Program-made: the position numbers and the translations under genes
NCBI GenBank assembly: GCA_963746665.1
Contig: CAVVBW010000003.1
Span: 325,022 to 389,021, forward strand
Length of the DNA stretch: 64,000 nt
Source of the DNA: an uncultured Acidobacteriaceae bacterium
GTDB lineage: Bacteria > Acidobacteriota > Terriglobia > Terriglobales > Acidobacteriaceae
Direction of reading: 5' to 3'
Notes under the pieces: generated by a model
What the model was told of the DNA's origin: nothing
Databases searched by the model: none
What the model saw: only the letters and a program-made list of their open reading frames with translations
Shown here: positions 1-64,000 of the stretch, one piece after another
Numbering within the stretch: the stretch's first letter is position 1
Layout: the number at the start of each line of letters is the position of its first letter

Positions 1-377
1 GCGCGGGCCACACGAGTCGCAGTGCTTAGCCCAGTCTTGTTTTCGGTCACATCGAGGTACGCCTCATCCAACGACAACGGCTCGATGAGATCGGTGTGCC
101 GCCTAAAGATCTCCCGCGTGAGACGCGAGGCAGCACGATAGCGCGTGAAGTCCGGGGGGATGAAGATTGCCTCCGGGCACAAGCGCTCTGCCCGGATCGC
201 CGGCATGGCGGAGCGCACGCCGAAGCGTCTCGCTTCATAAGAAGCGGCGCAAACCACAGAGCGGTTGCCGCGCCAGGCGACAACGACCGGCTTGCCGCGC
301 AAGAGCGGATCGTCCCGCTGTTCGACGGAGGCATAAAAGGCGTCCATGTCGAGATGGACAATTTTGCGGACGCTCAT
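1..377 (-). CDS. dinB: DNA polymerase IV (Y-family), N-terminal part; the gene continues beyond position 1
   Basis: Not in the ORF track because it has no stop inside the window. The reverse complement from ATG (complement of 375-377) reads [66 protein letters not shown], the Y-family polymerase N-terminal catalytic motif. Confidence 0.85.
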
Positions 378-506
378 CCGCAACTATCTTATTCCGGTTC
401 ACAGGCTTTCTGGGGTATACTCCGCCTGCGTTCCCCGCGCTCCGCAGTTCACACCGGGTCTGAGCAGTTCATGGGCAACCTTAAATTCGAAAAGAGAGAG
501 CTACGC

Positions 507-1379
507 ATGTTATATCGCTGGAGCATTCGAATTTTCGCCATTTTCGCTCTTCTCAGCGTCCGAGCGATCGCCGCCACGCATTACGACGCAATCTATGTCT
601 TTGGAGACAGCTATTGCGATGTAGGAAATATCTACCTGGCAACCAGCCATGCAACTCCTCCCTCGCCACCGTATTACAACGGACGCTTTTCGAATGGGCC
701 CATCTGGGTCGAGCATGTGGCGAGCGCCTGGGGGCTGCCAATGCTGCCCTCGCTTACCGGGGGCACGGATTACGCCGTCGGGGGAGCGTACGTCACGAAG
801 AGCATTTCCACCCCCCTCGGAACCATTCCCAGCGTTCCCGAACAGGTCGGGGAATACCTTACCCAGCATGGCGGCAAGGCCGATAAAGATGCTCTCTATA
901 TCATCGAGGGCGGGGGGAATGACATTCTAAACGCGACCGGAGTGTCGCCGGACGAACTTGGCCTGCGCATAGCGGCAGGAATCGCAGGAGCGGAACTTGC
1001 GTTGCGCCAAGCCGGTGCAAAGCACTTTCTAATACCGGATCTGCTCAATGTAGCCATGTTGCCCGCTGCCCAGGCGAATGCCAGCTTTGCCGCGGCAGCC
1101 ACAAACGCCACCAATCGATCGCTCGACGATTTGCTCGCGCTCGAACAACTGCTCGAGGACGTCCACATCCACCGCCTCGACATATTCTCGCTCTTCCAAG
1201 CCATCGCTTCGGACGCAACCCATTTTGGATTCACGAACATCACGGCGCCTTGCCTCAACCCGGCGACCGATGCCGTGTGCGCGGATCCCGATCACACCCT
1301 TTTCTGGGATGTGGAACATCCGACAGAGTTTGGGCACGCATTCTTCGCGGTCACGGTGGAGGCGCAACTGAGCAAATGA
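507..1379 (+). CDS. secreted SGNH/GDSL lipase/acylhydrolase
   Basis: ORF 96-1379 trimmed to ATG 507, which gives a signal-like MLYRWSIRIFAIFALLSVRAIA. SGNH blocks FGDSYCDVGN, GGGND and DVEHPT are present. The 5' part of the tracked ORF is antisense to dinB. Confidence 0.85.
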   Translation: MLYRWSIRIFAIFALLSVRAIAATHYDAIYVFGDSYCDVGNIYLATSHATPPSPPYYNGRFSNGPIWVEHVASAWGLPMLPSLTGGTDYAVGGAYVTKSISTPLGTIPSVPEQVGEYLTQHGGKADKDALYIIEGGGNDILNATGVSPDELGLRIAAGIAGAELALRQAGAKHFLIPDLLNVAMLPAAQANASFAAAATNATNRSLDDLLALEQLLEDVHIHRLDIFSLFQAIASDATHFGFTNITAPCLNPATDAVCADPDHTLFWDVEHPTEFGHAFFAVTVEAQLSK

Positions 1380-1784
1380 AGGAAAACTGAAACAGCTGCT
1401 GTTCTCAAAGCTCCTCCTCCACGCACGCCATGAGTTTGCGTTCCAGGAAACCGGGCTTCTGAGGGGTTGCGCGCCAGCTTCAAGGCGTCTTCAAAACAAC
1501 GCCGGGCCTCAGATCTTTGGGTCTTTCGATAGGCGGAAGATAAGTACCCATTTTGTTTACTTCTCCTTCCCTCAACTCTATTCATAAGACGAGAGGCCCA
1601 GCCCGAACCGGACATCGGGAATGAAGAATTCTACGGAAATCTCAACCCTCAAGCGCAGGAAGGTCGCGCGGGGACTCGTTTGCGGGTAATATGATTCCTC
1701 CTATCGCAGGCCACAGAAAGGCTACCGTCAAATCTGTTCCCCTTCTCCAAGGGAGACTAGGGAGACTGCGATCATGGTGATCAA

Positions 1785-3056
1785 ATGAGTGGAATCAGGC
1801 GGTTGAGTACAACTCTCCTCGATCGACGCACGCTCCTTCGCTCGGGATTGCTTGCGGCAGGCGCGGGCGCGGGGCGAGCCTTCGGCCTGAGCCCGGTTGA
1901 AGATGGCCAAAGCATCGGCGCGAATGCGCCCGAATGGATGAAGACGCCTGGCCGCGGATTTTCGTTCTATGGCGTGCCTTCCAAATGGCAGAACGGCGTG
2001 AAGCGTGCTCTACCGTCCGCGCCAGGCCGTCCCGGTACCGGGTCGTCCCGCACACCGCTAGAGTCTCTCGAAGGTACGATCACACCGAATGGGCTGCACT
2101 TCGAGCGGCATCACAACGGTGTGCCCGATATCGATCCGGACCAGCATGAGTTACTCATTCACGGGCTTGTGAAGCGGCCGCTCGCCTTTTCCGTAAAGAC
2201 ATTGTTGCGTTATCCAATGGTGACGGAAATCCGATTCATCGAATGCTCCGGGAATAGCGGGGGCTACGGTCAGGCGCAGCCGCAACAAACCACTGCAGGT
2301 GGGCTCAATGGACTCATTTCCTGTTCGGAGTGGACCGGCGTTCGCCTGTCGACGCTGCTCAAGGAAGTGGGGCTGGCGCCCGAGGCGAAGTGGGTGGTGG
2401 CCGAGGGCGCGGACTCCGCAGCCATGAGCCGGAGCGTGCCCATCGAGAAGTGTCTGGAGGACGCCATGGTGGCGCTCTATCAAAATGGCGAGGCGATCCG
2501 TCCGGAGCAGGGCTATCCGATGAGGCTCTTGCTTCCCGGCTTCGAGGGAAACACGAACGTCAAGTGGCTGCGCCGATTGAACGTCGTCCGAGAGCCGGTA
2601 GAAGCGAGGGATGAAACTTCCCACTACACGGAACTGATGCCGAATGGACGAGCGCGTCAGTACATGTTCCTCCAGGAAGTCAAGTCGATCATCGTGAAGC
2701 CGTCGTTCGGCATGGACCTGAATGGCCCGGGCCTCTACGAGGTATCGGGACTGGCCTGGTCGGGCGCCGGGAAGATCGCGAAGGTGGAAGTTTCCGTCGA
2801 CGGAGGCCGCACCTGGCGGCCGGCGGCTCTCGGCGCGCCGGTGCTGTCGAAAGCGCTCACCCGGTTTCGTCTGCCATGGCGCTGGGACGGACGGCCCTCT
2901 GTCCTCATGAGCCGTGCGACGGATGAGAAGGATACGACGCAACCGGCAAGGTCTGCATGGATAGCCCGATATGCGCCGGGTCAACCCTATCATTTCAACG
3001 GAATTCAAAGCTGGAGTGTGGATGTCAATGGGAAGGTCGCGAATGTCTATGTCTAA
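1785..3056 (+). CDS. molybdopterin-dependent sulfite dehydrogenase, SoxC/SorA-like (sulfite oxidase fold), Tat-exported
   Basis: Twin-arginine signal DRRTLLRSGLLAAGAGA. LHFERHHNGVPDID and the Moco-Cys context FIECSGNSG are typical of the SUOX family. Followed by a cytochrome c partner. Confidence 0.8.
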   Translation: MSGIRRLSTTLLDRRTLLRSGLLAAGAGAGRAFGLSPVEDGQSIGANAPEWMKTPGRGFSFYGVPSKWQNGVKRALPSAPGRPGTGSSRTPLESLEGTITPNGLHFERHHNGVPDIDPDQHELLIHGLVKRPLAFSVKTLLRYPMVTEIRFIECSGNSGGYGQAQPQQTTAGGLNGLISCSEWTGVRLSTLLKEVGLAPEAKWVVAEGADSAAMSRSVPIEKCLEDAMVALYQNGEAIRPEQGYPMRLLLPGFEGNTNVKWLRRLNVVREPVEARDETSHYTELMPNGRARQYMFLQEVKSIIVKPSFGMDLNGPGLYEVSGLAWSGAGKIAKVEVSVDGGRTWRPAALGAPVLSKALTRFRLPWRWDGRPSVLMSRATDEKDTTQPARSAWIARYAPGQPYHFNGIQSWSVDVNGKVANVYV

Positions 3057-3627
3057 GTTCGGCCTCCTGTTCTCGCTGGTTGTGCTTTGCGCGTCGGTGC
3101 AGGTTTCTAGCGCGCAGGGTCCGGATTCCCAAGGTTCGAATCCCCAAAGTCCCAATTTAGGACGTCCGCTGACGCCGGAGGAGATTCGCAAGTTTGATAT
3201 CACCATCGAGCCTGACGGGAAGGGATTGCCCCCAGGCCAGGGCTCCGTTGCCGATGGAATGCGCGTGTACTCCGAGAATTGCCAGATGTGTCACGGGGCG
3301 AGGGGTCAAGGCGGACCTCAGGATCGGCTCACCGGCGGCATCGGCACGCTTGCATCGAGCAAACCGGTCAAAACGCCTGTAAGTTATTGGCCAGCCGCCA
3401 CCACGATTTTCGACTATGTGAGGCGCGCGATGCCGCTACAAGCGCCAGAATCGCTTACGAATGACCAAGTGTATGCGGTCACCGCATACATCCTCTCCAT
3501 CGATGGAGTCGTTTCAGAGGACGCTGTGCTCGATGCAAAGTCTTTGCCCCAGGTGAAGATGCCGAATCGAGATGGCTTCGATCGGTGGTGGCCGGTGCCG
3601 CAGCCGAAAGCGGCATCGGGAAAATAA
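3043..3627 (+). CDS. monohaem c-type cytochrome, SoxD/SorB-like partner subunit
   Basis: ORF 2971-3627 trimmed to ATG 3043 (MSMSKFGLLFSLVVLCASVQVSSAQ signal). Haem motif CQMCHG. The start overlaps the stop of the upstream dehydrogenase by 14 nt. Confidence 0.8.
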   Translation: MSMSKFGLLFSLVVLCASVQVSSAQGPDSQGSNPQSPNLGRPLTPEEIRKFDITIEPDGKGLPPGQGSVADGMRVYSENCQMCHGARGQGGPQDRLTGGIGTLASSKPVKTPVSYWPAATTIFDYVRRAMPLQAPESLTNDQVYAVTAYILSIDGVVSEDAVLDAKSLPQVKMPNRDGFDRWWPVPQPKAASGK

Positions 3628-3642
3628 CGCGCTTCCGGCGAA

Positions 3643-4164
3643 TCAAGCGCGGCCGGTCTTGCTTAAGCCGCGATAAAAGCCCAGGTCTTCGCTGCGGATC
3701 ATCTTGGTGATATAGAGAATCTGCCCGTAATGCAGTCCAAAATGCTCGACCACCTGATACACAGCATCCAGGCCTCTGACGTGGTACCCCTGAATCTCGT
3801 ACGGGGCGAGCAAGTCGGTTTCCCCGAGCCGGGAAAGGACCTCCGACGCTTCCTGGATGGTTGCGCCGAGCTCGACGAGCAGCGCGGAGCCTGGCATCGC
3901 TTCTCGTTCGTTGAATTCCCGGGGCCGGTCACGCGTGTCCTCCAAACGGTTGAATGACGCCACGAGCCACTGTCTCACATTGCCGTTCAGATGCAGGATC
4001 AGATTCCCAATGCTGTTGCTCGAATCGTTCGGACGCCACCACACCTGCTCATCCGTGAGAGATTCGACGCAAGTTCTGAGCCGCGGCCAATACTGCCCGA
4101 TCAGCTTCTGGCGGGAAAATTCTAGAAACAGCGCGGCGGTATTCGGTTCCACACTTGTCGTCAT
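3643..4164 (-). CDS. DinB-superfamily (DUF1572-like) four-helix-bundle protein; unrelated to Pol IV
   Basis: ORF 3643-4197. ATG at 4164 follows AGGAGG. WWRPNDSSNSIGNLILHLNGNVRQWL matches the DinB/YfiT-like metal-binding helix pattern. Confidence 0.7.
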   Translation of the reverse strand: MTTSVEPNTAALFLEFSRQKLIGQYWPRLRTCVESLTDEQVWWRPNDSSNSIGNLILHLNGNVRQWLVASFNRLEDTRDRPREFNEREAMPGSALLVELGATIQEASEVLSRLGETDLLAPYEIQGYHVRGLDAVYQVVEHFGLHYGQILYITKMIRSEDLGFYRGLSKTGRA

Positions 4165-4311
4165 CGGAAAACAAACCTCCTGGGCATTCCTGCTCAAGCA
4201 TAACCGGCAACTGGTAGGTCGGGGTTAAAACCCCGACACAGAACGATGCCTCACAATGCTGGCTTTAGCCCCTGAGGTCGAGCTCTTGCAAAATGCACCA
4301 CTACCTGAACT

Positions 4312-5080
4312 CTAAATACCTTTGATTTCGCCGCCGTCCATGCGAAGCGATGCTCCGGTCATCCACTTTGCGGCCGGGGAGACCATGAAGCCGAGGAGTT
4401 CGGCGATCTCTTCCGGTTGCCCGTAGCGGCTGATGCCGGCTTCTTCCGGAAACTTCTTCATCGCTTCCTCAACACTCATCTTGTGCGCTGGCGCCCACTT
4501 CTCGAGGAAGGAGCGGCGGCGCCCAGTCATAACCGCCCCCGGCACAATACTGTTCACCTGAACGCCATCCTTAATCCCTTGTTCCGCGAACGCTTTCGCG
4601 AGAGCCGTAATTGCAGCGTTGGTCGCGGCAACAGCGGCGAAGGCCGGCTTAGGATCAAGCGCGGCGCTCCGGACATGAAAACCACGGAGCCCTGCGCCTG
4701 TTTCAGCGCATCCCATGCCCGAATCGTCAAACGGCGGGCACCGTGCAGTTTCAACTCCATGCCGGCGTTCCACTGTTCATCCGTCATCTCGAAGAGATCG
4801 ATCTGCGGTACGGCGCCAGCGATATTCAGAGCGCGTCGATTCGTCCAAAACGCTCAAGTGTAGCGTTGACCACAGTTTCCGACGCCTCGGTCCGGCTCAA
4901 GTCGAGTGCAAGAGGAAGCGCTTCGGCTCCCGCCTTTTTGACGGCAGCGGCAACTTCTTCAAGCTCCTTGGCATTGCGCGCCGCCAATACCACGGCGGAG
5001 AAGTCGCGGGCCAAACGAATAGCGGTGGAACGTCCAATGCCCTGGCTGGCTCCAGTCACAATTGCGACAGAATCCTTCAT
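4312..5080 (-). pseudogene. short-chain dehydrogenase/reductase split over three frames
   Basis: N-terminus (5080-4826) reads MKDSVAIVTGASQGIGRS...GRIDAL then stop. It continues in another frame as ALNIAGAVPQIDLFEMTDEQWN...GSVVFMSG. A third frame gives SAALDPKPAFAAVAATNAAITALAKAFAEQGIKDGVQVNSIVPG...MDGGEIKGI. Lesions lie near 4823-4826 and 4660-4675. Confidence 0.8.
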
Positions 5081-5166
5081 GATTTCCTCTCTATTGCGTT
5101 GGATAGATTGGATAGATTTGTAAATTGAGAAGTCGCCTCAAGCAACCGTCGCCTGCGCGGCTTCCC

Positions 5167-5862
5167 TTAAGCAAGCGTCGCTTGCGCGGCCTCAAGGATG
5201 ACGTCGACAACCTTGTCCGGCGCCGTAAGCAACGGAGTGTGATCCACCGGGAAAGACCGTACGGTCGCCTTCATGCGTTCCGCCATGAAGCGCTGCGTTT
5301 TCGGATTGATCATCCGGTCCTCTTCCGCGACGAGATACCACGCCGGTTTTGACTTCCACGCCGGAGCGGGAGCAGGTTCCTGAATGCTCTTGACTGAAAT
5401 CGGACGCTGCACTGCCCTCGACAACGCAATCTGCTCAGCCGAAGCGTTCTGGGCAAAGGCGTTGGCGAACCCTTCATCCGGCATCCAGATAAAGCCGTCC
5501 GCATCCGGAGCAAGCTGCGGGGCCTTGGCATGGGCTTCGTCTTTGTAAAAGACCTGAGCGACGGTCTCGCCTTCGTCCGGCGCCAAAGCGGCGACATACA
5601 CCAAAGCCTTCACCCGCTCATCGTTCGCCGTGGCAATGACTGCACCGGCATAGGCATGTCCGGCAACGATCACCGGGCCTTGCGTTCGTGCGAGGGTTCG
5701 CTTCAGAGCGGCCGCGTCGTCGCTCAGCGATGTTAAGGGGATCGGTGCAGCGATCACATTCAAGCCGCGTTCCTCGAGGGAGCGCACGACTGCCTGCCAG
5801 CTCGACCCGTCAGCCCACGCGCCGTGGACCACTACTACTGTCGCTTTCTCAGGAAAATTCAT
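5167..5862 (-). CDS. alpha/beta hydrolase
   Basis: 231-aa ORF. VVVVHGAWADGSSW and the nucleophile-elbow context VIVAGHAYAG are present. Size and pattern fit the alpha/beta hydrolase fold. Confidence 0.75.
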   Translation of the reverse strand: MNFPEKATVVVVHGAWADGSSWQAVVRSLEERGLNVIAAPIPLTSLSDDAAALKRTLARTQGPVIVAGHAYAGAVIATANDERVKALVYVAALAPDEGETVAQVFYKDEAHAKAPQLAPDADGFIWMPDEGFANAFAQNASAEQIALSRAVQRPISVKSIQEPAPAPAWKSKPAWYLVAEEDRMINPKTQRFMAERMKATVRSFPVDHTPLLTAPDKVVDVILEAAQATLA

Positions 5863-5919
5863 GATGTCAATCCTTTCGATCGTTCAACGTGGAAGATGCG
5901 AAGAGGCCGTACTCCTCGA

Positions 5920-6769
5920 TCACGCAAGGAACTTTACAATTTGATGCGCGATGAATTCGCAGGAGTCCTCAAGCGCAAAGTGGCCGGTATCGAGCAGGTG
6001 AAGCTCCGCCTTCGGGATATCTCGCAAGTAGGCTTGCGCACCTTCGACAGTGAAGAAGGGATCGTTCTTTCCCCACACGATCAGCGTCTTCGGCTGCTTG
6101 CTCCGGAAGAATGCATGCCAGCCGTCGTAAAGCGCGAGATTCGATTGATAGTTGTGAAGCAGATTCAACTGGATCGCATCGTTGCCCGGACGATCGAGGA
6201 AGAACTGGTCCATGGTGTAGGAGTCAGGACTGATCCGTGAAACATCCTTGACCCCGTGTGTGTACTGAAAGACCGTGGTCTCTTTCTTGAGTAGCTCTCG
6301 CACCGGCTTCTCCGTCTCCGGGTTGCGGTTCACCCAGAACGGCTTCATCGGATCGAAGGCGGCGCCGATACCCTCGGCATAGGCGTTCCCGTTCTGGACC
6401 ACGATGCCCTCGATCGCGTCCTGATGTCTGGAAGCAATCCGATAGCCCACCGGCGCGCCGTAATCCTGGACATAGATGCTGAATTTTCTTCAGGCCGAGG
6501 ACTCCAAAGAGCAGTTCCTCGATAAACACGGCGAGATTGTCGAAGGTGTAGTCGAACACTCCTACATCCGGGGCATCACTGTGGCCAAAGCCAAGATAGT
6601 CCGGTGCAATCACGTGAAATGTGTCTGCCAGTTGCGGGATCAGGTCGCGGAACATATGCGACGAGCTAGGGAATCCGTGCAGCAGCACGATGGTTGGGGA
6701 GGCTTTCGAGCCGGCCTCGCGATAGAAGAGCTTGAGGCCTTGAACGGTCGCATGTTGAAACGTGGTCAT
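5920..6769 (-). pseudogene. alpha/beta hydrolase (epoxide hydrolase/haloalkane dehalogenase-like) with one frameshift
   Basis: N-terminus from ATG 6769 reads [45 protein letters not shown]...LGLKK. The protein continues only in another frame as [20 protein letters not shown]...GHFALEDSCEFIAHQIVKFLA (ORF 5920-6450). The shift sits at the run gaagaaaattc (minus strand), near 6470-6485. Confidence 0.85.
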
Positions 6770-6825
6770 GATGATTTCCTTTCCCGGTGGCGCGAGGTCG
6801 CGCTTACCAGAATTCGAGATTACAT

Positions 6826-6868
6826 AACACCGGTAAACAATGTCAATAACGGTGTTACGATTGTTTAC
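6826..6868. promoter_or_regulatory. interleaved inverted repeats in a divergent promoter region (candidate operator)
   Basis: AACACCG (6826-6832) pairs with CGGTGTT (6850-6856). GTAAACAAT (6833-6841) pairs with ATTGTTTAC (6860-6868). A third GGTGTTA copy lies at 6882-6888, next to the CGNR gene start. Confidence 0.3.
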
Positions 6869-6887
6869 GATATTTGTAAGAGGTGTT

Positions 6888-7520
6888 ATGCGCGCAGCTC
6901 CTCCAGAAGCGCACGAGTGGATCGACGGGTTTCTGTTCGTGGCAAACAGGCCAATCCTGGACCTGCTCAATACGAAACCGGTCCTGGCAGACCGGCCCAC
7001 GGAATTGCTTCCGGATATTCGCGCGCTCGAAAGATGGTTGATTGCTTCGGGGATGGTGACTTCGGCTAAGGCTAAGGCCGCGCTGCGAAGCTCGAGTCAT
7101 TCAGCCGAAGCTGCGGCCTTCCTCAAAGAGCTCGTCGCCTTCAGGGAAAAATTGCGGGAGACCGTTCTCCGGATGGAGGGCGGATTGGCACCGGCGGAAG
7201 CCTTCCTCGCCGAGGTGAACTCACGGTTGACCGAACACCCTCTCCCCGTTTTGCTGCGCAAGCGAGAGGGAAGAGTCGTTCGCGAGACATCGTTAGAGCT
7301 TCGCCGGCCGGCCGACCTCTGGGCCCCGATCATCGACGCTACTGCAGAGCTTCTCGCGGAAACGGACTTATCGCGTGTTCGCAAGTGCGAATCATGCGTC
7401 ATTCATTTCTTTGACACCAGCAAAAAGGGCTCACGCCGATGGTGCAGCATGAATATCTGCGGCAACAAACTCAAGGTTGCCGCCTACCAGAGGAGGAAGC
7501 GCAGGGTAACAGGTCGCTGA
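6888..7520 (+). CDS. CGNR zinc-finger (ABATE-domain) putative regulator
   Basis: ORF 6840-7520 trimmed to ATG 6888. C-terminal [42 protein letters not shown] is the CGNR zinc-finger signature. Confidence 0.8.
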
Positions 7521-7750
7521 ATGAACGGTCTTGGGTGCCCCTGTTGCAATCCCCCAAATGCCGGATCACCTTCCTCCTAAGCCCCCAGGAAATGCCGTGT
7601 TCCGCGCTGGGTCAGACCCGGCAAACCAGATATCGAGTCTCCAGCTTTACTGGCCTCTCGTGCCACCAGAAGGGCTACGGCCTTGGAAAAGTGGTGAGTC
7701 CTGGTACTCCACGGGCATACCTCCAACGACTCCTAAGTAGACAGAAGCTG

Positions 7751-8431
7751 TTAGTGCTTCGTAGCAATGGACCGGCCGGATCGCTTAGAGACTGCGCGCT
7801 TCGGCAATCGCGGAACAACCTGCACGCCCGCCCAAAGCGTAGCGATCGTTTGCTCGACCACGAGAGTCTGGTCAGGCAAGTCAGGCACAACCCCTTGGAT
7901 AACAAAGAGTGTGGCGAGGCCAAAGATCGTAAACCACCAGGTGTGGGCTATCACGATGTCATCCCTATTCGGCAATCCTTCATCCCTGGCAACATCGAAA
8001 AAGAGCTGCACGAAACGTCCGAACAACGGCGCGCCAATGTCGTTGATGTATTGTCCAGCGCGGATGCCGTTTCGGTTCTCCGGCCCGAAGAAGACGTTGC
8101 GGAACTGCTGGGGATGGGCAGTGCAGAACTGAATCAAGCCGCGTGAAGTCGCAAAAAGACGCTCTTTCGGTTGAGGATGTTCAGCGGCAATCGCGTCGAA
8201 GTTCTGAATCATCAGCCCGATCGTCTCGCGGCTCAACTCGGCAAGAATGTGTGATTTGTCCGGAAAATGCTGGTAGATCACGGCGTGGGTATAGCCGATC
8301 TCTTTAGCAATCTCGCGAAGCGTCACGGCTTCGTAACCGCGATCGGCGAACATTTTACCTGCAACCGCAAGGATTTCGCCCCGCAACCTCTCCTTGCGCT
8401 CTACCCGGCGACTTGGTGATGTAGATGTCAC
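7751..8431 (-). CDS. TetR/AcrR family transcriptional regulator
   Basis: GTG start. N-terminal HTH reads RGEILAVAGKMFADRGYEAVTLREIAKEIGYTHAVIYQHFPDKSHIL. Confidence 0.9.
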   Translation of the reverse strand: MTSTSPSRRVERKERLRGEILAVAGKMFADRGYEAVTLREIAKEIGYTHAVIYQHFPDKSHILAELSRETIGLMIQNFDAIAAEHPQPKERLFATSRGLIQFCTAHPQQFRNVFFGPENRNGIRAGQYINDIGAPLFGRFVQLFFDVARDEGLPNRDDIVIAHTWWFTIFGLATLFVIQGVVPDLPDQTLVVEQTIATLWAGVQVVPRLPKRAVSKRSGRSIATKH

Positions 8432-8464
8432 TTCAATAGCCTAGTCTCATTTTGCGATTTTTAC

Positions 8465-8525
8465 AACCATTAGTTTATTTATGACCAGTGGTAAACAGCC
8501 AATGCTTATTTTGCAACCAATGGTT
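8465..8525. promoter_or_regulatory. three related ACCAnTGGT-type palindromes (candidate TetR operators)
   Basis: AACCATTAGTT at 8465-8475, ACCAGTGGT at 8484-8492, and AACCAATGGTT at 8515-8525. They lie between the divergent TetR gene and the NAD(P)H-binding gene. Confidence 0.35.
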
Positions 8526-8595
8526 TTCTTGGGCCTCTAATGGTCAGGTCGCTCATTTGGATGGGCGGCCAAATACGAGGCAAAAGGAGAATGCG

Positions 8596-9222
8596 ATGAA
8601 AGTTCTAGTGATTGGAGCAGCGGGCAGGATCGGAGAAGCGCTGGTAAATGAGGCGCTGGCGGCCGGACATGAGGTGACGGCTTTCGTGCGCGGTGCCGCG
8701 CAGTACAAGAAGGCGAACGTCAGAGTTGTTGCGGGCGACGCGCTGGACGCGGCCGCGGTCGACGCTGCGGTCGCCGGACAGGATGCGGTGATCGACGCGC
8801 TGGGCGGCAAGACGCCGTGGAAAGTGACGACGAGGGAAACGAGCGCGGCACACAATATTGTGGACGCGATGCGGCGCAATGGCGTGCGGCGATTGCTGAA
8901 GATTTCGGTGGTTGGTGCGGGCGAGAGCGTCAAGAACGCCGGCTTTTTCAACGAGCACCTGCTCATGCGGACGTTTCTGCGGGGTCTGCTGGTAGACAAG
9001 GCGGGCATGGAGGCCGAGATCGAAGGCAGCCACTTGGACTGGACGCTCGTGCGGCCGCCGATGTTGACCGACGGCGAGAAGACCGGCGTTGCCAGGGTGC
9101 TGAGCACGGAGGGCGGCGAGAAGGCGCACAAGATCGGGCGGGTAGATCTGGCAGCCTTCATGGTGCAGCAACTGGAAAGCAGCCGGTATGTGCGTCAGGC
9201 CGTGACAGTGACGACCACATAG
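8596..9222 (+). CDS. NAD(P)H-binding atypical SDR (BVR-B/NmrA-like)
   Basis: ORF 8488-9222 trimmed to ATG 8596, which is preceded by AAGGAG. Rossmann motif MKVLVIGAAGRIGEAL. Confidence 0.8.
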   Translation: MKVLVIGAAGRIGEALVNEALAAGHEVTAFVRGAAQYKKANVRVVAGDALDAAAVDAAVAGQDAVIDALGGKTPWKVTTRETSAAHNIVDAMRRNGVRRLLKISVVGAGESVKNAGFFNEHLLMRTFLRGLLVDKAGMEAEIEGSHLDWTLVRPPMLTDGEKTGVARVLSTEGGEKAHKIGRVDLAAFMVQQLESSRYVRQAVTVTTT

Positions 9223-9401
9223 CAAGGCCTCCGCGAGGATCAACCACCTCTCTCATCGAGATCGGCTGTGTAAAGGCCTGTAACGACTCATGCGACAGAT
9301 AACTGTGGAAACCCACGGGACTAGCGGAGTGCTAGCTGCGCAAATCACAAGCTCTGGCGTTCACCTCAGAGCACCAACTTCGTTCACGAAAGGAAACTTA
9401 T

Positions 9402-9923
9402 ATGTCAAACTTCCCCACTCCGCTTGAAGAAGTCATTCATCACAACGTCATTAAGAACAGCAAAACAGGCGGCCCGGCGCTGGATATCGGGCCTATGCAG
9501 TTGCTATGGAGGGCACTGGGAGAGAACACGGGCTACACCTTCTCCATTTATGAGACCACGGTCGTGCCGGGCATGGGTATTCCACTTCATAAGCACCCAT
9601 TTGCGGAGTTTTTCTATGTACTGGAAGGCACTCTGGCTATTGGGTCCTGGAACAGCCAGGGCGCCGCTGAGTGGAACGTGTATGAATCCGGCGAAAGCCT
9701 GGTGGTGCAACCCAATGCGCCTCACACATTCTCCAACAAGAGTGAGCATCCGTGCCGCATGCTGAGTGTTTCAACGTATCACCACGAGCGGATGATGAAG
9801 GATGCAGTGCAACCGGATGGCAGGACAGATTTCCTGCCTGCTCAACTCTCTCAGGCCGATTTTGTGAAGTTGACAAAGTCCATGGAAAAGAACCAGACAT
9901 TCCTTGTCGCAGACCATGCTTAG
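9402..9923 (+). CDS. cupin domain protein
   Basis: 173-aa ORF. GMGIPLHKHPFAEFFYVLEGTL ... PNAPHTF matches cupin motifs 1 and 2. Confidence 0.75.
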   Translation: MSNFPTPLEEVIHHNVIKNSKTGGPALDIGPMQLLWRALGENTGYTFSIYETTVVPGMGIPLHKHPFAEFFYVLEGTLAIGSWNSQGAAEWNVYESGESLVVQPNAPHTFSNKSEHPCRMLSVSTYHHERMMKDAVQPDGRTDFLPAQLSQADFVKLTKSMEKNQTFLVADHA

Positions 9924-9978
9924 CATGGGCCATCACTTGAGTTCACCTTTGAACTCCTTCATTCTAACTAAGGAGAAA

Positions 9979-10857
9979 ATGAGCATGTATTTAGTCATGG
10001 GCATTACTGGAAAAGTTGGGGGCGCCACCGCGCGGCATCTGCTGAAGCAAGGCAAACAGGTGCGAGCACTTGTGCGCAATCGTGAGAAAGCGGCGAAGTG
10101 GGCAGAGCAAGGCGTGGAGTTGGTGGATGGAGACTGGAACGACGCGACAGCCATAGCAGCGGCGCTCAAAGGTGTTGAGGGCGCGTTTGTTATGTTGCCG
10201 GCTGTATGGGCACCCTCGCCTGATTACAGAGAAGCAAAGGGCGTGATTGCGAACTATGTCGAGGCGCTGACCAAGGTAGTGCCCCCGAGGGTGGTAGCGC
10301 TCTCGTCGATGGGCGCGAATAGAACAAGCGGGGTGGGGATGATCACGGCCTTATCACTCTTGGAGCAAGGTTTTCGCAGCCTGCCATCTCCGGTCGCATT
10401 TGTGCGAGCAGGCGGCTTTTTCGAAAACCTTCTTTTCGGCTTACAGGCCGCCCAAGGCGGAACACTACCGGTCTTCTACAATCCTACAAACCGGAAATCG
10501 ACAATGGTCGCGTCAGACGACATCGGCGCAGAGGTGGCAACGCTTCTGACCGGGCCGGCGTGGTCAGGGCATCGCGTCATCGAGCTGGGTTCGATGGTAA
10601 GCGCGGATGAAGTGGCCGGACAATTGGGTGAAGTTCTGACACTCGACGTAAAAGCCTTTGCAGTCCCGCGTGCAGGGTGGGCGGAAGCATTCGAGCAGTT
10701 CGGCATCCCGAAGGGCCACACTGGACCTGCTGAAGAAATGTTTGAGAGCGTTAACGCGGGATGGATGGACCTCGGAATCACGGGTACGGAGCACGTAGCG
10801 GGTACGACGTCCGCACGCGATGTGTTTGCGGCTGCACAGAACGCCGTCAAGGCGTAA
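9979..10857 (+). CDS. NmrA-family NAD(P)-binding protein
   Basis: ORF 9904-10857. AAGGAG precedes ATG 9979 and ATG 9985; the second has better spacing. YLVMGITGKVGGATARHLL is the Rossmann motif. Confidence 0.8.
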   Translation: MSMYLVMGITGKVGGATARHLLKQGKQVRALVRNREKAAKWAEQGVELVDGDWNDATAIAAALKGVEGAFVMLPAVWAPSPDYREAKGVIANYVEALTKVVPPRVVALSSMGANRTSGVGMITALSLLEQGFRSLPSPVAFVRAGGFFENLLFGLQAAQGGTLPVFYNPTNRKSTMVASDDIGAEVATLLTGPAWSGHRVIELGSMVSADEVAGQLGEVLTLDVKAFAVPRAGWAEAFEQFGIPKGHTGPAEEMFESVNAGWMDLGITGTEHVAGTTSARDVFAAAQNAVKA

Positions 10858-10881
10858 ATCCGGGGCAAGCCGAATCAGACC

Positions 10882-11412
10882 TCACTCGAGGGGCATTTCC
10901 ATGAAGACATTGGCCCGGCTGTAAGGCATCGGCGGAAGAGCCTCAGGATTCACATGCCTGAATCCGATAGATTCGTACAAGTGGACTGCATCTGCAAGCT
11001 TGCTGTTGCTGCCGAGGAAAAGAGATCTTGCGCCGATGATCCTGGCTTGGGCAATAACGTGGTGAAGCAAGCGACGCCCCAAACCTCTGCCGCGCAAGCG
11101 CGGAGAAACCGCCATTTTGGAAAGTTCGTAGACTCCGTTGCCCATGGGGATAAGCGCAACGCACCCTACGGCTTCGTCGCCGGCATACGCCATGAAGATA
11201 TGGCCCCCCTTGAGGAGGACTGAGTTCGCAGGATCGTTCAACGTCTCGCGATCTTTGGCCTCAAGAGTGAAATAGCGGGTAATCCACTCTTCATTGAGCG
11301 TGCGGAATGCGGTCATATCGTCGCCGGGCGAGAGCGAGCGAATTTCAATCGATGCAGGAGTGTAGATTGAGCCCTGAGGATCGACCGGAGATATGGGGTG
11401 CGTGGTGTCCAT
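10882..11412 (-). CDS. GNAT family N-acetyltransferase
   Basis: 176-aa ORF. AcCoA-binding context VSPRLRGRGLGRRLLHHVI (Q/RxxGxG/A). Confidence 0.85.
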   Translation of the reverse strand: MDTTHPISPVDPQGSIYTPASIEIRSLSPGDDMTAFRTLNEEWITRYFTLEAKDRETLNDPANSVLLKGGHIFMAYAGDEAVGCVALIPMGNGVYELSKMAVSPRLRGRGLGRRLLHHVIAQARIIGARSLFLGSNSKLADAVHLYESIGFRHVNPEALPPMPYSRANVFMEMPLE

Positions 11413-11493
11413 GGACTACCTCTGAAGAATACTGTGCCTGCTTCTATTCATGACGTCCAATATCTTGTTTCAATCGATTAAGATCTATGCAAT

Positions 11494-12390
11494 ATGGATC
11501 GCGACCTCGAGATTCGGCACCTCCGCTACTTTGTAGCGGTTGCAGAGGAACTGCACTTCGGTCGCGCCGCCAAGCGGCTGCATGTGTCGCAACCGCCCCT
11601 GTCGCAGCAGATCCGCAGACTCGAGCAGATTCTCGGCTACGCGTTGTTTGTGCGCACTTCACGCTCAGTGGCTCTGACCGCCGCCGGAGAGGCCTTTCTT
11701 GAGCGCGCACGCCGCACGCTCCGCAACGTACAGCGCGATATCGATGAGACGCGAAGCATCGGCCAGGGCGAGGTCGGGTCACTGAACATAGGATTCGTAG
11801 GTTCAGCTGTACTGGCGGGCCTGCCTCGAATCCTCAGAAACTATCGCGAGGCCTTTCCGCGAGTACAGATGCGCCTCTATGAGTCGTTCACATCACGCGT
11901 GACGGAGGGGTTGGAAAACGGAACGCTCGATGCGGGCATATTGCGCGATGGCGATGCGCGGGAAACGCTGAGCGTCATGCCGTTGTTCACCGAACCGTAT
12001 GTCGCTGTGCTTCCGGCGGCACATGCGTGCGCGGGGCAGAAGAGCATCTCGCCAATGGTCTTGAAAGATGAACCGTTCATCTATTTCCCGCGTACCGCCG
12101 GAGCCCGTGCTTTTGAGAAGCCGCTCGCGTTGTTTGAAGAGCATGGCTTTCGGCCTCAGATCGTGCAAGAAGCATCCAACTGGTTGACCATTTTGAGCTT
12201 GGTAGGAGTTGGCCTCGGCGTGTCGGTCGCACCGGCTTGCGTGCGGCGCCTTGCGTCTCCAGAAGTTGCGTGCATTCCCCTGCGGGGGGCCAAAGTCTTA
12301 AGCACAATTGAACTGGCATGGATGGCCGGAGATGCGCGTCCGATCGTGAAACGATTCGTCCAGCTTGCCTCCAACGCATTGGCAGGATGA
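11494..12390 (+). CDS. LysR family transcriptional regulator
   Basis: N-terminal HTH LRYFVAVAEELHFGRAAKRLHVSQPPLSQQIRRLEQ. 298 aa. Divergent from the GNAT gene. Confidence 0.9.
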   Translation: MDRDLEIRHLRYFVAVAEELHFGRAAKRLHVSQPPLSQQIRRLEQILGYALFVRTSRSVALTAAGEAFLERARRTLRNVQRDIDETRSIGQGEVGSLNIGFVGSAVLAGLPRILRNYREAFPRVQMRLYESFTSRVTEGLENGTLDAGILRDGDARETLSVMPLFTEPYVAVLPAAHACAGQKSISPMVLKDEPFIYFPRTAGARAFEKPLALFEEHGFRPQIVQEASNWLTILSLVGVGLGVSVAPACVRRLASPEVACIPLRGAKVLSTIELAWMAGDARPIVKRFVQLASNALAG

Positions 12391-12566
12391 AGCACCGCAC
12401 GGTTGTCCTATCGGCGCATGGTTGGCACGAGGAGCTAACGAAATGCTTCGGACACCAATAGCTACGTAATCCGTTGTATCTTGATGACAAATTGCGGAGG
12501 CGCAAATTTACCGTCAGGGAGATGAATTCTGGGGTTCCGGATGTATCACCGCCTATCCGTCAGTTA

Positions 12567-15416
12567 CTACTGCGGGTCTCTCACCAGCTTGCCATTGATA
12601 TCCCGAACCTCGACCGGCCCGAGCCCCGCATCCTTCAATTGCGGCTCTATCTTCGCGCGATCGCCCGCGGCCACGATGATTAGCTGGTCGGGATACACAT
12701 CCTCCTTGGCCACCCGCTCCACGTCTGCCGCTGTGACCGCCTCGTACTTGGCAGGCAGCGTGGCATAGTAGTCCAGCGGCCGTTCGTAGAGGAAGATCGA
12801 CGTCATCGAACGTGCAATCGCGGACGAGGTCTCGAACTGCCCCGGCAGCGACTGAATGCGCGCCACCTTGGCCTCGTTCAGCTCAGCCTCGGTCGGCGGG
12901 TTCGACGGGAACTTTCGGATCTCGCCCATCAGCTCCTTCGCCGCCGGCCCCGTCACATCCGTCCGCATCAGCCCACCGGCGACAAACAGTCCGCCCGCGC
13001 GATAGTTCTGGTAGTCCGAGTTCGCGCCGTACGTGTACCCATGCACTTCGCGCAGGTTCATGTTGATGCGGCTCGCAAAGCTGCCGCCCATCACGTAGTT
13101 CATCACCTGCAGCGTCTGCAGATCGGGCGAGCCTGCCGAGACGCCAATGCCAAACACCTCCAGCGCCGTCTGCGGAGCTCCCGGCTTGTCCACGATCACC
13201 ACATGCGTTGGCCCAGGCGTGGGAGCGGGCGGCAGCGTAATCGCCGCCGAAGCCTTGCCCGTCCAGCCGCCGAAGTACTGCTCGGCCAGTTTCTTCGCCT
13301 CCGCCGGCGTCACGTCGCCCACCAGCACCAGTGCGGAGTCCGCTGGTCCATAGTGGTTCGCGTAGAAGCTCGTCACATCATCGCGCGTCAGGCCGGTCAC
13401 ACTGTCCGTCGTGCCCGTCTGCGACAACCCATACGGCTGCTCACCATAAAGCAGCTTCGGTCCAACCCGGTTAACCATCGATCGAACCGAGTCCGTCTCC
13501 TGCTGGATACCGATCAACCGCTGCGCCCGTAACCGGTTGAGATCCGCATCGTTGAATGCCGGATGCTGCAACACATCCGCGAACAGGTCGAACGCCTCAT
13601 GCGTATGGTTGGTCAGCACCGTCAATCCGGAGCTCGCACCGTCCATCGACGCGCCGACACGCACCGTGATGCCGATCCGCTCCTGCGCATCCGCCAGCGT
13701 CTTCAGGTCGCGCGTCTTGGTCGCCTCGCCCATAGTCTGCGCTATCAACGACGCCAGGCCTTCGTTGCCCGTCGTGTTGTTCTCGCTTCCCGCGCGCGTC
13801 ACAAACGAAGCCGAGAGAACCGGCAGCGAATGTTCCGGAACCACATACACCTTCATCCCATTGGCCAGCGTAAACGTCTCTGGCACCGGCAGATGCACCT
13901 TCACCGGCGGACCGGCCTTCGGCACCTCTTTGCGCCATGCCTGCGACGCCTCAAACTCCGGCGTATACGGGTTCGTGATCTTCACATCCGCATCCGTATC
14001 GTCCGGGCTGCGCGGTACGTCGTTCAGCACTTTGTTGCCCGGCACGCAGTACACCACCACAGCTGAGTCCTTGGTTAGATACTTCACTGCCGCGGCCTTG
14101 GTGCCGGCCACGCTCACAGCCTCACTCATCGCGATGTCCTTCGGCAGGAAGCCAGGATCACCGGTGTACTGGTTGTACTCATCGAGCGTGTCTGCCACGC
14201 CGCCAAAGCCACCCAAACGCTGCAGACCGGTGATCTTCTCGGTCAGCTCGCGTGCTTTCGCCGCCTCAACCTCTTCCGCCGTCGGCCCATCGGTCTGCAG
14301 CTTCGCGAGCTCAGCCCAAACCGTCGCCTCCAGATCCTCAAGCTTGACGCCGGGCTTGGCCGTCACAATACACCGCGCGGTCCCGTTCAGCATGTTGGGG
14401 CGTGCATAGCAGCTCACGCTCTGCGCGACCTGAGTCTTATAGACCAACGCCTGGTCCAACCGGCTGGCCTTCGCCCCACCCAGCGCAAACATCGCTGCTC
14501 CGATGTCGTACGCGCCTGGCGTATAGGCCGGCGGCGTCAGCCACGCAATCGTCAACTGCGGCAGCTTCACTGTATCGGTCACCGTCTGGCGTCGCTGCGA
14601 CGTGATCGGCGGCGTCACTACCGTGACCGGATCAACCTTCGGCCCTGACGGGATCGGCCCAAAGTACTTGGTCAGCAGTTCCTTCAGCTTCACGGGATCG
14701 AAGTCACCTGCAATCGCAATCGACGCATTGTTCGGCGTGTAGAACTGCTGGTGAAAGTCCCGAATATCCGCAATGCGCGCCGCTTCGATATCCGCGTGCG
14801 AGCCAATCACATCGCCGTAGTACGGATGATCCTTCGGATACAGCAGGTGCGCCACGGCCTCCTCCGCAGCCGCATACGGCCGGCCCTCACCCTGCCGACG
14901 CTCGTTGCGCACTACGTCGCGCTGGTTGGTCAGCAGCTTGCGGTCCAGGCCTTCAATCAGAAAGCCCATACGATCGCTCTCCAGCCACAGCCCCAGCTCA
15001 AGCTGATTCGCCGGCAGTGTCTCAAAGTAGTTCGTCCGGTCGAAGGCCGTCGTTCCGTTCACATCCGTCGCGCCCGCGCCCTGCACATACTTGATGTGCG
15101 CCTTCTCTCCAACGTGCTCCGACCCCTCAAACATCATGTGCTCGAACAGGTGCGCAAACCCTGTCTGCCCCGGCCGCTCATTCAGCGGCCCCACGTGATA
15201 CCACAGGTCGACCGCCACCAGCGGCAGCCGATGATCCTCATGGGTAATAACCTTCAGTCCATTGGACAGCGTATAGGTCTCATACTTCAATTCCGGCAGC
15301 TTCAGCTTGCCATTTGCCTTCGCCTGCGCTGCCATCGGCAGCGGAACGGTTGACATCGCCATCACGCTCATGGCCATCGCCGTAAGTGTCCAACTTCTAA
15401 ACCCACTCATCTTCAT
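12567..15416 (-). CDS. secreted fused M16 (pitrilysin/insulinase) zinc peptidase, two M16 units in one chain
   Basis: ORF 12567-15440. The start is probably ATG 15416 or GTG 15419, downstream of GAGGAG. Signal peptide MKMSGFRSWTLTAMAMSVMAMS..AAQA. Inverted zinc motif HLFEHMMFEGSEH. About 950 aa, with a second inactive-type half. Confidence 0.85.
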   Translation of the reverse strand: MKMSGFRSWTLTAMAMSVMAMSTVPLPMAAQAKANGKLKLPELKYETYTLSNGLKVITHEDHRLPLVAVDLWYHVGPLNERPGQTGFAHLFEHMMFEGSEHVGEKAHIKYVQGAGATDVNGTTAFDRTNYFETLPANQLELGLWLESDRMGFLIEGLDRKLLTNQRDVVRNERRQGEGRPYAAAEEAVAHLLYPKDHPYYGDVIGSHADIEAARIADIRDFHQQFYTPNNASIAIAGDFDPVKLKELLTKYFGPIPSGPKVDPVTVVTPPITSQRRQTVTDTVKLPQLTIAWLTPPAYTPGAYDIGAAMFALGGAKASRLDQALVYKTQVAQSVSCYARPNMLNGTARCIVTAKPGVKLEDLEATVWAELAKLQTDGPTAEEVEAAKARELTEKITGLQRLGGFGGVADTLDEYNQYTGDPGFLPKDIAMSEAVSVAGTKAAAVKYLTKDSAVVVYCVPGNKVLNDVPRSPDDTDADVKITNPYTPEFEASQAWRKEVPKAGPPVKVHLPVPETFTLANGMKVYVVPEHSLPVLSASFVTRAGSENNTTGNEGLASLIAQTMGEATKTRDLKTLADAQERIGITVRVGASMDGASSGLTVLTNHTHEAFDLFADVLQHPAFNDADLNRLRAQRLIGIQQETDSVRSMVNRVGPKLLYGEQPYGLSQTGTTDSVTGLTRDDVTSFYANHYGPADSALVLVGDVTPAEAKKLAEQYFGGWTGKASAAITLPPAPTPGPTHVVIVDKPGAPQTALEVFGIGVSAGSPDLQTLQVMNYVMGGSFASRINMNLREVHGYTYGANSDYQNYRAGGLFVAGGLMRTDVTGPAAKELMGEIRKFPSNPPTEAELNEAKVARIQSLPGQFETSSAIARSMTSIFLYERPLDYYATLPAKYEAVTAADVERVAKEDVYPDQLIIVAAGDRAKIEPQLKDAGLGPVEVRDINGKLVRDPQ

Positions 15417-15608
15417 CACGCTGGAACGCTCCTCGTACACCGTACTGGGCCGTCAGGCGCTTACTACTCAAATGAACCGATACCAAATAGACGTCGCGAC
15501 CCCGCAGAAGTTTATCGCGATGTCGTCCTTGACAGAGAACGGGCGCTGGAGGCGGCGCTCTCCTTTCCTGGGAGCGTTTTCATTTCAATTCTCCCTGACC
15601 CATTTTTC

Positions 15609-17033
15609 TCAACCCTTCTCCAAAGCTGCGCGGCATTCCCGCTCAAGCATTGCCAGCAATTGTTCCATGTGCTCGTTGCGAGTGCGGAAGTTTACAGGAT
15701 TGATCCGGAACCATGTCTTTCCTTTGAGTTCGGTCGTCGAGATCCAGAATTTCCCGCTCTGCTCAACCCTCCTCGCCACCTCCGCATGCAACCTCTTCCC
15801 ATCGGCGTCGTTCAGGCCGGCAACGCTATACCGAATACAGATCGCGGACATCGGCGGATTGCTTGCCGCTTCGAACTCAGGGTGGCTCACGGCCAGCGAA
15901 TGGAGATGCCTTGCCTGCCGCACATTGTTGTCAACCCACGTACCGATCTGGCGGGCGCCATAGCGCTTGAAGCTCATCCAGACCTTCAAGCCGCGGAACC
16001 GCCGCGACTGCTCAAAGCCATGCACATAGTACTGGTAGCGTTCGTTCGCAGGGTCGAACTCGTCCGTGAGGTAGGAGGGCCTCATGCCAAACGACGCCGT
16101 GAGCCGCCGTTCGTCCTTTACCAGCAACGCTCCCGCGTCCAAGGGCGCATAGAACCACTTGTGAGGGTCAATCGTAACGGAGTCCGCCAATTCCAGACCG
16201 CGGTCACGCATTGAAAATTCGTTCGACAACAGCATTCCTCCGCCATAAGCGGCGTCGACATGGAGCCACATCTCTTCTCGATCGGCGATCCGTCGCAACT
16301 CGCGGATTGGATCCACAGCGCCCGTATTTGTGGTCCCGAAAATCCCGACGATGCACATCGGACGAATGCCCCTTCTGCGATCCTCCTCAATTGCAGCCTC
16401 TAGCGCGTCGAGGCGCACGCGAAACTCCGCATCGGTGGGCAGAGCCCGCAGTGCCGTCCGGCCCAGACCCACGGCATCCACCGCTTTGTCGACCGAAACA
16501 TGCCGCTCTTCCGACGTGTACACCGCCCAGGGTTCACGAATTCCGTCATGTTGGGCGCGATCGCCGGAAGTCCGGTCACGCCCGAGCTTCAGCCCAATAA
16601 AATTGGCCATCGTGCCGCCGCTGGTGAGGTTGCCGCCCGCTTCCGGACCGTAGCCGGCAAGGTCGGTAAGCCAGCGAACCGTCCTGCGCTCGATTGCGAC
16701 CGCGGAGGGGCCGATGGAATATGCGCCCACATTCTGGTTAAGCGCGGAGCAGATGAAATCCGCAACGACGCCGGCCGGGTTTGGCGAAGGCGTAATCAAC
16801 CCCATATAGCCGGGGTGTCCGACGTGGGTGCAAAAGGGCAGAAGCTTCTCCTGAAGTTCCTTGAGCACGTTCTCCGCGGGGCTCGACCTTTCCGGTAACG
16901 GCTCGTCAAAGAGCTTGGCCAGCAACGCCGGCTCGACATCCGGAAAGACCGGCTTTTCTTCGATCTGCTCGAAGTATTTCGCCAACATATCGACGACCTG
17001 ATGTCCCATCTCGCGAAACTCTTGCGCGTCCAT
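15609..17033 (-). CDS. PLP-dependent group II amino-acid decarboxylase (substrate not assignable)
   Basis: 474 aa. PLP-lysine context SVTIDPHKWFYAPLDAG. The overall pattern matches the aromatic-L-amino-acid / diaminobutyrate decarboxylase family. Confidence 0.85.
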   Translation of the reverse strand: MDAQEFREMGHQVVDMLAKYFEQIEEKPVFPDVEPALLAKLFDEPLPERSSPAENVLKELQEKLLPFCTHVGHPGYMGLITPSPNPAGVVADFICSALNQNVGAYSIGPSAVAIERRTVRWLTDLAGYGPEAGGNLTSGGTMANFIGLKLGRDRTSGDRAQHDGIREPWAVYTSEERHVSVDKAVDAVGLGRTALRALPTDAEFRVRLDALEAAIEEDRRRGIRPMCIVGIFGTTNTGAVDPIRELRRIADREEMWLHVDAAYGGGMLLSNEFSMRDRGLELADSVTIDPHKWFYAPLDAGALLVKDERRLTASFGMRPSYLTDEFDPANERYQYYVHGFEQSRRFRGLKVWMSFKRYGARQIGTWVDNNVRQARHLHSLAVSHPEFEAASNPPMSAICIRYSVAGLNDADGKRLHAEVARRVEQSGKFWISTTELKGKTWFRINPVNFRTRNEHMEQLLAMLERECRAALEKG

Positions 17034-17047
17034 GTGTCACTCCAGCA

Positions 17048-17701
17048 TCAGGCATATTGAAAAGGCCTGTGTTTTCCGCTCTTCCAAAAGTACGCGAGGA
17101 TGATCACGCTCGCGATCGCCGCGTAGGCGCACCATAGCGACGTGAACGCGTATCTCTTCACCGCCATCACGACCAGCAGAATCGTCAGGTTCGCCACCCC
17201 AAAGATCACCATGTCCGTTATCTCCGAGAACAAGAGCGAGCCGCATGTTGCGATGACATACAGGATCGCCACGGCAGTATGGTTCGTGGCGGGGTTGATG
17301 TACACGATGCTGTTGCCTCTGACGAAAACCTGCAACGGATAGGCTGTCAGAGCCCACAGGATAAAAAGAGCGGTCAAGGTTCCAACGATCAGGAACGGTA
17401 GCATACGCCTGCGGCTCCTAACGTTGGGTTCGAACAGCAGCACGCTCAATGGCAGCAGAAATGGGAGCAGACCCTGCGCGTACAACATGAATGCGGCGCC
17501 CATGTCGTGAGTAACCGCGGGTGAGAGTACCCCATCCAGCCCTAGCCAGACGAACCCCTCGATGAATTGGTGAACGGCAAAGAGCGCGGGGAGCGATGCA
17601 AAAAGCAGTTCGCGCCGGTGCTTCACCTTCGTCAGGGTCACGACTCCGATCGTGCCCAACACTCCGCTGCCGGTAAAATTTGCCACCGCTGAAAAGCACA
17701 C
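17048..17701 (-). CDS. polytopic membrane protein (DUF6629-like), upstream partner of the decarboxylase
   Basis: GTG start gives MCFSAVANFTGSG. Six or seven hydrophobic segments. The stop lies 14 nt before the decarboxylase start on the same strand. Confidence 0.7.
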   Translation of the reverse strand: MCFSAVANFTGSGVLGTIGVVTLTKVKHRRELLFASLPALFAVHQFIEGFVWLGLDGVLSPAVTHDMGAAFMLYAQGLLPFLLPLSVLLFEPNVRSRRRMLPFLIVGTLTALFILWALTAYPLQVFVRGNSIVYINPATNHTAVAILYVIATCGSLLFSEITDMVIFGVANLTILLVVMAVKRYAFTSLWCAYAAIASVIILAYFWKSGKHRPFQYA

Positions 17702-17846
17702 GTGTCATTTTTCTCCGCTGTGCCTTCCCATCATAGTCAGTCGACAGTGAGCTGTCAGTTCAACTGATTCGCTTGAGTTCGAAGCGATATGCTTTCGACA
17801 GGCTCTATATCTAAAGTCACTACGCGGCGGTAGAGGAAACGAACGT

Positions 17847-18947
17847 ATGGCTATTAAAAACTCACATGTCGGCGTGTACACCTTGGTCGCGATAGCGCTC
17901 TTTGCTTTCAACCTATCGGCGGATGCGCAGCAGGTGCCGTGGCAAGTCGATCCCGTCCCAAATATCCTCCATCAGGATGTGTCCTTCTCGAACGGCGATG
18001 CGCGCCTGGCGGGCACGCTTTACCTGCCTGCCCTCGGAGATCATCTGCCTGCGGTGGTCGTACTGCAGGGTGCGGACGTGCCAACGCGGGAGTATGCGCT
18101 TTACCGTCATCTTAGCGAAGGGTTGCCGGCAATAGGCATCGCCGTCCTCATCTACGATCGCCGTGGCAGCGGCGCCTCGTCGGGCACGCTCAATGGCGCT
18201 AGCTACGAGGTGCTTGCCGACGATGCCATCGCGGGCGCAAAAGCCATCGGTCGCAATCCCCGCATCGATCCGAATCGGGTCGGTTTCTGGGGACTGAGCC
18301 AGGGGGGCTGGCTCGCGGTGCTCGCCGCCGGGCGTGACCGTAATGCTGCTTTCGCGGTTTCGGTCTCGGCGCCCCTGGTGACGGCGTCGCGGCAGATGTA
18401 TTTTGCCGTTGCCGACGACCTGCGGGTCAATGGCTACTCTGCTCAGGACATCGATGCGGCAACCAAGACTCGTGACGCATGGGAGGGCTACTTGCGCGGA
18501 ACGCGAAGCCGCGAAGATGCTATTCGTGCGCTCACCGCCGTTGAGAACAAGCCATGGTTTCATTTGACCTTCATGCCGAAAGCAAAGGAGCTGGCCGCGA
18601 CACCGAAAGAATCGACCTGGAGGCTGCAGATGGATGACGACCCCATGCGCGCGGTCGGCCAGGTCTCGGCGCCTCTTCTCTTGATCTACGGTGGCCGGGA
18701 TCCGTGGATACCGGTCGGCACGACGATTGCGATGTTGCGCGAACAGTCGAAGAACCAGCGGAACCTCGAATATAAGGTGATCGCGAACGCCAGCCACGAG
18801 ATGAGCTTAGGGAAATCGGAGACGATGGCATTCGACAAGCAGACTCTTCTGGCCTCGGCCCCCGACGCACCCGCATACTTTCTCGTCCTGGCGAGCTGGC
18901 TCGCAACCCATGCCTATAGCGGACCGAACGCTCCCCGGCCAAAGTGA
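17847..18947 (+). CDS. secreted alpha/beta hydrolase (S9/dienelactone hydrolase-like)
   Basis: Signal peptide MAIKNSHVGVYTLVAIALFAFNLSADAQ. Nucleophile elbow FWGLSQGGWLA. C-terminal ...NASHEM supplies the catalytic His context. Confidence 0.8.
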   Translation: MAIKNSHVGVYTLVAIALFAFNLSADAQQVPWQVDPVPNILHQDVSFSNGDARLAGTLYLPALGDHLPAVVVLQGADVPTREYALYRHLSEGLPAIGIAVLIYDRRGSGASSGTLNGASYEVLADDAIAGAKAIGRNPRIDPNRVGFWGLSQGGWLAVLAAGRDRNAAFAVSVSAPLVTASRQMYFAVADDLRVNGYSAQDIDAATKTRDAWEGYLRGTRSREDAIRALTAVENKPWFHLTFMPKAKELAATPKESTWRLQMDDDPMRAVGQVSAPLLLIYGGRDPWIPVGTTIAMLREQSKNQRNLEYKVIANASHEMSLGKSETMAFDKQTLLASAPDAPAYFLVLASWLATHAYSGPNAPRPK

Positions 18948-18993
18948 CACCAGCACCGGCGAAAAAATGGGGAAATAACTAAGGAGAGGATCT

Positions 18994-19174
18994 AGCCTGC
19001 CTTTCTCACCAGGTGTCGTCGCGAGGCGGGGGAGAAGGCCGTGGATACAAGGCGTGCGACGGTCGGCGCGCGCAGGCGTACTTGGACAGTACGTTGAGCA
19101 CGGCGGCCGAGCGCAACGCAGTAGACGCGGCCTTATCGGCCGCCGCAGTAGATAGCTGGTGAGAAAGGCAGGCT
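18994..19174. repeat. 19-bp perfect inverted repeat pair enclosing 143 bp
   Basis: AGCCTGCCTTTCTCACCAG (18994-19012) is the exact reverse complement of CTGGTGAGAAAGGCAGGCT (19156-19174). Confidence 0.9.
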
Positions 19175-19287
19175 CTACGGTAATCCGGCCTGCCCTTCGT
19201 CGGCCCGCACGATCCCTCTTCCTGGTCGGCGCTCGACCGGAAGGTCGTATGGCTCTCGGGCTCCGCCGGTGACAAGATCACGCCATT

Positions 19288-19566
19288 ATGCGAATGAATA
19301 TTCGTGCCCGGATGCCCAAGCAGTTTTCCCAGGATTTTCGTACGGTTCCCCTCTCCGTCACCCTTGAAACAGCCCGCGGCCTGCGCGCCAACTATCAGCG
19401 CTCGACCACGGCCCAGGAGCTTCTTGAGATGTTGGACAAGCGCACCGACCTGAATTCCGCGGACTTGGACCGGTTCCGCCAAGAACTGAGATTGGCCAAA
19501 GACGCCAAGCTTACCGATGTGGAAATGAGCGAAGAGCTCTTGGGATCGCTTGGCTTCTTCGTTTAG
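19288..19566 (+). CDS. hypothetical small protein (92 aa)
   Basis: Open frame with GC-rich third positions (about 70% by eye). No recognisable domain and no clear SD, so this is a weak call. Confidence 0.35.
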   Translation: MRMNIRARMPKQFSQDFRTVPLSVTLETARGLRANYQRSTTAQELLEMLDKRTDLNSADLDRFRQELRLAKDAKLTDVEMSEELLGSLGFFV

Positions 19567-19695
19567 ACCATTTGCACCATTTGCATCACTTCTGCTGCTT
19601 CTCTCGCCGGCGCCAGGTTTCCGTCTCACACTCGATCTGCCGCCGCGCCCCTTTCTCCACTTCCCATCTGCCGGGTTCCTAGCAAGAATGTAAAT

Positions 19696-20229
19696 ATGCC
19701 GCTAGAGCATAAATACAGCAGGATCGAACGTGAACGCCGGTTCCTTCTCGACCAATTTCCAAATCATATAAATGCAGTACGAGTCCGCCGAATTTCCGAC
19801 CGCTACATCGACGGCACCACGCTTCGCTTGCGGGAGCAGAGTGAAGACGGTGGCCGAACGATGTTCAAGCTCACTCAGAAGGTTCCAGTCCGGTCGAGTG
19901 GAGCGCAACAGGGATGGATCACGACCATATACCTGACTGGGGAGGAGTTTTGCGTGTTCGCGCAACTTTCGGCGAAGAGGCTCAGCAAGACTCGTTACAG
20001 CGTGCCGCCTTTTGGTATCGATGTTTTCGAAGGCGAATTGGAAGGTTTACTTGTGGCCGAAGCGGAGTTCGATTCGGCAGCCGATGCTGATGCTCTGACG
20101 CCTCCGTCCTTTATTTTTAAGGAAGTATCCGACGATACACGATTCACAGGAGGCCAGCTTGTCCGCGCCTCGCGACGGGACATCCAGACTTGGCTGTTGG
20201 AATATGGGATCAGACTCAGGTCACTGTGA
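19696..20229 (+). CDS. CYTH-domain protein (triphosphate tunnel metalloenzyme)
   Basis: N-terminal IERERRFLL resembles the ExExK signature. DRYIDGTTLRLR and LLVAEAEFDS match conserved CYTH strands. Confidence 0.75.
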   Translation: MPLEHKYSRIERERRFLLDQFPNHINAVRVRRISDRYIDGTTLRLREQSEDGGRTMFKLTQKVPVRSSGAQQGWITTIYLTGEEFCVFAQLSAKRLSKTRYSVPPFGIDVFEGELEGLLVAEAEFDSAADADALTPPSFIFKEVSDDTRFTGGQLVRASRRDIQTWLLEYGIRLRSL

Positions 20230-20333
20230 AGTTGTACCTCGTATATCTGAAACAGCGGAAGAAGAATTGACATAAAGTAAGCCGAATAGCGGCTAACTTC
20301 CATCAGTATCTAGCTTTGATAGGCTGTATCAGC

Positions 20334-21539
20334 ATGGAAACATTGAGAAATCCTCTGTTCCACTTGGCGGTACTAGGGGCTATTTTCTGCATTCCGTTGG
20401 CGGTTGTCGCACAAACCCTACCGGCCATACCGAACGGTAAAGCGATCGACACAGAAGTAGGCAAGATCATGACCCAGACTCATGCCAATGGCATGGCCGT
20501 TGCGGTCATTGATCATGGCAAGGTTGGCTATGTTCAAGCCTACGGCATCCGTAATGCCAAGGGAGATTCGCTGGATACCAACACGGTGATGTACGGTGCG
20601 TCGCTGACCAAGACGGTTTTCGCGTACACGGTGATGCAACTGGTCGATGAGGGCAAGCTCAAGCTCGACACGCCGATTGAGTACGCTCTCGACAAGCCGC
20701 TTCCTGAGTATGGCCCCGATCCCGTCTTTCCGGACAAGTATGGACCGTACAAGGACCTCGCCGGCGATGCGCGATGGGAACGGATAACGCCGCGTATGTG
20801 TCTGAACCATTCAACGGGATTCGCTAATTTCTGGTTTCTCGAACCCGATCACAAGCTGCATATACATTTCGTTCCCGGCACACACTTCAGCTATTCCGGC
20901 GAAGGCTTCATCCTGCTGCAATTTGTCATCGAACATGGGCGAAAGGCACAAGGGCTGGGGCTTGATGTCGGCGATCTAACCAAGGCGAACTTCGACCGCT
21001 TGGGCATGACTCGCACCAGCCTGGTGTGGCACAACGGGCAGGACTCCAACGTCGCCGACGGCTGGGACGATAAAGGCAAGCCCGAGCCGCATGACAATCG
21101 CGGCAAGGTGCGCGCAGCCGGCTCCATGAACACCACAATCTCTGACCTGTCGAAGTTCACCGCCGCCCTGGTGAGGGGCGATGGTCTGAGTCCAGCAGCG
21201 CGCGCCGAAATCACGAAGCCGGTGCTGCACATCACCACGGCCCACCAGTTTCCCAACTTCCTGCCTGACCTGCCGCCCAATGAACAACACAAGGGCCTCT
21301 ATTCGGGCCTGGGCGTCATCATGTTTAATGGCCCGCAAGGCCATGGCTTCTACAAGGGTGGTCACGATGACAAGACCGGCAACACCATGGTCTGCATCAC
21401 GGCCAGTCAGCGCTGTGTTTTGATCCTCGCGAATGACGTTCGCGCCGAAGCGGGTTTCGCAGAGCTGGTGAAGTTCATTCTCGGCGACACCGGCGTGCCG
21501 TATGACTGGGAATATGGAGACCAAGCCGGAAAGTCGTGA
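20334..21539 (+). CDS. secreted serine hydrolase, class C beta-lactamase/PBP-like family
   Basis: ORF 20316-21539, first ATG at 20334. Signal-like LFHLAVLGAIFCIPLAVVAQ. SxxK motif in GASLTKTVFAYTVMQLVDEGKL. Confidence 0.8.
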   Translation: METLRNPLFHLAVLGAIFCIPLAVVAQTLPAIPNGKAIDTEVGKIMTQTHANGMAVAVIDHGKVGYVQAYGIRNAKGDSLDTNTVMYGASLTKTVFAYTVMQLVDEGKLKLDTPIEYALDKPLPEYGPDPVFPDKYGPYKDLAGDARWERITPRMCLNHSTGFANFWFLEPDHKLHIHFVPGTHFSYSGEGFILLQFVIEHGRKAQGLGLDVGDLTKANFDRLGMTRTSLVWHNGQDSNVADGWDDKGKPEPHDNRGKVRAAGSMNTTISDLSKFTAALVRGDGLSPAARAEITKPVLHITTAHQFPNFLPDLPPNEQHKGLYSGLGVIMFNGPQGHGFYKGGHDDKTGNTMVCITASQRCVLILANDVRAEAGFAELVKFILGDTGVPYDWEYGDQAGKS

Positions 21540-21683
21540 GTTCACGGTCATCCTCGGAAGCTAGGGTGAGTGAGGCTGAGCGCACCCAGGTAGCTTCAGG
21601 AAACGCAAAACGGATTATGCGCATAGATCGGTCTATCGGGAGGCTAGGCCAAGCTTGAGTGGCATTCGGCATCACCGCCTGAC

Positions 21684-22460
21684 TCATCGGATGTGCCTCG
21701 CCCAAGCTGCGATCAGTCCGGTGGTGAATACCTTCCACGGACCCCAGTGGTAGAGGAAGTCCTGCAAACACTGGAGGACGACGAGGCCCATTGCGCCGGC
21801 GGCAAATTGCTTCATCAGACGGCCGCGCCATGCGTCCCAGGCAGCCATCGCCATGAGGACCAGCACGTCGCCCCAGAAGTTGAAGAAGTACCACGTCAGC
21901 ATCGACTGGGGCTCAGGCCAGAGCCAGCCGGTCAGGCGCCCGTAGCCTGGATCGAGGATTGCGACGGTGGAGAGGATCATGATCCGCTTGTGGGCAGCGG
22001 GATTCCCGCGGAGTGCAACACCCCAGAGCACAAGAAGGACAAACGCAATGAGCGAACCAAAGTTGACTGAGAGGAACTGGGGACTGGCCGGTCCGGAGTC
22101 AACAGGCGCTTTTGCAACCATCGCGGTCCAAAGCCCGAGGACAACCATGAGGCCGGCCCAGCCCGCCATGAACCATCCCAGCCTCCGGTGCAGAGCCACG
22201 CGATCGCCCACTACCAACAAGACCTGTGCGGTGAGAAGCAGCAGCCAGACGGTGAAGACGACGGCATGAACATCTACCACAGTAGCGGGCGGCGGAGACT
22301 CGTGGAGGAATCGCCGCATGTCCACGCCGAACCCGGCAATCATTCCGAACCAAATCAAAGCGAGCCATACCAGAGACGGGATCCTGTCTTCGCGTGCGCT
22401 CCATGTGGCCCGCGTATGCCATTTGAATCGTGATCTAGCAACTGCAGGTGCTGTCGGCAT
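21684..22460 (-). CDS. hypothetical polytopic membrane protein
   Basis: ORF 21684-22508 trimmed to ATG 22460, which lies 7 nt after AAGGAGG. Multiple hydrophobic helices. No recognised family. Confidence 0.6.
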   Translation of the reverse strand: MPTAPAVARSRFKWHTRATWSAREDRIPSLVWLALIWFGMIAGFGVDMRRFLHESPPPATVVDVHAVVFTVWLLLLTAQVLLVVGDRVALHRRLGWFMAGWAGLMVVLGLWTAMVAKAPVDSGPASPQFLSVNFGSLIAFVLLVLWGVALRGNPAAHKRIMILSTVAILDPGYGRLTGWLWPEPQSMLTWYFFNFWGDVLVLMAMAAWDAWRGRLMKQFAAGAMGLVVLQCLQDFLYHWGPWKVFTTGLIAAWARHIR

Positions 22461-22757
22461 CTCCCAACCTCCTTGGTACATTAGCGCATGGGACGCCGCG
22501 TGTGCCATGGTGTTTCGCGTTCATAGGCATGCACCGGCGCCAGTACTGCGGTTTCCGAGGAGGGAACGCCGGTGATCTGAAGTCCGATCGGCGACACTGA
22601 CGCGGAAAAGCCGCACGGCACCGCGATTTTCCTAGGGTTGAAATCCAAACCACTCTATACTTAGGCGCTTTCCACGCTACGTAGATCTCCGGGCTGTAGA
22701 AATGGAATCTCGCCGCGCGATGGATTCATGCCCCTTTTGAAGCAAAGGAGATTGCCA

Positions 22758-23324
22758 GTGAAGCGTCGTGATTTGCTTAAGAGCGCAGCATTCGTGCTTC
22801 CAGCAGCAGGTTTTCCAGCGGCAGGCTTCGAGGCTTTTGCTCTCGGCCAGAGTGCTGCGCTTCCGCCAACTGGCGGGATCCATCCGGTGGAAGCGGGAGA
22901 AGACCGGTTTGGGGAGACGCACTCGCTGGGATACAGCACGATTCTGTTTAAGGCGGTGCCACGCGAGACCAATGGCGGCTTACTCATGATTGAACACAAG
23001 AACCTAATGAAGGGCGGTCCTCCACGGCACTTCCATCTCCATCAGGAAGAGTGGTTCTACGTGATGGAGGGCGAGGTGCTGTTTCAGGTTGGCGACAGCC
23101 GGACGACATTGCGTGCGGGGGAATCGATCCTGGGGCCGCGCGGGATTCCGCATGCTTTTTCAGGGGTGGGCGAGAAACCGGCGCACATGTTGATCGCGTT
23201 TACTCCCGCGGGGAAGATGGAGGAGTTCTTCCGCTACGTGGCGGTGCCGAACGGGCCGAAGATGGACGCGGAAGTGTTTGCGCGGTACGAGATGCAATAT
23301 GTTGGGCCGCCGCTAGTGGCATAG
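22758..23324 (+). CDS. Tat-exported cupin domain protein
   Basis: ORF 22728-23324. GTG 22758 follows AAGGAG and gives VKRRDLLKSAAFVLPAAGF, a twin-arginine signal. Cupin motif PRHFHLHQEEWFYVMEGEV. Confidence 0.7.
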   Translation: MKRRDLLKSAAFVLPAAGFPAAGFEAFALGQSAALPPTGGIHPVEAGEDRFGETHSLGYSTILFKAVPRETNGGLLMIEHKNLMKGGPPRHFHLHQEEWFYVMEGEVLFQVGDSRTTLRAGESILGPRGIPHAFSGVGEKPAHMLIAFTPAGKMEEFFRYVAVPNGPKMDAEVFARYEMQYVGPPLVA

Positions 23325-23577
23325 TTGCCCGCCTACGCCCCATATTACATTTCCAAATGGCCGCCTAACTATGAATCATGACCGATCACATACCGTCAAC
23401 CGTTCAAATGTCTGTAGCGATAATCCGGTAGTGGCTAGCTTTTCGCTCAACTATCGGTATCAGGCCGATGCACTCGTCGAGTCACGAGCGCCAACCGGTC
23501 TCCAGGATGGAATGGTTTCTTCTCTCCCTGCGTTCGATTGATAGACTGCACCCAGCAGTCATCGCGCGAGGGAATTT

Positions 23578-24930
23578 GTGCCTCTGCACCACAGCATCGA
23601 CGGCGTTACCTACGCCTTCCGCGACCTCAAGGACCTGCTGGCCAAGGCGACACCCGCGCGCTCTGGCGACGAACTTGCCGGCATTGCCGCCCGCAGCTCG
23701 GTCGAGCGCGTCGCCGCCCAGATAACCCTTGCCGATCTGCCTCTGTCCGTTTTTCTCAACGAAGCTGTCGTTCCTTATGAGAGCGACGAGGTCACGCGCC
23801 TTATCTTCGACACGCATGACCCTTCCGCGTTCGCTCCCGTTGCCAGCCTCACCGTTGGTGAATTCCGCGATAAGCTGCTCGCGCACGACACTACCGGCGA
23901 ATCGCTTGCCGCCCTCTCACCCGGCCTCACACCGGAGATGGCCGCCGCTGTCTCCAAGCTTATGCGGGTGCAGGACCTGATTGCCGTCGCCCGTGAGATT
24001 CACGTCGTTACCCGTTTTCGCACGACCGTGGGCTTGCCGGGACGCCTTTCCACGCGCCTGCAACCTAACCACCCCACCGACGATCCTCTGGGAATCGCGG
24101 CTGCTCTCATCGACGGCCTGCTCCTGGGTTCGGGAGACGCCGTTATCGGCATCAACCCCGTTCAAGACAGTGTCGCCGGCACCAAATATCTTCTTCAACT
24201 CCTCGATGCCGTTCGCGAACGCTACTCCATTCCGACCCAGAGCTGCGTCCTCGCCCACATCACCACTCAACTTGCCGCGCTTCAGCAAGGAGCACCCATC
24301 GACCTGGTCTTCCAGTCCATCGCCGGCACGGAGTTAGCCAATGCCTCCTTCGGCATCAACCTTGCTCTTCTCGATGAAGCCCACCATGCCGCCCGCGAGC
24401 TCCACCGAGGCACTGTGGGCGGCAATGTGATGTACTTTGAAACCGGACAGGGCAGCGCTCTCTCTGCGAACGCCCATCATGGCGTCGACCAGCAGACCTG
24501 CGAGGCCCGCGCCTACGCTGTCGCGCGCCGCTTCTCCCCCATGCTTGTCAACACCGTCGTTGGTTTCATCGGCCCGGAATACCTTTACGATGGCAAGCAG
24601 ATCCTCCGCGCGGGCCTCGAAGATCACTTCTGCGGCAAACTCCTCGGCCTGCCCATGGGCTGCGACGTCTGCTATACCAACCACTGCGAAGCCGACCAGG
24701 ATGACATGGACACGCTCCTCACTCTTCTCGGCGCCGCCGGCGTCAATTACATCATGGGCGTTCCCGGCGCCGACGATGTCATGCTCCAGTACCAGAGCAC
24801 CTCCTTCCACGATGCGCTCTACCTACGTTCTATCCTCGGCCTCCGCCCCGCCCCCGAGTTCGAAGCATGGCTCAAAAGCGACCTTTCCGGCCGGCTTCTG
24901 CTGCCGACTCAGATACAATCGCTCCTCTGA
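23578..24930 (+). CDS. eutB: ethanolamine ammonia-lyase large subunit
   Basis: GTG start. The N-terminus ...VTYAFRDLKDLLAKATPARSGDELAGIAARSSVERVAAQ parallels the known EutB N-terminus. 450 aa. Confidence 0.9.
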   Translation: MPLHHSIDGVTYAFRDLKDLLAKATPARSGDELAGIAARSSVERVAAQITLADLPLSVFLNEAVVPYESDEVTRLIFDTHDPSAFAPVASLTVGEFRDKLLAHDTTGESLAALSPGLTPEMAAAVSKLMRVQDLIAVAREIHVVTRFRTTVGLPGRLSTRLQPNHPTDDPLGIAAALIDGLLLGSGDAVIGINPVQDSVAGTKYLLQLLDAVRERYSIPTQSCVLAHITTQLAALQQGAPIDLVFQSIAGTELANASFGINLALLDEAHHAARELHRGTVGGNVMYFETGQGSALSANAHHGVDQQTCEARAYAVARRFSPMLVNTVVGFIGPEYLYDGKQILRAGLEDHFCGKLLGLPMGCDVCYTNHCEADQDDMDTLLTLLGAAGVNYIMGVPGADDVMLQYQSTSFHDALYLRSILGLRPAPEFEAWLKSDLSGRLLLPTQIQSLL

Positions 24931-24945
24931 GAGCTGACAAAGCCT

Positions 24946-25755
24946 ATGCGCCGTCTCCCATCGACTCCTCCTCTCGGCCTTCGCGATTTCACTCCCGCCC
25001 GAGTATCCCTGCCCGCTACCGGCCATAGCATCGTCACCAAGGAAGTGCTCAATTTTCAGCTTGCGCACGCGCAGGCGCGCGATGCGGTGCATAGGCCTTT
25101 TCACTTGTCCGCCTTCGCAGAGCGGCTTCAGGCTGAGCTCGTCAACCTCGCCCCAGCTTCTATTCCCATCCTGCAGCTTCGGACCAATGCGTCCGACCGT
25201 GCCGCGTATCTCCGCCGGCCTGATCTTGGCAGGACCCTCCACCCTGACTCCGTTGCCCAGCTTCAGCCAGGCTCTTATGATTTGGCGATTACCATCGCCG
25301 ATGGCCTTTCTGCTCTCGCCGTCGAACGCCACGCCATTCCCCTGCTCGCCCATCTTCTTCCGCAACTCCTCGCCGCAGGCTGGACCATCTCCCCACTCGC
25401 TCTGGTGGAACAGGGCAGGGTCGCCATCGGCGACCCTATAGGTGGCCTTCTCGGAGCCAGCCTCAGCCTCGTCCTCATCGGCGAACGCCCCGGCCTCTCC
25501 TCGCCCGACAGTCTTGGCGCCTATCTCACCTGGCGCCCACATCCCGATCGCACCGACGCCGACCGCAACTGCCTGTCCAACATCCGCCAGGGCGCTCTTT
25601 CGCCGGAATCTGCCGCGGCCCGTCTCTTCTGGTACCTTCAGGCCGCCCGCACAAGGCAACTCACCGGGACCGCGCTCAAGGAGGGGACGCTCGAAATCGA
25701 AGACACTGCTCCATCGGGTCCATCGGCCGCATCGGCTCCATCGGCCGAAGGCTAA
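24946..25755 (+). CDS. eutC: ethanolamine ammonia-lyase small subunit
   Basis: Starts 15 nt after eutB. 269 aa. DFTPARVSLPATGHSIVTKEVLNFQLAHAQARDAV matches the EutC pattern. Confidence 0.85.
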   Translation: MRRLPSTPPLGLRDFTPARVSLPATGHSIVTKEVLNFQLAHAQARDAVHRPFHLSAFAERLQAELVNLAPASIPILQLRTNASDRAAYLRRPDLGRTLHPDSVAQLQPGSYDLAITIADGLSALAVERHAIPLLAHLLPQLLAAGWTISPLALVEQGRVAIGDPIGGLLGASLSLVLIGERPGLSSPDSLGAYLTWRPHPDRTDADRNCLSNIRQGALSPESAAARLFWYLQAARTRQLTGTALKEGTLEIEDTAPSGPSAASAPSAEG

Positions 25756-25822
25756 CTCAAACGGCACTGCGATATCGCTGCGATCTGATACGTTAAGACA
25801 CCTAAAATATTTGGGTGGGGTC

Positions 25823-27490
25823 GTGTGCGCTTTTCCTCCTGGTGGCAAGGCGGACTTGAAACACATCTTTCCATGCCGCTTGTTTGCCGCGTCGCTGTGC
25901 GCGCTCCTCATTGCTACGCTCGCGCACGCAAGTGCTGCGCTCGCGCATGCGAGCCCTGCCCAGGCGCACGCAAGCGGGCCTCGCGCTAAGACCAACGAGG
26001 GCAGAGTCGAAGGCAAGTTCAGCGCGGATGGCCAAGTGCGCGAGTTTCTGGGCATCCCCTATGCGGCGCCGCCTCTCGGGCCGCTCCGCTGGAAGCCTCC
26101 GCAGGCCGTGGCGAAGTGGCAGGGCGTCCGTCTGGCGACCCGCTTCGGGGCGCACTGCATGCAACCGGCTCTCTATTCCGATATGGTCTTTCGCGATCCC
26201 GGTGGAAGCGAGGACTGCCTTACCCTGAACGTCTGGACGCCTGCGCAGAGCCGGCGCCAAAAACTGCCGGTCATGGTTTGGCTCTATGGCGGCGGGTACG
26301 TCGCCGGCGGCAGCTCTGAGCCGCGCCAGGATGGCGAGACCCTCGCGCATCAAGGGGTTCTCGTCGTCTCGCTGAATTACAGGCTGGGGATCTTCGGCTT
26401 CTTCGCCCTCCCTGAGTTGGCGGCGGAATCGCCCCAGCACGCGGCTGGAAATTACGGTCTCTTGGATCAGTGGGCCGCGCTCGAATGGGTGCAAAGCAAT
26501 ATCGCCGCATTCGGCGGGGACCCCGAGAACGTCACCCTATTCGGCGAATCGGCCGGGTCCTATTCCGTAAGCGCACAGATGGCCTCGCCGCTCTCTCAGG
26601 GGCTCTTCGCCCACGCCATCGGCGAAAGCGGAGGGGCGTTTCCACGCTCCGGGCTGGCATATCCTCGCTTGGCCGAGAGCGAGCAGCGGATGGAATCTTT
26701 CCTTCGCGGCACATTGGGCAAACGCAGCCTGGCCCAACTCCGGGCGATGAGCGCCCAGGACCTGCTCAATCTAGAGATCACCAAGCCCTTCCGTTCACAT
26801 CGCTTTTGGCCGGATGTCGATGGGTATTTTCTGCCTGAGAGCATTCCAGCCATCTATGCGGAGGGGAAGCAGGCGCACATTCCGCTCCTTGCGGGATGGA
26901 ATCGGGATGAGGGACCGCCTCAACCCGCCAGCATGCCTGCAAAGCCGACTGTCGCAGACTTGCGGCGGATGGCCGAGAAGCGCTTTGGCGCGCGCGCCAG
27001 CGACTTTCTCGCGGCCTACGCGGCGCATGACGATCAGGGTGCGCAGCGCGCTGCCCATGACTTTGCCAGTGACGCTTTCATCGCGTACGGAACCCGGGTG
27101 TGGCTGGAAGATCAGGTAGCGACGGGCGGCGCTCCCGTCTTTCGCTATCATTTTGAACTTGGCTCGCCGGGCGACCCATATCATCCGGCCTCCGCCGGCG
27201 CCTTCCATTCCGACGAAATCGAGTATGTCTTTGGCAATCTGCAGGCACGGAAAGGCGCGGCGTGGCGCCCGGAAGACCGAAAGCTCTCCGGTCTCATGCA
27301 GCGTTACTGGACAAACTTCGCCAAGACCGGCGACCCCAACGCTCCGGATCTGCCAAACTGGCCCGTCTACAATGCCGCTTCCAACTGGCAGGTGATGCAC
27401 CTGGGTCTTCAAGTCGCGGCGCAACCGGACCAGCATCGCGACAGGTACCTATTCCTCTATCGAGTGTGGGGTCCAAGCCAACCGCCATAG
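25823..27490 (+). CDS. secreted type-B carboxylesterase/lipase
   Basis: ORF 25442-27490. Its first roughly 380 nt overlap eutC, so it is trimmed to GTG 25823 (alternative TTG 25856). Motifs SEDCLTLNVW and LFGESAGSYSV (GESAG nucleophile). Start is uncertain. Confidence 0.8.
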   Translation: MCAFPPGGKADLKHIFPCRLFAASLCALLIATLAHASAALAHASPAQAHASGPRAKTNEGRVEGKFSADGQVREFLGIPYAAPPLGPLRWKPPQAVAKWQGVRLATRFGAHCMQPALYSDMVFRDPGGSEDCLTLNVWTPAQSRRQKLPVMVWLYGGGYVAGGSSEPRQDGETLAHQGVLVVSLNYRLGIFGFFALPELAAESPQHAAGNYGLLDQWAALEWVQSNIAAFGGDPENVTLFGESAGSYSVSAQMASPLSQGLFAHAIGESGGAFPRSGLAYPRLAESEQRMESFLRGTLGKRSLAQLRAMSAQDLLNLEITKPFRSHRFWPDVDGYFLPESIPAIYAEGKQAHIPLLAGWNRDEGPPQPASMPAKPTVADLRRMAEKRFGARASDFLAAYAAHDDQGAQRAAHDFASDAFIAYGTRVWLEDQVATGGAPVFRYHFELGSPGDPYHPASAGAFHSDEIEYVFGNLQARKGAAWRPEDRKLSGLMQRYWTNFAKTGDPNAPDLPNWPVYNAASNWQVMHLGLQVAAQPDQHRDRYLFLYRVWGPSQPP

Positions 27491-27645
27491 TCGCGGAACG
27501 AGCCGCCCCCGTTCCTTCCGAGAAGGCCTGTATATAATCAATCCTCGCTACTCGACGAGAATAGCGATGAGAATAGAAGCCGGTCATCGGACAGGGCGGC
27601 GGACAGGGCGGCCCGTTTGACGCATCGCCAACGCGAGTCGAAGGC

Positions 27646-28842
27646 ATGAACAGCATCGTCACGGCAGCCCGCCTCCTCCAAGGCGATGCAATCGTCGACA
27701 ATCCCATCGTCACGGTGGATGACGGCCACATCGTGAGCATTCGCAGCCGCGATGGCTACCCCCTCCCTTCGCCTGCGGCGGGATCGGCAGTTTGGGATTT
27801 TCCCGGCGCAACATTGGTCCCGGTTTACCTCGACATCCATGTACATGGAGGCGCTGGCCATGACGTGATGGAGGAGGGCCGAGAGGCGCTCTCGGCGATC
27901 GAAGCGTCTCTTGCCGCGCACGGAGTGGGAGCCTTTTTCCCGACAACGGTTACCTCGCCCGTTGAGCAGACGTTGCAGGCGCTCGACCGGCTCGCCGGCG
28001 AGATTGAGCGCCCGGCGCCTGCGGGCGGAGCTGTGCCCCTGGGCATTCACCTCGAAGGGCCATTTCTCTCGCATGCAAAACGAGGAGTTCACCCCGCCGC
28101 TCTGCTCGTGCCGCCGTCGATTCCTTTCTTCGAACGCTTCTGGCAAGCCTCTCGCGGCCATATCCGGTTAATGACCATCGCTCCGGAGCTCGACCATGCC
28201 CCGGAACTGATCGAGTACGCGAGCGCTCTGGGCGTGCGCTGCAGCCTGGGGCATAGTGACGCCACGGCGTCCCAAGCGGCGGCCGGCTTTCGCGCCGGGG
28301 CGCGCTCCGCAACGCACACCTTCAATGCCATGCGCCCCATTGGCCATCGCGATCCCGGAGTGGCCGGCTATGTGCTCGACAACGACGATCTCTTTGCGGA
28401 AGTCATCTGCGATGGCATCCATGTGGATCCAGCGATGATCCGCATCTTCTTCAAGGCTAAGGGAGCCACACGGTCCATTTTGGTGACCGATGGCATCGGC
28501 GCGACCGGCATGCCCGACGGGGTATATAAGTTGGGCAGCCTTGACATCGATGTAAGGCAAGGGCGCTGCATTTTGGACGGATCCGGCGATGCGCCAGGGG
28601 GCGGAGTGTTGGCGGGTAGCGTTCTGACGCTCGATCGCGCCGTGCGAAATTTCGCTGCCTTCACGCGGAGCGAGCTGCCGGTGAGTGTTCGCTTGGCGAC
28701 ACGGAATCCGGCAAAACTTATGGGAGTTGACGATCGGTGGGGCGTGCTCGAAGAGGGGCGCGAGGCCAGTTTTGTCGCCTTGTCTGCCGCTGGCGACGTC
28801 CTCGAGACATTCCGCGCAGGATCTCCTGTCCTTCATCCGTGA
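27646..28842 (+). CDS. nagA: N-acetylglucosamine-6-phosphate deacetylase
   Basis: Amidohydrolase motifs DIHVHGGAGHDVM, HLEGPFLS and LGHSDA. 398 aa. Confidence 0.85.
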   Translation: MNSIVTAARLLQGDAIVDNPIVTVDDGHIVSIRSRDGYPLPSPAAGSAVWDFPGATLVPVYLDIHVHGGAGHDVMEEGREALSAIEASLAAHGVGAFFPTTVTSPVEQTLQALDRLAGEIERPAPAGGAVPLGIHLEGPFLSHAKRGVHPAALLVPPSIPFFERFWQASRGHIRLMTIAPELDHAPELIEYASALGVRCSLGHSDATASQAAAGFRAGARSATHTFNAMRPIGHRDPGVAGYVLDNDDLFAEVICDGIHVDPAMIRIFFKAKGATRSILVTDGIGATGMPDGVYKLGSLDIDVRQGRCILDGSGDAPGGGVLAGSVLTLDRAVRNFAAFTRSELPVSVRLATRNPAKLMGVDDRWGVLEEGREASFVALSAAGDVLETFRAGSPVLHP

Positions 28843-28902
28843 AGATTCCGGGTGAAGAACAGGGGGCTCGAACGGGTTGTTCCCCGTCGTCTTGCCGCTA
28901 GA
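28815..28902 (+). repeat. 88-bp direct repeat, copy A (covers the last 28 nt of nagA plus 60 nt downstream)
   Basis: CGCAGGATCTCCTGTCCTTCATCCGTGAAGATTCCGG...CGTCGTCTTGCCGCTAGA recurs at 29811-29898 with 5 mismatches by eye. Confidence 0.9.
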
Positions 28903-28958
28903 GCATTTTAGGTTTAGGTGTAGAACGAAGCTTTGCGCACGAGTCCGATGGTGCAAGA

Positions 28959-29762
28959 ATGCGACACACGGCAATAAAATTACTGCTCCTCATCCTTTGC
29001 TCGAGAACTGCAGTTGCTATCAATAGCCCGAACTATGCTGCCGGACGCGGGGCAGACGATGCGGCGGGTGTTGAAATCTCGGTTGCAGCGCCCGATGGGC
29101 TGAATGCTGTCATGACGGAAGTGGCGCAAGCATTTGAGGAGAAAACTGGCCTCCACGTCCGTCTGACGTTTGCGGATTCTGCCAGCCTATATTCACAGAT
29201 CTTAGACGGTGCGATTTTCGACGCGGTTTTTTCGGCGGACATGCAGGACGTTCGGCGGCTGACTGCTTCACGTGCGGTGGTTGCCGCTTCACTCACGGAA
29301 TATGCTCGTGACGAACTGGTGATGTGTATTTCGCCGGTCGTGCGCTTTCAATTTCCGCCTGGGAATCCATTAGTGGCTCTGAGAGATAAGACGATCTCTC
29401 ATATTGCGATACCCGATCCGCAAAAAACGGCTTCTGGCAAAGTTGTAGAGGATGCTTTGAAAGCGGGCGGGGATTATGACTTAGCAGTACGAAGAAAAAT
29501 CTTGATTGGGAAAGACAACTCGGAGGTCGCGCAGTTTGTGGAGCATGGGGATGCGGATGTGGCATTGCTCCCGATGACCGCAGCACGCGCCTCCGGACTT
29601 TATGGGGCGCGAGTGATTCCGATTCCCCCGCGCCTTTATCCGCCTATCCGGATGGAAGCAGTGGTGATCACGCGATCGAAGCGTCGTTCAGAGGCGCTTA
29701 AGTTTCTGAGGTTCGCCGCTTCTTCGGATGGGAGAGCCATATTTCGCCGGGAAGGCTACTGA
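28959..29762 (+). CDS. modA: molybdate ABC transporter periplasmic binding protein (solo, no modBC nearby)
   Basis: 267 aa with a signal peptide. ISVAAPDGLNAVMTEVAQAFEEKTGLHVRLTFADSASLYSQILDGAIFDAVFSAD matches the ModA N-lobe pattern. Confidence 0.75.
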   Translation: MRHTAIKLLLLILCSRTAVAINSPNYAAGRGADDAAGVEISVAAPDGLNAVMTEVAQAFEEKTGLHVRLTFADSASLYSQILDGAIFDAVFSADMQDVRRLTASRAVVAASLTEYARDELVMCISPVVRFQFPPGNPLVALRDKTISHIAIPDPQKTASGKVVEDALKAGGDYDLAVRRKILIGKDNSEVAQFVEHGDADVALLPMTAARASGLYGARVIPIPPRLYPPIRMEAVVITRSKRRSEALKFLRFAASSDGRAIFRREGY

Positions 29763-29810
29763 GGGCGTCTGACGCAAGGCGCTCGGCCCCAGTCGAGGTC
29801 CTCACCGTTA

Positions 29811-29898
29811 CGCAGGATCTCCTGTCCTTCATCCGTGAAGATTCCGGACGAAGAACAGGGGGCTGCAACGGGTTGTTTCCCGTCGTCTTGCCGCTAGA
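29811..29898 (+). repeat. 88-bp direct repeat, copy B
   Basis: About 83 of 88 identical to 28815-28902. Lies 48 nt after the modA stop. Confidence 0.9.
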
Positions 29899-29910
29899 TC
29901 AAAGAGCCGC

Positions 29911-30153
29911 TCAGGCGCAGCGAGTCATTTCGATACGCGGTTGGATCGGGCTTACCCGGTCGGGCCCCAGCGTACCGCCGAGAATCTGGGCCACATTCAA
30001 CAGCGACTTACCGCCGCAAACCGGACAGGCATTGTTGTAGGAAATCGTGATCCGGTCGCAGTCCACGCATAAAACAGCACACGAGAGGGGAAGACTGGGC
30101 AGGAACGCAGTTGCCGCGTCCTCGCCCGGATAAAGTTCATTCATGTTGTTCAT
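29911..30153 (-). CDS. small Cys4 zinc-ribbon-like hypothetical protein (80 aa)
   Basis: ORF 29911-30240 trimmed to ATG 30153, downstream of AAGGAG. The CxxC pairs CVDC ... CPVCGG are spaced 13 residues apart. Confidence 0.5.
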   Translation of the reverse strand: MNNMNELYPGEDAATAFLPSLPLSCAVLCVDCDRITISYNNACPVCGGKSLLNVAQILGGTLGPDRVSPIQPRIEMTRCA

Positions 30154-30558
30154 GGCTCCGTGACTCCTTAAAAAACTGGCCAAGGTGAAGCCGTCAACTA
30201 CTGTGGTGAAAATGTGGTGAAAACGCGCTAGCTGAATCATCGACCATTCGAGCCAAGGCAGCTAGTGACTGTTATGACATCTTGCGATTTTTTTTGTTCA
30301 AAACCCATCCCTTGAACTACCGATCAGACAGAAAAGACAGAAAAAGGAAAGACAGAATCGAAGATGAGAGGCCCGCTGCGAAGCAGCCATCCTCATTCTA
30401 TGGATGCAAGATTCGGCACTGGGAGAGTGATCGGCCCGCGATCAATTTTCTTGGGGGAGATGCAGGGCGGTTCCGCGGCGGCGGCTATGCCAGCCCTTTT
30501 GGGCAGCTATCTCCTTGAAGAAAAAGCCCTTCTGCTCAGCCGAATGGAAGATGACGGT

Positions 30559-31317
30559 CTATTTGGGATACCAGTCGAGCAAACGCACTTCAATTCCACT
30601 GCCTTCCAGATCTTTTTGGAACACTTGAATGTCGGAGCCCTGGTAGTGATATGGAATTGCGATCTTCGGATGAAACGCCTTGACTGCATCCGCGGCTTCA
30701 TCGGGAGTCATGGTGTAAGGCACATTCATGCAGACAAAAGCCACATCGATATTCTTGAGCGCACGCATTTCCGGGGTTCCCTCCGTATCTCCGGAGAAAT
30801 AAAAGCGTTCGCCCCCATATGTAAGGACGTAGCCATTGCCGCGGCCCTTCGGGTGATAAAGCTGCCCGGGAGCCGGACCGCGCTTCATGTTGTACATGGG
30901 CACCGCTTCGATGGTCCAGTCATTCCAAGTCTTGGTTTCGCCATTGGAGATGGGTTTAGCGCTCACGACGGTTTTGACCACGGCCGGGGGCGCCATAATC
31001 TCAGTGCCCGGTTTGCTAACCGCCGCGATGAGAGCGGGGTCCATATGGTCGCCGTGGATGTCGGTGATAAGGATCAGGTCCGCCGGAGGCAGGCCGCTCA
31101 CATTGGCGGGTTTGGCGGGATCGAGATAGATCGTCTTGTTGCCGGCTTGAATCATTAAGGCGGCATGGTAAATCGGCGTGATCTTGACCGGGCCGGCTGA
31201 GGTTTGGAATGTTTGCGTTTGACGCCCGGCCTGGCTTTGGGCAGCCTGGCTTCGAGCAGCTTGGTTCGCAAGCGTGACGCAGATCGCCAACGCTGCAACG
31301 TTCAGAGCAGTTTTCAT
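30559..31317 (-). CDS. secreted MBL-fold metallo-hydrolase
   Basis: Signal MKTALNVAALAICVTLANQAA. Metal motif LITDIHGDHMD. Confidence 0.8.
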   Translation of the reverse strand: MKTALNVAALAICVTLANQAARSQAAQSQAGRQTQTFQTSAGPVKITPIYHAALMIQAGNKTIYLDPAKPANVSGLPPADLILITDIHGDHMDPALIAAVSKPGTEIMAPPAVVKTVVSAKPISNGETKTWNDWTIEAVPMYNMKRGPAPGQLYHPKGRGNGYVLTYGGERFYFSGDTEGTPEMRALKNIDVAFVCMNVPYTMTPDEAADAVKAFHPKIAIPYHYQGSDIQVFQKDLEGSGIEVRLLDWYPK

Positions 31318-31387
31318 GGTTCGTCCTCGAACCCGGACATTTTACAATCACGGCTGCCGCTCGACGCTTGAATAAATCCTGTCATTG

Positions 31388-32842
31388 TCATTGCCCTGGT
31401 CCATGGATCTCTGGTCCGTGGGTTCCTGATGCGTGGATCTCTGATGTGTGGACCTCGCCTTCCACAATCTCCATGCACTCTTCGAGGATGTCGAGCGCGA
31501 TGTTGGCTTCTTCGAGATGCACAATGAGCGGCGGCGCAAGGCGGAGCGAGGTTTCTCCGCAGCCGAGGGTGAGCAGACCGCGCTCGAAGGCGAGCCGCAC
31601 AATACGATCGCGCCGCGCCGGAGCAGCTTCCCGCGTCTGCTGATCTCTGACGATCTCAATGCCGATCATCAGGCCGCGGCCGCGGACGTCACCGACGATG
31701 GAGTAACGGGAAGGCCACTCCCGCAAGCGGGAGAGCATGGCGCCGCCGACGCTCGCGGCATTGCCGATGCCTTCCCGCTCGAGGATGTCCATGGTCGCCA
31801 AGGCGGCGGCAATCGCCACCGGGTTGCCTCCGAAGGTGGAGGCGTGGGAGCCAGGCGGCCAATCCATGACCTCCGCGCGGGTCATGCAGATGCCGAGAGG
31901 CATGCCCGACGCAACGCCCTTGGCGATACAGACTATGTCGGGCTCAACGCCGGAGTGCTCGATGGCCCACCACTTCCCGGTGCGCCCCATGCCGGATTGA
32001 ACCTCATCGACGACGAGCAGAATGCCATGCCGGTCGCAGATCCGGCGCAGCTCCATAAGAAAAATGTCAGGCGCGACGATATAGCCGCCTTCCCCTTGGA
32101 TGGGCTCGACAAAGATCGCCGCAACCTCTTCGGGAGGCAGCGTGGTCTTGAAGAGCTGGTCTTCGATCGAGCGGGCGCAAGCGAGCGCAAAGCGTTCGTC
32201 CTCCTCGGGGCCGCCGCTCGAACCGCGGTAGACGTAAGGGTAGCGAACGTGTGTGATCCCCGGTACCATCGGGGCGAAGCGGCGCCGTTGTTGAAGTTTT
32301 GAGGCGGTAAGCGAAAGGGCGCCCATGGTGCGGCCGTGAAAGGCGCCGAAGAAGGCAATGCAATGCTGCCGGCCGGTATGGTATCGCGCAAGCTTCAAAG
32401 CGCACTCAACGGCTTCGGTTCCGGAGTTGCCGAAGTAGAAGCGGTGCGGACCGGGCATGGGCGCGACCGCGGAGAGCCGTTCGGCGATGGTGACCATCAG
32501 CTCGTAGTAAAAGTCCGTTCCCGAGATATGGATCAGTTCAGCCGCCTGCTTTTGGATGGCGGCAACGACCTCGGGATGGCAGTGGCCGGTCGACGCAACC
32601 GCAATGCCCGCGGCAAAGTCGAGAAACTCGTTTCCATCCACATCTTCAATCCGCATGCCCAGGCCGCGTTTGGCCACCAGCGGGTACGAACGCGTGTAGC
32701 TGGGCGATACCAGGCGGTGATCGGCCTCGATGATCGCCTGGGCTTTTGGGCCTGGGAGAGGTCCCTTGATGCGCGGCCGGTACTGGTCCAAGTGCGAATC
32801 CGAGTGCGAATCCGAGTGCGAATCCAAGATGGTCTTCGGCAT
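31388..32842 (-). CDS. class III PLP aminotransferase (GabT/ArgD-like) with His-rich repeat tails
   Basis: ORF 31388-32923 trimmed to ATG 32842. DEVQSGMGRTGKWWA and ASTFGGNP are class III motifs. N-terminal DSHSDSHSDSH and C-terminal HTSEI-HASGT-HGPEI-HGPGQ. Confidence 0.85.
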   Translation of the reverse strand: MPKTILDSHSDSHSDSHLDQYRPRIKGPLPGPKAQAIIEADHRLVSPSYTRSYPLVAKRGLGMRIEDVDGNEFLDFAAGIAVASTGHCHPEVVAAIQKQAAELIHISGTDFYYELMVTIAERLSAVAPMPGPHRFYFGNSGTEAVECALKLARYHTGRQHCIAFFGAFHGRTMGALSLTASKLQQRRRFAPMVPGITHVRYPYVYRGSSGGPEEDERFALACARSIEDQLFKTTLPPEEVAAIFVEPIQGEGGYIVAPDIFLMELRRICDRHGILLVVDEVQSGMGRTGKWWAIEHSGVEPDIVCIAKGVASGMPLGICMTRAEVMDWPPGSHASTFGGNPVAIAAALATMDILEREGIGNAASVGGAMLSRLREWPSRYSIVGDVRGRGLMIGIEIVRDQQTREAAPARRDRIVRLAFERGLLTLGCGETSLRLAPPLIVHLEEANIALDILEECMEIVEGEVHTSEIHASGTHGPEIHGPGQ

Positions 32843-32952
32843 GAGTTTCTCCCGGCGGGTCCCTCGTCCGATTGCCCTTTTCCTATTCCCCCTTTTTCTA
32901 TTCCTATGATGGGGCAAGAGCAAGTTGGTGTGGATGTTTCGGGGAGGTACCG

Positions 32953-34431
32953 CTATTTGCGCTTCCAGCGGGCGCCGTCTTTGGAGTCTTCGATGAGAAT
33001 GCCCTTTTGGGCAAGATCGTTGCGGATCTGATCGGCGCGGCGGAAGTTGCGGGAGCCGCGCGCCTGTTCCCGCTCGGCAAGCAGGGCATCGATCTCGGCA
33101 TCGGTGAGCGAGTAGCGGGCCAGTACCTCAGGTACGGCAGAAGCGAGCATCCCTTCCTGTCTGGCCCATTCGAGAGCCCCGCGCGTGATCTCCGCATCGC
33201 GATCTTCAAGAACGGCAAAGACCCGGTCGAACCGCTCCAGAGCTTCGCGGATCGCGGGAATGTTGCTCGCGTAGAGCGTACCGGAATCGGCAGCGGCATT
33301 GCCGGCGCGAACCATTTCGAAGATGGCCGCACGCGCTTCCGAGGTGTTGAGGTCGTCAGCCATAGCAGCGCGAAAGGCCTCTTGGCTACGGGCCGTTTGC
33401 GCATCGAGCTCGGCATTGCGGCCTTGGGGCAATCTGTTGTCGCGAATGCGATGGGCGAAGGTCCGCAGGCGCTCGACGGCATTGGCGGATTCGACCAGGC
33501 CGTCGACGGTGAAGTTCAGCGGGTGACGGTAAGGAACCGAGATGAGCAGAAAGCGGATCGCGGAGGCCTTGTAACCCTTGAGCAGCAGATCGCGAAGGGT
33601 GAAGAAGTTGCCTTCGGACTTGGACATCTTGCGCCCTTCGACCAATAGAAAACGCACATGCATCCAGTGGTCGACGAAGGTCTTGCCGGTGGCCGACTCC
33701 GATTGCGCGATCTCATTTTCGTGGTGAGGGAAGGTCAGGTCCTCGCCGCCCGCATGCAGGTCAAAGCTCTCGCCAAGGTACTTCATCGACATGGCTGAAC
33801 ACTCGATGTGCCAACCGGGCCGGCCGGGGCCGAGCGGTGAGTCCCAAAAGCGCTCATCCGGCTTGGCCGCCCTCCAAAGCACGAAGTCGCGGACGGAATC
33901 CTTGTCATACTCGTCGAGATCGACGCGCGCCCCGTCGGAGATGCCGGAAAGGTCTTTCTTCGAGAGCTTGCCGTATTCGGGAAAGCCGGCGATGCGGAAG
34001 TACCAGGAGCCATCCTCCGTGCGATAGGCCAGATTCTTGGCTGCCAGGCGTTCGATGAGTGCTACCATCTCCGGAATATTTTCCGTCGCGCGCGGGATGA
34101 TTTCGGGGCGTTCGCAGCTCAGGATGTCCATATCCTCGAAAAATGCCTCTACATACTTCGCCGTGTATTTCTCGATGGGGAGGCTGGCGGCGGCGGCGTT
34201 GCGGATGATCTTGTCATCGACGTCGGTGATGTTCATCACATGGCGGAGCGACATGCCTTCGCTCTCGAGGAAGCGGCGCAGCACATCGACCTGCAGGAAC
34301 GTCCGGAAGTTGCCGATGTGTCCGTAGTCGTAGACGGTAGGCCCGCAAGCGTACATGCGCAGCGTCTGGCCATCGGCTGGCTGAAGCTCTTCGACAGAGT
34401 TGGTGAGGGTATTGAAAAGACGGATGGTCAT
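32953..34431 (-). CDS. cysS: cysteine--tRNA ligase
   Basis: HIGNFRT (HIGH) and KMSKSEGN (KMSKS) motifs. 492 aa. Confidence 0.95.
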   Translation of the reverse strand: MTIRLFNTLTNSVEELQPADGQTLRMYACGPTVYDYGHIGNFRTFLQVDVLRRFLESEGMSLRHVMNITDVDDKIIRNAAAASLPIEKYTAKYVEAFFEDMDILSCERPEIIPRATENIPEMVALIERLAAKNLAYRTEDGSWYFRIAGFPEYGKLSKKDLSGISDGARVDLDEYDKDSVRDFVLWRAAKPDERFWDSPLGPGRPGWHIECSAMSMKYLGESFDLHAGGEDLTFPHHENEIAQSESATGKTFVDHWMHVRFLLVEGRKMSKSEGNFFTLRDLLLKGYKASAIRFLLISVPYRHPLNFTVDGLVESANAVERLRTFAHRIRDNRLPQGRNAELDAQTARSQEAFRAAMADDLNTSEARAAIFEMVRAGNAAADSGTLYASNIPAIREALERFDRVFAVLEDRDAEITRGALEWARQEGMLASAVPEVLARYSLTDAEIDALLAEREQARGSRNFRRADQIRNDLAQKGILIEDSKDGARWKRK

Positions 34432-34505
34432 TTCCCTTGAAGATACTCAGATGCTCGGGCGTTCAGATCCGGCGCGGTCTTCATCAAAGGTCATAGAGCG
34501 CCCCC

Positions 34506-35114
34506 CTATCGTATCAGGGATCGGGAGCCGGCATGTCCATGCGCCACGGCCTCGGCGATGCTCTTCTCTTTCCAATGGCGTGTGAAGTTTTCGAGTGAGC
34601 TCAGCGTCGAGGTGCGCATGCGATCGATGTAGAGAATTCCCAGGAGGTGGTCGATCTCATGCTGCAGAATGCGCGCATACCATCCGGAAGCCTGGATGAC
34701 ATGGGGCTTGCCCTGGTGATCCAGGCATTCCACGCGGACCATGCGGGCTCTGGGCACCACGGCGGTAAAACCCGGCAGGCTTAGGCAGCCTTCGAAAAAC
34801 TCGAGATCCGGCTCGGAGTCGAGAGTCAGCACCGGGTTCACGATGACGTGAAAGGGAACGGGTGTGCGCTCCCGCTCGGCGGCCTTACCCGGTCCAAGAG
34901 CCTTGCCGTACTCTTCGCGGTCTTCGATGACGGCGATCTGCAGCGGCAGCCCAACCTGCGGGGCGGCTAAGCCGACTCCCGGAGCGTCGCGCATCGTTTC
35001 TCGCATGGAGGCGATCAGCTCCTGCGTTTCTTTGAGTAGGAGTTCTTTTGGCTTGAGCGGGCGGGCGCGTTCCCGCAGAACGGGCTCACCGACGATTCTG
35101 GTTTTTAGGATCAT
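34506..35114 (-). CDS. def: peptide deformylase
   Basis: GVGLAAPQ, EGCLSLPG and HEIDHL motifs. Confidence 0.95.
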   Translation of the reverse strand: MILKTRIVGEPVLRERARPLKPKELLLKETQELIASMRETMRDAPGVGLAAPQVGLPLQIAVIEDREEYGKALGPGKAAERERTPVPFHVIVNPVLTLDSEPDLEFFEGCLSLPGFTAVVPRARMVRVECLDHQGKPHVIQASGWYARILQHEIDHLLGILYIDRMRTSTLSSLENFTRHWKEKSIAEAVAHGHAGSRSLIR

Positions 35115-35130
35115 AGAGTCTGTTATGAGC

Positions 35131-36411
35131 TTATAGGGCGAGAGAAGGTTGAGCGGTGAGTTCGGGTGGCGCGAAGCAGCCGGAAACGAACTTGGGCCAT
35201 GCGGCGGCCGCGATCATGGCTGCGTTGTCGGTGGAGAGCGCTGGAGAAGGGAAGGCGATCGACATGCCGCGCATCCCCGCCTCCGCGGTAAAGCGGACGC
35301 GGAGTTCGCGATTGGCGGCAACTCCGCCGGAAACGAGAACGGTTTCTGCGCCCACTGCTTGGGCAGCCCGAAAAGTCTTTCGCTTGAGGTCATCGACGAC
35401 GGCACGCTGGAAGGAGGCGATAAGTCCCAATGTTTGCGCATCGCAGAGAGCCCGGGCATCGGAGGGCGTGGCGCCGGCAATGGCGGCCAAAGCCTCGCGG
35501 CGGCGCAGGATCGAAGGATAGAGCTGGTTGAGCTGAACGTAGCGCAGCACCGCGGTCTTGATGCCGCTGAACGAGAAGAGGAATCGGCGGCTGAATCTGT
35601 CTTCGAATGGGGTATCGGGGGAGGGGGTATCGGGGGACGCGGCATCGTCTCGATCGGGCCTATGCGCCTTCTGCTTGATTTGGGCAAAGGTGAAGGGCAC
35701 CGATTGGGGATCGCCATAAGGCGCGAGCGCATCGATCCATGGACCGCCTGGGTAGCCCAATCCAAGGAGTTTGGCTACCTTGTCAAAGGCCTCGCCGGCG
35801 GCATCGTCGACGGTGCTGCCGATATTCCGATAGGTAAAGCTTCCCTCTCGCGGCTGCGCTGTATAGAGGTGTGTGTGTCCTCCGGAGACCACCAGGGCCA
35901 ACGCCCGCGAGCCTCTCTCGTCAAACGCGGGGTCGTCTTCCTCTGGCGCGGTCCGGGCCAGTTCCTGCTGCTCGAGCAACACGGCGTGGATGTGCCCCTC
36001 GAGATGATTGACCGCGATCAGCGGCTTCCCCAGAGCGAATGCCAGCGACTTGGCGTAGGTGATGCCGACGAGAAGTGCGCCGGCGAGCCCCGGCCCCTCG
36101 GTCACGGCAATGGCGGCGAGGTCAGCGAACGCGACACTTGCTTCGGAGAGCGCGGCGTGGACCACCGGGACGATATTGCGCAGGTGCTCGCGTGAGGCCA
36201 ATTCGGGAACCACGCCGCCGTAGGGAGCGTGCGTCGAAACTTGCGAGGCCACGACGTTTGAAAGCGCGTGCCGCCCCCGACCGACCACTGCGGCAGCGGT
36301 CTCGTCACAAGAGGTCTCAATGCCCAGAATGAGCCCGTCGGCCACTCCGGGGGCCACTGCCCGGGCCACTCCGCGCGCCGCGCCGTTGTCGGTTACGGGC
36401 TGCTGACTCAT
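35131..36411 (-). CDS. tsaD: tRNA N6-adenosine threonylcarbamoyltransferase (Kae1/TsaD family), expanded version
   Basis: GIETSCDETAAAVV and HLEGHI motifs. 426 aa, against about 340 for typical homologues. Confidence 0.9.
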   Translation of the reverse strand: MSQQPVTDNGAARGVARAVAPGVADGLILGIETSCDETAAAVVGRGRHALSNVVASQVSTHAPYGGVVPELASREHLRNIVPVVHAALSEASVAFADLAAIAVTEGPGLAGALLVGITYAKSLAFALGKPLIAVNHLEGHIHAVLLEQQELARTAPEEDDPAFDERGSRALALVVSGGHTHLYTAQPREGSFTYRNIGSTVDDAAGEAFDKVAKLLGLGYPGGPWIDALAPYGDPQSVPFTFAQIKQKAHRPDRDDAASPDTPSPDTPFEDRFSRRFLFSFSGIKTAVLRYVQLNQLYPSILRRREALAAIAGATPSDARALCDAQTLGLIASFQRAVVDDLKRKTFRAAQAVGAETVLVSGGVAANRELRVRFTAEAGMRGMSIAFPSPALSTDNAAMIAAAAWPKFVSGCFAPPELTAQPSLAL

Positions 36412-36470
36412 TCTTCCTATACTAGAGCCTGCTCTTCGGTTTGCAGCGAGCAGAGCAAGCCGGGGTAGAA

Positions 36471-36600
36471 GAGGGCGAGAGCGGTAGTACCGCGAAGCCC
36501 TGGAGTGTTAGGAAAAGGGTGAATTGCGGAGCGAGCCCTGGGAAGGGGCGAGCAAAGCAAGAGGGCAAAGCGCTTTAGCGCGGGCCCTGGAATATTAGAG
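36471..36600 (-). repeat. about 130-bp dispersed repeat, copy 1 (inverted relative to copy 2 at 54406-54536)
   Basis: The reverse complement aligns with 54406-54536 at roughly 85% identity by hand count. It contains the core CCAGGGCCCGCGCTAAAGCGCTTTGCCCTC. Confidence 0.85.
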
Positions 36601-36601
36601 C

Positions 36602-38002
36602 ATGGCGATGTATAGGGAAAAAGCGGCGGCGGAGGTTGTAGGGAAACTGCGCGCCGCCGGGCATCAGGCCTATTTCGTCGGCGGATGTGTGCGCGATCTG
36701 CTGCTGGGCCGCGAGCCGGAGGATTTCGATGTTGCCACCAGCGCGCGGCCCGAGCAGGTGCTCGCGCTCTTCGCGCGAACCTTTTCGGTGGGTGCGCATT
36801 TTGGCGTGGTGCTGGTAGCGACTCGCGCGCCGGGCGCTAAGGAGAACGAAGACGAGGAGGTGGTCACCGAAGTCGCCACCTTTCGCAGCGATGGGGCCTA
36901 TAGCGACGGACGCCGCCCCGACGCCGTGCGCTTTTCTGAGAGCGCCGAAGAAGATGTGAAGCGCCGCGACTTCACCATCAACGGGATGTTGCTCGATCCC
37001 GAGATCCTCGCCCAAACAGGGCGCCCCAGCGCGGCCGCGCTCGATTTTGTCGGCGGGATGAAGGACCTGGCCGCCGGGTTGGTGCGGGCGATTGGGGAGC
37101 CGCGGCTCCGCTTCTCGGAGGATAAGCTGCGCATGCTCAGAGCCGTCCGCTTCGCATCGCGTTTTGGCTTTGAGCTCGCCGCGTCAACCGCCGCGGCCAT
37201 CCGGGAGCAGGCGGCAACGGTCGATCAGGTCAGCCATGAGCGAATGCGCGACGAGTTGTCCAAGATGCTGACCGGGGGCCATGCCAAGCGGGCCTTCGAG
37301 TTGCTGGATTCGACCGGGCTGCTTCAGGAGATTTTGCCGGCGGTGGCGCGGATGAAAGGCGTGCGGCAGCCGCCCGAGTACCACCCGGAAGGCGATGTAT
37401 GGGTGCACACGCTCTTGCTGCTCGACAAGCTGCCCGAGGGTTCGCCTCTGACCCTGGCCTGGGCCGCCCTGCTGCACGATGTCGGCAAGCCCGCAACCTT
37501 CCGTGTGGCGCCCGACCGCATCCGCTTCGATGGACATGTGGAGGTGGGCGTGCGGATCGCTGAGGAGATCTGCCGCCAGCTTCGCTTTTCCAAGGAGGAC
37601 ACGGAGCAGATTCTGCTCCTGATCGCCAACCATATGCGCTTTGCCGATGTAGAGAAAATGAAAGAGTCCACACTCAAGCGCTTCTTCCGGCTGCCGCGTT
37701 TTGCCGAGCACCTGGCCTTGCACAAAATCGATTGCCTTTCGAGCCACGGCAGTCTCGCGCTCTATGAGTTCGCTAAGGAGAGATTTGAGAGCTTGGCAGC
37801 CGAGCAAGTGCGGCCGCGGTTGCTGGTGACGGGCGGGGATCTGATCGAGGCGGGCTACCGGCCGGGGCCGGAGTTCAAAGGCATGCTCGCCCTGGCCGAA
37901 GATGCGCAGCTCGAAGGCAGGATCCACACAAGGGAAGAGGGATTGGCGCTGATTCAAGAAAGAGCACAGAACTCAGAGCACAGCAAGAGCCCTGAATCCT
38001 GA
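36602..38002 (+). CDS. cca: CCA-adding tRNA nucleotidyltransferase with HD domain
   Basis: FVGGCVRDLLLGREPEDFDV (PolyA_pol head) and LLHDVGKP (HD domain). Confidence 0.85.
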   Translation: MAMYREKAAAEVVGKLRAAGHQAYFVGGCVRDLLLGREPEDFDVATSARPEQVLALFARTFSVGAHFGVVLVATRAPGAKENEDEEVVTEVATFRSDGAYSDGRRPDAVRFSESAEEDVKRRDFTINGMLLDPEILAQTGRPSAAALDFVGGMKDLAAGLVRAIGEPRLRFSEDKLRMLRAVRFASRFGFELAASTAAAIREQAATVDQVSHERMRDELSKMLTGGHAKRAFELLDSTGLLQEILPAVARMKGVRQPPEYHPEGDVWVHTLLLLDKLPEGSPLTLAWAALLHDVGKPATFRVAPDRIRFDGHVEVGVRIAEEICRQLRFSKEDTEQILLLIANHMRFADVEKMKESTLKRFFRLPRFAEHLALHKIDCLSSHGSLALYEFAKERFESLAAEQVRPRLLVTGGDLIEAGYRPGPEFKGMLALAEDAQLEGRIHTREEGLALIQERAQNSEHSKSPES

Positions 38003-38026
38003 GTCCTGTGCCCTGATCTCTGAGCC

Positions 38027-38635
38027 CTACGCTTTCACATGTTCGAAGCGCTTGTTCACCTCGTCCCAATTGACGACATTCCACCAGGCGGCCAGGTACT
38101 CGGGCCGTCTGTTTTGGTATTTGAGGTAGTAGGCATGCTCCCAAACGTCATTGCCGAGAATCGGGACATGGCCTTGAGAGACGGGGTTGTCCTGGTTGGC
38201 GCTGGTGATGACCTTCAGTTTGCCGCCTTCCCAAATTAGCCAGCCCCAGCCCGAGCCGAATTGCTTCGCCGTGGTCTCGTTGAAGAGCTTCTTAAAGTCT
38301 TCCAGGCCGCCGAAGTCTTTCTTGATCTGCTCGACGATCTTGCCGCTGGCTTCGCCGCCCTTGGGTTTCATGATGGTCCAGAACATGGTGTGATTGACAT
38401 GGCCGCCGGCGTTGTTGCGCACAGTGGCGCGAATGTCTTCGGGAATCTCGGAAAGCTTGCGAAGAAGATCCTCAGGCGTGTGTTTTCCCCATTCCGGATG
38501 CTTCTCGATCGCTGCATTTAGATTGTTGACGTAGGCGGTGTGGTGCTTGTCGTGATGCAGTTTCATGGTTTCTGCGTCGATGTGAGGTTCAAGCGCGGAA
38601 TAATCGTAGGGAAGCGGTGGTACTTCGTATGCCAA
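38027..38635 (-). CDS. sod: Fe/Mn superoxide dismutase
   Basis: LHHDKHH and DVWEHAYYL motifs. The tracked ORF starts at ATG 38695. However, TTG at 38635 lies 6 nt after AGGAGG and gives the canonical N-terminus (M)[11 protein letters not shown]. Confidence 0.9.
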
Positions 38636-38781
38636 AGCGTTCCTCCTGCATTTCGTTGGGATCGGCTTGCCCTGTGCGGGCGTGGTATGGTTCAAAAAAT
38701 CGTCGCGGCGCCCTATAACAGGCTCTATGGTAATGGATGCAAATTTGAAACAAGGCGTTCAGGGTTTAGATTCAAAAGAGA

Positions 38782-40281
38782 TTGCGACGCAAGCGGCACC
38801 GAAAGAGCGTCAATACCATCTTATTGGATGCCATCTTAGAGGGTGATTCGCCTTTGGCTCGGTCACGAATAACTCGTAGAGACCTTCTCCGCCAAGCGGG
38901 CGCTACCGGCGCGCTGGCCTTGGGATATCCACTCCTGGGGGGCGCTGCGGGAGCGCAAAACCAACAGACCGCGCCTCCAACCAATGCGCCTGGCCCCAAG
39001 CCGGAGAGCCAGGCGGCGGAGCAGTATGCCCACCCGCCCGGCGTCTTTATCAATCGCCCGCTCACCCAGGTTTCGAAAGCGGCCGAAGCGCTTTTGGACG
39101 ATATGGAAGGGCGGAACTGCGATTTTTTTTGGAACGAAGCCAGCCCCCGGACCGGCTTGGTTCGGGACCGGGCGCCTTGGACGGGGCGCTCATTGAGCAG
39201 GGTCGCCAGCATCGCGGCCACGGGATTCGGGCTGAGCGGGTTGTGCATCGCCGCCAAGCGCAATTATCTGCGGCCGTCCGATTGCGAGGCACGAGCGGAA
39301 ATGACGCTGGCTTTCCTGCTCGAAGAGTGTCCCCACGAGCATGGGTTTCTCTACCACTTCATCGATATCGAAAGCGGGCAGCGGCTCTTCGGCAGCGAGT
39401 TGTCATCGATCGATACGGCGCTGTTGCTGTGTGGCGTGCTGCACTGCCGGCAATATTTCACGGGAAATTCACGGGTTCAGGCGCTGGCGACGACCTTTTA
39501 CCGCCGCATCGACTGGCAGTGGATGATGAATGGCGGCACGACGCTTTCCATGGGTTGGCTGCCGGACCAGGGATTTCTCAATCATCGCTGGGACATCTAC
39601 TCCGAGCTCACGACGATGTACCTGATGGCGATCGGCTCGCCTACCCACCCGGCCCCGCCCGCGACATGGGATTCGGTGCAGCGGCCCATTGTGTCTTATG
39701 GCGGAATCGACTACATCAGTGGCGTGGCGCCGCTTTTTATTCACCAATATTCCCAGGCCTGGTGCGATTACCGGGATGTGCGCGACCGGCACGCCAACTA
39801 CTTCACCAACTCCATTGCAGCGACCCGCGCGCACCAGTTGTGGTGCCTGGTGCTGGGTCAGAAATTCCCCTGGATCGATCAGGATATGTGGGGCATTTCC
39901 GCATCGGATTCGCGGCAGGGTTATCGGGTGTGGGGCGGACCGCCCTCGATGGGCCCAATCGATGGCACCCTGGTGCCTTGCGCCACCGCGGGGTCTTTGG
40001 TTTTTCTGCCCGCCGAATGCACCCATGTCTTGTTGACCATGCGGGAACGCTTTGGAGATAAGCTCTACGGGCGTTACGGCTTTGCCGACGCCTTTCAACC
40101 GCGCGCCGGATGGTTTGGCGACGACGTAATAGGGATCGATGTGGGGATCGGCTTGCTGATGGCGGAAAACCTGCGCAGCGGCTTTGTATGGGAATACTTC
40201 ATGAAGAACCGGGAGATCGCCCACGCCATGCAAGAGGTGGCCTTCCATCCGGATCCCGACGTGAATTCCCAAATTCTCTAA
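38782..40281 (+). CDS. Tat-exported glucoamylase-family / beta-1,2-glucanase-like (GH144-like) glycoside hydrolase
   Basis: Twin-arginine signal SRITRRDLLRQAGATGALALG. NCDFFWNEASPRTGLVRDR resembles that family from memory. The exact start is uncertain (TTG candidates 38782-38851). Confidence 0.65.
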   Translation: MRRKRHRKSVNTILLDAILEGDSPLARSRITRRDLLRQAGATGALALGYPLLGGAAGAQNQQTAPPTNAPGPKPESQAAEQYAHPPGVFINRPLTQVSKAAEALLDDMEGRNCDFFWNEASPRTGLVRDRAPWTGRSLSRVASIAATGFGLSGLCIAAKRNYLRPSDCEARAEMTLAFLLEECPHEHGFLYHFIDIESGQRLFGSELSSIDTALLLCGVLHCRQYFTGNSRVQALATTFYRRIDWQWMMNGGTTLSMGWLPDQGFLNHRWDIYSELTTMYLMAIGSPTHPAPPATWDSVQRPIVSYGGIDYISGVAPLFIHQYSQAWCDYRDVRDRHANYFTNSIAATRAHQLWCLVLGQKFPWIDQDMWGISASDSRQGYRVWGGPPSMGPIDGTLVPCATAGSLVFLPAECTHVLLTMRERFGDKLYGRYGFADAFQPRAGWFGDDVIGIDVGIGLLMAENLRSGFVWEYFMKNREIAHAMQEVAFHPDPDVNSQIL

Positions 40282-40323
40282 CCCAAATTTAACCCACGTC
40301 AGCCAAATCGGGAGGCCGAGAGT

Positions 40324-42753
40324 ATGCATGACTTGTCCGCGAGTTATCGCCTGATTGAGGGGCAAGGGGCGGCCTTTGGCGCGCCCGGAGTGGAGCCGCG
40401 CTGGAGCTCGAGCAAGAAAGACCTGGTGGGGACCGCATATTCGGCCTCGAGCCGCATTTGGTATACGATCTCGCACGGCATTCTGAATGAAATTTACTAT
40501 CCCACGATCGATCGGCCGCAGACGCGCGATATGGAGTTTCTGCTTACGGACGGCGAAACCTTCTTTCACGAGGAAAAGCGCGATCTCGACCGGCAGTTTG
40601 AATATATCGATCCGGCTGCGTTGGCCGTGCGCTTGATCAATCGCGACCCTCAAGGCCGTTACACGCTCACCAAGGAGATCATCTCCGATCCCCACCATTC
40701 GGTGGTCCTGACCCGGGTGCGCCTGAGCGGCGACGAGCAACTGCTTTCGCGCATGAAGGTCTACGCGCTCCTGGCCCCACATCTCGAAGTTGGCGGTGCG
40801 GGCAACTCCGGCGCGACGCTCGACGTGGCGGGCAAACGTGTGCTGGTGGCATGGAAGAACGGTACTTCGCTTGTGATGGCAGCCAATTGTGGCTTTACGC
40901 GATCCAGTTGCGGCTACGTGGGCGCGAGCGATGGCTGGCAGGACCTGGCGAGCAACTACCAGATGGATTGGCAGTTCGGCTACGCGCTCAACGGCAATAT
41001 CGCGCTGACCGGGGAGATTGACGTGAGTGCCTGCCGCGAGTTTGTTGTGGCCATCTCCTTTGGTCAAGGACACCATGCGGCGCTCACCACCGCATTGGGG
41101 GCGCTCGACGCGTCCTTCGATCGGAGCTTGACGCGCTTTATCGAGCAGTGGCGCCGCGTTGCCTTGCCCGCCGCCTTGAAGCCCGCGGCAGGGGATGGAG
41201 GCAAGCTGCTCGATATCAGCTACAAAGTGATCCTGGCGCACGAAGACAAAGAGTATCCCGGCGCTTTCATCGCTTCGGCCTCCATCCCCTGGGGTCAGTC
41301 CAAAGGGGATGACGACCTGGCAGGCTATCACCTTGTTTGGACCAGAGACATGGTGCAAAGCGCTACATCGCTCCTTGCCTGCGGCAGTTTGGACACGCCT
41401 CGGCGGGCCCTGGTGTATCTGGCCTGCACGCAGAAGCCGGATGGAAGCTTCGCGCAAAATTTCTGGATCGATGGAACTCCCTATTGGGTAGGCGTTCAGC
41501 TCGATGAGGTCGCCTTCCCGGTGATTCTGGCGTGGCGCTTGTGGAAGCACCAGGGGCTCGATGGATTCGAGATCCTACCGTTTGTCGAACGCGCCGCTGG
41601 ATTCCTCGTGCGGCATTCGCCCGTGACGGAGCAGGAGCGCTGGGAGGAAGCCGCCGGCTATTCACCGTCGACCTTGGCCGCGGTCATCTCCGCTTTGATT
41701 TGCGCCGCCGAGATTGCGCGGGACAGTGGGGCTCATGAGATCGCCGAGTTCCTCGAAGAACACGCCGACTGGATTCAAGCGCACCTCGAAGATTGGATGG
41801 TCACCAACGATGGCGTGCTGCTGCCGGGCGTGAAACGGCACTATATGCGTATCCGCCCTCCGGAGCGCGGAGAGCCATATGCGCATGAGGACGCCGGACG
41901 GGAGATCGTCGTTCTCAACAATCAGCCGCCGGGAGAAAGGTTTGAGTATGAGGCGCGGGAGGTGATCGACGCGGGCTTCCTTGAGTTGGTGCGCTACGGC
42001 GTGCGCCGGGCGGACGACCCTCTGGTCGTCGATTCGCTCAAGGTTGTAGATCATCTCCTCAAGGTGGATACCCCAAGGGGACCTTGCTGGAGACGTTACA
42101 ACCACGATGGGTATGGACAGCGTGCCGATGGGGGACCGTTTACCGGTTTTGGCAAAGGAAGGGCATGGCCGCTCTTGACCGGAGAACGCGGGCACTACGA
42201 GCTGGCCGCCGGCCACGATGTGAAGCCCTTCATCTCAGCGCTTGAGCGCTTCAGCTCGATCGGAGGAATGCTGCCTGAGCAGGTTTGGGATGAAGCCGGC
42301 CGGCCGAGCCGTGGATTGACGTTGGGCGATCCCGTCGGATCGGCGATGCCCCTGGTTTGGGCGCACGCGGAGTACATCAAGCTACTGCGATCGGCCACCG
42401 ATGGCGCGGTCTTCGATCGGATTGAAGCGGTCGAGAAACGCTATGCGCTTGGCCGGCGGGAGAATGCAGTCGAGATCTTCACCATGGCTCGACAGATTAC
42501 GCAAATGACCGCGGGCAAGCGCTTGCGGGTGTTGGGGTTGGAACAGTTTCGCCTGGTATGGAGCGCGGACGACTGGGAAACGGCGCGCTCGACGGAGAGC
42601 CGCAATCTGGGCAGCGTTGGCCACTTCGCCGACATCCCGACCAGGCCAGGGCAGCTAGGCCGCATCTCATTTACAGTCGAATGGCTGGCTCAGGAGCGCT
42701 GGGAAGGCACGAATTTCGACGTGGAGTTCGAACCCCCGGACAGTGAAATGTAA
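40324..42753 (+). CDS. glycoside hydrolase family 15 (glucoamylase/glucodextranase-like) with C-terminal beta-domain
   Basis: 809 aa. N-terminal GAPGVEPRWSSSKKDLVGTAYS and catalytic-domain WEE.. and LPEQVWD-type motifs. GGGAGG SD lies 8 nt before the ATG. Confidence 0.8.
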   Translation: MHDLSASYRLIEGQGAAFGAPGVEPRWSSSKKDLVGTAYSASSRIWYTISHGILNEIYYPTIDRPQTRDMEFLLTDGETFFHEEKRDLDRQFEYIDPAALAVRLINRDPQGRYTLTKEIISDPHHSVVLTRVRLSGDEQLLSRMKVYALLAPHLEVGGAGNSGATLDVAGKRVLVAWKNGTSLVMAANCGFTRSSCGYVGASDGWQDLASNYQMDWQFGYALNGNIALTGEIDVSACREFVVAISFGQGHHAALTTALGALDASFDRSLTRFIEQWRRVALPAALKPAAGDGGKLLDISYKVILAHEDKEYPGAFIASASIPWGQSKGDDDLAGYHLVWTRDMVQSATSLLACGSLDTPRRALVYLACTQKPDGSFAQNFWIDGTPYWVGVQLDEVAFPVILAWRLWKHQGLDGFEILPFVERAAGFLVRHSPVTEQERWEEAAGYSPSTLAAVISALICAAEIARDSGAHEIAEFLEEHADWIQAHLEDWMVTNDGVLLPGVKRHYMRIRPPERGEPYAHEDAGREIVVLNNQPPGERFEYEAREVIDAGFLELVRYGVRRADDPLVVDSLKVVDHLLKVDTPRGPCWRRYNHDGYGQRADGGPFTGFGKGRAWPLLTGERGHYELAAGHDVKPFISALERFSSIGGMLPEQVWDEAGRPSRGLTLGDPVGSAMPLVWAHAEYIKLLRSATDGAVFDRIEAVEKRYALGRRENAVEIFTMARQITQMTAGKRLRVLGLEQFRLVWSADDWETARSTESRNLGSVGHFADIPTRPGQLGRISFTVEWLAQERWEGTNFDVEFEPPDSEM

Positions 42754-42826
42754 GTGAAATCAAAAGACGGAACAAAGACGGAACTGGGACCCGCAAGGAT
42801 TCATGAAATGGAGCGATGATCTATTT

Positions 42827-44848
42827 ATGAGCGAACTCGATCAACTGTCGATAAACACTTTGAGGTTCCTGGCCGTCGACGCAGTGGAAAAAGCCGATAG
42901 CGGCCATCCGGGCGCGCCCCTTGGCGATTCTCCGATCGCCTATCTGCTTTTCCACAAATACATGCGCCACAACCCGAAAAACGCGAAATGGAGCAATCGG
43001 GATCGCTTCGTTCTTTCGAACGGGCACGCCTCGGCCTTGCTCTATGGCGTGCTGCACCTTACCGGCTACAAGGTCTCGATCGAAGATCTTCAACAGTTCC
43101 GCCAATACGGATCGAATACTCCCGGACACCCCGAGTGGCGGGATACGGATGGCGTCGAGGTGACGACAGGCCCACTAGGCCAGGGTTTCGCGATGGGCGT
43201 GGGAATGGCCATTGCCGAAAAACATCTGGCGGCCGTCTACAACAAGCCGGACATGAACATCGTGGACCATTACACTTATGCGCTCTGCGGCGACGGGGAT
43301 TTGATGGAAGGGGTCTCGCACGAGGCCGCTTCGCTTGCCGGTACGTTGGGCCTGGGCAAGATGATCTATCTCTATGACGACAATCTGGTCTCGCTCGATG
43401 GCCCGACGTCGCTCTCCTTCACAGAAGACGTGACCAAGCGCTTCGAGGGCTATCACTGGCATGTACAGATGGTCGAGGACGGCAACGACCTCGCCGCGAT
43501 TTCGAAGGCTATTGAGGCAGCCAAGGCGGTGACAGATAAGCCTTCGCTCATCCGCGTGCGCACCATCATCGGGTATGGAAGTCCCAAGGCGGGGACCAAC
43601 AAGGCGCACGGAGAGGCATTGGGCGCCGAAGCGGTGAAAGAGACCAAGAAAAATCTGAATTGGCCTGTGGACAAGACGTTTTACGTTCCCGATGAGGCAA
43701 AGAAGCACTGGCTGCGGGCCGTCGAAAAGGGCAAGAAATTCGAGGAGGAGTGGAACGAGCTCTTCGCGCGCTACAAGAAGTCCTACCCGGAACCGGCGGC
43801 GGAGTTTGAGCGCGTGCAATCGGGCAAACTGACCGAAGGTTGGGAGAAGAGTTTGCCTTCCTGGGCGCCCGACGCCAAGCCGATTGCCACGCGCAACGCC
43901 GGAGGCGCGGTGATGGATGCCATCGCCGGGGTTGTTCCGGAGTTGATCGGGGGCGCCGCGGATCTGACCACCTCGACGAAGACCATTCTGAAAGTGGGGG
44001 GCAACTTCCATGTCGATCCCACAGGCCGCAATATTTGGTTCGGAGTGCGCGAGTTCGGTATGTGCGCGGCGGTCAATGGCATGGCGGTCCATGGGGGTTT
44101 GATTCCCTATGGGTCCACCTTCTTTTGTTTCAGCGACTATGCCAAGCCCGCCATTCGCCTGGCTGCGTTGATGCATTCTCATTCCCTCTTCGTGTTTACG
44201 CATGATTCGATCGGGCTTGGAGAAGATGGGCCGACTCACCAGCCGATCGAACACTTGACCATGTTGCGCGCGGTGCCCTTTCTCACCGACTTCCGTCCGG
44301 CTGACGCCAACGAGACGGCTGCGGTATGGCGGCTCGCTCTCGAAAGAAGATCGCCTTCGTTTATGGCGCTCACCCGGCAGGTTCTGCCGGTTCTCGATGC
44401 TCAAAAGTACGGAATTGCCGAGGGCGTGCGCAGGGGTGCATATATCCTCGAAGACGGCGGCCAGTCGCCCGATTTGCTGTTGCTCGCGACCGGTTCCGAG
44501 GTATCGCTGATTCTCAGCGCCGCGAAGGAGCTGATGAAACAAGGCATCGTCGCGCGTGTAGTATCGATGCCCAGCTTCCGGATCTTTGAAGAGCAATCCC
44601 AGAGTTATCGAGATGAGATATTCCCCGACCGCCTGCCCAAGCTCGCGGTCGAGGCAGGCGCGCCCCTGTGCTGGTGGAAGTACGTTGGGCGCCACGGAGA
44701 TGTGATTGGACTCGAACGCTTCGGCGCATCGTCCCCCGGCGCGAAGGTGCTTGAAGAGTTGGGCTTCAGCGTGGCCAACGTCACCCTGCGGGCAAGACAG
44801 CTCCTCGAGAGAACGCGGTTGAAAGATGTGGCCGCGGTGCCCAAATGA
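42827..44848 (+). CDS. tkt: transketolase
   Basis: SGHPGAPLG and [14 protein letters not shown] (TPP motif). ATG 42827 gives the normal distance to GHPG. ATG 42803 is the alternative. Confidence 0.95.
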
Positions 44849-44882
44849 ATTTTCATCCCCCGCTCCCCGTTCGGTGCTGCCG

Positions 44883-45503
44883 ATGACGGAGGTGAACACA
44901 ATCCTTTTCGATGTTGGCGGTGTCCTGCTGACCAATGGTTGGGACCATGAGGAGCGTGCAGCGGTTCTCACGTACTTTTCCGTGGATCGCGCCGCGTATG
45001 AAGAGAGGCATGCTCCGGCGAATGACGCTTGGGAAAAAGGGTTGATCACGGCGGACGAGTTTCTCGAACGGACCGTCTTTTTCGAGCCGCGTCCCTTCAC
45101 TCCTGCTGACTTTCTCGCGCGAATGAAGGCTCAGTCGAAAGTGCTTCCTCACGGCGCATTGCGCATCCTTGGAGATCTCAGAGCATCTCACAAGATACAG
45201 TTGGCAATCCTGAACAACGAAGCCAGAGAACTGAACGACGACCGGATTGAGCGTTTTCTATTGAGAGAGTATTTCTCTGCGTTCTTCAGTTCTTGCTATC
45301 TCGGGCTGCGCAAGCCCGACGTCAGGATCTACCGGTTGGCGCTCGATGTGTTGCATCGTGAGGCGCGAGAAGTCATCTTCGTGGACGATCGGGAGGAAAA
45401 CTGCGCTGCCGCGGAAGAGATCGGGATTCACGGAATTCATTATCAGGATGAGGCCGGATTTAAGCGCGCGTTGGAAGGTTTCGGCATTCCCCTAGGCCGC
45501 TAA
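44883..45503 (+). CDS. HAD-superfamily hydrolase (phosphatase-like)
   Basis: ORF 44826-45503 trimmed to ATG 44883. Motif I-like ILFDVGGVLL and motif IV FVDDREEN. Confidence 0.75.
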   Translation: MTEVNTILFDVGGVLLTNGWDHEERAAVLTYFSVDRAAYEERHAPANDAWEKGLITADEFLERTVFFEPRPFTPADFLARMKAQSKVLPHGALRILGDLRASHKIQLAILNNEARELNDDRIERFLLREYFSAFFSSCYLGLRKPDVRIYRLALDVLHREAREVIFVDDREENCAAAEEIGIHGIHYQDEAGFKRALEGFGIPLGR

Positions 45504-45537
45504 GCAGGCTGTGGAAAAAATGCCGGCGTAATGAGCT

Positions 45538-45551
45538 ATGCGCTAGCGCAT
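45538..45551. promoter_or_regulatory. 14-bp perfect palindrome upstream of zwf (candidate operator)
   Basis: ATGCGCTAGCGCAT, 90 nt upstream of the zwf ATG. Confidence 0.3.
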
Positions 45552-45640
45552 TTTCACTTCAGGTGCATACGGGGTCTTGTATGCTGAGCTGTCCACTCAC
45601 TGGTTTTTCCCCACCCTGCTAGAGCAAGGAGCAAAGTCTT

Positions 45641-47176
45641 ATGGCGACGATGGAAATCAAACTTTCTCCGGAAGACGTGCAGGCTGCGCGCACTCCCGAG
45701 CACATTCCCGGGCCGACCTCGGTCGTCATCTTCGGCGCCTCGGGCGACTTGACCAAACGGAAGCTCCTGCCCGCGCTCTTTCATCTGGAACAGGCGCACT
45801 TACTGCCGGCGGAGTTTGCTGTGACCGGCGTCGCGCGGCGTCCGCTCGACGATGAATTCGCCAAAGACATGAGGGAAGGCATCATCGAGTTTGGCGCAGT
45901 AAAGCAGGACGACCCTCAGCTCGAGAGTTTCTTGAAGCGGGTGAACTACCATGCCATGAGTTTCGATGACGCCGAAGGCTACTCGAGCCTCGATGCCCTG
46001 CTCAAGAAGATCGACCAGGAGCAGGGCACCCAGGGTAACCGGCTCTTCTACCTGGCGACGGCGCCGGAGTATTTCTCGGGAATCGTTCGCCAGCTCGGCG
46101 CCCACGGCATGGCAAAGCCCCGGCAGGGCACGGTGCGCCTGATTATCGAAAAGCCATTCGGTCATGACCTGGAATCGGCGCGCGCCTTGAACGATGAAGT
46201 GAACCGTGTCTTCGACGAAGAACAGATCTTCCGTATCGATCATTACCTGGGCAAGGAGACTGTGCAGAACATCCTCGTCTTCCGCTTTGCCAACGGCATC
46301 TTCGAGCCCATCTGGAACCGGAACTATATCGATCACGTCGCAATCACCGCCGCGGAAGAGATCGGCATCGAGGGCCGCGGCCCGTTCTATGAGAAGGCGG
46401 GCGCGCTGCGCGACGTAGTGCAAAATCACATGATGGAACTGCTGGCGTTTGTCGCCATGGAGCCGCCAGTCTCCTTCGAGGCCGAGGCGATGCGCAGGGA
46501 GAGAGTAAAGGTTTGGCGCTCGGTTCAGCCGATTCATATTTTGGACACAGTCCGCGGTCAGTACGGTCGCAGCGTCGTGAATGGCGAAACCGTCAGGGGC
46601 TATCGCGAAGAAGAGCGCGTAAACCCGCGGTCGGTCACCGAAACCTATACCGCTCTCAAGCTGAGTATCGAGAACTGGCGATGGGCGGGCGTCCCGTTTT
46701 ATCTGCGGGCGGGCAAACGGATGGCCAAGCGGGAAACGGAAATTGTCATCGAATTCAAGCAGCCTCCTCAGCTGCTTTTTAAGAATCAGGAGGGCGCCTG
46801 CAAGGATCTGCAGCCGAACTTGATCGTCATGCGGATCCAGCCGGACGAAGGCGTTTCCCTGCGCTTCGGAACCAAAGTGCCCAGCCCGAATATGGAAGTT
46901 TGCCCGGTGCAGATGGAATTCAGTTATGCGAAGGCCTTCGGTCAGTCCTCCGCCAACGGATATGAGCGTCTGCTGCTCGACGCGATGCTCGGTGACGCGA
47001 CCTTATTTGCGCATCGCGATGGAGTGGAGGCGACCTGGGCGTTGATGACCCCGATTCTCACGCAGTGGGCGGCGAACAAACCGAGGGACTTTCCCAACTA
47101 TCTTGCCGGTACATGGGGGCCCAAAGCCGGCGATGACCTGTTGGCCCGGGATGGCCGCAGCTGGCGCAACCCCTAA
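45641..47176 (+). CDS. zwf: glucose-6-phosphate dehydrogenase
   Basis: IFGASGDLTKRKL and RIDHYLGKE motifs. AAGGAG SD. Confidence 0.95.
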   Translation: MATMEIKLSPEDVQAARTPEHIPGPTSVVIFGASGDLTKRKLLPALFHLEQAHLLPAEFAVTGVARRPLDDEFAKDMREGIIEFGAVKQDDPQLESFLKRVNYHAMSFDDAEGYSSLDALLKKIDQEQGTQGNRLFYLATAPEYFSGIVRQLGAHGMAKPRQGTVRLIIEKPFGHDLESARALNDEVNRVFDEEQIFRIDHYLGKETVQNILVFRFANGIFEPIWNRNYIDHVAITAAEEIGIEGRGPFYEKAGALRDVVQNHMMELLAFVAMEPPVSFEAEAMRRERVKVWRSVQPIHILDTVRGQYGRSVVNGETVRGYREEERVNPRSVTETYTALKLSIENWRWAGVPFYLRAGKRMAKRETEIVIEFKQPPQLLFKNQEGACKDLQPNLIVMRIQPDEGVSLRFGTKVPSPNMEVCPVQMEFSYAKAFGQSSANGYERLLLDAMLGDATLFAHRDGVEATWALMTPILTQWAANKPRDFPNYLAGTWGPKAGDDLLARDGRSWRNP

Positions 47177-47222
47177 AGCCGCAACCCCTAAAGCCGCAAC
47201 CCCTAAAGCCGCAACCCTAGAG
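47166..47222 (+). repeat. 15-bp tandem repeat, 3 full copies plus a partial
   Basis: GCAACCCCTAAAGCC at 47166, 47181 and 47196, then GCAACCCTAGAGC. The first copy contains the zwf stop codon. Confidence 0.95.
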
Positions 47223-47249
47223 CAATGATTCACACGTCTAATCATTCCC

Positions 47250-48044
47250 ATGGCTGAGAAGATAGAGGCTACCTATTTCGTCGATCGAACCGCCGAGGCG
47301 CTTGCCCACCGGACAGCCCGGTACATGGTGGACCGGGTGGTGGAGGCGGTCGCTGCCCGCGGGCGCGGACGCATTGCAATCTCTGGCGGCGGAACGCCGC
47401 GGCGCACCTTTGAGCTGCTCGCCGAGGCTCCCTATCGTGAGCAGATGCCGTGGGAAAACCTCGATCTTTACTGGGTGGATGAGCGCGCCGTGCCGCCCGC
47501 GAATGCGGACAGCAACTACCGCATGACCCGCGAGGCATTGCTCGACAAAGTGCCATTGCGCGAAGAGCAGATTTTTCGTATTCACGGAGAGCTCGATCCG
47601 GAAAAAGCCGCGGCGCAGTATGAGTCCGACATCCGCCGCGGCTTCCGCCTGGAGGGGGCGGAGAAGCCTGTCTTCGATTCGATCTCTCTTGGCATGGGGC
47701 CCGACGGGCACACGGCCTCGCTCTTTCCCCACACCGCCGCGCTCGATGAGATTGTGCGTATTGCCGTCGCCAACCACGTTCTTACCCAGAAAGATGCTTG
47801 GCGCGTAACGCTGACCTGGCCGGTCATCAACCAGGCGCGCGACGTCTTCTTCCTCATAGCCGGTGCGGACAAGGCGAAGCCGCTCGCGGGCGTTCTTTCG
47901 GGAGCCTACAATCCTCAGGAGCTGCCGTCGCAGCTGATTCGGCCTAAGAGCGGTCGCCTGACCCTGCTGCTCGATCAAGCTGCGGCCTCTCTTCTGCCGC
48001 AACCGGATGCGGACGGAGTGGGCAGACTGGGGATTGTCCGATGA
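47250..48044 (+). CDS. pgl: 6-phosphogluconolactonase
   Basis: ISGGGTP and LGMGPDGHTASLFP motifs. Confidence 0.9.
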   Translation: MAEKIEATYFVDRTAEALAHRTARYMVDRVVEAVAARGRGRIAISGGGTPRRTFELLAEAPYREQMPWENLDLYWVDERAVPPANADSNYRMTREALLDKVPLREEQIFRIHGELDPEKAAAQYESDIRRGFRLEGAEKPVFDSISLGMGPDGHTASLFPHTAALDEIVRIAVANHVLTQKDAWRVTLTWPVINQARDVFFLIAGADKAKPLAGVLSGAYNPQELPSQLIRPKSGRLTLLLDQAAASLLPQPDADGVGRLGIVR

Positions 48045-49099
48045 TTCTGGCGGGGGATGTCGGCGGTACGAAAGTTGAGTTGGCCCTGTACACGTTTGAA
48101 CGTGGGCAACTTGTGCAGCTCCATGAAGGGAAGTTCGCGGCAAAGGAGTTTTCCGGGCTCGAGCAGATTCTCAAGAAATTCCTTAAGGAAAGCGCGATCA
48201 CGACAGCCGAGCGGGCAAGTCTGGTCGCCGCTTGCTTTGGCGTGCCTGGCCCGGTGCGCCAAGGGCGGCTCAAGCTCACCAATCTTCCCTGGGAGCTCGA
48301 CAGCCGCCAGCTCGCGGCCGATCTCAAGATCGAACACGTCTATCTAATTAACGATCTCGAGGCCAACGGATATGGCATTGCCGAGCTGGCCCCGGAAAAA
48401 ATCTCTTTCCTGGCGAAGGGCGACCCGGGAGCCCGGGGAAATCGCGCATTGATGTCCGCCGGTACCGGTCTGGGCGAGGGCATGCTGATTTGGGATGGTC
48501 ATGTTCACGTTCCCACGGCCTCCGAGGGTGGACATGCGGATTTCGCCGCGCGGACGGACGACGAGATCGAGCTGCTGCGTTACCTGCGGAAAAAGCTCCA
48601 GGGACGGGTGAGCTACGAGCGCGTGATCTCCGGGATCGGCCTATCGAATATCTACTCGTTCTGCCGCGATGTGAAGCGGATGGAAGAGCCAGGCTGGCTG
48701 AAGGATCGGATGCTCAAGGAAGATCCGAATGCCGTAATTGGCGAGCTTGCCGTGGAAGGCGGCAATGATCTTTGCGTCAAAACGCTCGATATCTTTGTTT
48801 CCGCCTACGGAGCCGAAGCAGGTAACCTGGCGCTCAGAACCCTTGCCGTGGGCGGGGTCTATCTTGGCGGGGGGATCGTGCCCAAGATCCTGACAAAGAT
48901 GAAGGACGGCGCTTTCATGGCGGCGTTCGTGGATAAAGGGCGTCTCAGTGAGTTGCTGGTCAAGACCCCGGTGTGCATTATTCTCGACGACAAAGCGGCT
49001 TTGATCGGCGCCGCGGCTTATGCCGAAGCGCGCGCGGCCGCCATCAGCGGACACTCCGAACGCGCTGCCTCCTCGGCTGCGGACGTAGAGCCCTCTTGA
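48041..49099 (+). CDS. glk: glucokinase
   Basis: ILAGDVGGTKVELALY ATP-binding motif. ATGA overlap with the pgl stop. Confidence 0.85.
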   Translation: MILAGDVGGTKVELALYTFERGQLVQLHEGKFAAKEFSGLEQILKKFLKESAITTAERASLVAACFGVPGPVRQGRLKLTNLPWELDSRQLAADLKIEHVYLINDLEANGYGIAELAPEKISFLAKGDPGARGNRALMSAGTGLGEGMLIWDGHVHVPTASEGGHADFAARTDDEIELLRYLRKKLQGRVSYERVISGIGLSNIYSFCRDVKRMEEPGWLKDRMLKEDPNAVIGELAVEGGNDLCVKTLDIFVSAYGAEAGNLALRTLAVGGVYLGGGIVPKILTKMKDGAFMAAFVDKGRLSELLVKTPVCIILDDKAALIGAAAYAEARAAAISGHSERAASSAADVEPS

Positions 49100-49171
49100 C
49101 AACTCCCCGTCCTGGTCGCATCTTCGTTTCAACGCAATACAAAAGGAACACAAAGAGAGGGTTTGCTCGAT

Positions 49172-49555
49172 ATGCCTCCAGTCCATAGACAGTCCATGCC
49201 TCGATTGGCCGCCGTCGTTGTTGTGCTTTTTGGGCTCATGGCGCTGATGCCGCGAGCCGCCTTCGCACACGCGGTCCTGGTGACTTCGACACCCAAGGCG
49301 CAGAGCACCGTCAACGGCCCCGACCTCGATATTGTTCTCACCTACGATTCGCGAGTCGATGCGGCCCACTCGAGCGTGAGCTTGCTCATGCCCGATGGAA
49401 AGGTGAAGGCGCTCGTCATCGGCCCCCAATCCGCGCCCGCGTTGTTGTCCGCCAAGGCGACCGGCCTGACCAAGGGAGCCTATGTCCTGCGCTGGACCGC
49501 GCTCTCGAGTGACGGCCACATTACCCGAGGCGAGATCGCGTTCAATGTACAGTAG
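49172..49555 (+). CDS. copC: CopC-domain periplasmic copper-binding protein
   Basis: Signal peptide ending AAFA followed by HAVLVTSTP. GAYVLRWTALSSDGHITRGEIAF matches the CopC pattern. Start is ATG 49172, or TTG 49163. Confidence 0.8.
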   Translation: MPPVHRQSMPRLAAVVVVLFGLMALMPRAAFAHAVLVTSTPKAQSTVNGPDLDIVLTYDSRVDAAHSSVSLLMPDGKVKALVIGPQSAPALLSAKATGLTKGAYVLRWTALSSDGHITRGEIAFNVQ

Positions 49556-49583
49556 TTCCGAGGACCTCTCCGCCCTGATAAAA

Positions 49584-49633
49584 ATTGTCATTCCGACCGG
49601 AGCGAAGCGAAGTGGAGGAACCTGCGTTTTTTT
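49584..49633 (+). repeat. short dispersed element ATTGTCATYCCGA..GCGAAG..GAGGNAYCTGCG-T-run, copy 1
   Basis: ATTGTCATTCCGACCGGAGCGAAGCGAAGTGGAGGAACCTGCGTTTTTTT. A related copy lies at 54541-54580. Confidence 0.7.
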
Positions 49634-49673
49634 CACATTGGAGCGAGATGCTTCCTCACTCTGAGACGGCCCT

Positions 49674-51290
49674 TTGATCTGGCTACTGCGCGATCTCGAT
49701 CTACTGAACGTGGTGTTGCGGGCGGCGATGCTCTCCTTCGAGGCATTGGTGCTCGGGGGCGTGGCATACCTGTGGTTGGTAGTCCTCCCCGCCAAGGCGG
49801 GCGCGACTGTCGAGCGCGTCTGCCGGAGGGGCATCGTCTTGGCGGCGGCCGCCTTGATCCTCAGCGAGGCCGCGGCGATCGCGGCCTCGAGCGCGATGCT
49901 GATGGCCGGCTCCAGCCTGCGGTTGAGCGACCTTGTCACCACCAAATTTTTTCTTGCCGGGTCGGCGGCCATCCTGACTGCCCTTTTGCTGGGGATTTCG
50001 GCCCGCGTGGGCGGCAGAAAGGCGCTTCTGGCGATGCCGCCGCTGAGCCTGCTCCTGCTCGCGGCCGCGGTCTCGACCAGCCACGCGGTTGCGCGCTTCG
50101 ATCACCGCGTGTTGTTGGCGGTTCTTACTGCGGCACATCATCTAGGCACGGCTGCTTGGATCGGAGCCATGCCGTTCCTGCTCATCTCGCTCGCCCGCGC
50201 GCCGGGCGTCGAGGAGGCGCGCCGCATGGTCAGGCGCTATTCCCAAATGGCGCTGCTGAGCGCTTCTACGCTCATCCTCGCGGGAATCGGACTCGCATGG
50301 TTCTATGTGGGAGCATGGAGCGGGCTGTATGGCACCGCCTATGGCGTCCTGCTGCTGGCCAAGATCTATCTGCTGCTGGTCATGATGGCGCTCGGCGCCG
50401 GCAACTGGTTCCTTGTGCGGCGGTTGAACACCGATCCCGAACCATTGCTGGCGCAGGCTGCGGCGTTTTGCTGAAGCGGAGATCGGGCTGGGATTTACCG
50501 TGGTGCTCGTCGCGGCTTCACTGACCTCTCAACCCCCTTCAGTGGACGTGGTGCAGGATCGGCTAACGCTGCCGGAGATCTATGCGCGCATGCATCCCAC
50601 CGTTCCCCGTCTGAGCAGCCCGCCGGCAGTCGCGCTCACCCCTGCCACGTCGATGGCCGTGGCCATTCGGGACAGCGAGTTCGAGCCTATGGCGGAGAGC
50701 GATGCCAATGACCGCGCCTGGTCGGAGTACAACCATCATTGGGCGGGCTTGATCGTTCTGGCCGCCGGGTTCTGGCCCTGCTCAGCCGGCTGCGCGCGCT
50801 CCGCTGGGCGCGCTTCTGGCCATTGACCTTCGCCGGGCTGGCGGTTTTTATCGTGCTGCGGGCCGATCCGGAAAATTGGCCCCTGGGTCCGCGTCCCTTT
50901 TGGGCCAGCTTCTCCGCCCCGGATGTCTTCGCGCATCGCGCCGCGGCCTTGCTGATCCTCTGCTTTGCCGCCTTCGAGTGCGCGGTGCAGGTGGGCAAGC
51001 TGCATGCGAAGTGGGCTACGCTGCTCTTTCCCGCGATGTGTGTCGTGGGCGCTGCACTCTTGCTGACGCATGACCATGTCACCCAAGACCTGAGAGAAGA
51101 GTTGTTCGCGGAGCTGAGCCACACGCCGATCGCTTTGCTTGGCGTGACCGCGGGCTGGGCACGTTGGTTGGAGCTGCGCCTGCCCAAAGATCATGCAGAC
51201 AGAGGTCGGGCGGCAAGGTTTGCCGGCTATCTTTGGCCCCTGTGCTTGGCCGCGGCCGGCTTGATTCTGCTGAATTACCGGGAGACCTGA
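49674..51290 (+). pseudogene. copD: CopD-family membrane protein with extra C-terminal membrane domain, split over three frames
   Basis: Frame 1 (49674-50474) ends ...LNTDPEPLLAQAAAFC then stop. The conserved continuation LRRFAEAEIGLGFTVVLVAASLTSQPP is in the +1 frame, which opens at 50428. A second shift near 50770 joins ...NHHWAGLIVLAAG to VLALLSRLRALRWARFWPLTFAG... (frame of ORF 50739-51290). Confidence 0.8.
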
Positions 51291-51345
51291 CAAGGCAAGT
51301 CAAGAATGCGAGACCAGGGACGGCCGGACATCTTATCCTGATGAG

Positions 51346-53994
51346 ATGAGGAACACGTCGATGCCATGGCAGCGTTCAGCTCGTTCACCTTCGGTTCTTT
51401 GTTCCCTGATCTTGCCCTCCCTCCTCGCTGTCCTCGCTGTGCTGGCTCCGCGGAGCGCCTGCGCCCAGCGGCTGCCGGAGATTGCCCGCCCCGAGCACTA
51501 CACGCTCACGCTGACGCCCAATCTCAAGACGGCAACCTTTACCGGCGAAGAGACGATCGATCTGATTCTGACGCAGCCGGCCAACGCAATCACATTGAAT
51601 GCCGCGGAGATTCAGTTTGGGCAAGTGACCGCGGAGACCGGCGGCAAGACAGAAACGGCAAAGATATCGCTCGACCCGCAAAAAGAACAAGCGACATTTC
51701 AATTTGCGCAGACGCTCCCCGCCGGCGGCGTCTCCCTCAAAATCAGCTACCGTGGCATTCTCAATAACGAGCTGCGTGGCTTTTATCTCTCCCGTACTCC
51801 CAGGCGCAATTACGCGGTGACGCAGTTTGAGCCCACGGACGCGCGCAGAGCCTTTCCCTCCTTCGACGAGCCGGCGTACAAGGCCACTTTTGACGTCACC
51901 CTGGTCGTAGCCAAGGGAGATACGGCAATTTCGAACACCAACATCGTCTCCGATACGTCTGGACCTGCAGCCGGGGAGCACACGATCCGGTTTGCCCGTA
52001 CCCCCAAAATGTCTACCTATCTGGTGGCGTTTCTCGTGGGCGACTTTGCGTGTCTTTCCGGAGAGAGTGACGGCGTGCCCATCCGCGCGTGCGCCACGCC
52101 GGACAAAGTGAAGTTGGGAGCCTTTGCTCTTTCCGGCGCGGAATTCTTTCTCCATTATTACGACACTTACTTCGGCATCAAGTACCCCATGCCCAAGCTG
52201 GACATGATCGCGCTGCCCGACTTTGAAGCCGGAGCGATGGAGAACTTTGGAGCGATCACGTATCGCGAAACCGCCCTCCTGGTTGACCCCGCCACCGCTT
52301 CCGTAGCCTCGCAAAAGCTCGTCGCGATCGATGTGGCCCACGAGATGGCGCATCAGTGGTTCGGCGACATGGTGACGATGAACTGGTGGGACAACATCTG
52401 GCTGAATGAGGGCTTCGCCACCTGGATGGAGCATAAGCCAGTGGCGCTCTGGAAGCCGGAATGGAAGATTCCCGAAGAAGTTGCCTCCGATCTGAACGTC
52501 ACGCTGAACCTCGACGCGGAGAAGGTGACCAGGGCAATCCGTGCGAAGGCCGATACGCCGGCCGAGATCAACGAGATGTTCGACGGCATCTCCTATGGCA
52601 AAGCTGGCGCGGTTTTGCGCATGGTCGAAAATTATGTTGGCGAAGAGACCTTTCGCAAGGGCGTGCATGCCTATCTTGAGGCGCACCTCTATGCCAACGC
52701 CACGGCGGAGGATTTTTGGAACGCGCAAACCGAAGTCAGCCATCAGCCGGTGGACAAGATCATGGCGAGCCTGGTGGAGCAGCCGGGGGAGCCGCTGCTG
52801 ACTTTTGGAGCCGTGCGGAACGGCAAGGTGCCGGTGACCGAGAGCCGGTTCTTCCTTGACCCTAAGGTCACCTCGCCTGAGCGCTCCTTGTGGACTCTGC
52901 CGGTTTGCATGACCAGCAGCGCCGCCCAGCCGGATTGCCATATTTTGAACGCCGCCGCCGCGATTTTGCCGGTGCCCAAAGCACCCGTGTTTTATGGCGA
53001 TGCGGGGGGCACAGGCTACTTTCGCAGCGAATACGACCGAAGCGACTACCAAAATCTGGTCGCTCATGCGGAAAACGCTCTCGATCCCGCCGAGCGCATC
53101 GCCCTGGCAGGCAATGAGTGGGCATTGACGCGGGCCGAGAAGGCGACGATCGCGGACATGCTCAACCTCGCCGCCACGCTCAGCGGCGACAACAGCGCCT
53201 ATCTGATTCGCACCGTCGGGTCGTCCGTCGCAACCATCGATCAGCAGCTCGCAACCGCTCCCGAGGAGCACCAGGCGCTCGCGGCGTGGGTGCGCCAGAC
53301 CTTTGGCCCCGCGCTCAACCGCATGCGCGCCTCGGGCCAGGCGGATACGCCGGAGGAAAAGGAACGGCGGGCGGCGCTCTTCGCCATGTTGGGGAGCATC
53401 GGCGATGATCCGGCCGTAATTCAGCAAGCCCAACGAATCGCCGCGGAGTATCTGAAAGAGCCGGCCTCAGTCGATGCCACGCTGGCCGCAACGGCATTCC
53501 GGATTGCCGCCGAGAACGGAGACCGCGCATTCTTCGATCAGGTCCAGCAGGTGAGTGAGAGAGCGAGCGATCCCCAGCTGCACAGTCAGGCGCTTTACGC
53601 GCTGGTGCTCTTTCGCGATCCCCAGTTGGTCGAGCGCACGCTGGATTACTTAGTCTCCGGCAAAGTGAAGAACCAGGATTCCGCCCGGCTGATCGCGGGC
53701 GAGCTGGCCGACCGCTATACGCAAGACGTGGCGTGGCGCTACATCCAGAAAAATTGGCCCAAGGTCGAGCGCCAGTTCACGATTACGACCGGGGGCACTC
53801 TGGTTCAGGCTACCGGCAGCTTCTGCAGCGCGGAGCGGCGCGATGAGGTCAAGGTCTTCTTTCACGATCATCCGGTCCAGGCGACGGCGCGTGCCCTCAC
53901 GTCGGCGGAGGACAGCATCAATCAATGCATCGAGTTTCGAGCTGCGCAACAAGCGAGCTTTCAGCAATGGATGAAGATGAATAGGACTCGCTGA
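51346..53994 (+). CDS. pepN: secreted M1-family aminopeptidase N
   Basis: GAMEN and HEMAHQWFGDMVTMNWWDNIWLNEGFA (HExxH-18-E). 882 aa with a signal peptide. Confidence 0.9.
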   Translation: MRNTSMPWQRSARSPSVLCSLILPSLLAVLAVLAPRSACAQRLPEIARPEHYTLTLTPNLKTATFTGEETIDLILTQPANAITLNAAEIQFGQVTAETGGKTETAKISLDPQKEQATFQFAQTLPAGGVSLKISYRGILNNELRGFYLSRTPRRNYAVTQFEPTDARRAFPSFDEPAYKATFDVTLVVAKGDTAISNTNIVSDTSGPAAGEHTIRFARTPKMSTYLVAFLVGDFACLSGESDGVPIRACATPDKVKLGAFALSGAEFFLHYYDTYFGIKYPMPKLDMIALPDFEAGAMENFGAITYRETALLVDPATASVASQKLVAIDVAHEMAHQWFGDMVTMNWWDNIWLNEGFATWMEHKPVALWKPEWKIPEEVASDLNVTLNLDAEKVTRAIRAKADTPAEINEMFDGISYGKAGAVLRMVENYVGEETFRKGVHAYLEAHLYANATAEDFWNAQTEVSHQPVDKIMASLVEQPGEPLLTFGAVRNGKVPVTESRFFLDPKVTSPERSLWTLPVCMTSSAAQPDCHILNAAAAILPVPKAPVFYGDAGGTGYFRSEYDRSDYQNLVAHAENALDPAERIALAGNEWALTRAEKATIADMLNLAATLSGDNSAYLIRTVGSSVATIDQQLATAPEEHQALAAWVRQTFGPALNRMRASGQADTPEEKERRAALFAMLGSIGDDPAVIQQAQRIAAEYLKEPASVDATLAATAFRIAAENGDRAFFDQVQQVSERASDPQLHSQALYALVLFRDPQLVERTLDYLVSGKVKNQDSARLIAGELADRYTQDVAWRYIQKNWPKVERQFTITTGGTLVQATGSFCSAERRDEVKVFFHDHPVQATARALTSAEDSINQCIEFRAAQQASFQQWMKMNRTR

Positions 53995-54220
53995 TCTCGA
54001 TCCCGTTCTTAACTTCTAGGGCGGACAGCGTTGCAGGTTAAAATAAGCCGGCTGGGAACTGCACAAAAGTGGTACCGCACTCCATCCTCGGTCATTTGAG
54101 CCTGCCCGTTCACTCTGTTCCAATCGAGAAGTGAAGCTTAACGATTGTTCCTCCCTTCCCAATGATCCCGCGGTTCCCTCGAAGATCATCCCGTTCGCCG
54201 ATCTCCGCTTGCCCAAGCCC

Positions 54221-54400
54221 ATGGCGGCACAAGCCAAAGTGTTAATTGAATATGAAGATCATCGCGGCGGGCGCTCCTACCACCAGGTATCGCTGACATG
54301 CACGGGGCAGGGAGGGGGGCTTCTCTACTTCGGCGGCTTCGATGCGGGCAAGTTCAGCATTTTCCGGGCCGATTGCATACACCGCGTGATCTCTCTCTAA
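54221..54400 (+). CDS. small hypothetical protein with a WYL-domain-like pattern
   Basis: ORF 54131(GTG)-54400, first ATG at 54221. KVLIEYEDHRGGRSYHQVSLTCTGQGGGLLYFGGFDAGKFSIFRADCIHRV resembles the WYL beta-barrel consensus from memory. GC3 is high. Confidence 0.4.
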   Translation: MAAQAKVLIEYEDHRGGRSYHQVSLTCTGQGGGLLYFGGFDAGKFSIFRADCIHRVISL

Positions 54401-54405
54401 GAGCC

Positions 54406-54536
54406 CTCTTCTATTGCAGGGCCCGCGCTAAAGCGCTTTGCCCTCTCGCTCTGCTCGCGCCTTGCCAGCGCTCGCTCCGCAATTCACCCTTTCTCTAAAG
54501 ATTCCAGGGCTTCGCGGTGAAGCCGCTCTGGCCCTC
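54406..54536 (+). repeat. about 130-bp dispersed repeat, copy 2
   Basis: Aligns with the reverse complement of 36471-36600 with about 19 differences in 131 positions, including one gap. Confidence 0.85.
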
Positions 54537-54540
54537 CAAG

Positions 54541-54580
54541 ATTGTCATCCCGAGCGAAGTCGAGGGATCTGCGGTTTTCC
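54541..54580 (+). repeat. short dispersed element ATTGTCATYCCGA..., copy 2
   Basis: ATTGTCATCCCGAGCGAAGTCGAGGGATCTGCGGTTTTCC. Shares the ends and core with 49584-49633. Confidence 0.7.
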
Positions 54581-55013
54581 TTCTGTCCCGGTCGCAACCC
54601 TTGGGGTGCCCCATCCTTGACGAAGTCAAGGGTGGGAGACCATTGCACAGGTGCGAGACTCACGCTCCCCCCAGCTTGTGCCGGTGAACCAACAACGGGC
54701 GCGAATCGCCGCGCCCGGTCTTCGCCGTGCTACGTGCTAGCGGATGCGCGCCCGTCTGCGCCTCGTTCCAGCCCGCGTTAGTTTCTCCCTAATCATTCAG
54801 TTACCTCGGTACTCAGAGCGGACGAATGTGGAATTTTTTGTCCAAATACTGGCTGTATAATTCGCTCACGCTCCCCCGTTGTCGGCTGCATATGATTCGG
54901 CCTCGAACCAGGCAGTAAAGGGCGCATTCATGGCATCCAACGATTTGCCTACGAGTAGGCCACCCCGGCTTTACTTCACAACATCAGTGACTCGACGCTA
55001 ATGAGGAGTGCCC

Positions 55014-57545
55014 ATGTCCCCGACCGCCCGGAAACGTCTTACTTGGAAGAACAAACTCTCTCGGTTGCCATTGCTGGGATTGACGCTTTGCGCTACCGCC
55101 GCATTCGCCGCAGCGCCTACGGTTCCTACGGTCGTTGTGGACGTGCAACTGACCGATCCCGCGGGATTGAACAGTCCGCAGAGCATCGTTCTTGCCCCGG
55201 ACAATATGATCTATGTCGCCAATGCGGGGGCCAACCAGGTCATCGGGTACCCGGCCCACAGCGCCAACGGGACACCAATCAGCACTGCACCGTATACGCT
55301 TGTTTCTCCCAATGCTCTCGCGGTCGACTCGTCGGGTGACCTCTTTATCGGGGACAGTCCAATCGCTGGAACGGGACGCGTCCTTGAAGCCATGGCGACC
55401 AACGGCCAACTGAACGGCACGGTGAACCTAGTTGTGTCGGGGCCGCCGCTCCAAGACGTTACCGCCCTTGCCGTCAATGCAACAACCAATACTCTCTATG
55501 TTGGCGATGACCTTTCGAACGCGATTTACACAGTGGCTTCCGGCAGCCATACTCCTGTGAAGCTCGATCTTACCGGCGTTCCGGCCGGCATCATTCCCGC
55601 GGCGCTGGCCTTCGACAGTACCGGCAACCTGTATATCGCCGACTTCCTGACGACGCTCTACGAACTTCCAGCAGGAGGTACCTTGGCTGCCCAGACCGTC
55701 GTCGCGCCTGGGTTCGTCTTGAACTCTCCCACAGGGTTGGCTTTCGACAGAAAGGGCGATCTTTACATCCTGACGCTGGGAGTTCCCTTCGGGACCACCG
55801 GCGGGACTCCGGCAGAGCAGATTGTGGAGGTCCCCGGCGAGGATCTGGCCAGCGCCTTTCTGGTTCCGCTAAACAGCGTCGGCAACGGAAGCGGACTGGC
55901 GACCGACACCGAAGGCAACTTGTATGTGACCGATCTCAACTCGGGCGATATCGTCGCGTTGTTCTACGGCTCACCCGTCGATCTCTACGACGCGGGCGTG
56001 GGCGCCGTTGGCTCCGCAGTGGCCTTCAACTATGAGTTCAATGCGGCTGTAACCTTGAGAGGGTTCAAGTTCGTTTCCGAGGGCGATACCAGCACAGAAG
56101 TCGTGGACCAAGGCGGCACTTGCAGCAACGGAAAATATACGGATGGAAACAATGGCGGCCCCATCTCGCCGTCCAATCCCGCCCTCTGCCAGGAGTCCTT
56201 TGCAGCACAACCGGCCTATGCCGGACTTCGCAACGCGGCTGTCGAATTGAGGAGCACCGGCACCACGATTCTTAACACCACGCCCGTATATTCGGTCGGC
56301 ACGTCGGGGGCAAGCGTGGTCTACCCATTGACCGCATCGGCGGGAGCCACAGTCAATACGCCCGAGGGCTTGGCGGTCTCCGGGCTGGACAAGAAGCTGT
56401 ATATCGTCAACGCGGCAGCCGGTGCGCCGTCGATCCTTTCCGCCAACGGGCCCGATGGAAAGACGCTTACCACGGTCAATACCAGTGGAATTCTTTTGGG
56501 AATCCCGTATGGGCTCGCTATCAATGGAGCCGGAGATCTGTATGTTGTCGATTTTGCCTACAGTCTCCTTGACGTGATACCGGCGGTTTCCGCGCAGACT
56601 CCCTACAGTGTGAACCCAGGCAACCTTCTGCAACATCCGCTTTCGGCGGCCTTCGATTACTTCGGAAACCTTTACATCGGAGACTCCGGGCCTGATGGTT
56701 CAGGTGCGGACGCCGCCAATCCTGGATACATTGTGGAGGTTCCGGCCGACGGGGGCGCGCCGTTCAAGGTCAATACGGGTGCGATCACTGTCATCTATCC
56801 GCTGTCCTTGACGACCGATCCATATACAGGGGATCTTTATATCGGCGATGGCGGCGACCCCACCGAGGCTGGAGCGGAGGTAGTGAAAGTTGCAGCGGCT
56901 ACCGGCGCGGCCACTGTGGCGTTGCCCACCTGCCCTGGCACCGTCACCGTGGCGACGCCCTCCTGCATAACCCAACCCGTAGGCCTCGCCTTCGATCCGG
57001 CCGAGCAACTTTACGTACTCGATCAGAATCTGGATTCCATCGCCGTGCTTCCAACAGGTGGCACGCCGTACCTGCTTCCCTTCGACAACAGCTTGTTTAC
57101 CATGCCGGTCGGGTTGGCCATTACCAGCGGCGGCCAGAGCCTGGTCGAATCGAATGTCACCACTTCGACGAGCAACAGTATCGTCTACCTCAACGGCCTG
57201 GCATCTCCGCTTGCCTTCGGGTCGGTTACAGAGGGCCAGCATAGCAGCACTCTAACGGCTACGGTCAACAACATCGGCAATCTTCCGTTGATGTTGGAAA
57301 CACCCTATTACACCTCCAGCAGCACGACGGCGCCCTTCGACATCTTGGGCAGCTCGACATGCGCAGACGGAGTTTCGCTCAATCCCACGGTCACCTGCGC
57401 CATCAACGTCCAGTTCGATCCCACTGGCACGGGAAGCTCGACCGACAACCTGACGCTGAGGACCAATGGATATAACAACGGCGAATCGGTCATCAACTTG
57501 AGTGGAACCGGAACACGCACCACCTCTATCGTCAGGGGCAGATAA
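55014..57545 (+). CDS. large secreted NHL-repeat beta-propeller protein with C-terminal choice-of-anchor-D/ASH-like domain
   Basis: ATG 55014 lies 5 nt after GAGGAG. Signal RLPLLGLTLCATAAFAA. Many NHL-type units (SPTGLAFDRKGDLYI, GLATDTEGNLYVTD, GLAINGAGDLYVVD). The C-terminus LAFGSVTEGQHSSTLTATVNNIGNLPLML...CAINVQFDP fits an ASH-like beta-sandwich. Confidence 0.8.
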   Translation: MSPTARKRLTWKNKLSRLPLLGLTLCATAAFAAAPTVPTVVVDVQLTDPAGLNSPQSIVLAPDNMIYVANAGANQVIGYPAHSANGTPISTAPYTLVSPNALAVDSSGDLFIGDSPIAGTGRVLEAMATNGQLNGTVNLVVSGPPLQDVTALAVNATTNTLYVGDDLSNAIYTVASGSHTPVKLDLTGVPAGIIPAALAFDSTGNLYIADFLTTLYELPAGGTLAAQTVVAPGFVLNSPTGLAFDRKGDLYILTLGVPFGTTGGTPAEQIVEVPGEDLASAFLVPLNSVGNGSGLATDTEGNLYVTDLNSGDIVALFYGSPVDLYDAGVGAVGSAVAFNYEFNAAVTLRGFKFVSEGDTSTEVVDQGGTCSNGKYTDGNNGGPISPSNPALCQESFAAQPAYAGLRNAAVELRSTGTTILNTTPVYSVGTSGASVVYPLTASAGATVNTPEGLAVSGLDKKLYIVNAAAGAPSILSANGPDGKTLTTVNTSGILLGIPYGLAINGAGDLYVVDFAYSLLDVIPAVSAQTPYSVNPGNLLQHPLSAAFDYFGNLYIGDSGPDGSGADAANPGYIVEVPADGGAPFKVNTGAITVIYPLSLTTDPYTGDLYIGDGGDPTEAGAEVVKVAAATGAATVALPTCPGTVTVATPSCITQPVGLAFDPAEQLYVLDQNLDSIAVLPTGGTPYLLPFDNSLFTMPVGLAITSGGQSLVESNVTTSTSNSIVYLNGLASPLAFGSVTEGQHSSTLTATVNNIGNLPLMLETPYYTSSSTTAPFDILGSSTCADGVSLNPTVTCAINVQFDPTGTGSSTDNLTLRTNGYNNGESVINLSGTGTRTTSIVRGR

Positions 57546-57565
57546 AGCGGATAATCTGTCTGCCT

Positions 57566-57602
57566 GAAAAACAGCCGGGGCCATGCTCCGGCTGTTTTTT
57601 TT
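57566..57602 (+). terminator. rho-independent terminator (bidirectional architecture)
   Basis: AAAAACAGCCGG-GGCCATGCT-CCGGCTGTTTTTTTTT, 20 nt after the NHL gene stop. The GC-rich stem CAGCCGG/CCGGCTG is flanked by an A-run and a T9 run. Confidence 0.85.
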
Positions 57603-57962
57603 CGAATCCGCACAGGTCCCCGAATTGATACGAAGCTTGCCTTTCGGCAGAGGCTGTGCATTGAGCAATCTTCTCGGTGTTCCCCGCAGAACGTGACAGC
57701 CGTAGGTCTCTGCGACAATGACCCGCGCAAGCAGGGAACCGGGATTCCGGGCTATCGCGTCTACTCTCCGGATTCGCTTGGCAAACTCAGCTTCGATTCC
57801 TGACAGACCTTTCCTGACGGTGCCTGGCACACTGCGGAAGAACGGAGGTCGCGGCTTTTCCTAAAGATCGGGCTCCCCGACGAGCCTGGGGTTGGCTCGC
57901 TGGCGTGGAAGTAAAGCCGCACTTCACTAAATCTTCCAGTGCACAGTAGCAGTGAAAATGCT

Positions 57963-58835
57963 CTAGGCGACCGTGCCCAAGCACCAGGTCAATGTTGCAT
58001 TTCCGGCCCCGGCATCCATCTGGTAGCTGCCAGTTCCGATTACCTCGCATCCGCCGCAGCGCATCAGTGTTGCCAACGACTGCTCCGAAAAGTAGTTGAT
58101 GTGTTCGTGCATCAAGTAGAGGCTGGCAGGGCGAAGCACGTGGCGAGCCAGGCCGGGGTGCGTCAAAGCTACGACCCCGAGTTGCGCGACCCTCCTGAGG
58201 ATCCTGGCCGGCCCGAATGGCGACTCGCGAGGAACCTCCAGGAACACCGTGCTTCCAGATGGGGCTGCCTTCACGATATCTTCCACCAGGAGACGTGGAA
58301 AACCGACATGCTCAAGTACATTGCTGTTGATAACGAGGTCGGCTTTGCATTCCGCCGGATCACTGGTCGCGGTCACCCCGTCAACAGCGGGAATGCCGGA
58401 AATGTCGTAGACGAATGCCGCTGCACCGTCTACTAGCCCACGCACTAGGTCGCCGCGGTCGCCGCCATAATCGAGGACGCGTCGTATCTTCCGTTCGCCG
58501 ACGTGCTGGCGAAGTATCGCGGCAAGTATCGAACGGCGGCGTTCGTAAGCGGTGTGCGAGGCCAGGCCGGCGTTGAACTTGACCGTGTACCACGGCTCCG
58601 AGGCGCAGCGCATTCGCTGATACTCTTCAGATCGGTATCCCGCGTAGAGACGAGCCGCCTCCCCGTCGTCAAGACGCGGATTGTAGAACATGAATCCGCA
58701 AGCTTGACACCGCACCACGGCGACCGAAAATGGCGTTCGATTCCATATCCGTTTCGCCAAAAACGGAGAAACGAGCGCCATGCGAAGTTTGCGAATCTCT
58801 CCATCACACACCACGCACTTGGAAACCTCAATCAT
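57963..58835 (-). CDS. class I SAM-dependent methyltransferase with N-terminal Cys4 zinc ribbon
   Basis: ORF 57963-58919 trimmed to ATG 58835 (AGGAAAGAG SD). CVVCDG...CQACGF zinc ribbon. Motif I VLDYGGDRGD. Confidence 0.8.
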   Translation of the reverse strand: MIEVSKCVVCDGEIRKLRMALVSPFLAKRIWNRTPFSVAVVRCQACGFMFYNPRLDDGEAARLYAGYRSEEYQRMRCASEPWYTVKFNAGLASHTAYERRRSILAAILRQHVGERKIRRVLDYGGDRGDLVRGLVDGAAAFVYDISGIPAVDGVTATSDPAECKADLVINSNVLEHVGFPRLLVEDIVKAAPSGSTVFLEVPRESPFGPARILRRVAQLGVVALTHPGLARHVLRPASLYLMHEHINYFSEQSLATLMRCGGCEVIGTGSYQMDAGAGNATLTWCLGTVA

Positions 58836-59028
58836 CTCTTTCCTCGATGTAGAACTGGCTGCATTGCGGGAAGCGGCACGAGCCCCGCTTTGGTGGCGGG
58901 TCTCGCCCGTGGCGCCCAATCAATATCCGGGGATTTATGCAACCAGTTCTAGCCAAATCTACCAGATTTGCAGAGCTCGCACGCCTCCCAAACGTTGCCT
59001 TTCACTCGAGCCTAAGAGACAATTTCGT

Positions 59029-59727
59029 ATGCATCTCGAAGCCCTCCGCTCCGCTGTGCTCGAGGCCAATCTTGAACTCGTCCGCCGTGGGCTGATCCTC
59101 TATACCTTCGGCAATGCCAGTGGCATTGACCGGGAGAGCGGACTGGTGGCCATCAAGCCGAGCGGTGTGCCGTACGAAGATCTGAAGGCCGCCGACCTGG
59201 TGCTTACCGACCTTGACGGCCAGATCGTCGAGGGTACGCTGCGTCCTTCGTCCGATCTGGCAACGCACGTGTTGCTTTACAGAGCTTTTCCGGCGATCGG
59301 CGGTGTCGTCCACACCCACTCGGAGTTCGCCACGGCCTGGGCGCAAGCCGGGCGGGAGATCCCCGCCTACGGTACCACTCACGCCGACTACTTTTACGGC
59401 CCGGTGCCCGTCACCGAAGAGTTGACCGCCGAAGAAGTTGGCGACGATTACGTTCTGAACACGGGCCACGCGATCGTGCGGCGGTTCAGCAAGCTCGACC
59501 CGCTCGCCGTTCCGGCTGTGCTAGTCGCCGGTCACGCTCCATTCTGCTGGGGGCCGACGCCGGCCGATGCGGCGCACAATGCTGTCGTTCTGGAGGCTGT
59601 TGCGCGAATGGCCTACTACACAACGACCTTGAACGCGGCATGCTCAGGCGTGGGCCAGCACTTGCTGGATCGCCACTATTTCCGCAAGCATGGCGCTGGC
59701 AAGACCTATGGACAGTCGAAGAGCTGA
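59029..59727 (+). CDS. class II aldolase/epimerase, L-ribulose-5-phosphate 4-epimerase-like
   Basis: ORF 58780-59727 trimmed to ATG 59029 (233 aa). YTFGNASGIDRESGLVAIKPSGVPYEDL, PSSDLATH and GGVVHTHSEFATAWAQ closely follow the AraD pattern. Confidence 0.8.
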   Translation: MHLEALRSAVLEANLELVRRGLILYTFGNASGIDRESGLVAIKPSGVPYEDLKAADLVLTDLDGQIVEGTLRPSSDLATHVLLYRAFPAIGGVVHTHSEFATAWAQAGREIPAYGTTHADYFYGPVPVTEELTAEEVGDDYVLNTGHAIVRRFSKLDPLAVPAVLVAGHAPFCWGPTPADAAHNAVVLEAVARMAYYTTTLNAACSGVGQHLLDRHYFRKHGAGKTYGQSKS

Positions 59728-59831
59728 TGGCAACTCCGTCATTATGCCTGCGCGCCGTTCGCTCGCAGCGATTCCTTGTCTGGCCCCATTCTGGCTGGCA
59801 ACGCTGTCCACGCTATAAGCCCATAACAACT

Positions 59832-60506
59832 CTAACGCTTCATGGCAAGACACTGCTGCCCGGAAAGCGGAAGGAAGGCTTCTGGCTGGTTTGAGAAAAA
59901 TTGCTGGAACGCCATTACGACTCCATTGAGTTGCGGATAGTCGTGAGAAAGAAGGATGCCGCCTGCATTCATCCGGGGCCAAAAGAAACCGAGTGCCGCC
60001 AGAGTCCCATCGTATAGGTCCATATCGAGATGCACGAAAGAGAATCGCAGGTGCTCGGCGAAATGACCGGTGTCCTCGGGAAAAAGACCCGGATAGAGCG
60101 TGATGCGATCTTTATAGCCTGCGAGGGTCTGCGCAACTTTCTCCCGAGAGCCGGCATACTCGCCCTGCTTGAGAAAATCTCCGGCTTCCGGCAACCCCGC
60201 GAAGGTATCGAAAAGGTGCAGGTGTTTGCCGTGCGAGGCATTGAGCATGACGGCGGCGCTGCCCCCGAGGTAGACCCCCACCTCAGCCATTTCGCCGGGA
60301 ACCTTCTGCGTCGCCTGTACAGCGTTGTGGAGTTCTATGCACTCCAACGGTGTCGTTGCGGTATAAGCCAGCGATCGCGCCTTCGTAATGCTCTTGAGGG
60401 CTGCGGCGCGGTCTGGATGCCGATAATTGGTCAGCCCGAAATGCAGCTTGCTTACCGCAACGTGAAAGCCCATCTGGAGTCGTGATTTGAAGAAATTGAG
60501 CGTCAT
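59832..60506 (-). CDS. TylF/MycF-family (macrocin-type) O-methyltransferase
   Basis: PGEMAEVGVYLGGSA, FVHLDMDLYDGT and GGILLSHDY match the TylF-family metal and SAM motifs. Confidence 0.75.
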   Translation of the reverse strand: MTLNFFKSRLQMGFHVAVSKLHFGLTNYRHPDRAAALKSITKARSLAYTATTPLECIELHNAVQATQKVPGEMAEVGVYLGGSAAVMLNASHGKHLHLFDTFAGLPEAGDFLKQGEYAGSREKVAQTLAGYKDRITLYPGLFPEDTGHFAEHLRFSFVHLDMDLYDGTLAALGFFWPRMNAGGILLSHDYPQLNGVVMAFQQFFSNQPEAFLPLSGQQCLAMKR

Positions 60507-60671
60507 TGCGCACCACTATATCACTCTCGGCACTCCTCGTTGCTCGCACTCGGGAGAATCCGCTACCGCCGCCGCCACACTATAGGTCCATAACACGCTC
60601 CACGATGTGACCTCAATTTCTGGCTTGGTAGAATTAGCGGTATTTAGGCACCGAGACCAAGGAGCACTTTT

Positions 60672-62178
60672 ATGCAAGATTTGAAGAAGCGGCCACTATT
60701 CATCTATGAAATGGCCAACAACCACATGGGCGATGTGGAGCACGGGATCCGCATAGTTCGGGAACTCAAGGAAGCTTCTAAGGGTTTCCCTTCGGATTCT
60801 GTGTGAAGTTGCAGTACCGTGACATCGACAGCTGTATTCATCCGGACTACCAGGGACGGTAAGACCTGAAGTATGTGAAGCGTTTCTCGGAAACGCGCCT
60901 GAGCTGGGAGCAATACAAGCAGATCAAGGACGCGATCGTCGATGCTGGATTTCTCTCGATGTGTACACCGTGGGATGAGCTGTCTGTCGACATGATTGTG
61001 GAGCATGGCTACGATTTTATGAAGGTGCCGAGCTGCTACATGGCGGACTGGCCGCTTCTCGAGCGCGTCGCCAAGTACGATCTGCCGATTGTCGCCTCGA
61101 CCGCAGGCGAGCCTTTTGAGGAGATCGACCGGGTGGTGAGCTTTTTCCGGCATCGCAATAAATCGCTGGCGATTATGCATTGCGTAGGCGAATATCCCTC
61201 GCCTGACGAGCACCTGCATCTGAGCCAGATCTCTCTGCTGAAGAAGAGCGTATCCGGGAATCGAGGTGGGCTACTCGACGCACGAACGGCCCGACAACTT
61301 TGCAGCGGTGAAGATTGCGATTGCGTTGGGGGCGACGCTGTTTGAGAAGCACACAGCAGTTGTGACCGAGAAATATGCGGTCAACACTTACAGCGCGACA
61401 CCTGACCAAGTGCGCAAATGGTTGCAGTCGGCCGCGAGTGCCCTGACGATGATTGGGGAGACGGCCAAGCGGTATCCGGCTCCTGCAGGCGAGGCGCAGG
61501 CTCTGCGCGACCTGGCGCGCGGCGTGTTTGCCAAGAAACCGGTCGCGGCTGGCGAGGTGGTGAAGCCGGACAATCTTTTCTATGCCATGCCGAATCTGCC
61601 AGGCCAACTAGTGGCGCAAGATCTGTCCAAGTACACCGAGTATGTGGCGATCGGTCCGATCGCATCCAATGGCCCGGTGATGGAAGCGAATGTGAAGAGG
61701 AGCGACCGGCGGCAGGAGGTTCTCGACATCGTGCGGGACGTGAAGGCACTCATCAAAAGGAGCAAGGTGCAGGTGCCGGGACAGTGCGAGCTTGAGATTT
61801 CGCACCACTATGGCATCGACAGATTCCGCGAGAGTGGACTGACGGCGATTACGGTTGTGAACCGCGACTACTGCAAGCGGCTTATGGTCGTGCTGCCGGG
61901 ACAAAAGCATCCCGAGCAGTGGCACAATTATAAGAATGAGACTTATCACATCCTGCACGGTGACGTCACCGTGGACTTGGGCGGCGCGAAGACGGCGCAC
62001 AAATCGAATGACATCGTGACCATTCCGCATGGCATCAAGCACTCTTTCTGGACAACCAACGGCGCGGTGATCGAGGAAGTATCCTCGGCTTACGCCGCAG
62101 GCGGATTCCTGGTATACGGATGAGTCGATTATGGCCAATCCAAACCGCAAAACCTTCGTCACCTATTGGCTGGAATAA
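60672..62178 (+). pseudogene. NeuB-family sialic-acid-type synthase fused to SAF and a sugar-isomerase-like cupin; four lesions
   Basis: ATG 60672 follows AAGGAG and gives MQDLKKRPLFIYEMANNHMGDVEHGIRIV...KGFP. There is a frameshift at about 60781-60803 into GFPFGFCVKLQYRD. An in-frame TAA lies at 60860-60862. A frameshift at about 61241-61252 leads into YPGIEVGYSTHERPDNFAAVKIAIALGATLFEKH. A frameshift at about 62088-62100 leads from EEVSSAY into ADSWYTDESIMANPNRKTFVTYWLE, whose TAA (62176-62178) overlaps the next ATG. Confidence 0.8.
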
Positions 62179-62727
62179 TGCGGACGATCGTCTGGGATGT
62201 GGACGACGTGTTGAACGACCTGATGTATCAGTGGTTTTCGCGGAGTTGGAGACAGGATCACCCCGCCGTGCGCGGTGGAATATGCAGGGCTGACGAGAAA
62301 ATCCTCCACACGTTTCGCTTGGCGCGACGCCGAGGAATATCTGGCTTCGATGGATGCTTTCCGCAAGACCGAGGCGGGCATTCACCTCACGCCGAATGCC
62401 GAGGTGCTAGAGTGGTTTGCGGTGCATGGCGCCAGATTTCGCCATATTGCGCTGACCGCGCGCCCGTTGGAGACGGCTCCCGAGGTCGCTGCGTGGGTCA
62501 TGCGGCACTTCGGTGCATGGATCCGATGTTTTGGCATCGTTCCGACGCGTACAACAGACGGGGTTCCAGTATACGACCGCGGTAAGGGAGATTACCTTCG
62601 CTGGCTGGGCAAGGGCGATGTGCTGATAGACGATGCGCAGGAGAATTTGCGGCAAGCGGCTGCGATCGGCATGAAGACTTTTGCCTGGCCTCAACCCTGG
62701 AACGATTCGCCAGCTGACCGCCGCTGA
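62178..62727 (+). pseudogene. HAD-like (deoxyribonucleotidase-type) phosphatase with a frameshift
   Basis: ATG 62178 gives MRTIVWDVDDVLNDLMYQWFSRSWRQDHPA (DxDD motif I). The sensible continuation VEYAGLT...RHIALTARPLETAPEVAAWVMRHFGAWIRCFGIVP...VLIDDAQENL...PQPWN is in another frame (ORF 62275-62727). The lesion lies near 62262-62272. Confidence 0.75.
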
Positions 62728-62763
62728 GATTCTGCAGGCACTCACGAATATGGCAGGCGAACC

Positions 62764-64000
62764 TTGATTAAACTATCAGACTACGTCACGCAATTTCTGG
62801 CTCATCGCAACCTCAGGCATGTATTCATGTTGACCGGGGGCGGCTGCATGCACCTGGTAGATTCCTTTGGCCGCCAGGAGGGGATGGAATATGTTTGCTG
62901 CCTGCATGAGCAGGCAGTTTCTTTTGCCACCCAGGCCTATGCGGAGTACACGAGCGACTTGAGCGCCGCTCTGGTAACGACGGGGCCCGGGGGCACCAAT
63001 GCCATGACCGGTCTGGCGGCTGCGTGGCTGGATTCGACAGCGTGCCTCTTCCTCTCCGGGCAGGTAAAGCGCGCCGACCTTTTGGCCGGACGCGGCGTGC
63101 GTTCGATGGGGCCACAGGAGATAGACATTATTGCCGTTGTGTCTCCGCTGACCAAGTACGCCAAGACCCTGGTCGAGCCGAACGATGTTCGTTACGAGCT
63201 GGAAAAGGCCGTCTATCTGGCGACAACGGGACGGCGCGGCCCGGTATGGCTGGATTTCCCGCTAGACGTGCAGGCAGCGATGGTGGACCAGAGCAAGCTG
63301 CGCGGATTCGTCCCCGAACCGGTTGCCGATGCGAGCGCCGGCATCAGGCAAAAGGTTGCCGCGGCTATCGAGTTGCTTAAAAAGGCGGAACGCCCGGTGT
63401 TGCTTGTCGGCAACGGGACCCGGCAGGCCCACCTGGAAGGATTGGTGGAAGACACGGTGAACCTGTTACAGGTTCCGACACTGCTGACATGGAAGTCCAT
63501 GGACATGCTGCCGGAGAACCATCCATATTTACGCCGGCCGGCCCGGATCAATCGCTTCTCGTGGATCCAACTTTACGCAACAGAATGCCGACTGGATTAT
63601 GGTGCTGGGGGCGCGGCTGGACATGCCGCAGATTGCGTTCAGCCATAAGAATTTTGCCCGAGGCGCAAAAAAAGTGCTGGTGGATGTCGATGCGAACGAG
63701 ATTCGGAAGTTCGATATGACTATCGATGTGGCGGTCCATGCGGATGCCAAGGACTTTCTGCGCGAGCTGCTCGCTCAGTTGAAGAACACCGTGCTGCCGC
63801 ACACGCCGGCATGGCTGAAGAAGGCGAAGGATTGGTTGACCAAGTATCCCGTGATTTTGCCGGAGTATTGGCAGGAGGACAGGGGAGTCGTCAATCCCTA
63901 TCTTCTGGTCGATGTGTTGTCGGAACAATGTACGCCGGAGGATGTTCTTGCTCCCGGAAGTTCGGGAGCGTGCAGCGATATCTTCCTGCAGTGCTTCCGA
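62764..64000 (+). pseudogene. thiamine-diphosphate-dependent enzyme (acetolactate synthase large-subunit-like / YerE-like), frameshifted, 3' end beyond the window
   Basis: TTG 62764 gives MIKLSDYVTQFLAHRNLRHVFMLTGGGCMHLVDS...TTGPGGTNAMTGLAAAW...LPENHP. This frame then runs into a stop at 63648. The conserved continuation YAGRPGSIASRGSNFTQQNADWIMVLGARLD...VLVDVDANEI... is in another frame and stays open to 64000. The lesion lies near 63524-63533. Confidence 0.75.

Follow-up and report, generated by a model that had tools for sequence, protein, structure and literature searches.

The six genes at 57963-64000 of the 64-kb window (the whole stretch of DNA analysed) are real and are part of a widespread, uncharacterised module, and the apparent decay of three of them is quite likely the product of errors at single bases in the consensus of a long-read metagenome assembly, probably a Nanopore-only one. 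A real module, artefactual lesions and a function in long-branched sugar synthesis together form the best explanation of the locus, and one that we regard as likely. The module core in the window consists of three co-directional genes, with methyltransferase genes on its flanks. All gene families named in the initial annotation were recovered by Pfam profile search of the window proteins, and Pfam and NCBIfam matches bore out its family calls for the six genes, which are as follows.

57963-58835, minus strand: SAM methyltransferase with an N-terminal Cys4 ribbon (Methyltransf_23), intact, 290 aa; Pfam PF13489, E 1.8e-13
59029-59727, plus strand: AraD-type class II aldolase/epimerase, intact; Pfam Aldolase_II, E 5.5e-47
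59832-60506, minus strand: TylF-family O-methyltransferase, intact; Pfam TylF PF05711, E 2.1e-16
60672-62178, plus strand: fusion of a NeuB-like synthase with SAF and Cupin_2 domains, family length 501 aa, disrupted
62178-62771, plus strand: HAD-superfamily phosphatase, NT5C-like, 196 aa in relatives, disrupted
62764-64000, plus strand: YerE-like ThDP-dependent carboligase (TPP gene), ~600 aa in relatives, disrupted

The co-directional trio is thus broken and the three flanking genes are whole, as the initial annotation had it. The 290-aa Methyltransf_23 product is also called as a gene on the short-read contig L001, and 15 of 88 sequences (87 loci and the window) have a homologue close to the module. 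The TylF protein, which scores 60.4 bits against a gathering cut-off of 23, is identical on L001, and L002, L004 and L025 carry TylF homologues downstream of the module. The class II aldolase scores 334.9 bits against a cut-off of 257 for NCBIfam NF006047, the AraD-type L-ribulose-5-phosphate 4-epimerase. However, it does not belong with the others in the way first proposed: an AraD-like gene adjoins the module in only 3 of 81 loci (L001, L003 and L067), and it probably lies outside the conserved module.

Comparison of the window with six homologues (seven aligned sequences) gave ten lesions in the three co-directional genes, rather than the six originally counted. Seven are 1-bp insertions, two are 1-bp deletions and the tenth is a TAA stop codon, and all are found in the window only:

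NeuB-SAF-cupin gene: deletion after 60790, TAA at 60860-60862, insertions at 61249 and 62097
HAD gene: insertions at 62269, 62294, 62709 and 62756, deletion after 62330
TPP gene: insertion at 63527

Each of the nine indels is exactly 1 bp and private to the window among the seven aligned sequences, and undoing them yields full-length, family-typical proteins: a 501-aa NeuB open reading frame with the TAA codon still inside, a 196-aa HAD frame, and a TPP frame open for at least 412 aa up to the window end, which truncates the gene at about residue 412. The clustering is real, with 9 of at least 14 indels in the 64-kb window falling within 2.75 kb. Most of the insertions lie outside homopolymers, unlike the classic Nanopore signature. 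The TAA lesion is a substitution and not an indel, which counts against an artefact.

The near-identical contig L001 carries intact module genes, including the 196-aa HAD gene, although it represents another haplotype within the divergent patch, so that its intactness does not establish an intact version of the window's own haplotype. No substitution separates the two sequences over 57595-60786 (3.2 kb); the 45 substitutions and all indels start only at 60787, and the divergent patch (60787-63527, no strand) contains every one of them. Another short-read contig, from the run that also gave L001, matches window positions 47693-49615 with 100% identity. Within the patch the NeuB gene differs from L001 by 12 synonymous, 0 missense and 1 nonsense changes, the HAD gene by 11 synonymous and 14 mostly conservative changes, and the TPP gene by 5 synonymous and 3 nonsynonymous changes. 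Missense changes in NeuB therefore do not accumulate with the lesions (0 against 12 synonymous), and of the positions that differ from L001, 8 of 14 in the repaired HAD protein and 3 of 3 in the repaired TPP protein carry the consensus residue of the family.

Disruption is not unique to the co-directional run, as three unrelated genes of the window are also frameshifted, in some cases within runs of A or G:

4312-5098, minus strand: SDR gene, two frameshifts
5920-7000, minus strand: alpha/beta hydrolase gene, frameshifted
49674-51290, plus strand: CopD-like gene, two frameshifts

A similar pattern is seen in sister assemblies. L089 and L090, two long-read contigs with 98-99% identity to the window, have many 1-bp insertions in an M16 peptidase gene that is intact in the window; these insertions sit in a substitution-rich patch, at sites mostly unlike between the two contigs. 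Contigs L086 and L087 differ in a single 1.5-kb patch, where substitutions reach ~10% and 6 alignment columns hold indels; this patch breaks up rfbF and rfbH in L087. The genomes closest to the window are MAGs of the Microflora Danica project, which used Nanopore-only Flye assemblies with a single Medaka polishing round (PMC12313526), and the window probably has a comparable sequencing origin.

The lesions look like consensus errors because every indel is a single base and constraint shows no relaxation, because they lie in a strain-divergent patch, and because other genes and sister assemblies repeat the pattern. The errors would fall in the 2.7-kb patch where co-occurring strains differ and, given this position, the organism most likely carries intact module genes. 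The initial annotation instead read the lesions as the recent loss of a surface-glycan pathway. Under that reading the strain very recently inactivated the module in a strain-variable loss of surface-glycan decoration, which would account for the gathering of ten lesions in three functionally linked genes with intact neighbours. Glycan loci often vary between strains, the locus lies at a haplotype boundary, and exact look-up of the repaired HAD protein and a Tyr64 version of the NeuB protein gave no match, that is, no intact copy of exactly this haplotype. Natural pseudogene decay in bacteria, however, is usually deletion-biased with varied indel sizes, whereas here every one of the nine indels is 1 bp long and seven are insertions. 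Nine indels with at most one disruptive substitution are far off the usual indel-to-substitution ratio, and the repaired proteins agree with the family consensus. The 12 synonymous and 0 missense changes in NeuB, and a like signature in unrelated genes of the window and of sister assemblies, its positions varying from one assembly to the next, also speak against loss, which we consider unlikely. If the decay were nonetheless true, it would be a single case of strain-level surface-sugar loss.

Programmed frameshifts, or phase-variable switches of glycan gene expression, are highly improbable. Two sites do fall within short runs (CCC at 60788-60790 and GG at 62755-62756), but the majority have no repeat or slippery sequence, nine switches spread over three genes would at no time be in phase together, and the homologues have none of the nine indels. 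Returning to consensus error as the preferred explanation, the practical lesson is that, where 1-bp frameshifts cluster in a long-read metagenome assembly, they flag patches of strain heterogeneity and should not be called pseudogenes without read support.

The frame-repaired fusion protein matches Pfam NeuB (PF03102) with 138.6 bits against a cut-off of 22.1 (E 3e-40), as well as SAF (3.8e-05) and Cupin_2 (8.4e-08; 32.3 against a cut-off of 27.2). It has 4977 homologues, nearly all of 501 aa, and the motifs MHCV.EYP and G.STHE are conserved through 81 sequences. A true NeuB (N-acetylneuraminate synthase; TIGR03569, 121.6 against an equivalog cut-off of 399.65) and a PseI (pseudaminic acid synthase; TIGR03586, 113.4 against 340.25) were both rejected. 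Residues 6-342 match PDB 3g8r (E 7.2e-121), a member of the same NeuB-like subfamily with up to 65% identity to betaproteobacterial members; unlike the module fusion, its deposited chain of 350 residues has no cupin, and it comes with no gene context. The structure was deposited as a "probable spore coat polysaccharide biosynthesis protein E", a name that gives no specific function. The cupin matches PDB 2y0o (E 1.1e-04), weakly resembles mannose-6-phosphate isomerase (TIGR01479, E 9.7e-05) and scores below the cut-off for Lyx_isomer (17.7 against 20.8). Its residues H418, K421, E423 and H456 are invariant in 81 sequences. Judged against the D-lyxose-isomerase metal motif (His/His/Glu/His), the motif is only partly kept, the first His of HxH being Gln in the module protein.

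The start of the HAD gene overlaps the stop of the upstream gene (TAATG). Its product has motif I, DVDDV, at residues 7-11 and an LIDD sequence close to the C-terminus, and falls just under the cut-offs of Pfam NT5C (22.7 against 24.8) and NCBIfam HAD-IA (21.2 against 29.4); a PDB search with this protein found no relative. The window TPP gene encodes TPP_enzyme_N and TPP_enzyme_M domains (Pfam), and in its L004 orthologue all three domains, N, M and C, are present. The closest solved relative is the YerE-like enzyme JanthE (8rph, E 2.9e-113; next match 1e-73). The "YerE-type" label of the initial annotation accordingly held, the YerE-like assignment being made via the structure match to JanthE. 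A true acetolactate synthase was rejected (316.9 bits against an equivalog cut-off of 538.35). JanthE (8rph/8rpi/8rpj, from Janthinobacterium sp. HH01) aligns with the module enzyme over its full length; however, identity is just 33-38% and the ThDP motif is CDG in JanthE and GDG in the module enzyme. JanthE takes 2-keto acid donors that range from short to long, together with ketone acceptors, and its physiological substrates are not known (PMC12188165).

Among 80 loci drawn from many phyla, 70 carry a TPP gene no more than 1.2 kb downstream of the NeuB-cupin gene, and a HAD gene is located between the two in 43 of the 80 and absent there in 37. The module was found in Acidobacteriota, Verrucomicrobiota, Proteobacteria, Bacteroidota, Nitrospirota, Omnitrophota and CPR bacteria, and Occallatibacter savannae AB23 is one of its cultured carriers. 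It usually stands beside genes for CDP-4-keto-3,6-dideoxyglucose (RfbF/G/H) and GtrA/GT2 genes. RfbF-like proteins occur in 61, RfbH-like in 57 and dehydratases (RfbG test) in 54 of 88 sequences, a set made up of 87 loci (with a few duplicate fetches) and the window, which itself has none of the Rfb genes. In the relatives tested the equivalog cut-offs were passed by RfbF (434.7 bits against 300.25), RfbG (474.1 against 278.45) and RfbH (731-740 against 423). No rfbF, rfbG or rfbH was found within the 64-kb window, or within 10 kb in the closest relatives (L002-L004, L011 and L025). CMP-sugar synthetase (CTP_transf_3) and hexosamine-processing genes were found neither among the called genes of L082, L083 and L086 nor, by Pfam, at 57963-64000 of the window.

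We propose, with somewhat more confidence than doubt, that the module builds a long-branched deoxy-sugar from a NeuB-made ulosonic acid that is grafted onto a CDP-ketosugar by the YerE-like enzyme. The families and their conserved adjacency are observed, and from them we infer each chemical step. The cupin domain would supply an aldose or aldose-phosphate, which the NeuB-like domain would condense with PEP to a 3-deoxy-2-ulosonic acid (phosphate), and the HAD enzyme would strip the phosphate. The YerE-like enzyme would then decarboxylate the 2-keto acid and add the acyl-anion equivalent to C4 of CDP-4-keto-3,6-dideoxyglucose. A reductase and the O-methyltransferases would complete the acyl branch, and GT2/GtrA-type enzymes would export the sugar to a surface glycan. 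Against this pathway stand the lack of rfbF, rfbG and rfbH in the window and, at the distance given above, in its closest relatives, the low identity of the module's TPP enzymes to JanthE, and the incomplete metal motif of the cupin. Published donors of YerE-like enzymes are aldolase-made, hydroxylated C4-C8 2-keto acids, and the proposed physiological acceptor is CDP-4-keto-3,6-dideoxyglucose, the in vitro assays having used ketone analogues; the products include erwiniose, caryophyllose and gastriose (PMC9306805). More tentatively, the NeuB-cupin and HAD proteins may supply 3-deoxy-2-ulosonic donors of an estimated eight or nine carbons to the carboligase, giving acyl-branched 3,6-dideoxyhexoses of ~13 to 15 carbons.

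The initial annotation called the cluster "nonulosonate-like" and at the same time, correctly, not a textbook sialic acid locus. A free nonulosonic or KDN-type acid would be made by a NeuB-type 9-phosphate synthase, dephosphorylated by the HAD enzyme, and activated and transferred as a CMP-sugar, with a separate substrate for the TPP enzyme. The Pfam NeuB match and the SAF domain agree with this, as do the weak likeness of the cupin to mannose-6-phosphate isomerase and the pairing of a NeuB-type synthase with a HAD phosphatase, which recalls the KDN-9-phosphate and Neu5Ac-9-phosphate routes. However, the protein scores far under the NeuB and PseI equivalog cut-offs, a CTP_transf_3 gene is lacking in the three annotated neighbourhoods, and the TPP gene is the more constant neighbour (adjacent in 70 of 80 loci, the HAD gene not adjacent in 37 of 80). 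Since the conserved partners are moreover the CDP-3,6-dideoxyhexose genes, a free nonulosonic acid is a rather improbable product.

Most predicted YerE-like enzymes have no known sugar structure (PMC12188165, PMC12247030), and a branched-sugar module would give a concrete candidate donor for them. If the more tentative reading, with donors of eight or nine carbons, is true, Acidobacteriota and many other phyla make very large acyl-branched 3,6-dideoxyhexoses, so far undescribed, and a new branch of the acyl-branched-sugar scheme exists in thousands of genomes; an undescribed class of higher-carbon branched sugars is predicted in soil bacteria. The lasting value lies in the intact module, with the solved but functionless structure 3g8r. 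In the literature outside the in silico survey of >200 YerE-like clusters cited in PMC12247030, we found no paper tying NeuB-type genes to YerE-like enzymes.

The module protein shares the NeuB TIM barrel and SAF domain with the synthases of nonulosonic pathways (NeuB/NeuA, PseI, LegI and KDN-9-phosphate synthase); as in those pathways a PEP-dependent condensation is likely, and a phosphatase gene is directly next in the module. Unlike them, the module has an extra C-terminal cupin and an NT5C-like HAD phosphatase, and no CMP-synthetase or UDP-GlcNAc-processing genes in the three annotated neighbourhoods. Characterised acyl-branched sugar clusters are those for yersiniose (Yersinia pseudotuberculosis), erwiniose (ErwE/ErwI/ErwJ), caryophyllose (MMAR_2331/2332) and gastriose (MygE/MygI) (PMC9306805). 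In these YerE-type clusters and in the module alike, a YerE-like ThDP enzyme adjoins a maker of a functionalised 2-keto acid, putative in the module, and module relatives likewise have RfbF/G/H, a reductase-family gene, SAM methyltransferases and glycosyltransferases nearby, although the CDP-sugar genes are absent from the window itself. The two differ in the presumed donor maker, which is a pyruvate aldolase of the BphI/HpaI or citrate-lyase type in the YerE-type clusters and the PEP-dependent NeuB-SAF-cupin protein with the HAD phosphatase in the module. A donor maker of the NeuB family implies a longer, polyhydroxylated 3-deoxy-ulosonic donor.

Profile searches confirmed the gene content that the initial annotation had assigned to the six-gene region:

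57963-58835, minus strand: Methyltransf_23 enzyme bearing a Cys4 ribbon at its N terminus (Pfam)
59029-59727, plus strand: class II aldolase family protein, placed with AraD L-ribulose-5-phosphate 4-epimerases (NCBIfam)
59832-60506, minus strand: TylF-family O-methyltransferase (Pfam)
after the TylF gene, plus strand: NeuB + SAF + cupin fusion, small HAD-like protein and TPP enzyme, in that order (Pfam)

The three flanking genes are intact, as had been described, while the NeuB-cupin, HAD and TPP genes are each spread over several reading frames in the window, the last being cut by the window end. The AraD-like gene adjoins the NeuB-cupin/HAD/TPP module in only three loci and, being so seldom adjacent to it, is rejected as a core cluster member. 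Upstream of the cluster lies a gene for a large secreted NHL/beta-propeller repeat protein (55008-57545, plus strand), and on the same side of the module in the close relative L004 (5442-8673) are propeller proteins with hits to the profiles Lactonase, SGL and NHL.

An exact-protein look-up with the TylF product led to L001, a short-read contig of 5.9 kb (run ERR10755945) on which the same genes are found, with an unbroken NeuB-cupin gene (501 aa) and an unbroken HAD gene (196 aa). Lesions were called by aligning the window with L001 and five more distant relatives. Against these six homologues, the window alone has seven 1-bp insertions (61249, 62097, 62269, 62294, 62709, 62756 and 63527), two 1-bp deletions (after 60790 and after 62330) and an in-frame TAA at 60860-60862, a total of ten lesions in place of the six originally counted. 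Removal of the seven bases and addition of two yields a 501-aa ORF (with the TAA codon still present), a 196-aa ORF and a TPP frame that is open to the window end. At the TAA site the codon is TAC (Tyr) in four of the five relatives, TTC in the fifth and CAA (Gln) in L001, so that TAA is one step from either TAC or CAA. Its first base is that of TAC and its last that of CAA, the pattern that a column-wise mix of two haplotypes would give. Programmed frameshifting and phase variation were rejected, since most of the sites are non-repetitive and none of them occurs in the homologues. Exact-protein look-ups gave no match in the collection for the repaired HAD protein, whether residue 51 was H or R, nor for a Tyr64 version of the NeuB protein, a neutral outcome, and thus found no intact copy of the exact haplotype of the window. 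The 882-aa and 231-aa proteins of the window likewise had no exact match.

The initial annotation had taken the lesions as a half-decayed pathway. This is most likely not real: five observations point to an artefact, and we consider the lesions to be probably artefactual rather than biological. The first is that constraint is not relaxed. Relative to L001, the NeuB-cupin gene has 12 synonymous, no missense and one nonsense change, the TPP gene has five synonymous and three nonsynonymous changes, and the HAD gene has 11 synonymous changes along with 14 others that are mostly conservative. Where the repaired window protein departs from L001, its residue is that of the other homologues at 8 of 14 HAD sites and at all three TPP sites. 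Beneath the indels, then, the sequence is that of an ordinary allele under selection. The second is the indel spectrum, in that all nine indels are of 1 bp and seven are insertions, whereas bacterial pseudogenes usually show mixed indel lengths, a deletion bias and substitutions that far outnumber indels. A genuine, very recent inactivation of the three genes is the alternative; it would have had to leave a NeuB-cupin gene with 12 synonymous changes free of missense change and to generate a spectrum that is odd for natural decay, and we regard it as unlikely.

The third observation favouring an artefact is that the lesions lie in a patch of strain divergence. Over 57595-60786 the window and L001 differ by zero substitutions, and all 45 substitutions and all indels begin at 60787. 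At the synonymous divergence of the NeuB gene, roughly 18 differences would be expected in the identical flank and none is present, hence the haplotype boundary is sharp. An intergenic T run at 57594 (T8 in the window, T9 in L001) is all that separates the two over 3.2 kb. Window positions 47693-49615 are matched at 100% identity by another contig of the short-read run that gave L001.

The fourth is that three genes unrelated to the module are also frameshifted in the window:

4312-5098, minus strand: short-chain dehydrogenase (SDR) gene, in three frames, the frame shifting near 4829 and 4660
5920-7000, minus strand: alpha/beta hydrolase gene, with one surplus base in an A/T run at 6484
49674-51290, plus strand: CopD-like membrane protein gene, in three frames, the frame shifting near 50455 and again near 50770 (GGG run)

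In the SDR stretch, itself a patch of raised substitution (22 in 500 bp), bases of L089, a sister long-read contig, are missing from the window at 4446, 4665 and 4829, and the A/T run of the hydrolase gene is shorter in L089. Six frameshifted genes among an estimated ∼58 in the window is an implausibly high pseudogene load for a free-living soil bacterium. The CopD-like gene adjoins a CopC gene at 49163-49555. At 23578-25755 (plus strand) are two unbroken, adjoining ORFs of 450 and 269 aa, presumably the ethanolamine ammonia-lyase subunits EutB and EutC, and they illustrate that the window is cleanly readable over most of its length. The stretch 29200-30500 has little coding potential and lacks a convincing ORF, and searches for tRNAs and Rfam families matched nothing in the window.

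The fifth observation is that sister assemblies behave alike. L089 and its counterpart L090, both ENA contigs named in the Flye style, are 98-99% identical to the window. An M16 peptidase gene that is an unbroken 957-aa ORF in the window (12567-15440) is fragmented by many 1-bp insertions in both L089 (13096-15955) and L090 (4945-8178), within a patch of raised substitution and at sites that mostly differ between the two contigs. Similarly, L086 and L087, two contigs that encode the same NeuB-cupin protein, are identical over 21 kb apart from one 1.5-kb patch with ∼10% substitutions and six indel columns, where rfbF and rfbH are fragmented in L087 only (L087 6014-8323). The GTDB genomes nearest to the window are Microflora Danica MAGs (best match 85% DNA identity), and that project used Nanopore-only data, Flye assembly and one round of Medaka polishing (PMC12313526). 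The window, too, probably originated in such a Nanopore-only assembly. What remains of value is the intact module, not the lesions.

The 501-aa NeuB-SAF-cupin fusion has 4,977 homologues, and the best 120 of these are nearly all of 501 aa. Its NeuB part is neither a true sialic acid synthase nor a true pseudaminic acid synthase, with scores of 121.6 bits (equivalog cut-off 399.65) and 113.4 bits (cut-off 340.25), respectively. The NeuB part falls in a separate subfamily with a solved structure, 3g8r (E 7.2e-121), deposited only as "probable spore coat polysaccharide biosynthesis protein E". Among 81 sequences from many phyla the NeuB motifs ANNH, MHCV.EYP and G.STHE are invariant, as are H418, K421, E423 and H456 of the cupin. 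This domain shows a weak resemblance to D-lyxose and mannose-6-phosphate isomerases, and its sequence suggests a cupin of the isomerase type. The TPP enzyme is not a true ilvB, a possibility that had been raised earlier, as it scored 316.9 bits against 538.35 for the acetolactate synthase equivalog. Among solved structures it is closest to JanthE, a carboligase of the YerE-like type (E 2.9e-113; next 1e-73), which at 33-38% identity is ruled out as an orthologue.

The adjacency of the module genes was counted in 80 loci, with one genome per species. In 70 of these the NeuB-cupin gene has a TPP gene downstream at a distance of up to 1.2 kb, and 43 have a HAD gene between the two. Across 88 sequences (87 loci and the window), 61 have an RfbF-like cytidylyltransferase, 57 an RfbH-like dehydrase and at least 54 a dehydratase or epimerase. 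Proteins of the relatives that were checked passed the equivalogs for glucose-1-phosphate cytidylyltransferase (434.7 bits versus 300.25), CDP-glucose 4,6-dehydratase (474.1 versus 278.45) and RfbH (731-740 versus 423). GtrA, GT2, GT87 and Methyltransf_23 genes are often downstream. The exceptions are the window and its closest clade, in which the module and methyltransferases are present and the 88-sequence search found no rfb genes within reach. In L004 the module is followed (15834-20364) by genes for an ArsC-type low-molecular-weight phosphatase, a Methyltransf_31 protein, an SBF/Acr3-type transporter and a pyridine nucleotide-disulphide oxidoreductase; these arsenic-resistance-like genes are probably merely adjacent.

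RfbF, RfbG and RfbH would together provide CDP-4-keto-3,6-dideoxyglucose, the YerE acceptor. YerE-like enzymes, among them ErwE, MMAR_2332 and MygE, take as donors hydroxylated C4-C8 2-keto acids from a neighbouring aldolase, and from these assemble the long branches found in erwiniose, caryophyllose and gastriose (PMC9306805). A NeuB-type enzyme would condense PEP with an aldose to a 3-deoxy-2-ulosonic acid, likewise a 2-keto acid, and its near-invariant place immediately upstream of the YerE-like gene makes it the candidate donor-forming enzyme. The cupin may provide the aldose, the HAD enzyme may take off the terminal phosphate, and the methyltransferases, including the TylF and Methyltransf_23 enzymes of the window, may decorate the branch. 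From this analysis we cautiously favour the acyl-branched-sugar pathway as a whole for the module. A route to a free nonulosonate appears quite improbable; no CMP-sugar synthetase was found in the three annotated neighbourhoods.

The acyl-branched-sugar pathway proposed for the module would share its working scheme with the known clusters of this type. However, these use a pyruvate aldolase, where the module has a PEP-dependent NeuB-family synthase and a phosphatase. By our analysis, in a comparison that stands apart from an in-silico survey of >200 YerE-like clusters (as cited in PMC12247030), this putative exchange of aldolase for NeuB is a new variation on the known clusters.

Follow-up and report, generated by a model that had tools for sequence, protein, structure and literature searches.

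Positions 60672..62178 (plus strand) of the 64,000-nt stretch of Acidobacteriaceae DNA analysed in this study (the window) contain a gene encoding a fusion of a NeuB-type TIM barrel, a SAF domain and a cupin, whose reading frame, continuous in intact homologues, is interrupted here by three frameshifts and one stop codon. Three-frame translation and tblastn analysis with an intact 501-aa homologue (P0001) revealed that residues 1-501 of the fusion are tiled by four frame segments: residues 1-40 by 60672-60791 (frame 3), 38-192 by 60782-61246 (frame 2), 191-475 by 61242-62096 (frame 3) and 476-501 by 62098-62175 (frame 1). The repaired protein is identical to that encoded by the intact gene of an independent contig, L084. 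Pfam analysis of this protein identified all three domains with scores above the respective cut-offs: NeuB (PF03102; residues 44-264, 138.2 bits versus a cut-off of 22.1), SAF (residues 283-342, 24.6 bits versus 21) and Cupin_2 (residues 404-461, 32.3 bits). The original prediction, in which the frames had been joined by hand into a single protein of about 500 aa with this domain order, was correct in its essentials: all elements lie at the positions given there or a few bases away, and only the length of the stitched protein was one residue short of the true 501 aa.

The start codon (ATG at 60672) is preceded, at a distance of 7 nt, by a Shine-Dalgarno-like sequence, AAGGAG (60659..60664, plus strand), which was read directly from the sequence and lies in a region that is conserved in the alignment with L001. 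At the other end of the gene, the frame entered after the last frameshift reads ...QADSWYTDESIMANPNRKTFVTYWLE and terminates at a TAA codon (62176-62178), which overlaps the ATG of the next gene (62178-62180) by one base, to give a TAATG stop/start junction (62176..62180, plus strand). The same one-base overlap is present in four other loci (L001, L003, L012 and L084), which indicates that the junction is ancestral and did not arise by chance; the predicted C-terminus and the coupled junction are real.

The lesions were placed at the base level against L084, which is 99% identical, and eight further relatives. They comprise (i) a 1-bp deletion in a run of C residues (60788..60790; CCC in the window, CCCC in L084), causing a -1 frameshift after residue 40, (ii) an in-frame TAA at codon 64 (60860..60862), (iii) an extra C (61249) that changes AGG, which encodes the invariant Arg193, to AGCG and causes a +1 frameshift, and (iv) an extra G (62097; GCC-G-CAG), causing a +1 frameshift 26 codons ahead of the stop. 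Since L084 reads CAA (Gln) at the position of the TAA, this stop codon is the result of a C>T substitution; more distant homologues have Tyr or Phe at this site. All four lesions and their types had been correctly recognized beforehand, including the substitution origin of the nonsense codon and the first frameshift, for which the interval 60781-60803 had been proposed.

Immediately downstream, and also on the plus strand, lies a gene for a 196-aa HAD-like protein with an N-terminal WDVDDV motif (62178..62771). It is broken by five indels of 1 bp each (insertions at 62269, 62293, 62709 and 62756, and the loss of one base after 62330), and is intact in L084, L012 and L024. The similarity of its product to NT5C is weak (18-19.6 bits against a cut-off of 24.8). 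It is followed by the 5' two-thirds of a gene for a YerE/JanthE-like ThDP carboligase of approximately 600 aa (62764..64000, plus strand), the remainder being cut off by the end of the window. This gene was identified by tblastn, its homologues match TPP_enzyme_N/M/C, and the best PDB matches of the enzyme are 8rph (JanthE) and 5ahk (PpYerE). An extra base near 63527, at which the tblastn alignment is split (about 63530-63549), is unique to the window. Upstream of the fusion gene are two intact genes, encoding (i) an AraD-type L-ribulose-5-phosphate 4-epimerase/class II aldolase (59029..59727, plus strand; NCBIfam NF006047, 334.9 versus a cut-off of 257) and (ii) a divergent TylF-type methyltransferase (59832..60506, minus strand; PF05711, PF13578), which served to retrieve L084.

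L084 agrees with the window at every base from 57595 to 60786, and has intact versions of all three genes (fusion, HAD-like and ThDP). Past 60787 it represents a different haplotype, with 1.6% divergence from the window, and so does not prove that the window allele itself is intact. With this reservation concerning the slightly different downstream haplotype, none of the lesions is reproduced in L084, the only independent contig of the locus. When the lesions are excluded, all 12 differences between the two fusion genes are synonymous (probability under neutrality, 7e-8). Among alignment columns that are at least 97% conserved, the repaired protein deviates at one site, which equals the median of the intact homologues. 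Judged by these substitutions, the window allele has experienced strong purifying selection, and it is not a pseudogene of long standing. The view that the gene is a decayed pseudogene is thus doubtful, given an intact, nearly identical independent contig and no relaxation of constraint in the sequence.

The segment 60788-63527 contains nine indels, all of 1 bp and seven of them insertions; six of the nine are located in the two genes that follow the fusion. The four lesions of the first gene and these six further indels are most likely consensus errors or, at most, very recent damage, as far as can be judged from the sequence, and the errors probably originate from a segment that varies among strains in a metagenome assembly of long reads. 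Clusters of frameshifts were also found in three other genes of the window, encoding an SDR, a hydrolase and CopD. Moreover, among 80 species representatives, breaks in the frames of the module were detected in 4 of 23 MAGs named 'MFD*.bin' and in 0 of the 57 others (P=0.006). The 'MFD*.bin' MAGs are Nanopore-only Flye assemblies with one round of Medaka polishing (PMC12313526).

Two features of the lesions speak against consensus errors: the C>T nonsense change and the mostly non-homopolymer insertions are unlike the classic Nanopore error pattern, and breaks confined to three adjacent genes could also mean the real loss of one pathway. The corresponding alternative is a genuine and very recent inactivation, in which the strain lost the NeuB-cupin/HAD-like/ThDP operon by real mutations, for example under selection for a change of a surface glycan. 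Glycan loci are often lost or exchanged among strains, and the ten lesions affect three adjacent co-transcribed genes, directly downstream of 3.2 kb identical to L084. One of them is a nonsense substitution, and the downstream haplotype is a natural allele, whose differences from L084 are mostly synonymous and in several cases common to other relatives. Nevertheless, we consider such an inactivation somewhat unlikely. Apart from the stop codon, none of the substitutions in the first gene is non-synonymous, and the combination of nine indels with such a small number of neutral substitutions differs greatly from the known mutation spectra of bacteria, in which substitutions abound and deletions, of various lengths, are favoured over insertions. 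In contrast, every indel observed here is of 1 bp and most are insertions. The presence of comparable clusters in unrelated genes of the window, as well as the restriction of the breaks in relatives to Nanopore-only MAGs, also argues against real mutations.

The chance that the gene is functional as it stands, owing to programmed recoding (frameshifting or readthrough), is practically negligible. Nothing favours it except the frameshifts themselves, and it would require three shifts in both directions plus readthrough of a stop codon within one gene. Furthermore, the lesion sites lack slippery sequences or conserved recoding motifs, and every homologue, that of L084 (99% identical) among them, is encoded by one uninterrupted frame. 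Phase variation was rejected as well, because the sole homopolymer lesion is located in a run of just 3-4 bases, and a uniform error rate over the window was rejected because long ORFs (2.0-2.9 kb) elsewhere in it are intact. For the other frameshift clusters of the window, the search for exact-protein records from independent contigs gave no result for the proteins encoded at 5167-5862, 1785-3056 and 6888-7520. An exact-protein match of CopC led to the contig L085, which ends short of the CopD frameshifts.

With the lesions most likely being technical or very recent, the broken gene itself is ordinary and, as a pseudogene, of little importance. It is rather a cautionary case: clusters of 1-bp indels in metagenome-derived sequence can mimic gene decay. 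Comparison with an independent contig, combined with a count of synonymous and non-synonymous differences, is a simple test that exposes such false decay.

Database searches demonstrated that the fusion is a member of a large and widespread family, which is already generically annotated. Among the best 120 database matches, more than 100 are unbroken proteins of 501 aa that contain the same domains, and the full-length fusion was detected in 518 species-representative genomes of Acidobacteriota, Verrucomicrobiota, Planctomycetota, Pseudomonadota, Nitrospirota and other phyla. In a search with the cupin across 1.84 billion representative proteins, fusions of approximately 500 aa accounted for about half of the 150 best matches. 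NCBI annotates the fusion as 'N-acetylneuraminate synthase family protein', and JGI as 'sialic acid synthase SpsE/mannose-6-phosphate isomerase-like protein (cupin superfamily)'. The original prediction had interpreted the gene as a previously undescribed and unusual architecture that survives here as a decaying relic. In agreement with this view, our search of the accessible literature found no paper characterizing the NeuB-SAF-cupin fusion family. Against it stand the intact full-length homologues, which number in the hundreds, share the domain order, occur in many phyla and are already named in databases, and the crystal structure available for a stand-alone NeuB-SAF relative (3g8r); we regard it as very improbable.

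The N-terminal two domains place the protein among NeuB-family PEP-dependent ulosonic acid synthases, in which a TIM barrel is followed by a SAF (antifreeze-like) domain, as in NeuB of N. meningitidis (1xuu), PseI of C. jejuni (8h2c), SpsE of B. subtilis (1vli) and 3g8r. The last of these, an uncharacterised 'SpsE' of C. violaceum, is the best PDB match of the fusion by sequence (E=8.5e-121, 51-52% identity over 336-338 aligned columns). Two histidines, H204 (STHE motif) and H227 (EKH motif), are invariant in 28 homologues, and the corresponding motifs of the window are VGYSTHE and FEKH; we take these residues to be the equivalents of the metal-binding pair His215/His236 of NmNeuB. The scores of the fusion are far below the cut-offs of the equivalog models for N-acetylneuraminate synthase (TIGR03569, 121 bits versus 399.65) and pseudaminic acid synthase (TIGR03586, 111.8 bits versus 340.25), which indicates that it is neither a Neu5Ac nor a pseudaminic acid synthase. 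In contrast to the NeuB-family synthases, the fusion has an additional C-terminal cupin of approximately 150 aa, and its loci contain no linked CMP-activating enzyme in the neighbourhoods scanned.

A fold search with the whole protein yielded matches dominated by NeuB and KDO8PS, and the cupin became visible through a cupin-only model (mean pLDDT 75). Its resemblance to D-lyxose/D-mannose isomerases, which had been proposed earlier, was supported by both sequence and fold. The top PDB sequence matches of the cupin are cupin-type D-lyxose/D-mannose isomerases (2y0o; 7nzo/7nzp of Thermofilum) and L-ribose isomerases (3ww1), the best being the D-lyxose isomerase YdaE of B. subtilis (2y0o, E=1.5e-6). 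The best global folds are 2y0o (TM 0.71) and 7nzp (TM 0.64-0.65); these isomerases are the sole PDB folds that match the whole cupin including its N-terminal helix, whereas other cupins match the barrel core only. The Pfam model of these isomerases (PF07385, Lyx_isomer) gave 17.7 bits against a cut-off of 20.8, and a few homologues have a precomputed PF07385 match. With respect to the His-His-Glu-His metal site, H418, E423 and H457 align with the ligands, and the first His is replaced by an invariant Gln (Q416). D-lyxose isomerase cupins are free-standing, unlike the cupin of the fusion, which is joined to the synthase. It is plausible that the cupin would supply an aldose to the synthase on one chain.

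The genomic context of the family is conserved. Of 80 related loci, 76 contain the ThDP carboligase gene, in almost every case immediately downstream of the fusion. Within 10 kb of the fusion, genes for RfbH, CDP-glucose 4,6-dehydratase and glucose-1-P cytidylyltransferase were detected in 54, 57 and 58 of the 80 loci, respectively; in L074 all three exceed the NCBIfam cut-offs, as does RfbH in L024. No CDP-sugar genes were found in the 60 kb upstream within the window, which ends inside the ThDP gene, or within ±10 kb in its closest relatives. A Pfam scan of all ORFs in seven diverse loci (±7-10 kb; 132 neighbouring ORFs) was evaluated for families matched by at least two ORFs, among which neither a CMP-ulosonate synthetase (CTP_transf_3) nor a classical aldolase family was present. 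CTP_transf_3 was also not found in L002, L003, L024 and L074.

These loci are reminiscent of the clusters for acyl-branched sugars, such as those of yersiniose (YerE/YerF), erwiniose (ErwE with the aldolase ErwI), caryophyllose (MMAR_2332 with MMAR_2331) and gastriose (MyGE with MygI) (PMC9306805, PMC12247030). The YerE-like enzymes use, as donors, gamma-hydroxy alpha-keto acids provided by a cluster-encoded aldolase (PMC9306805). In both types of loci, a YerE-like ThDP carboligase is encoded beside a C-C-bond-forming enzyme able to give a gamma-hydroxy alpha-keto acid, and most of the fusion-related loci likewise carry genes for a CDP-3,6-dideoxy-4-ketohexose and an SDR reductase. However, the acyl-branched sugar clusters use a pyruvate aldolase, while the fusion loci encode a putative PEP-dependent NeuB-cupin donor-former, and in the clade of the window itself the CDP-sugar genes are not nearby. 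JanthE-type clusters differ from the fusion loci in that a NeuB-cupin gene is adjacent in none of 80 loci. Another NeuB-type synthase gene with a small HAD-type partner is that of the Kdn-9-phosphate synthase of Bacteroides thetaiotaomicron, which adjoins the gene for Kdn-9-P phosphatase. This pair resembles the fusion and the 196-aa protein in gene arrangement, but it has neither a cupin nor a ThDP partner, and the 196-aa protein matches the HAD family NT5C only below the threshold.

Taken together, it appears probable that the gene opens a conserved module of three genes (for the fusion, the HAD-like protein and the YerE-like ThDP carboligase), that its lesions are consensus errors or, at most, very recent damage, and that the module would act as follows. 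The D-lyxose-isomerase-like cupin would turn a ketose into an aldose, which the NeuB barrel would join with phosphoenolpyruvate to form a 3-deoxy-2-ulosonic acid, i.e. an alpha-keto acid. The adjacent ThDP carboligase would then decarboxylate the ulosonic acid and attach it to a keto-sugar, which in most lineages may be a CDP-3,6-dideoxy-4-ketohexose, and the predicted product is a long acyl-branched sugar, destined for a surface glycan. Extended to the whole family, this leads to a proposal that we consider possible, though short of probable: the NeuB-SAF-cupin fusions may be the module that forms the donor in branched-sugar pathways of a widespread, as yet undescribed class, in which a polyhydroxylated 3-deoxy-2-ulosonic acid, made by a single polypeptide from a ketose via an aldose and PEP, is decarboxylated by the ThDP enzyme and grafted onto CDP-3,6-dideoxy-4-ketohexose. 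Such pathways would give long gastriose- or caryophyllose-like C-branched sugars in the surface glycans (in Pseudomonas capeferrum, perhaps flagellin) of Acidobacteriota, Verrucomicrobiota, Planctomycetota and Pseudomonadota.

The same gene linkage could also be explained by the reverse order, in which NeuB acts after the ThDP enzyme, as in the pathways of pseudaminic and legionaminic acids. After the release of a CDP-linked branched deoxysugar, for which the NT5C-like protein may be responsible, the cupin would adjust the sugar, and its condensation with PEP would yield a free branched nonulosonic acid, which would itself be built into the glycan. The NeuB homologues PseI and LegI do act on sugars freed from nucleotides, and the linked 196-aa protein is weakly nucleotidase-like. 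To our knowledge, however, all known nonulosonic acid pathways need a CMP-ulosonate synthetase, and the absence of CTP_transf_3 from the families matched by at least two neighbouring ORFs of the seven loci and from the four additional ones, as well as the large gap between the scores of the fusion and the cut-offs of the NeuB and PseI equivalogs, makes this order of reactions unlikely.

The family is more interesting than the broken gene: in hundreds of species, a NeuB-type synthase joined to a sugar-isomerase-like cupin is encoded in tight linkage with a YerE-like ThDP carboligase. If the donor-forming role is true, it would explain the source of the side chains of some long-branched bacterial sugars, point to physiological donors of a class of ThDP enzymes under development as biocatalysts, and imply that the glycans of abundant soil phyla contain unusual sugars. 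The AraD-like gene was also considered as a part of the conserved module and rejected, as just 2 of the 80 related loci show its linkage to the fusion; its product is a possible supplier of a pentulose.

Three-frame translation and the ORF list resolved the NeuB–SAF–cupin gene into four collinear coding pieces on the + strand, from an ATG at 60672, preceded by AAGGAG (60659-60664, +), to a TAA at 62176-62178. In a tblastn search, residues 1-40, 38-192, 191-475 and 476-501 of the intact homologue P0001 tiled onto these pieces with none left over, and in the repaired protein NeuB, SAF and Cupin_2 each scored above the Pfam cut-off. The lesions were placed at base level by comparison with L084, an independent, 99%-identical contig, and with eight relatives. 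They comprise a C-run short by one C (60788-60790, +), a TAA that is CAA in the nearest relative (60860-60862, +), a C added within the codon of the invariant Arg193 (61249, +) and an added G (62097, +). The stop codon overlaps the next gene in a TAATG (62176-62180), and the same junction occurs in the related loci L001, L003 and L012 and in L084. Translation, tiling and base-level alignment thus bore out the original prediction of a fusion with four lesions that ends in TAATG; the expected single stitched protein was also recovered, although its length is 501 aa and not 500 aa.

A protein search retrieved 4,929 relatives. The best 120 include more than 100 intact proteins of 501 aa that share all these domains (70-90% identity) and are named in databases "N-acetylneuraminate synthase family protein" or [quoted passage not shown]. 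Among GTDB representatives (one genome per species), stretches that encode a relative number 518; every one of the best 80 matched near full length (residues 1-10 to 479-501), and their hosts include Acidobacteriota, Verrucomicrobiota, Planctomycetota, Pseudomonadota (among them Pseudomonas capeferrum WCS358 and Pelomonas lactea), Nitrospiraceae, Thermodesulfobacteriota, Patescibacteria and others. When the cupin alone was searched against 1.84 billion representative proteins, only 429 clusters were found; of the best 150, roughly one in two is a fusion of approximately 500 aa carrying the domain at residues ~340-480, and the others are proteins of 100-300 aa, which represent either cupins that stand alone or fragments from contig ends. 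The protein of crystal structure 3g8r, which stands alone and is uncharacterised, shares 51-52% identity with the NeuB–SAF part. The architecture is therefore real, as intact homologues are abundant, but the suggestion that the fusion is undescribed is untenable, the family being widespread and already annotated. The window gene is a further member of this known family, broken in this assembly. No biochemical study of the NeuB–cupin family was found in the searchable literature.

L084, assembled by Logan from run ERR10755945, encodes the same intact neighbouring methyltransferase protein as the window and is identical to it over 57595-60786. The sole difference in the 3.2 kb upstream is a T homopolymer (8 vs 9) at 57594, near the end of L084. 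At 60787, slightly more than 100 bp past the start of the operon's first gene, identity switches sharply to mostly synonymous divergence (45 substitutions, 1.6% over that stretch, plus indels). The switch may mark a boundary of recombination or between strain haplotypes, and the pattern looks like that of a strain-variable glycan locus; we infer that the consensus past this point drew on fewer or mixed reads.

In L084 the 501-aa gene, the 196-aa gene and the start of the ThDP gene are all intact. The 13 substitutions that separate the two NeuB-cupin genes are one nonsense and 12 synonymous changes (12/12, P = 7e-8 under neutrality), and the repaired window protein is identical to that of L084. 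Compared with 111 homologues, it deviates at only one column of at least 97% conservation, which equals the family median. The window carries nine unique indels in 60788-63527, all of a single base and seven of them insertions, compared with 0-3 in relatives. In natural bacterial decay, substitutions far outnumber indels, and deletions of varied length are favoured. The lesions are thus probably errors of sequence or consensus; as L084 represents another haplotype, its intact gene bears only indirectly on the window's own allele. A genuine, very recent inactivation of the NeuB-cupin gene would account for the C>T nonsense change, which is atypical of indel-type error, but it is unlikely given the intact L084 copy, the exclusively synonymous remaining substitutions, the lack of excess change at conserved columns and the uniform, mostly inserted single bases.

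It is further disfavoured by frame damage in window genes outside the NeuB-cupin pathway: an SDR gene (4312-5130, -) has two frameshifts and is split over three frames, an alpha/beta hydrolase gene (5920-6760, -) has one near 6480 and is split over two, and a gene for a CopD-like copper-resistance membrane protein (49674-51290, +) has two, near 50450 and 50770. A 231-aa hydrolase gene (5167-5862), lying between the first two, and a CopC gene (49172-49555), upstream of the third, are intact. The short independent contig L085 stops at the start of the CopD-like gene, as though the assembly graph were interrupted at this point. Within the operon, the 196-aa HAD-like gene (62178-62771) contains five single-base indels and the YerE-like ThDP gene (62764-64000) at least one, near 63527, so that the damage spans the whole operon and not the NeuB-cupin gene alone. 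ORFs of 2.0-2.9 kb elsewhere in the window are intact (for each, P at the local lesion rate is at most about 1e-3). Among 80 species representatives, NeuB-cupin or ThDP frame breaks were present in 4/23 "MFD*.bin" MAGs (Nanopore-only Flye assemblies with one Medaka polish; PMC12313526) vs 0/57 others (P = 0.006). The four MAG loci with their own single-base breaks in this operon are L004 (~13131), L010, L015 and L065 (~600 nt into the aligned slice).

A conserved module begins with the NeuB-cupin gene. Of 80 related loci, 76 encode a ThDP enzyme of about 600 aa (TPP_enzyme_N/M/C), nearly always directly downstream of the fusion; in 51 loci the two are separated by the gene of a 196-aa protein, which carries WDVDDV in its N-terminal part and matches NT5C (HAD) below threshold. 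Up to 10 kb away from the fusion lie genes for glucose-1-phosphate cytidylyltransferase (58/80), CDP-glucose 4,6-dehydratase (57/80), RfbH/E1 (54/80) and an SDR (59/80). All three CDP-sugar enzymes of the P. capeferrum locus, and RfbH of Occallatibacter savannae, exceeded NCBIfam equivalog cut-offs. CDP-sugar genes were not found near the fusion in the window or in its closest relatives (L004-L006, L012), where methyltransferases flank the module; the window and L004 have an AraD-type epimerase there as well.

The ThDP enzyme is nearest in the PDB to JanthE (8rph, 380-425 bits) and PpYerE (5ahk), two carboligases of the YerE-like kind, which link an alpha-keto acid to a ketone (PMC12188165, PMC12247030). 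JanthE has an unusual CDG ThDP-binding motif, aligned with SDG in the NeuB-cupin-linked enzyme of P. capeferrum. Judged by this motif, the NeuB-linked enzymes may form their own subgroup.

In sequence, the C-terminal 159 residues best match, among PDB entries, the D-lyxose isomerase of B. subtilis (2y0o, E=1.5e-6), followed by L-ribose isomerases and Thermofilum D-lyxose isomerase. A cupin-only AlphaFold model (pLDDT 75) aligned over the whole domain with 2y0o (TM 0.71, 149 columns) and 7nzp (0.64-0.65), whereas other cupins aligned at the barrel core only (TM up to about 0.56). The invariant Q416, H418, E423 and H457 stand opposite the ligands H69, H71, E82 and H137 of 2y0o. The Pfam Lyx_isomer score was below threshold. 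The proposed likeness to D-lyxose/D-mannose isomerases therefore holds as a resemblance in sequence and predicted fold, i.e. the cupin may work like D-lyxose isomerase rather than being a proven member of that family.

Real interest lies only in the link to YerE-like enzymes, to which the gene neighbourhoods point, and not in the fusion architecture. The YerE homologues ErwE, MMAR_2332 and MyGE, on the routes to erwiniose, caryophyllose and gastriose, take gamma-hydroxy alpha-keto acid donors made by a cluster-encoded aldolase (Steitz et al., PMC9306805). When a NeuB-type enzyme condenses an aldose with PEP, the product is a 3-deoxy-2-ulosonic acid, an acid of the same kind. We tentatively propose that NeuB-cupin feeds the ThDP enzyme: the cupin would turn a ketose into an aldose, NeuB would join it to PEP, and the ThDP enzyme would ligate the resulting ulosonic acid, decarboxylatively, to a 4-keto deoxysugar, with a phosphatase possibly acting between steps. 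In seven diverse loci, neither a classical aldolase nor a CMP-ulosonate synthetase was among the Pfam families matched by at least two neighbouring ORFs, which fits donor supply. That no such synthetase is in this set of families also disfavours the main rival, that NeuB acts after the ThDP step, as in the pseudaminic and legionaminic acid pathways. JanthE-type clusters contain CDP-sugar genes but no NeuB-cupin gene (0/80 loci), which points to the fusion as an optional module for donor supply. Donor supply is a weaker reading for the window clade, as CDP-sugar genes are not nearby.

The AraD-type L-ribulose-5-phosphate 4-epimerase gene of the window (59029-59727, +) adjoins the operon and is fusion-linked in 2/80 loci only; its product could feed pentuloses to the cupin. 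In the close relatives L001 (412-1445, -), L003 (305-1360, -) and the contig of P0004, another NeuB-family gene, without a fusion partner (343-351 aa) and seemingly fragmented into three called genes in L001, lies divergently upstream of the fusion, a position occupied in the window by a TylF-type methyltransferase gene. The P. capeferrum WCS358 module lies in a flagellar region (L074, 2711-19554) in the order fliD, fleQ, glucose-1-phosphate cytidylyltransferase, CDP-glucose 4,6-dehydratase, RfbH, NeuB-cupin, ThDP enzyme, HAD_2, methyltransferases and pyruvyl transferase, a hint that flagellin may be glycosylated with a branched sugar.
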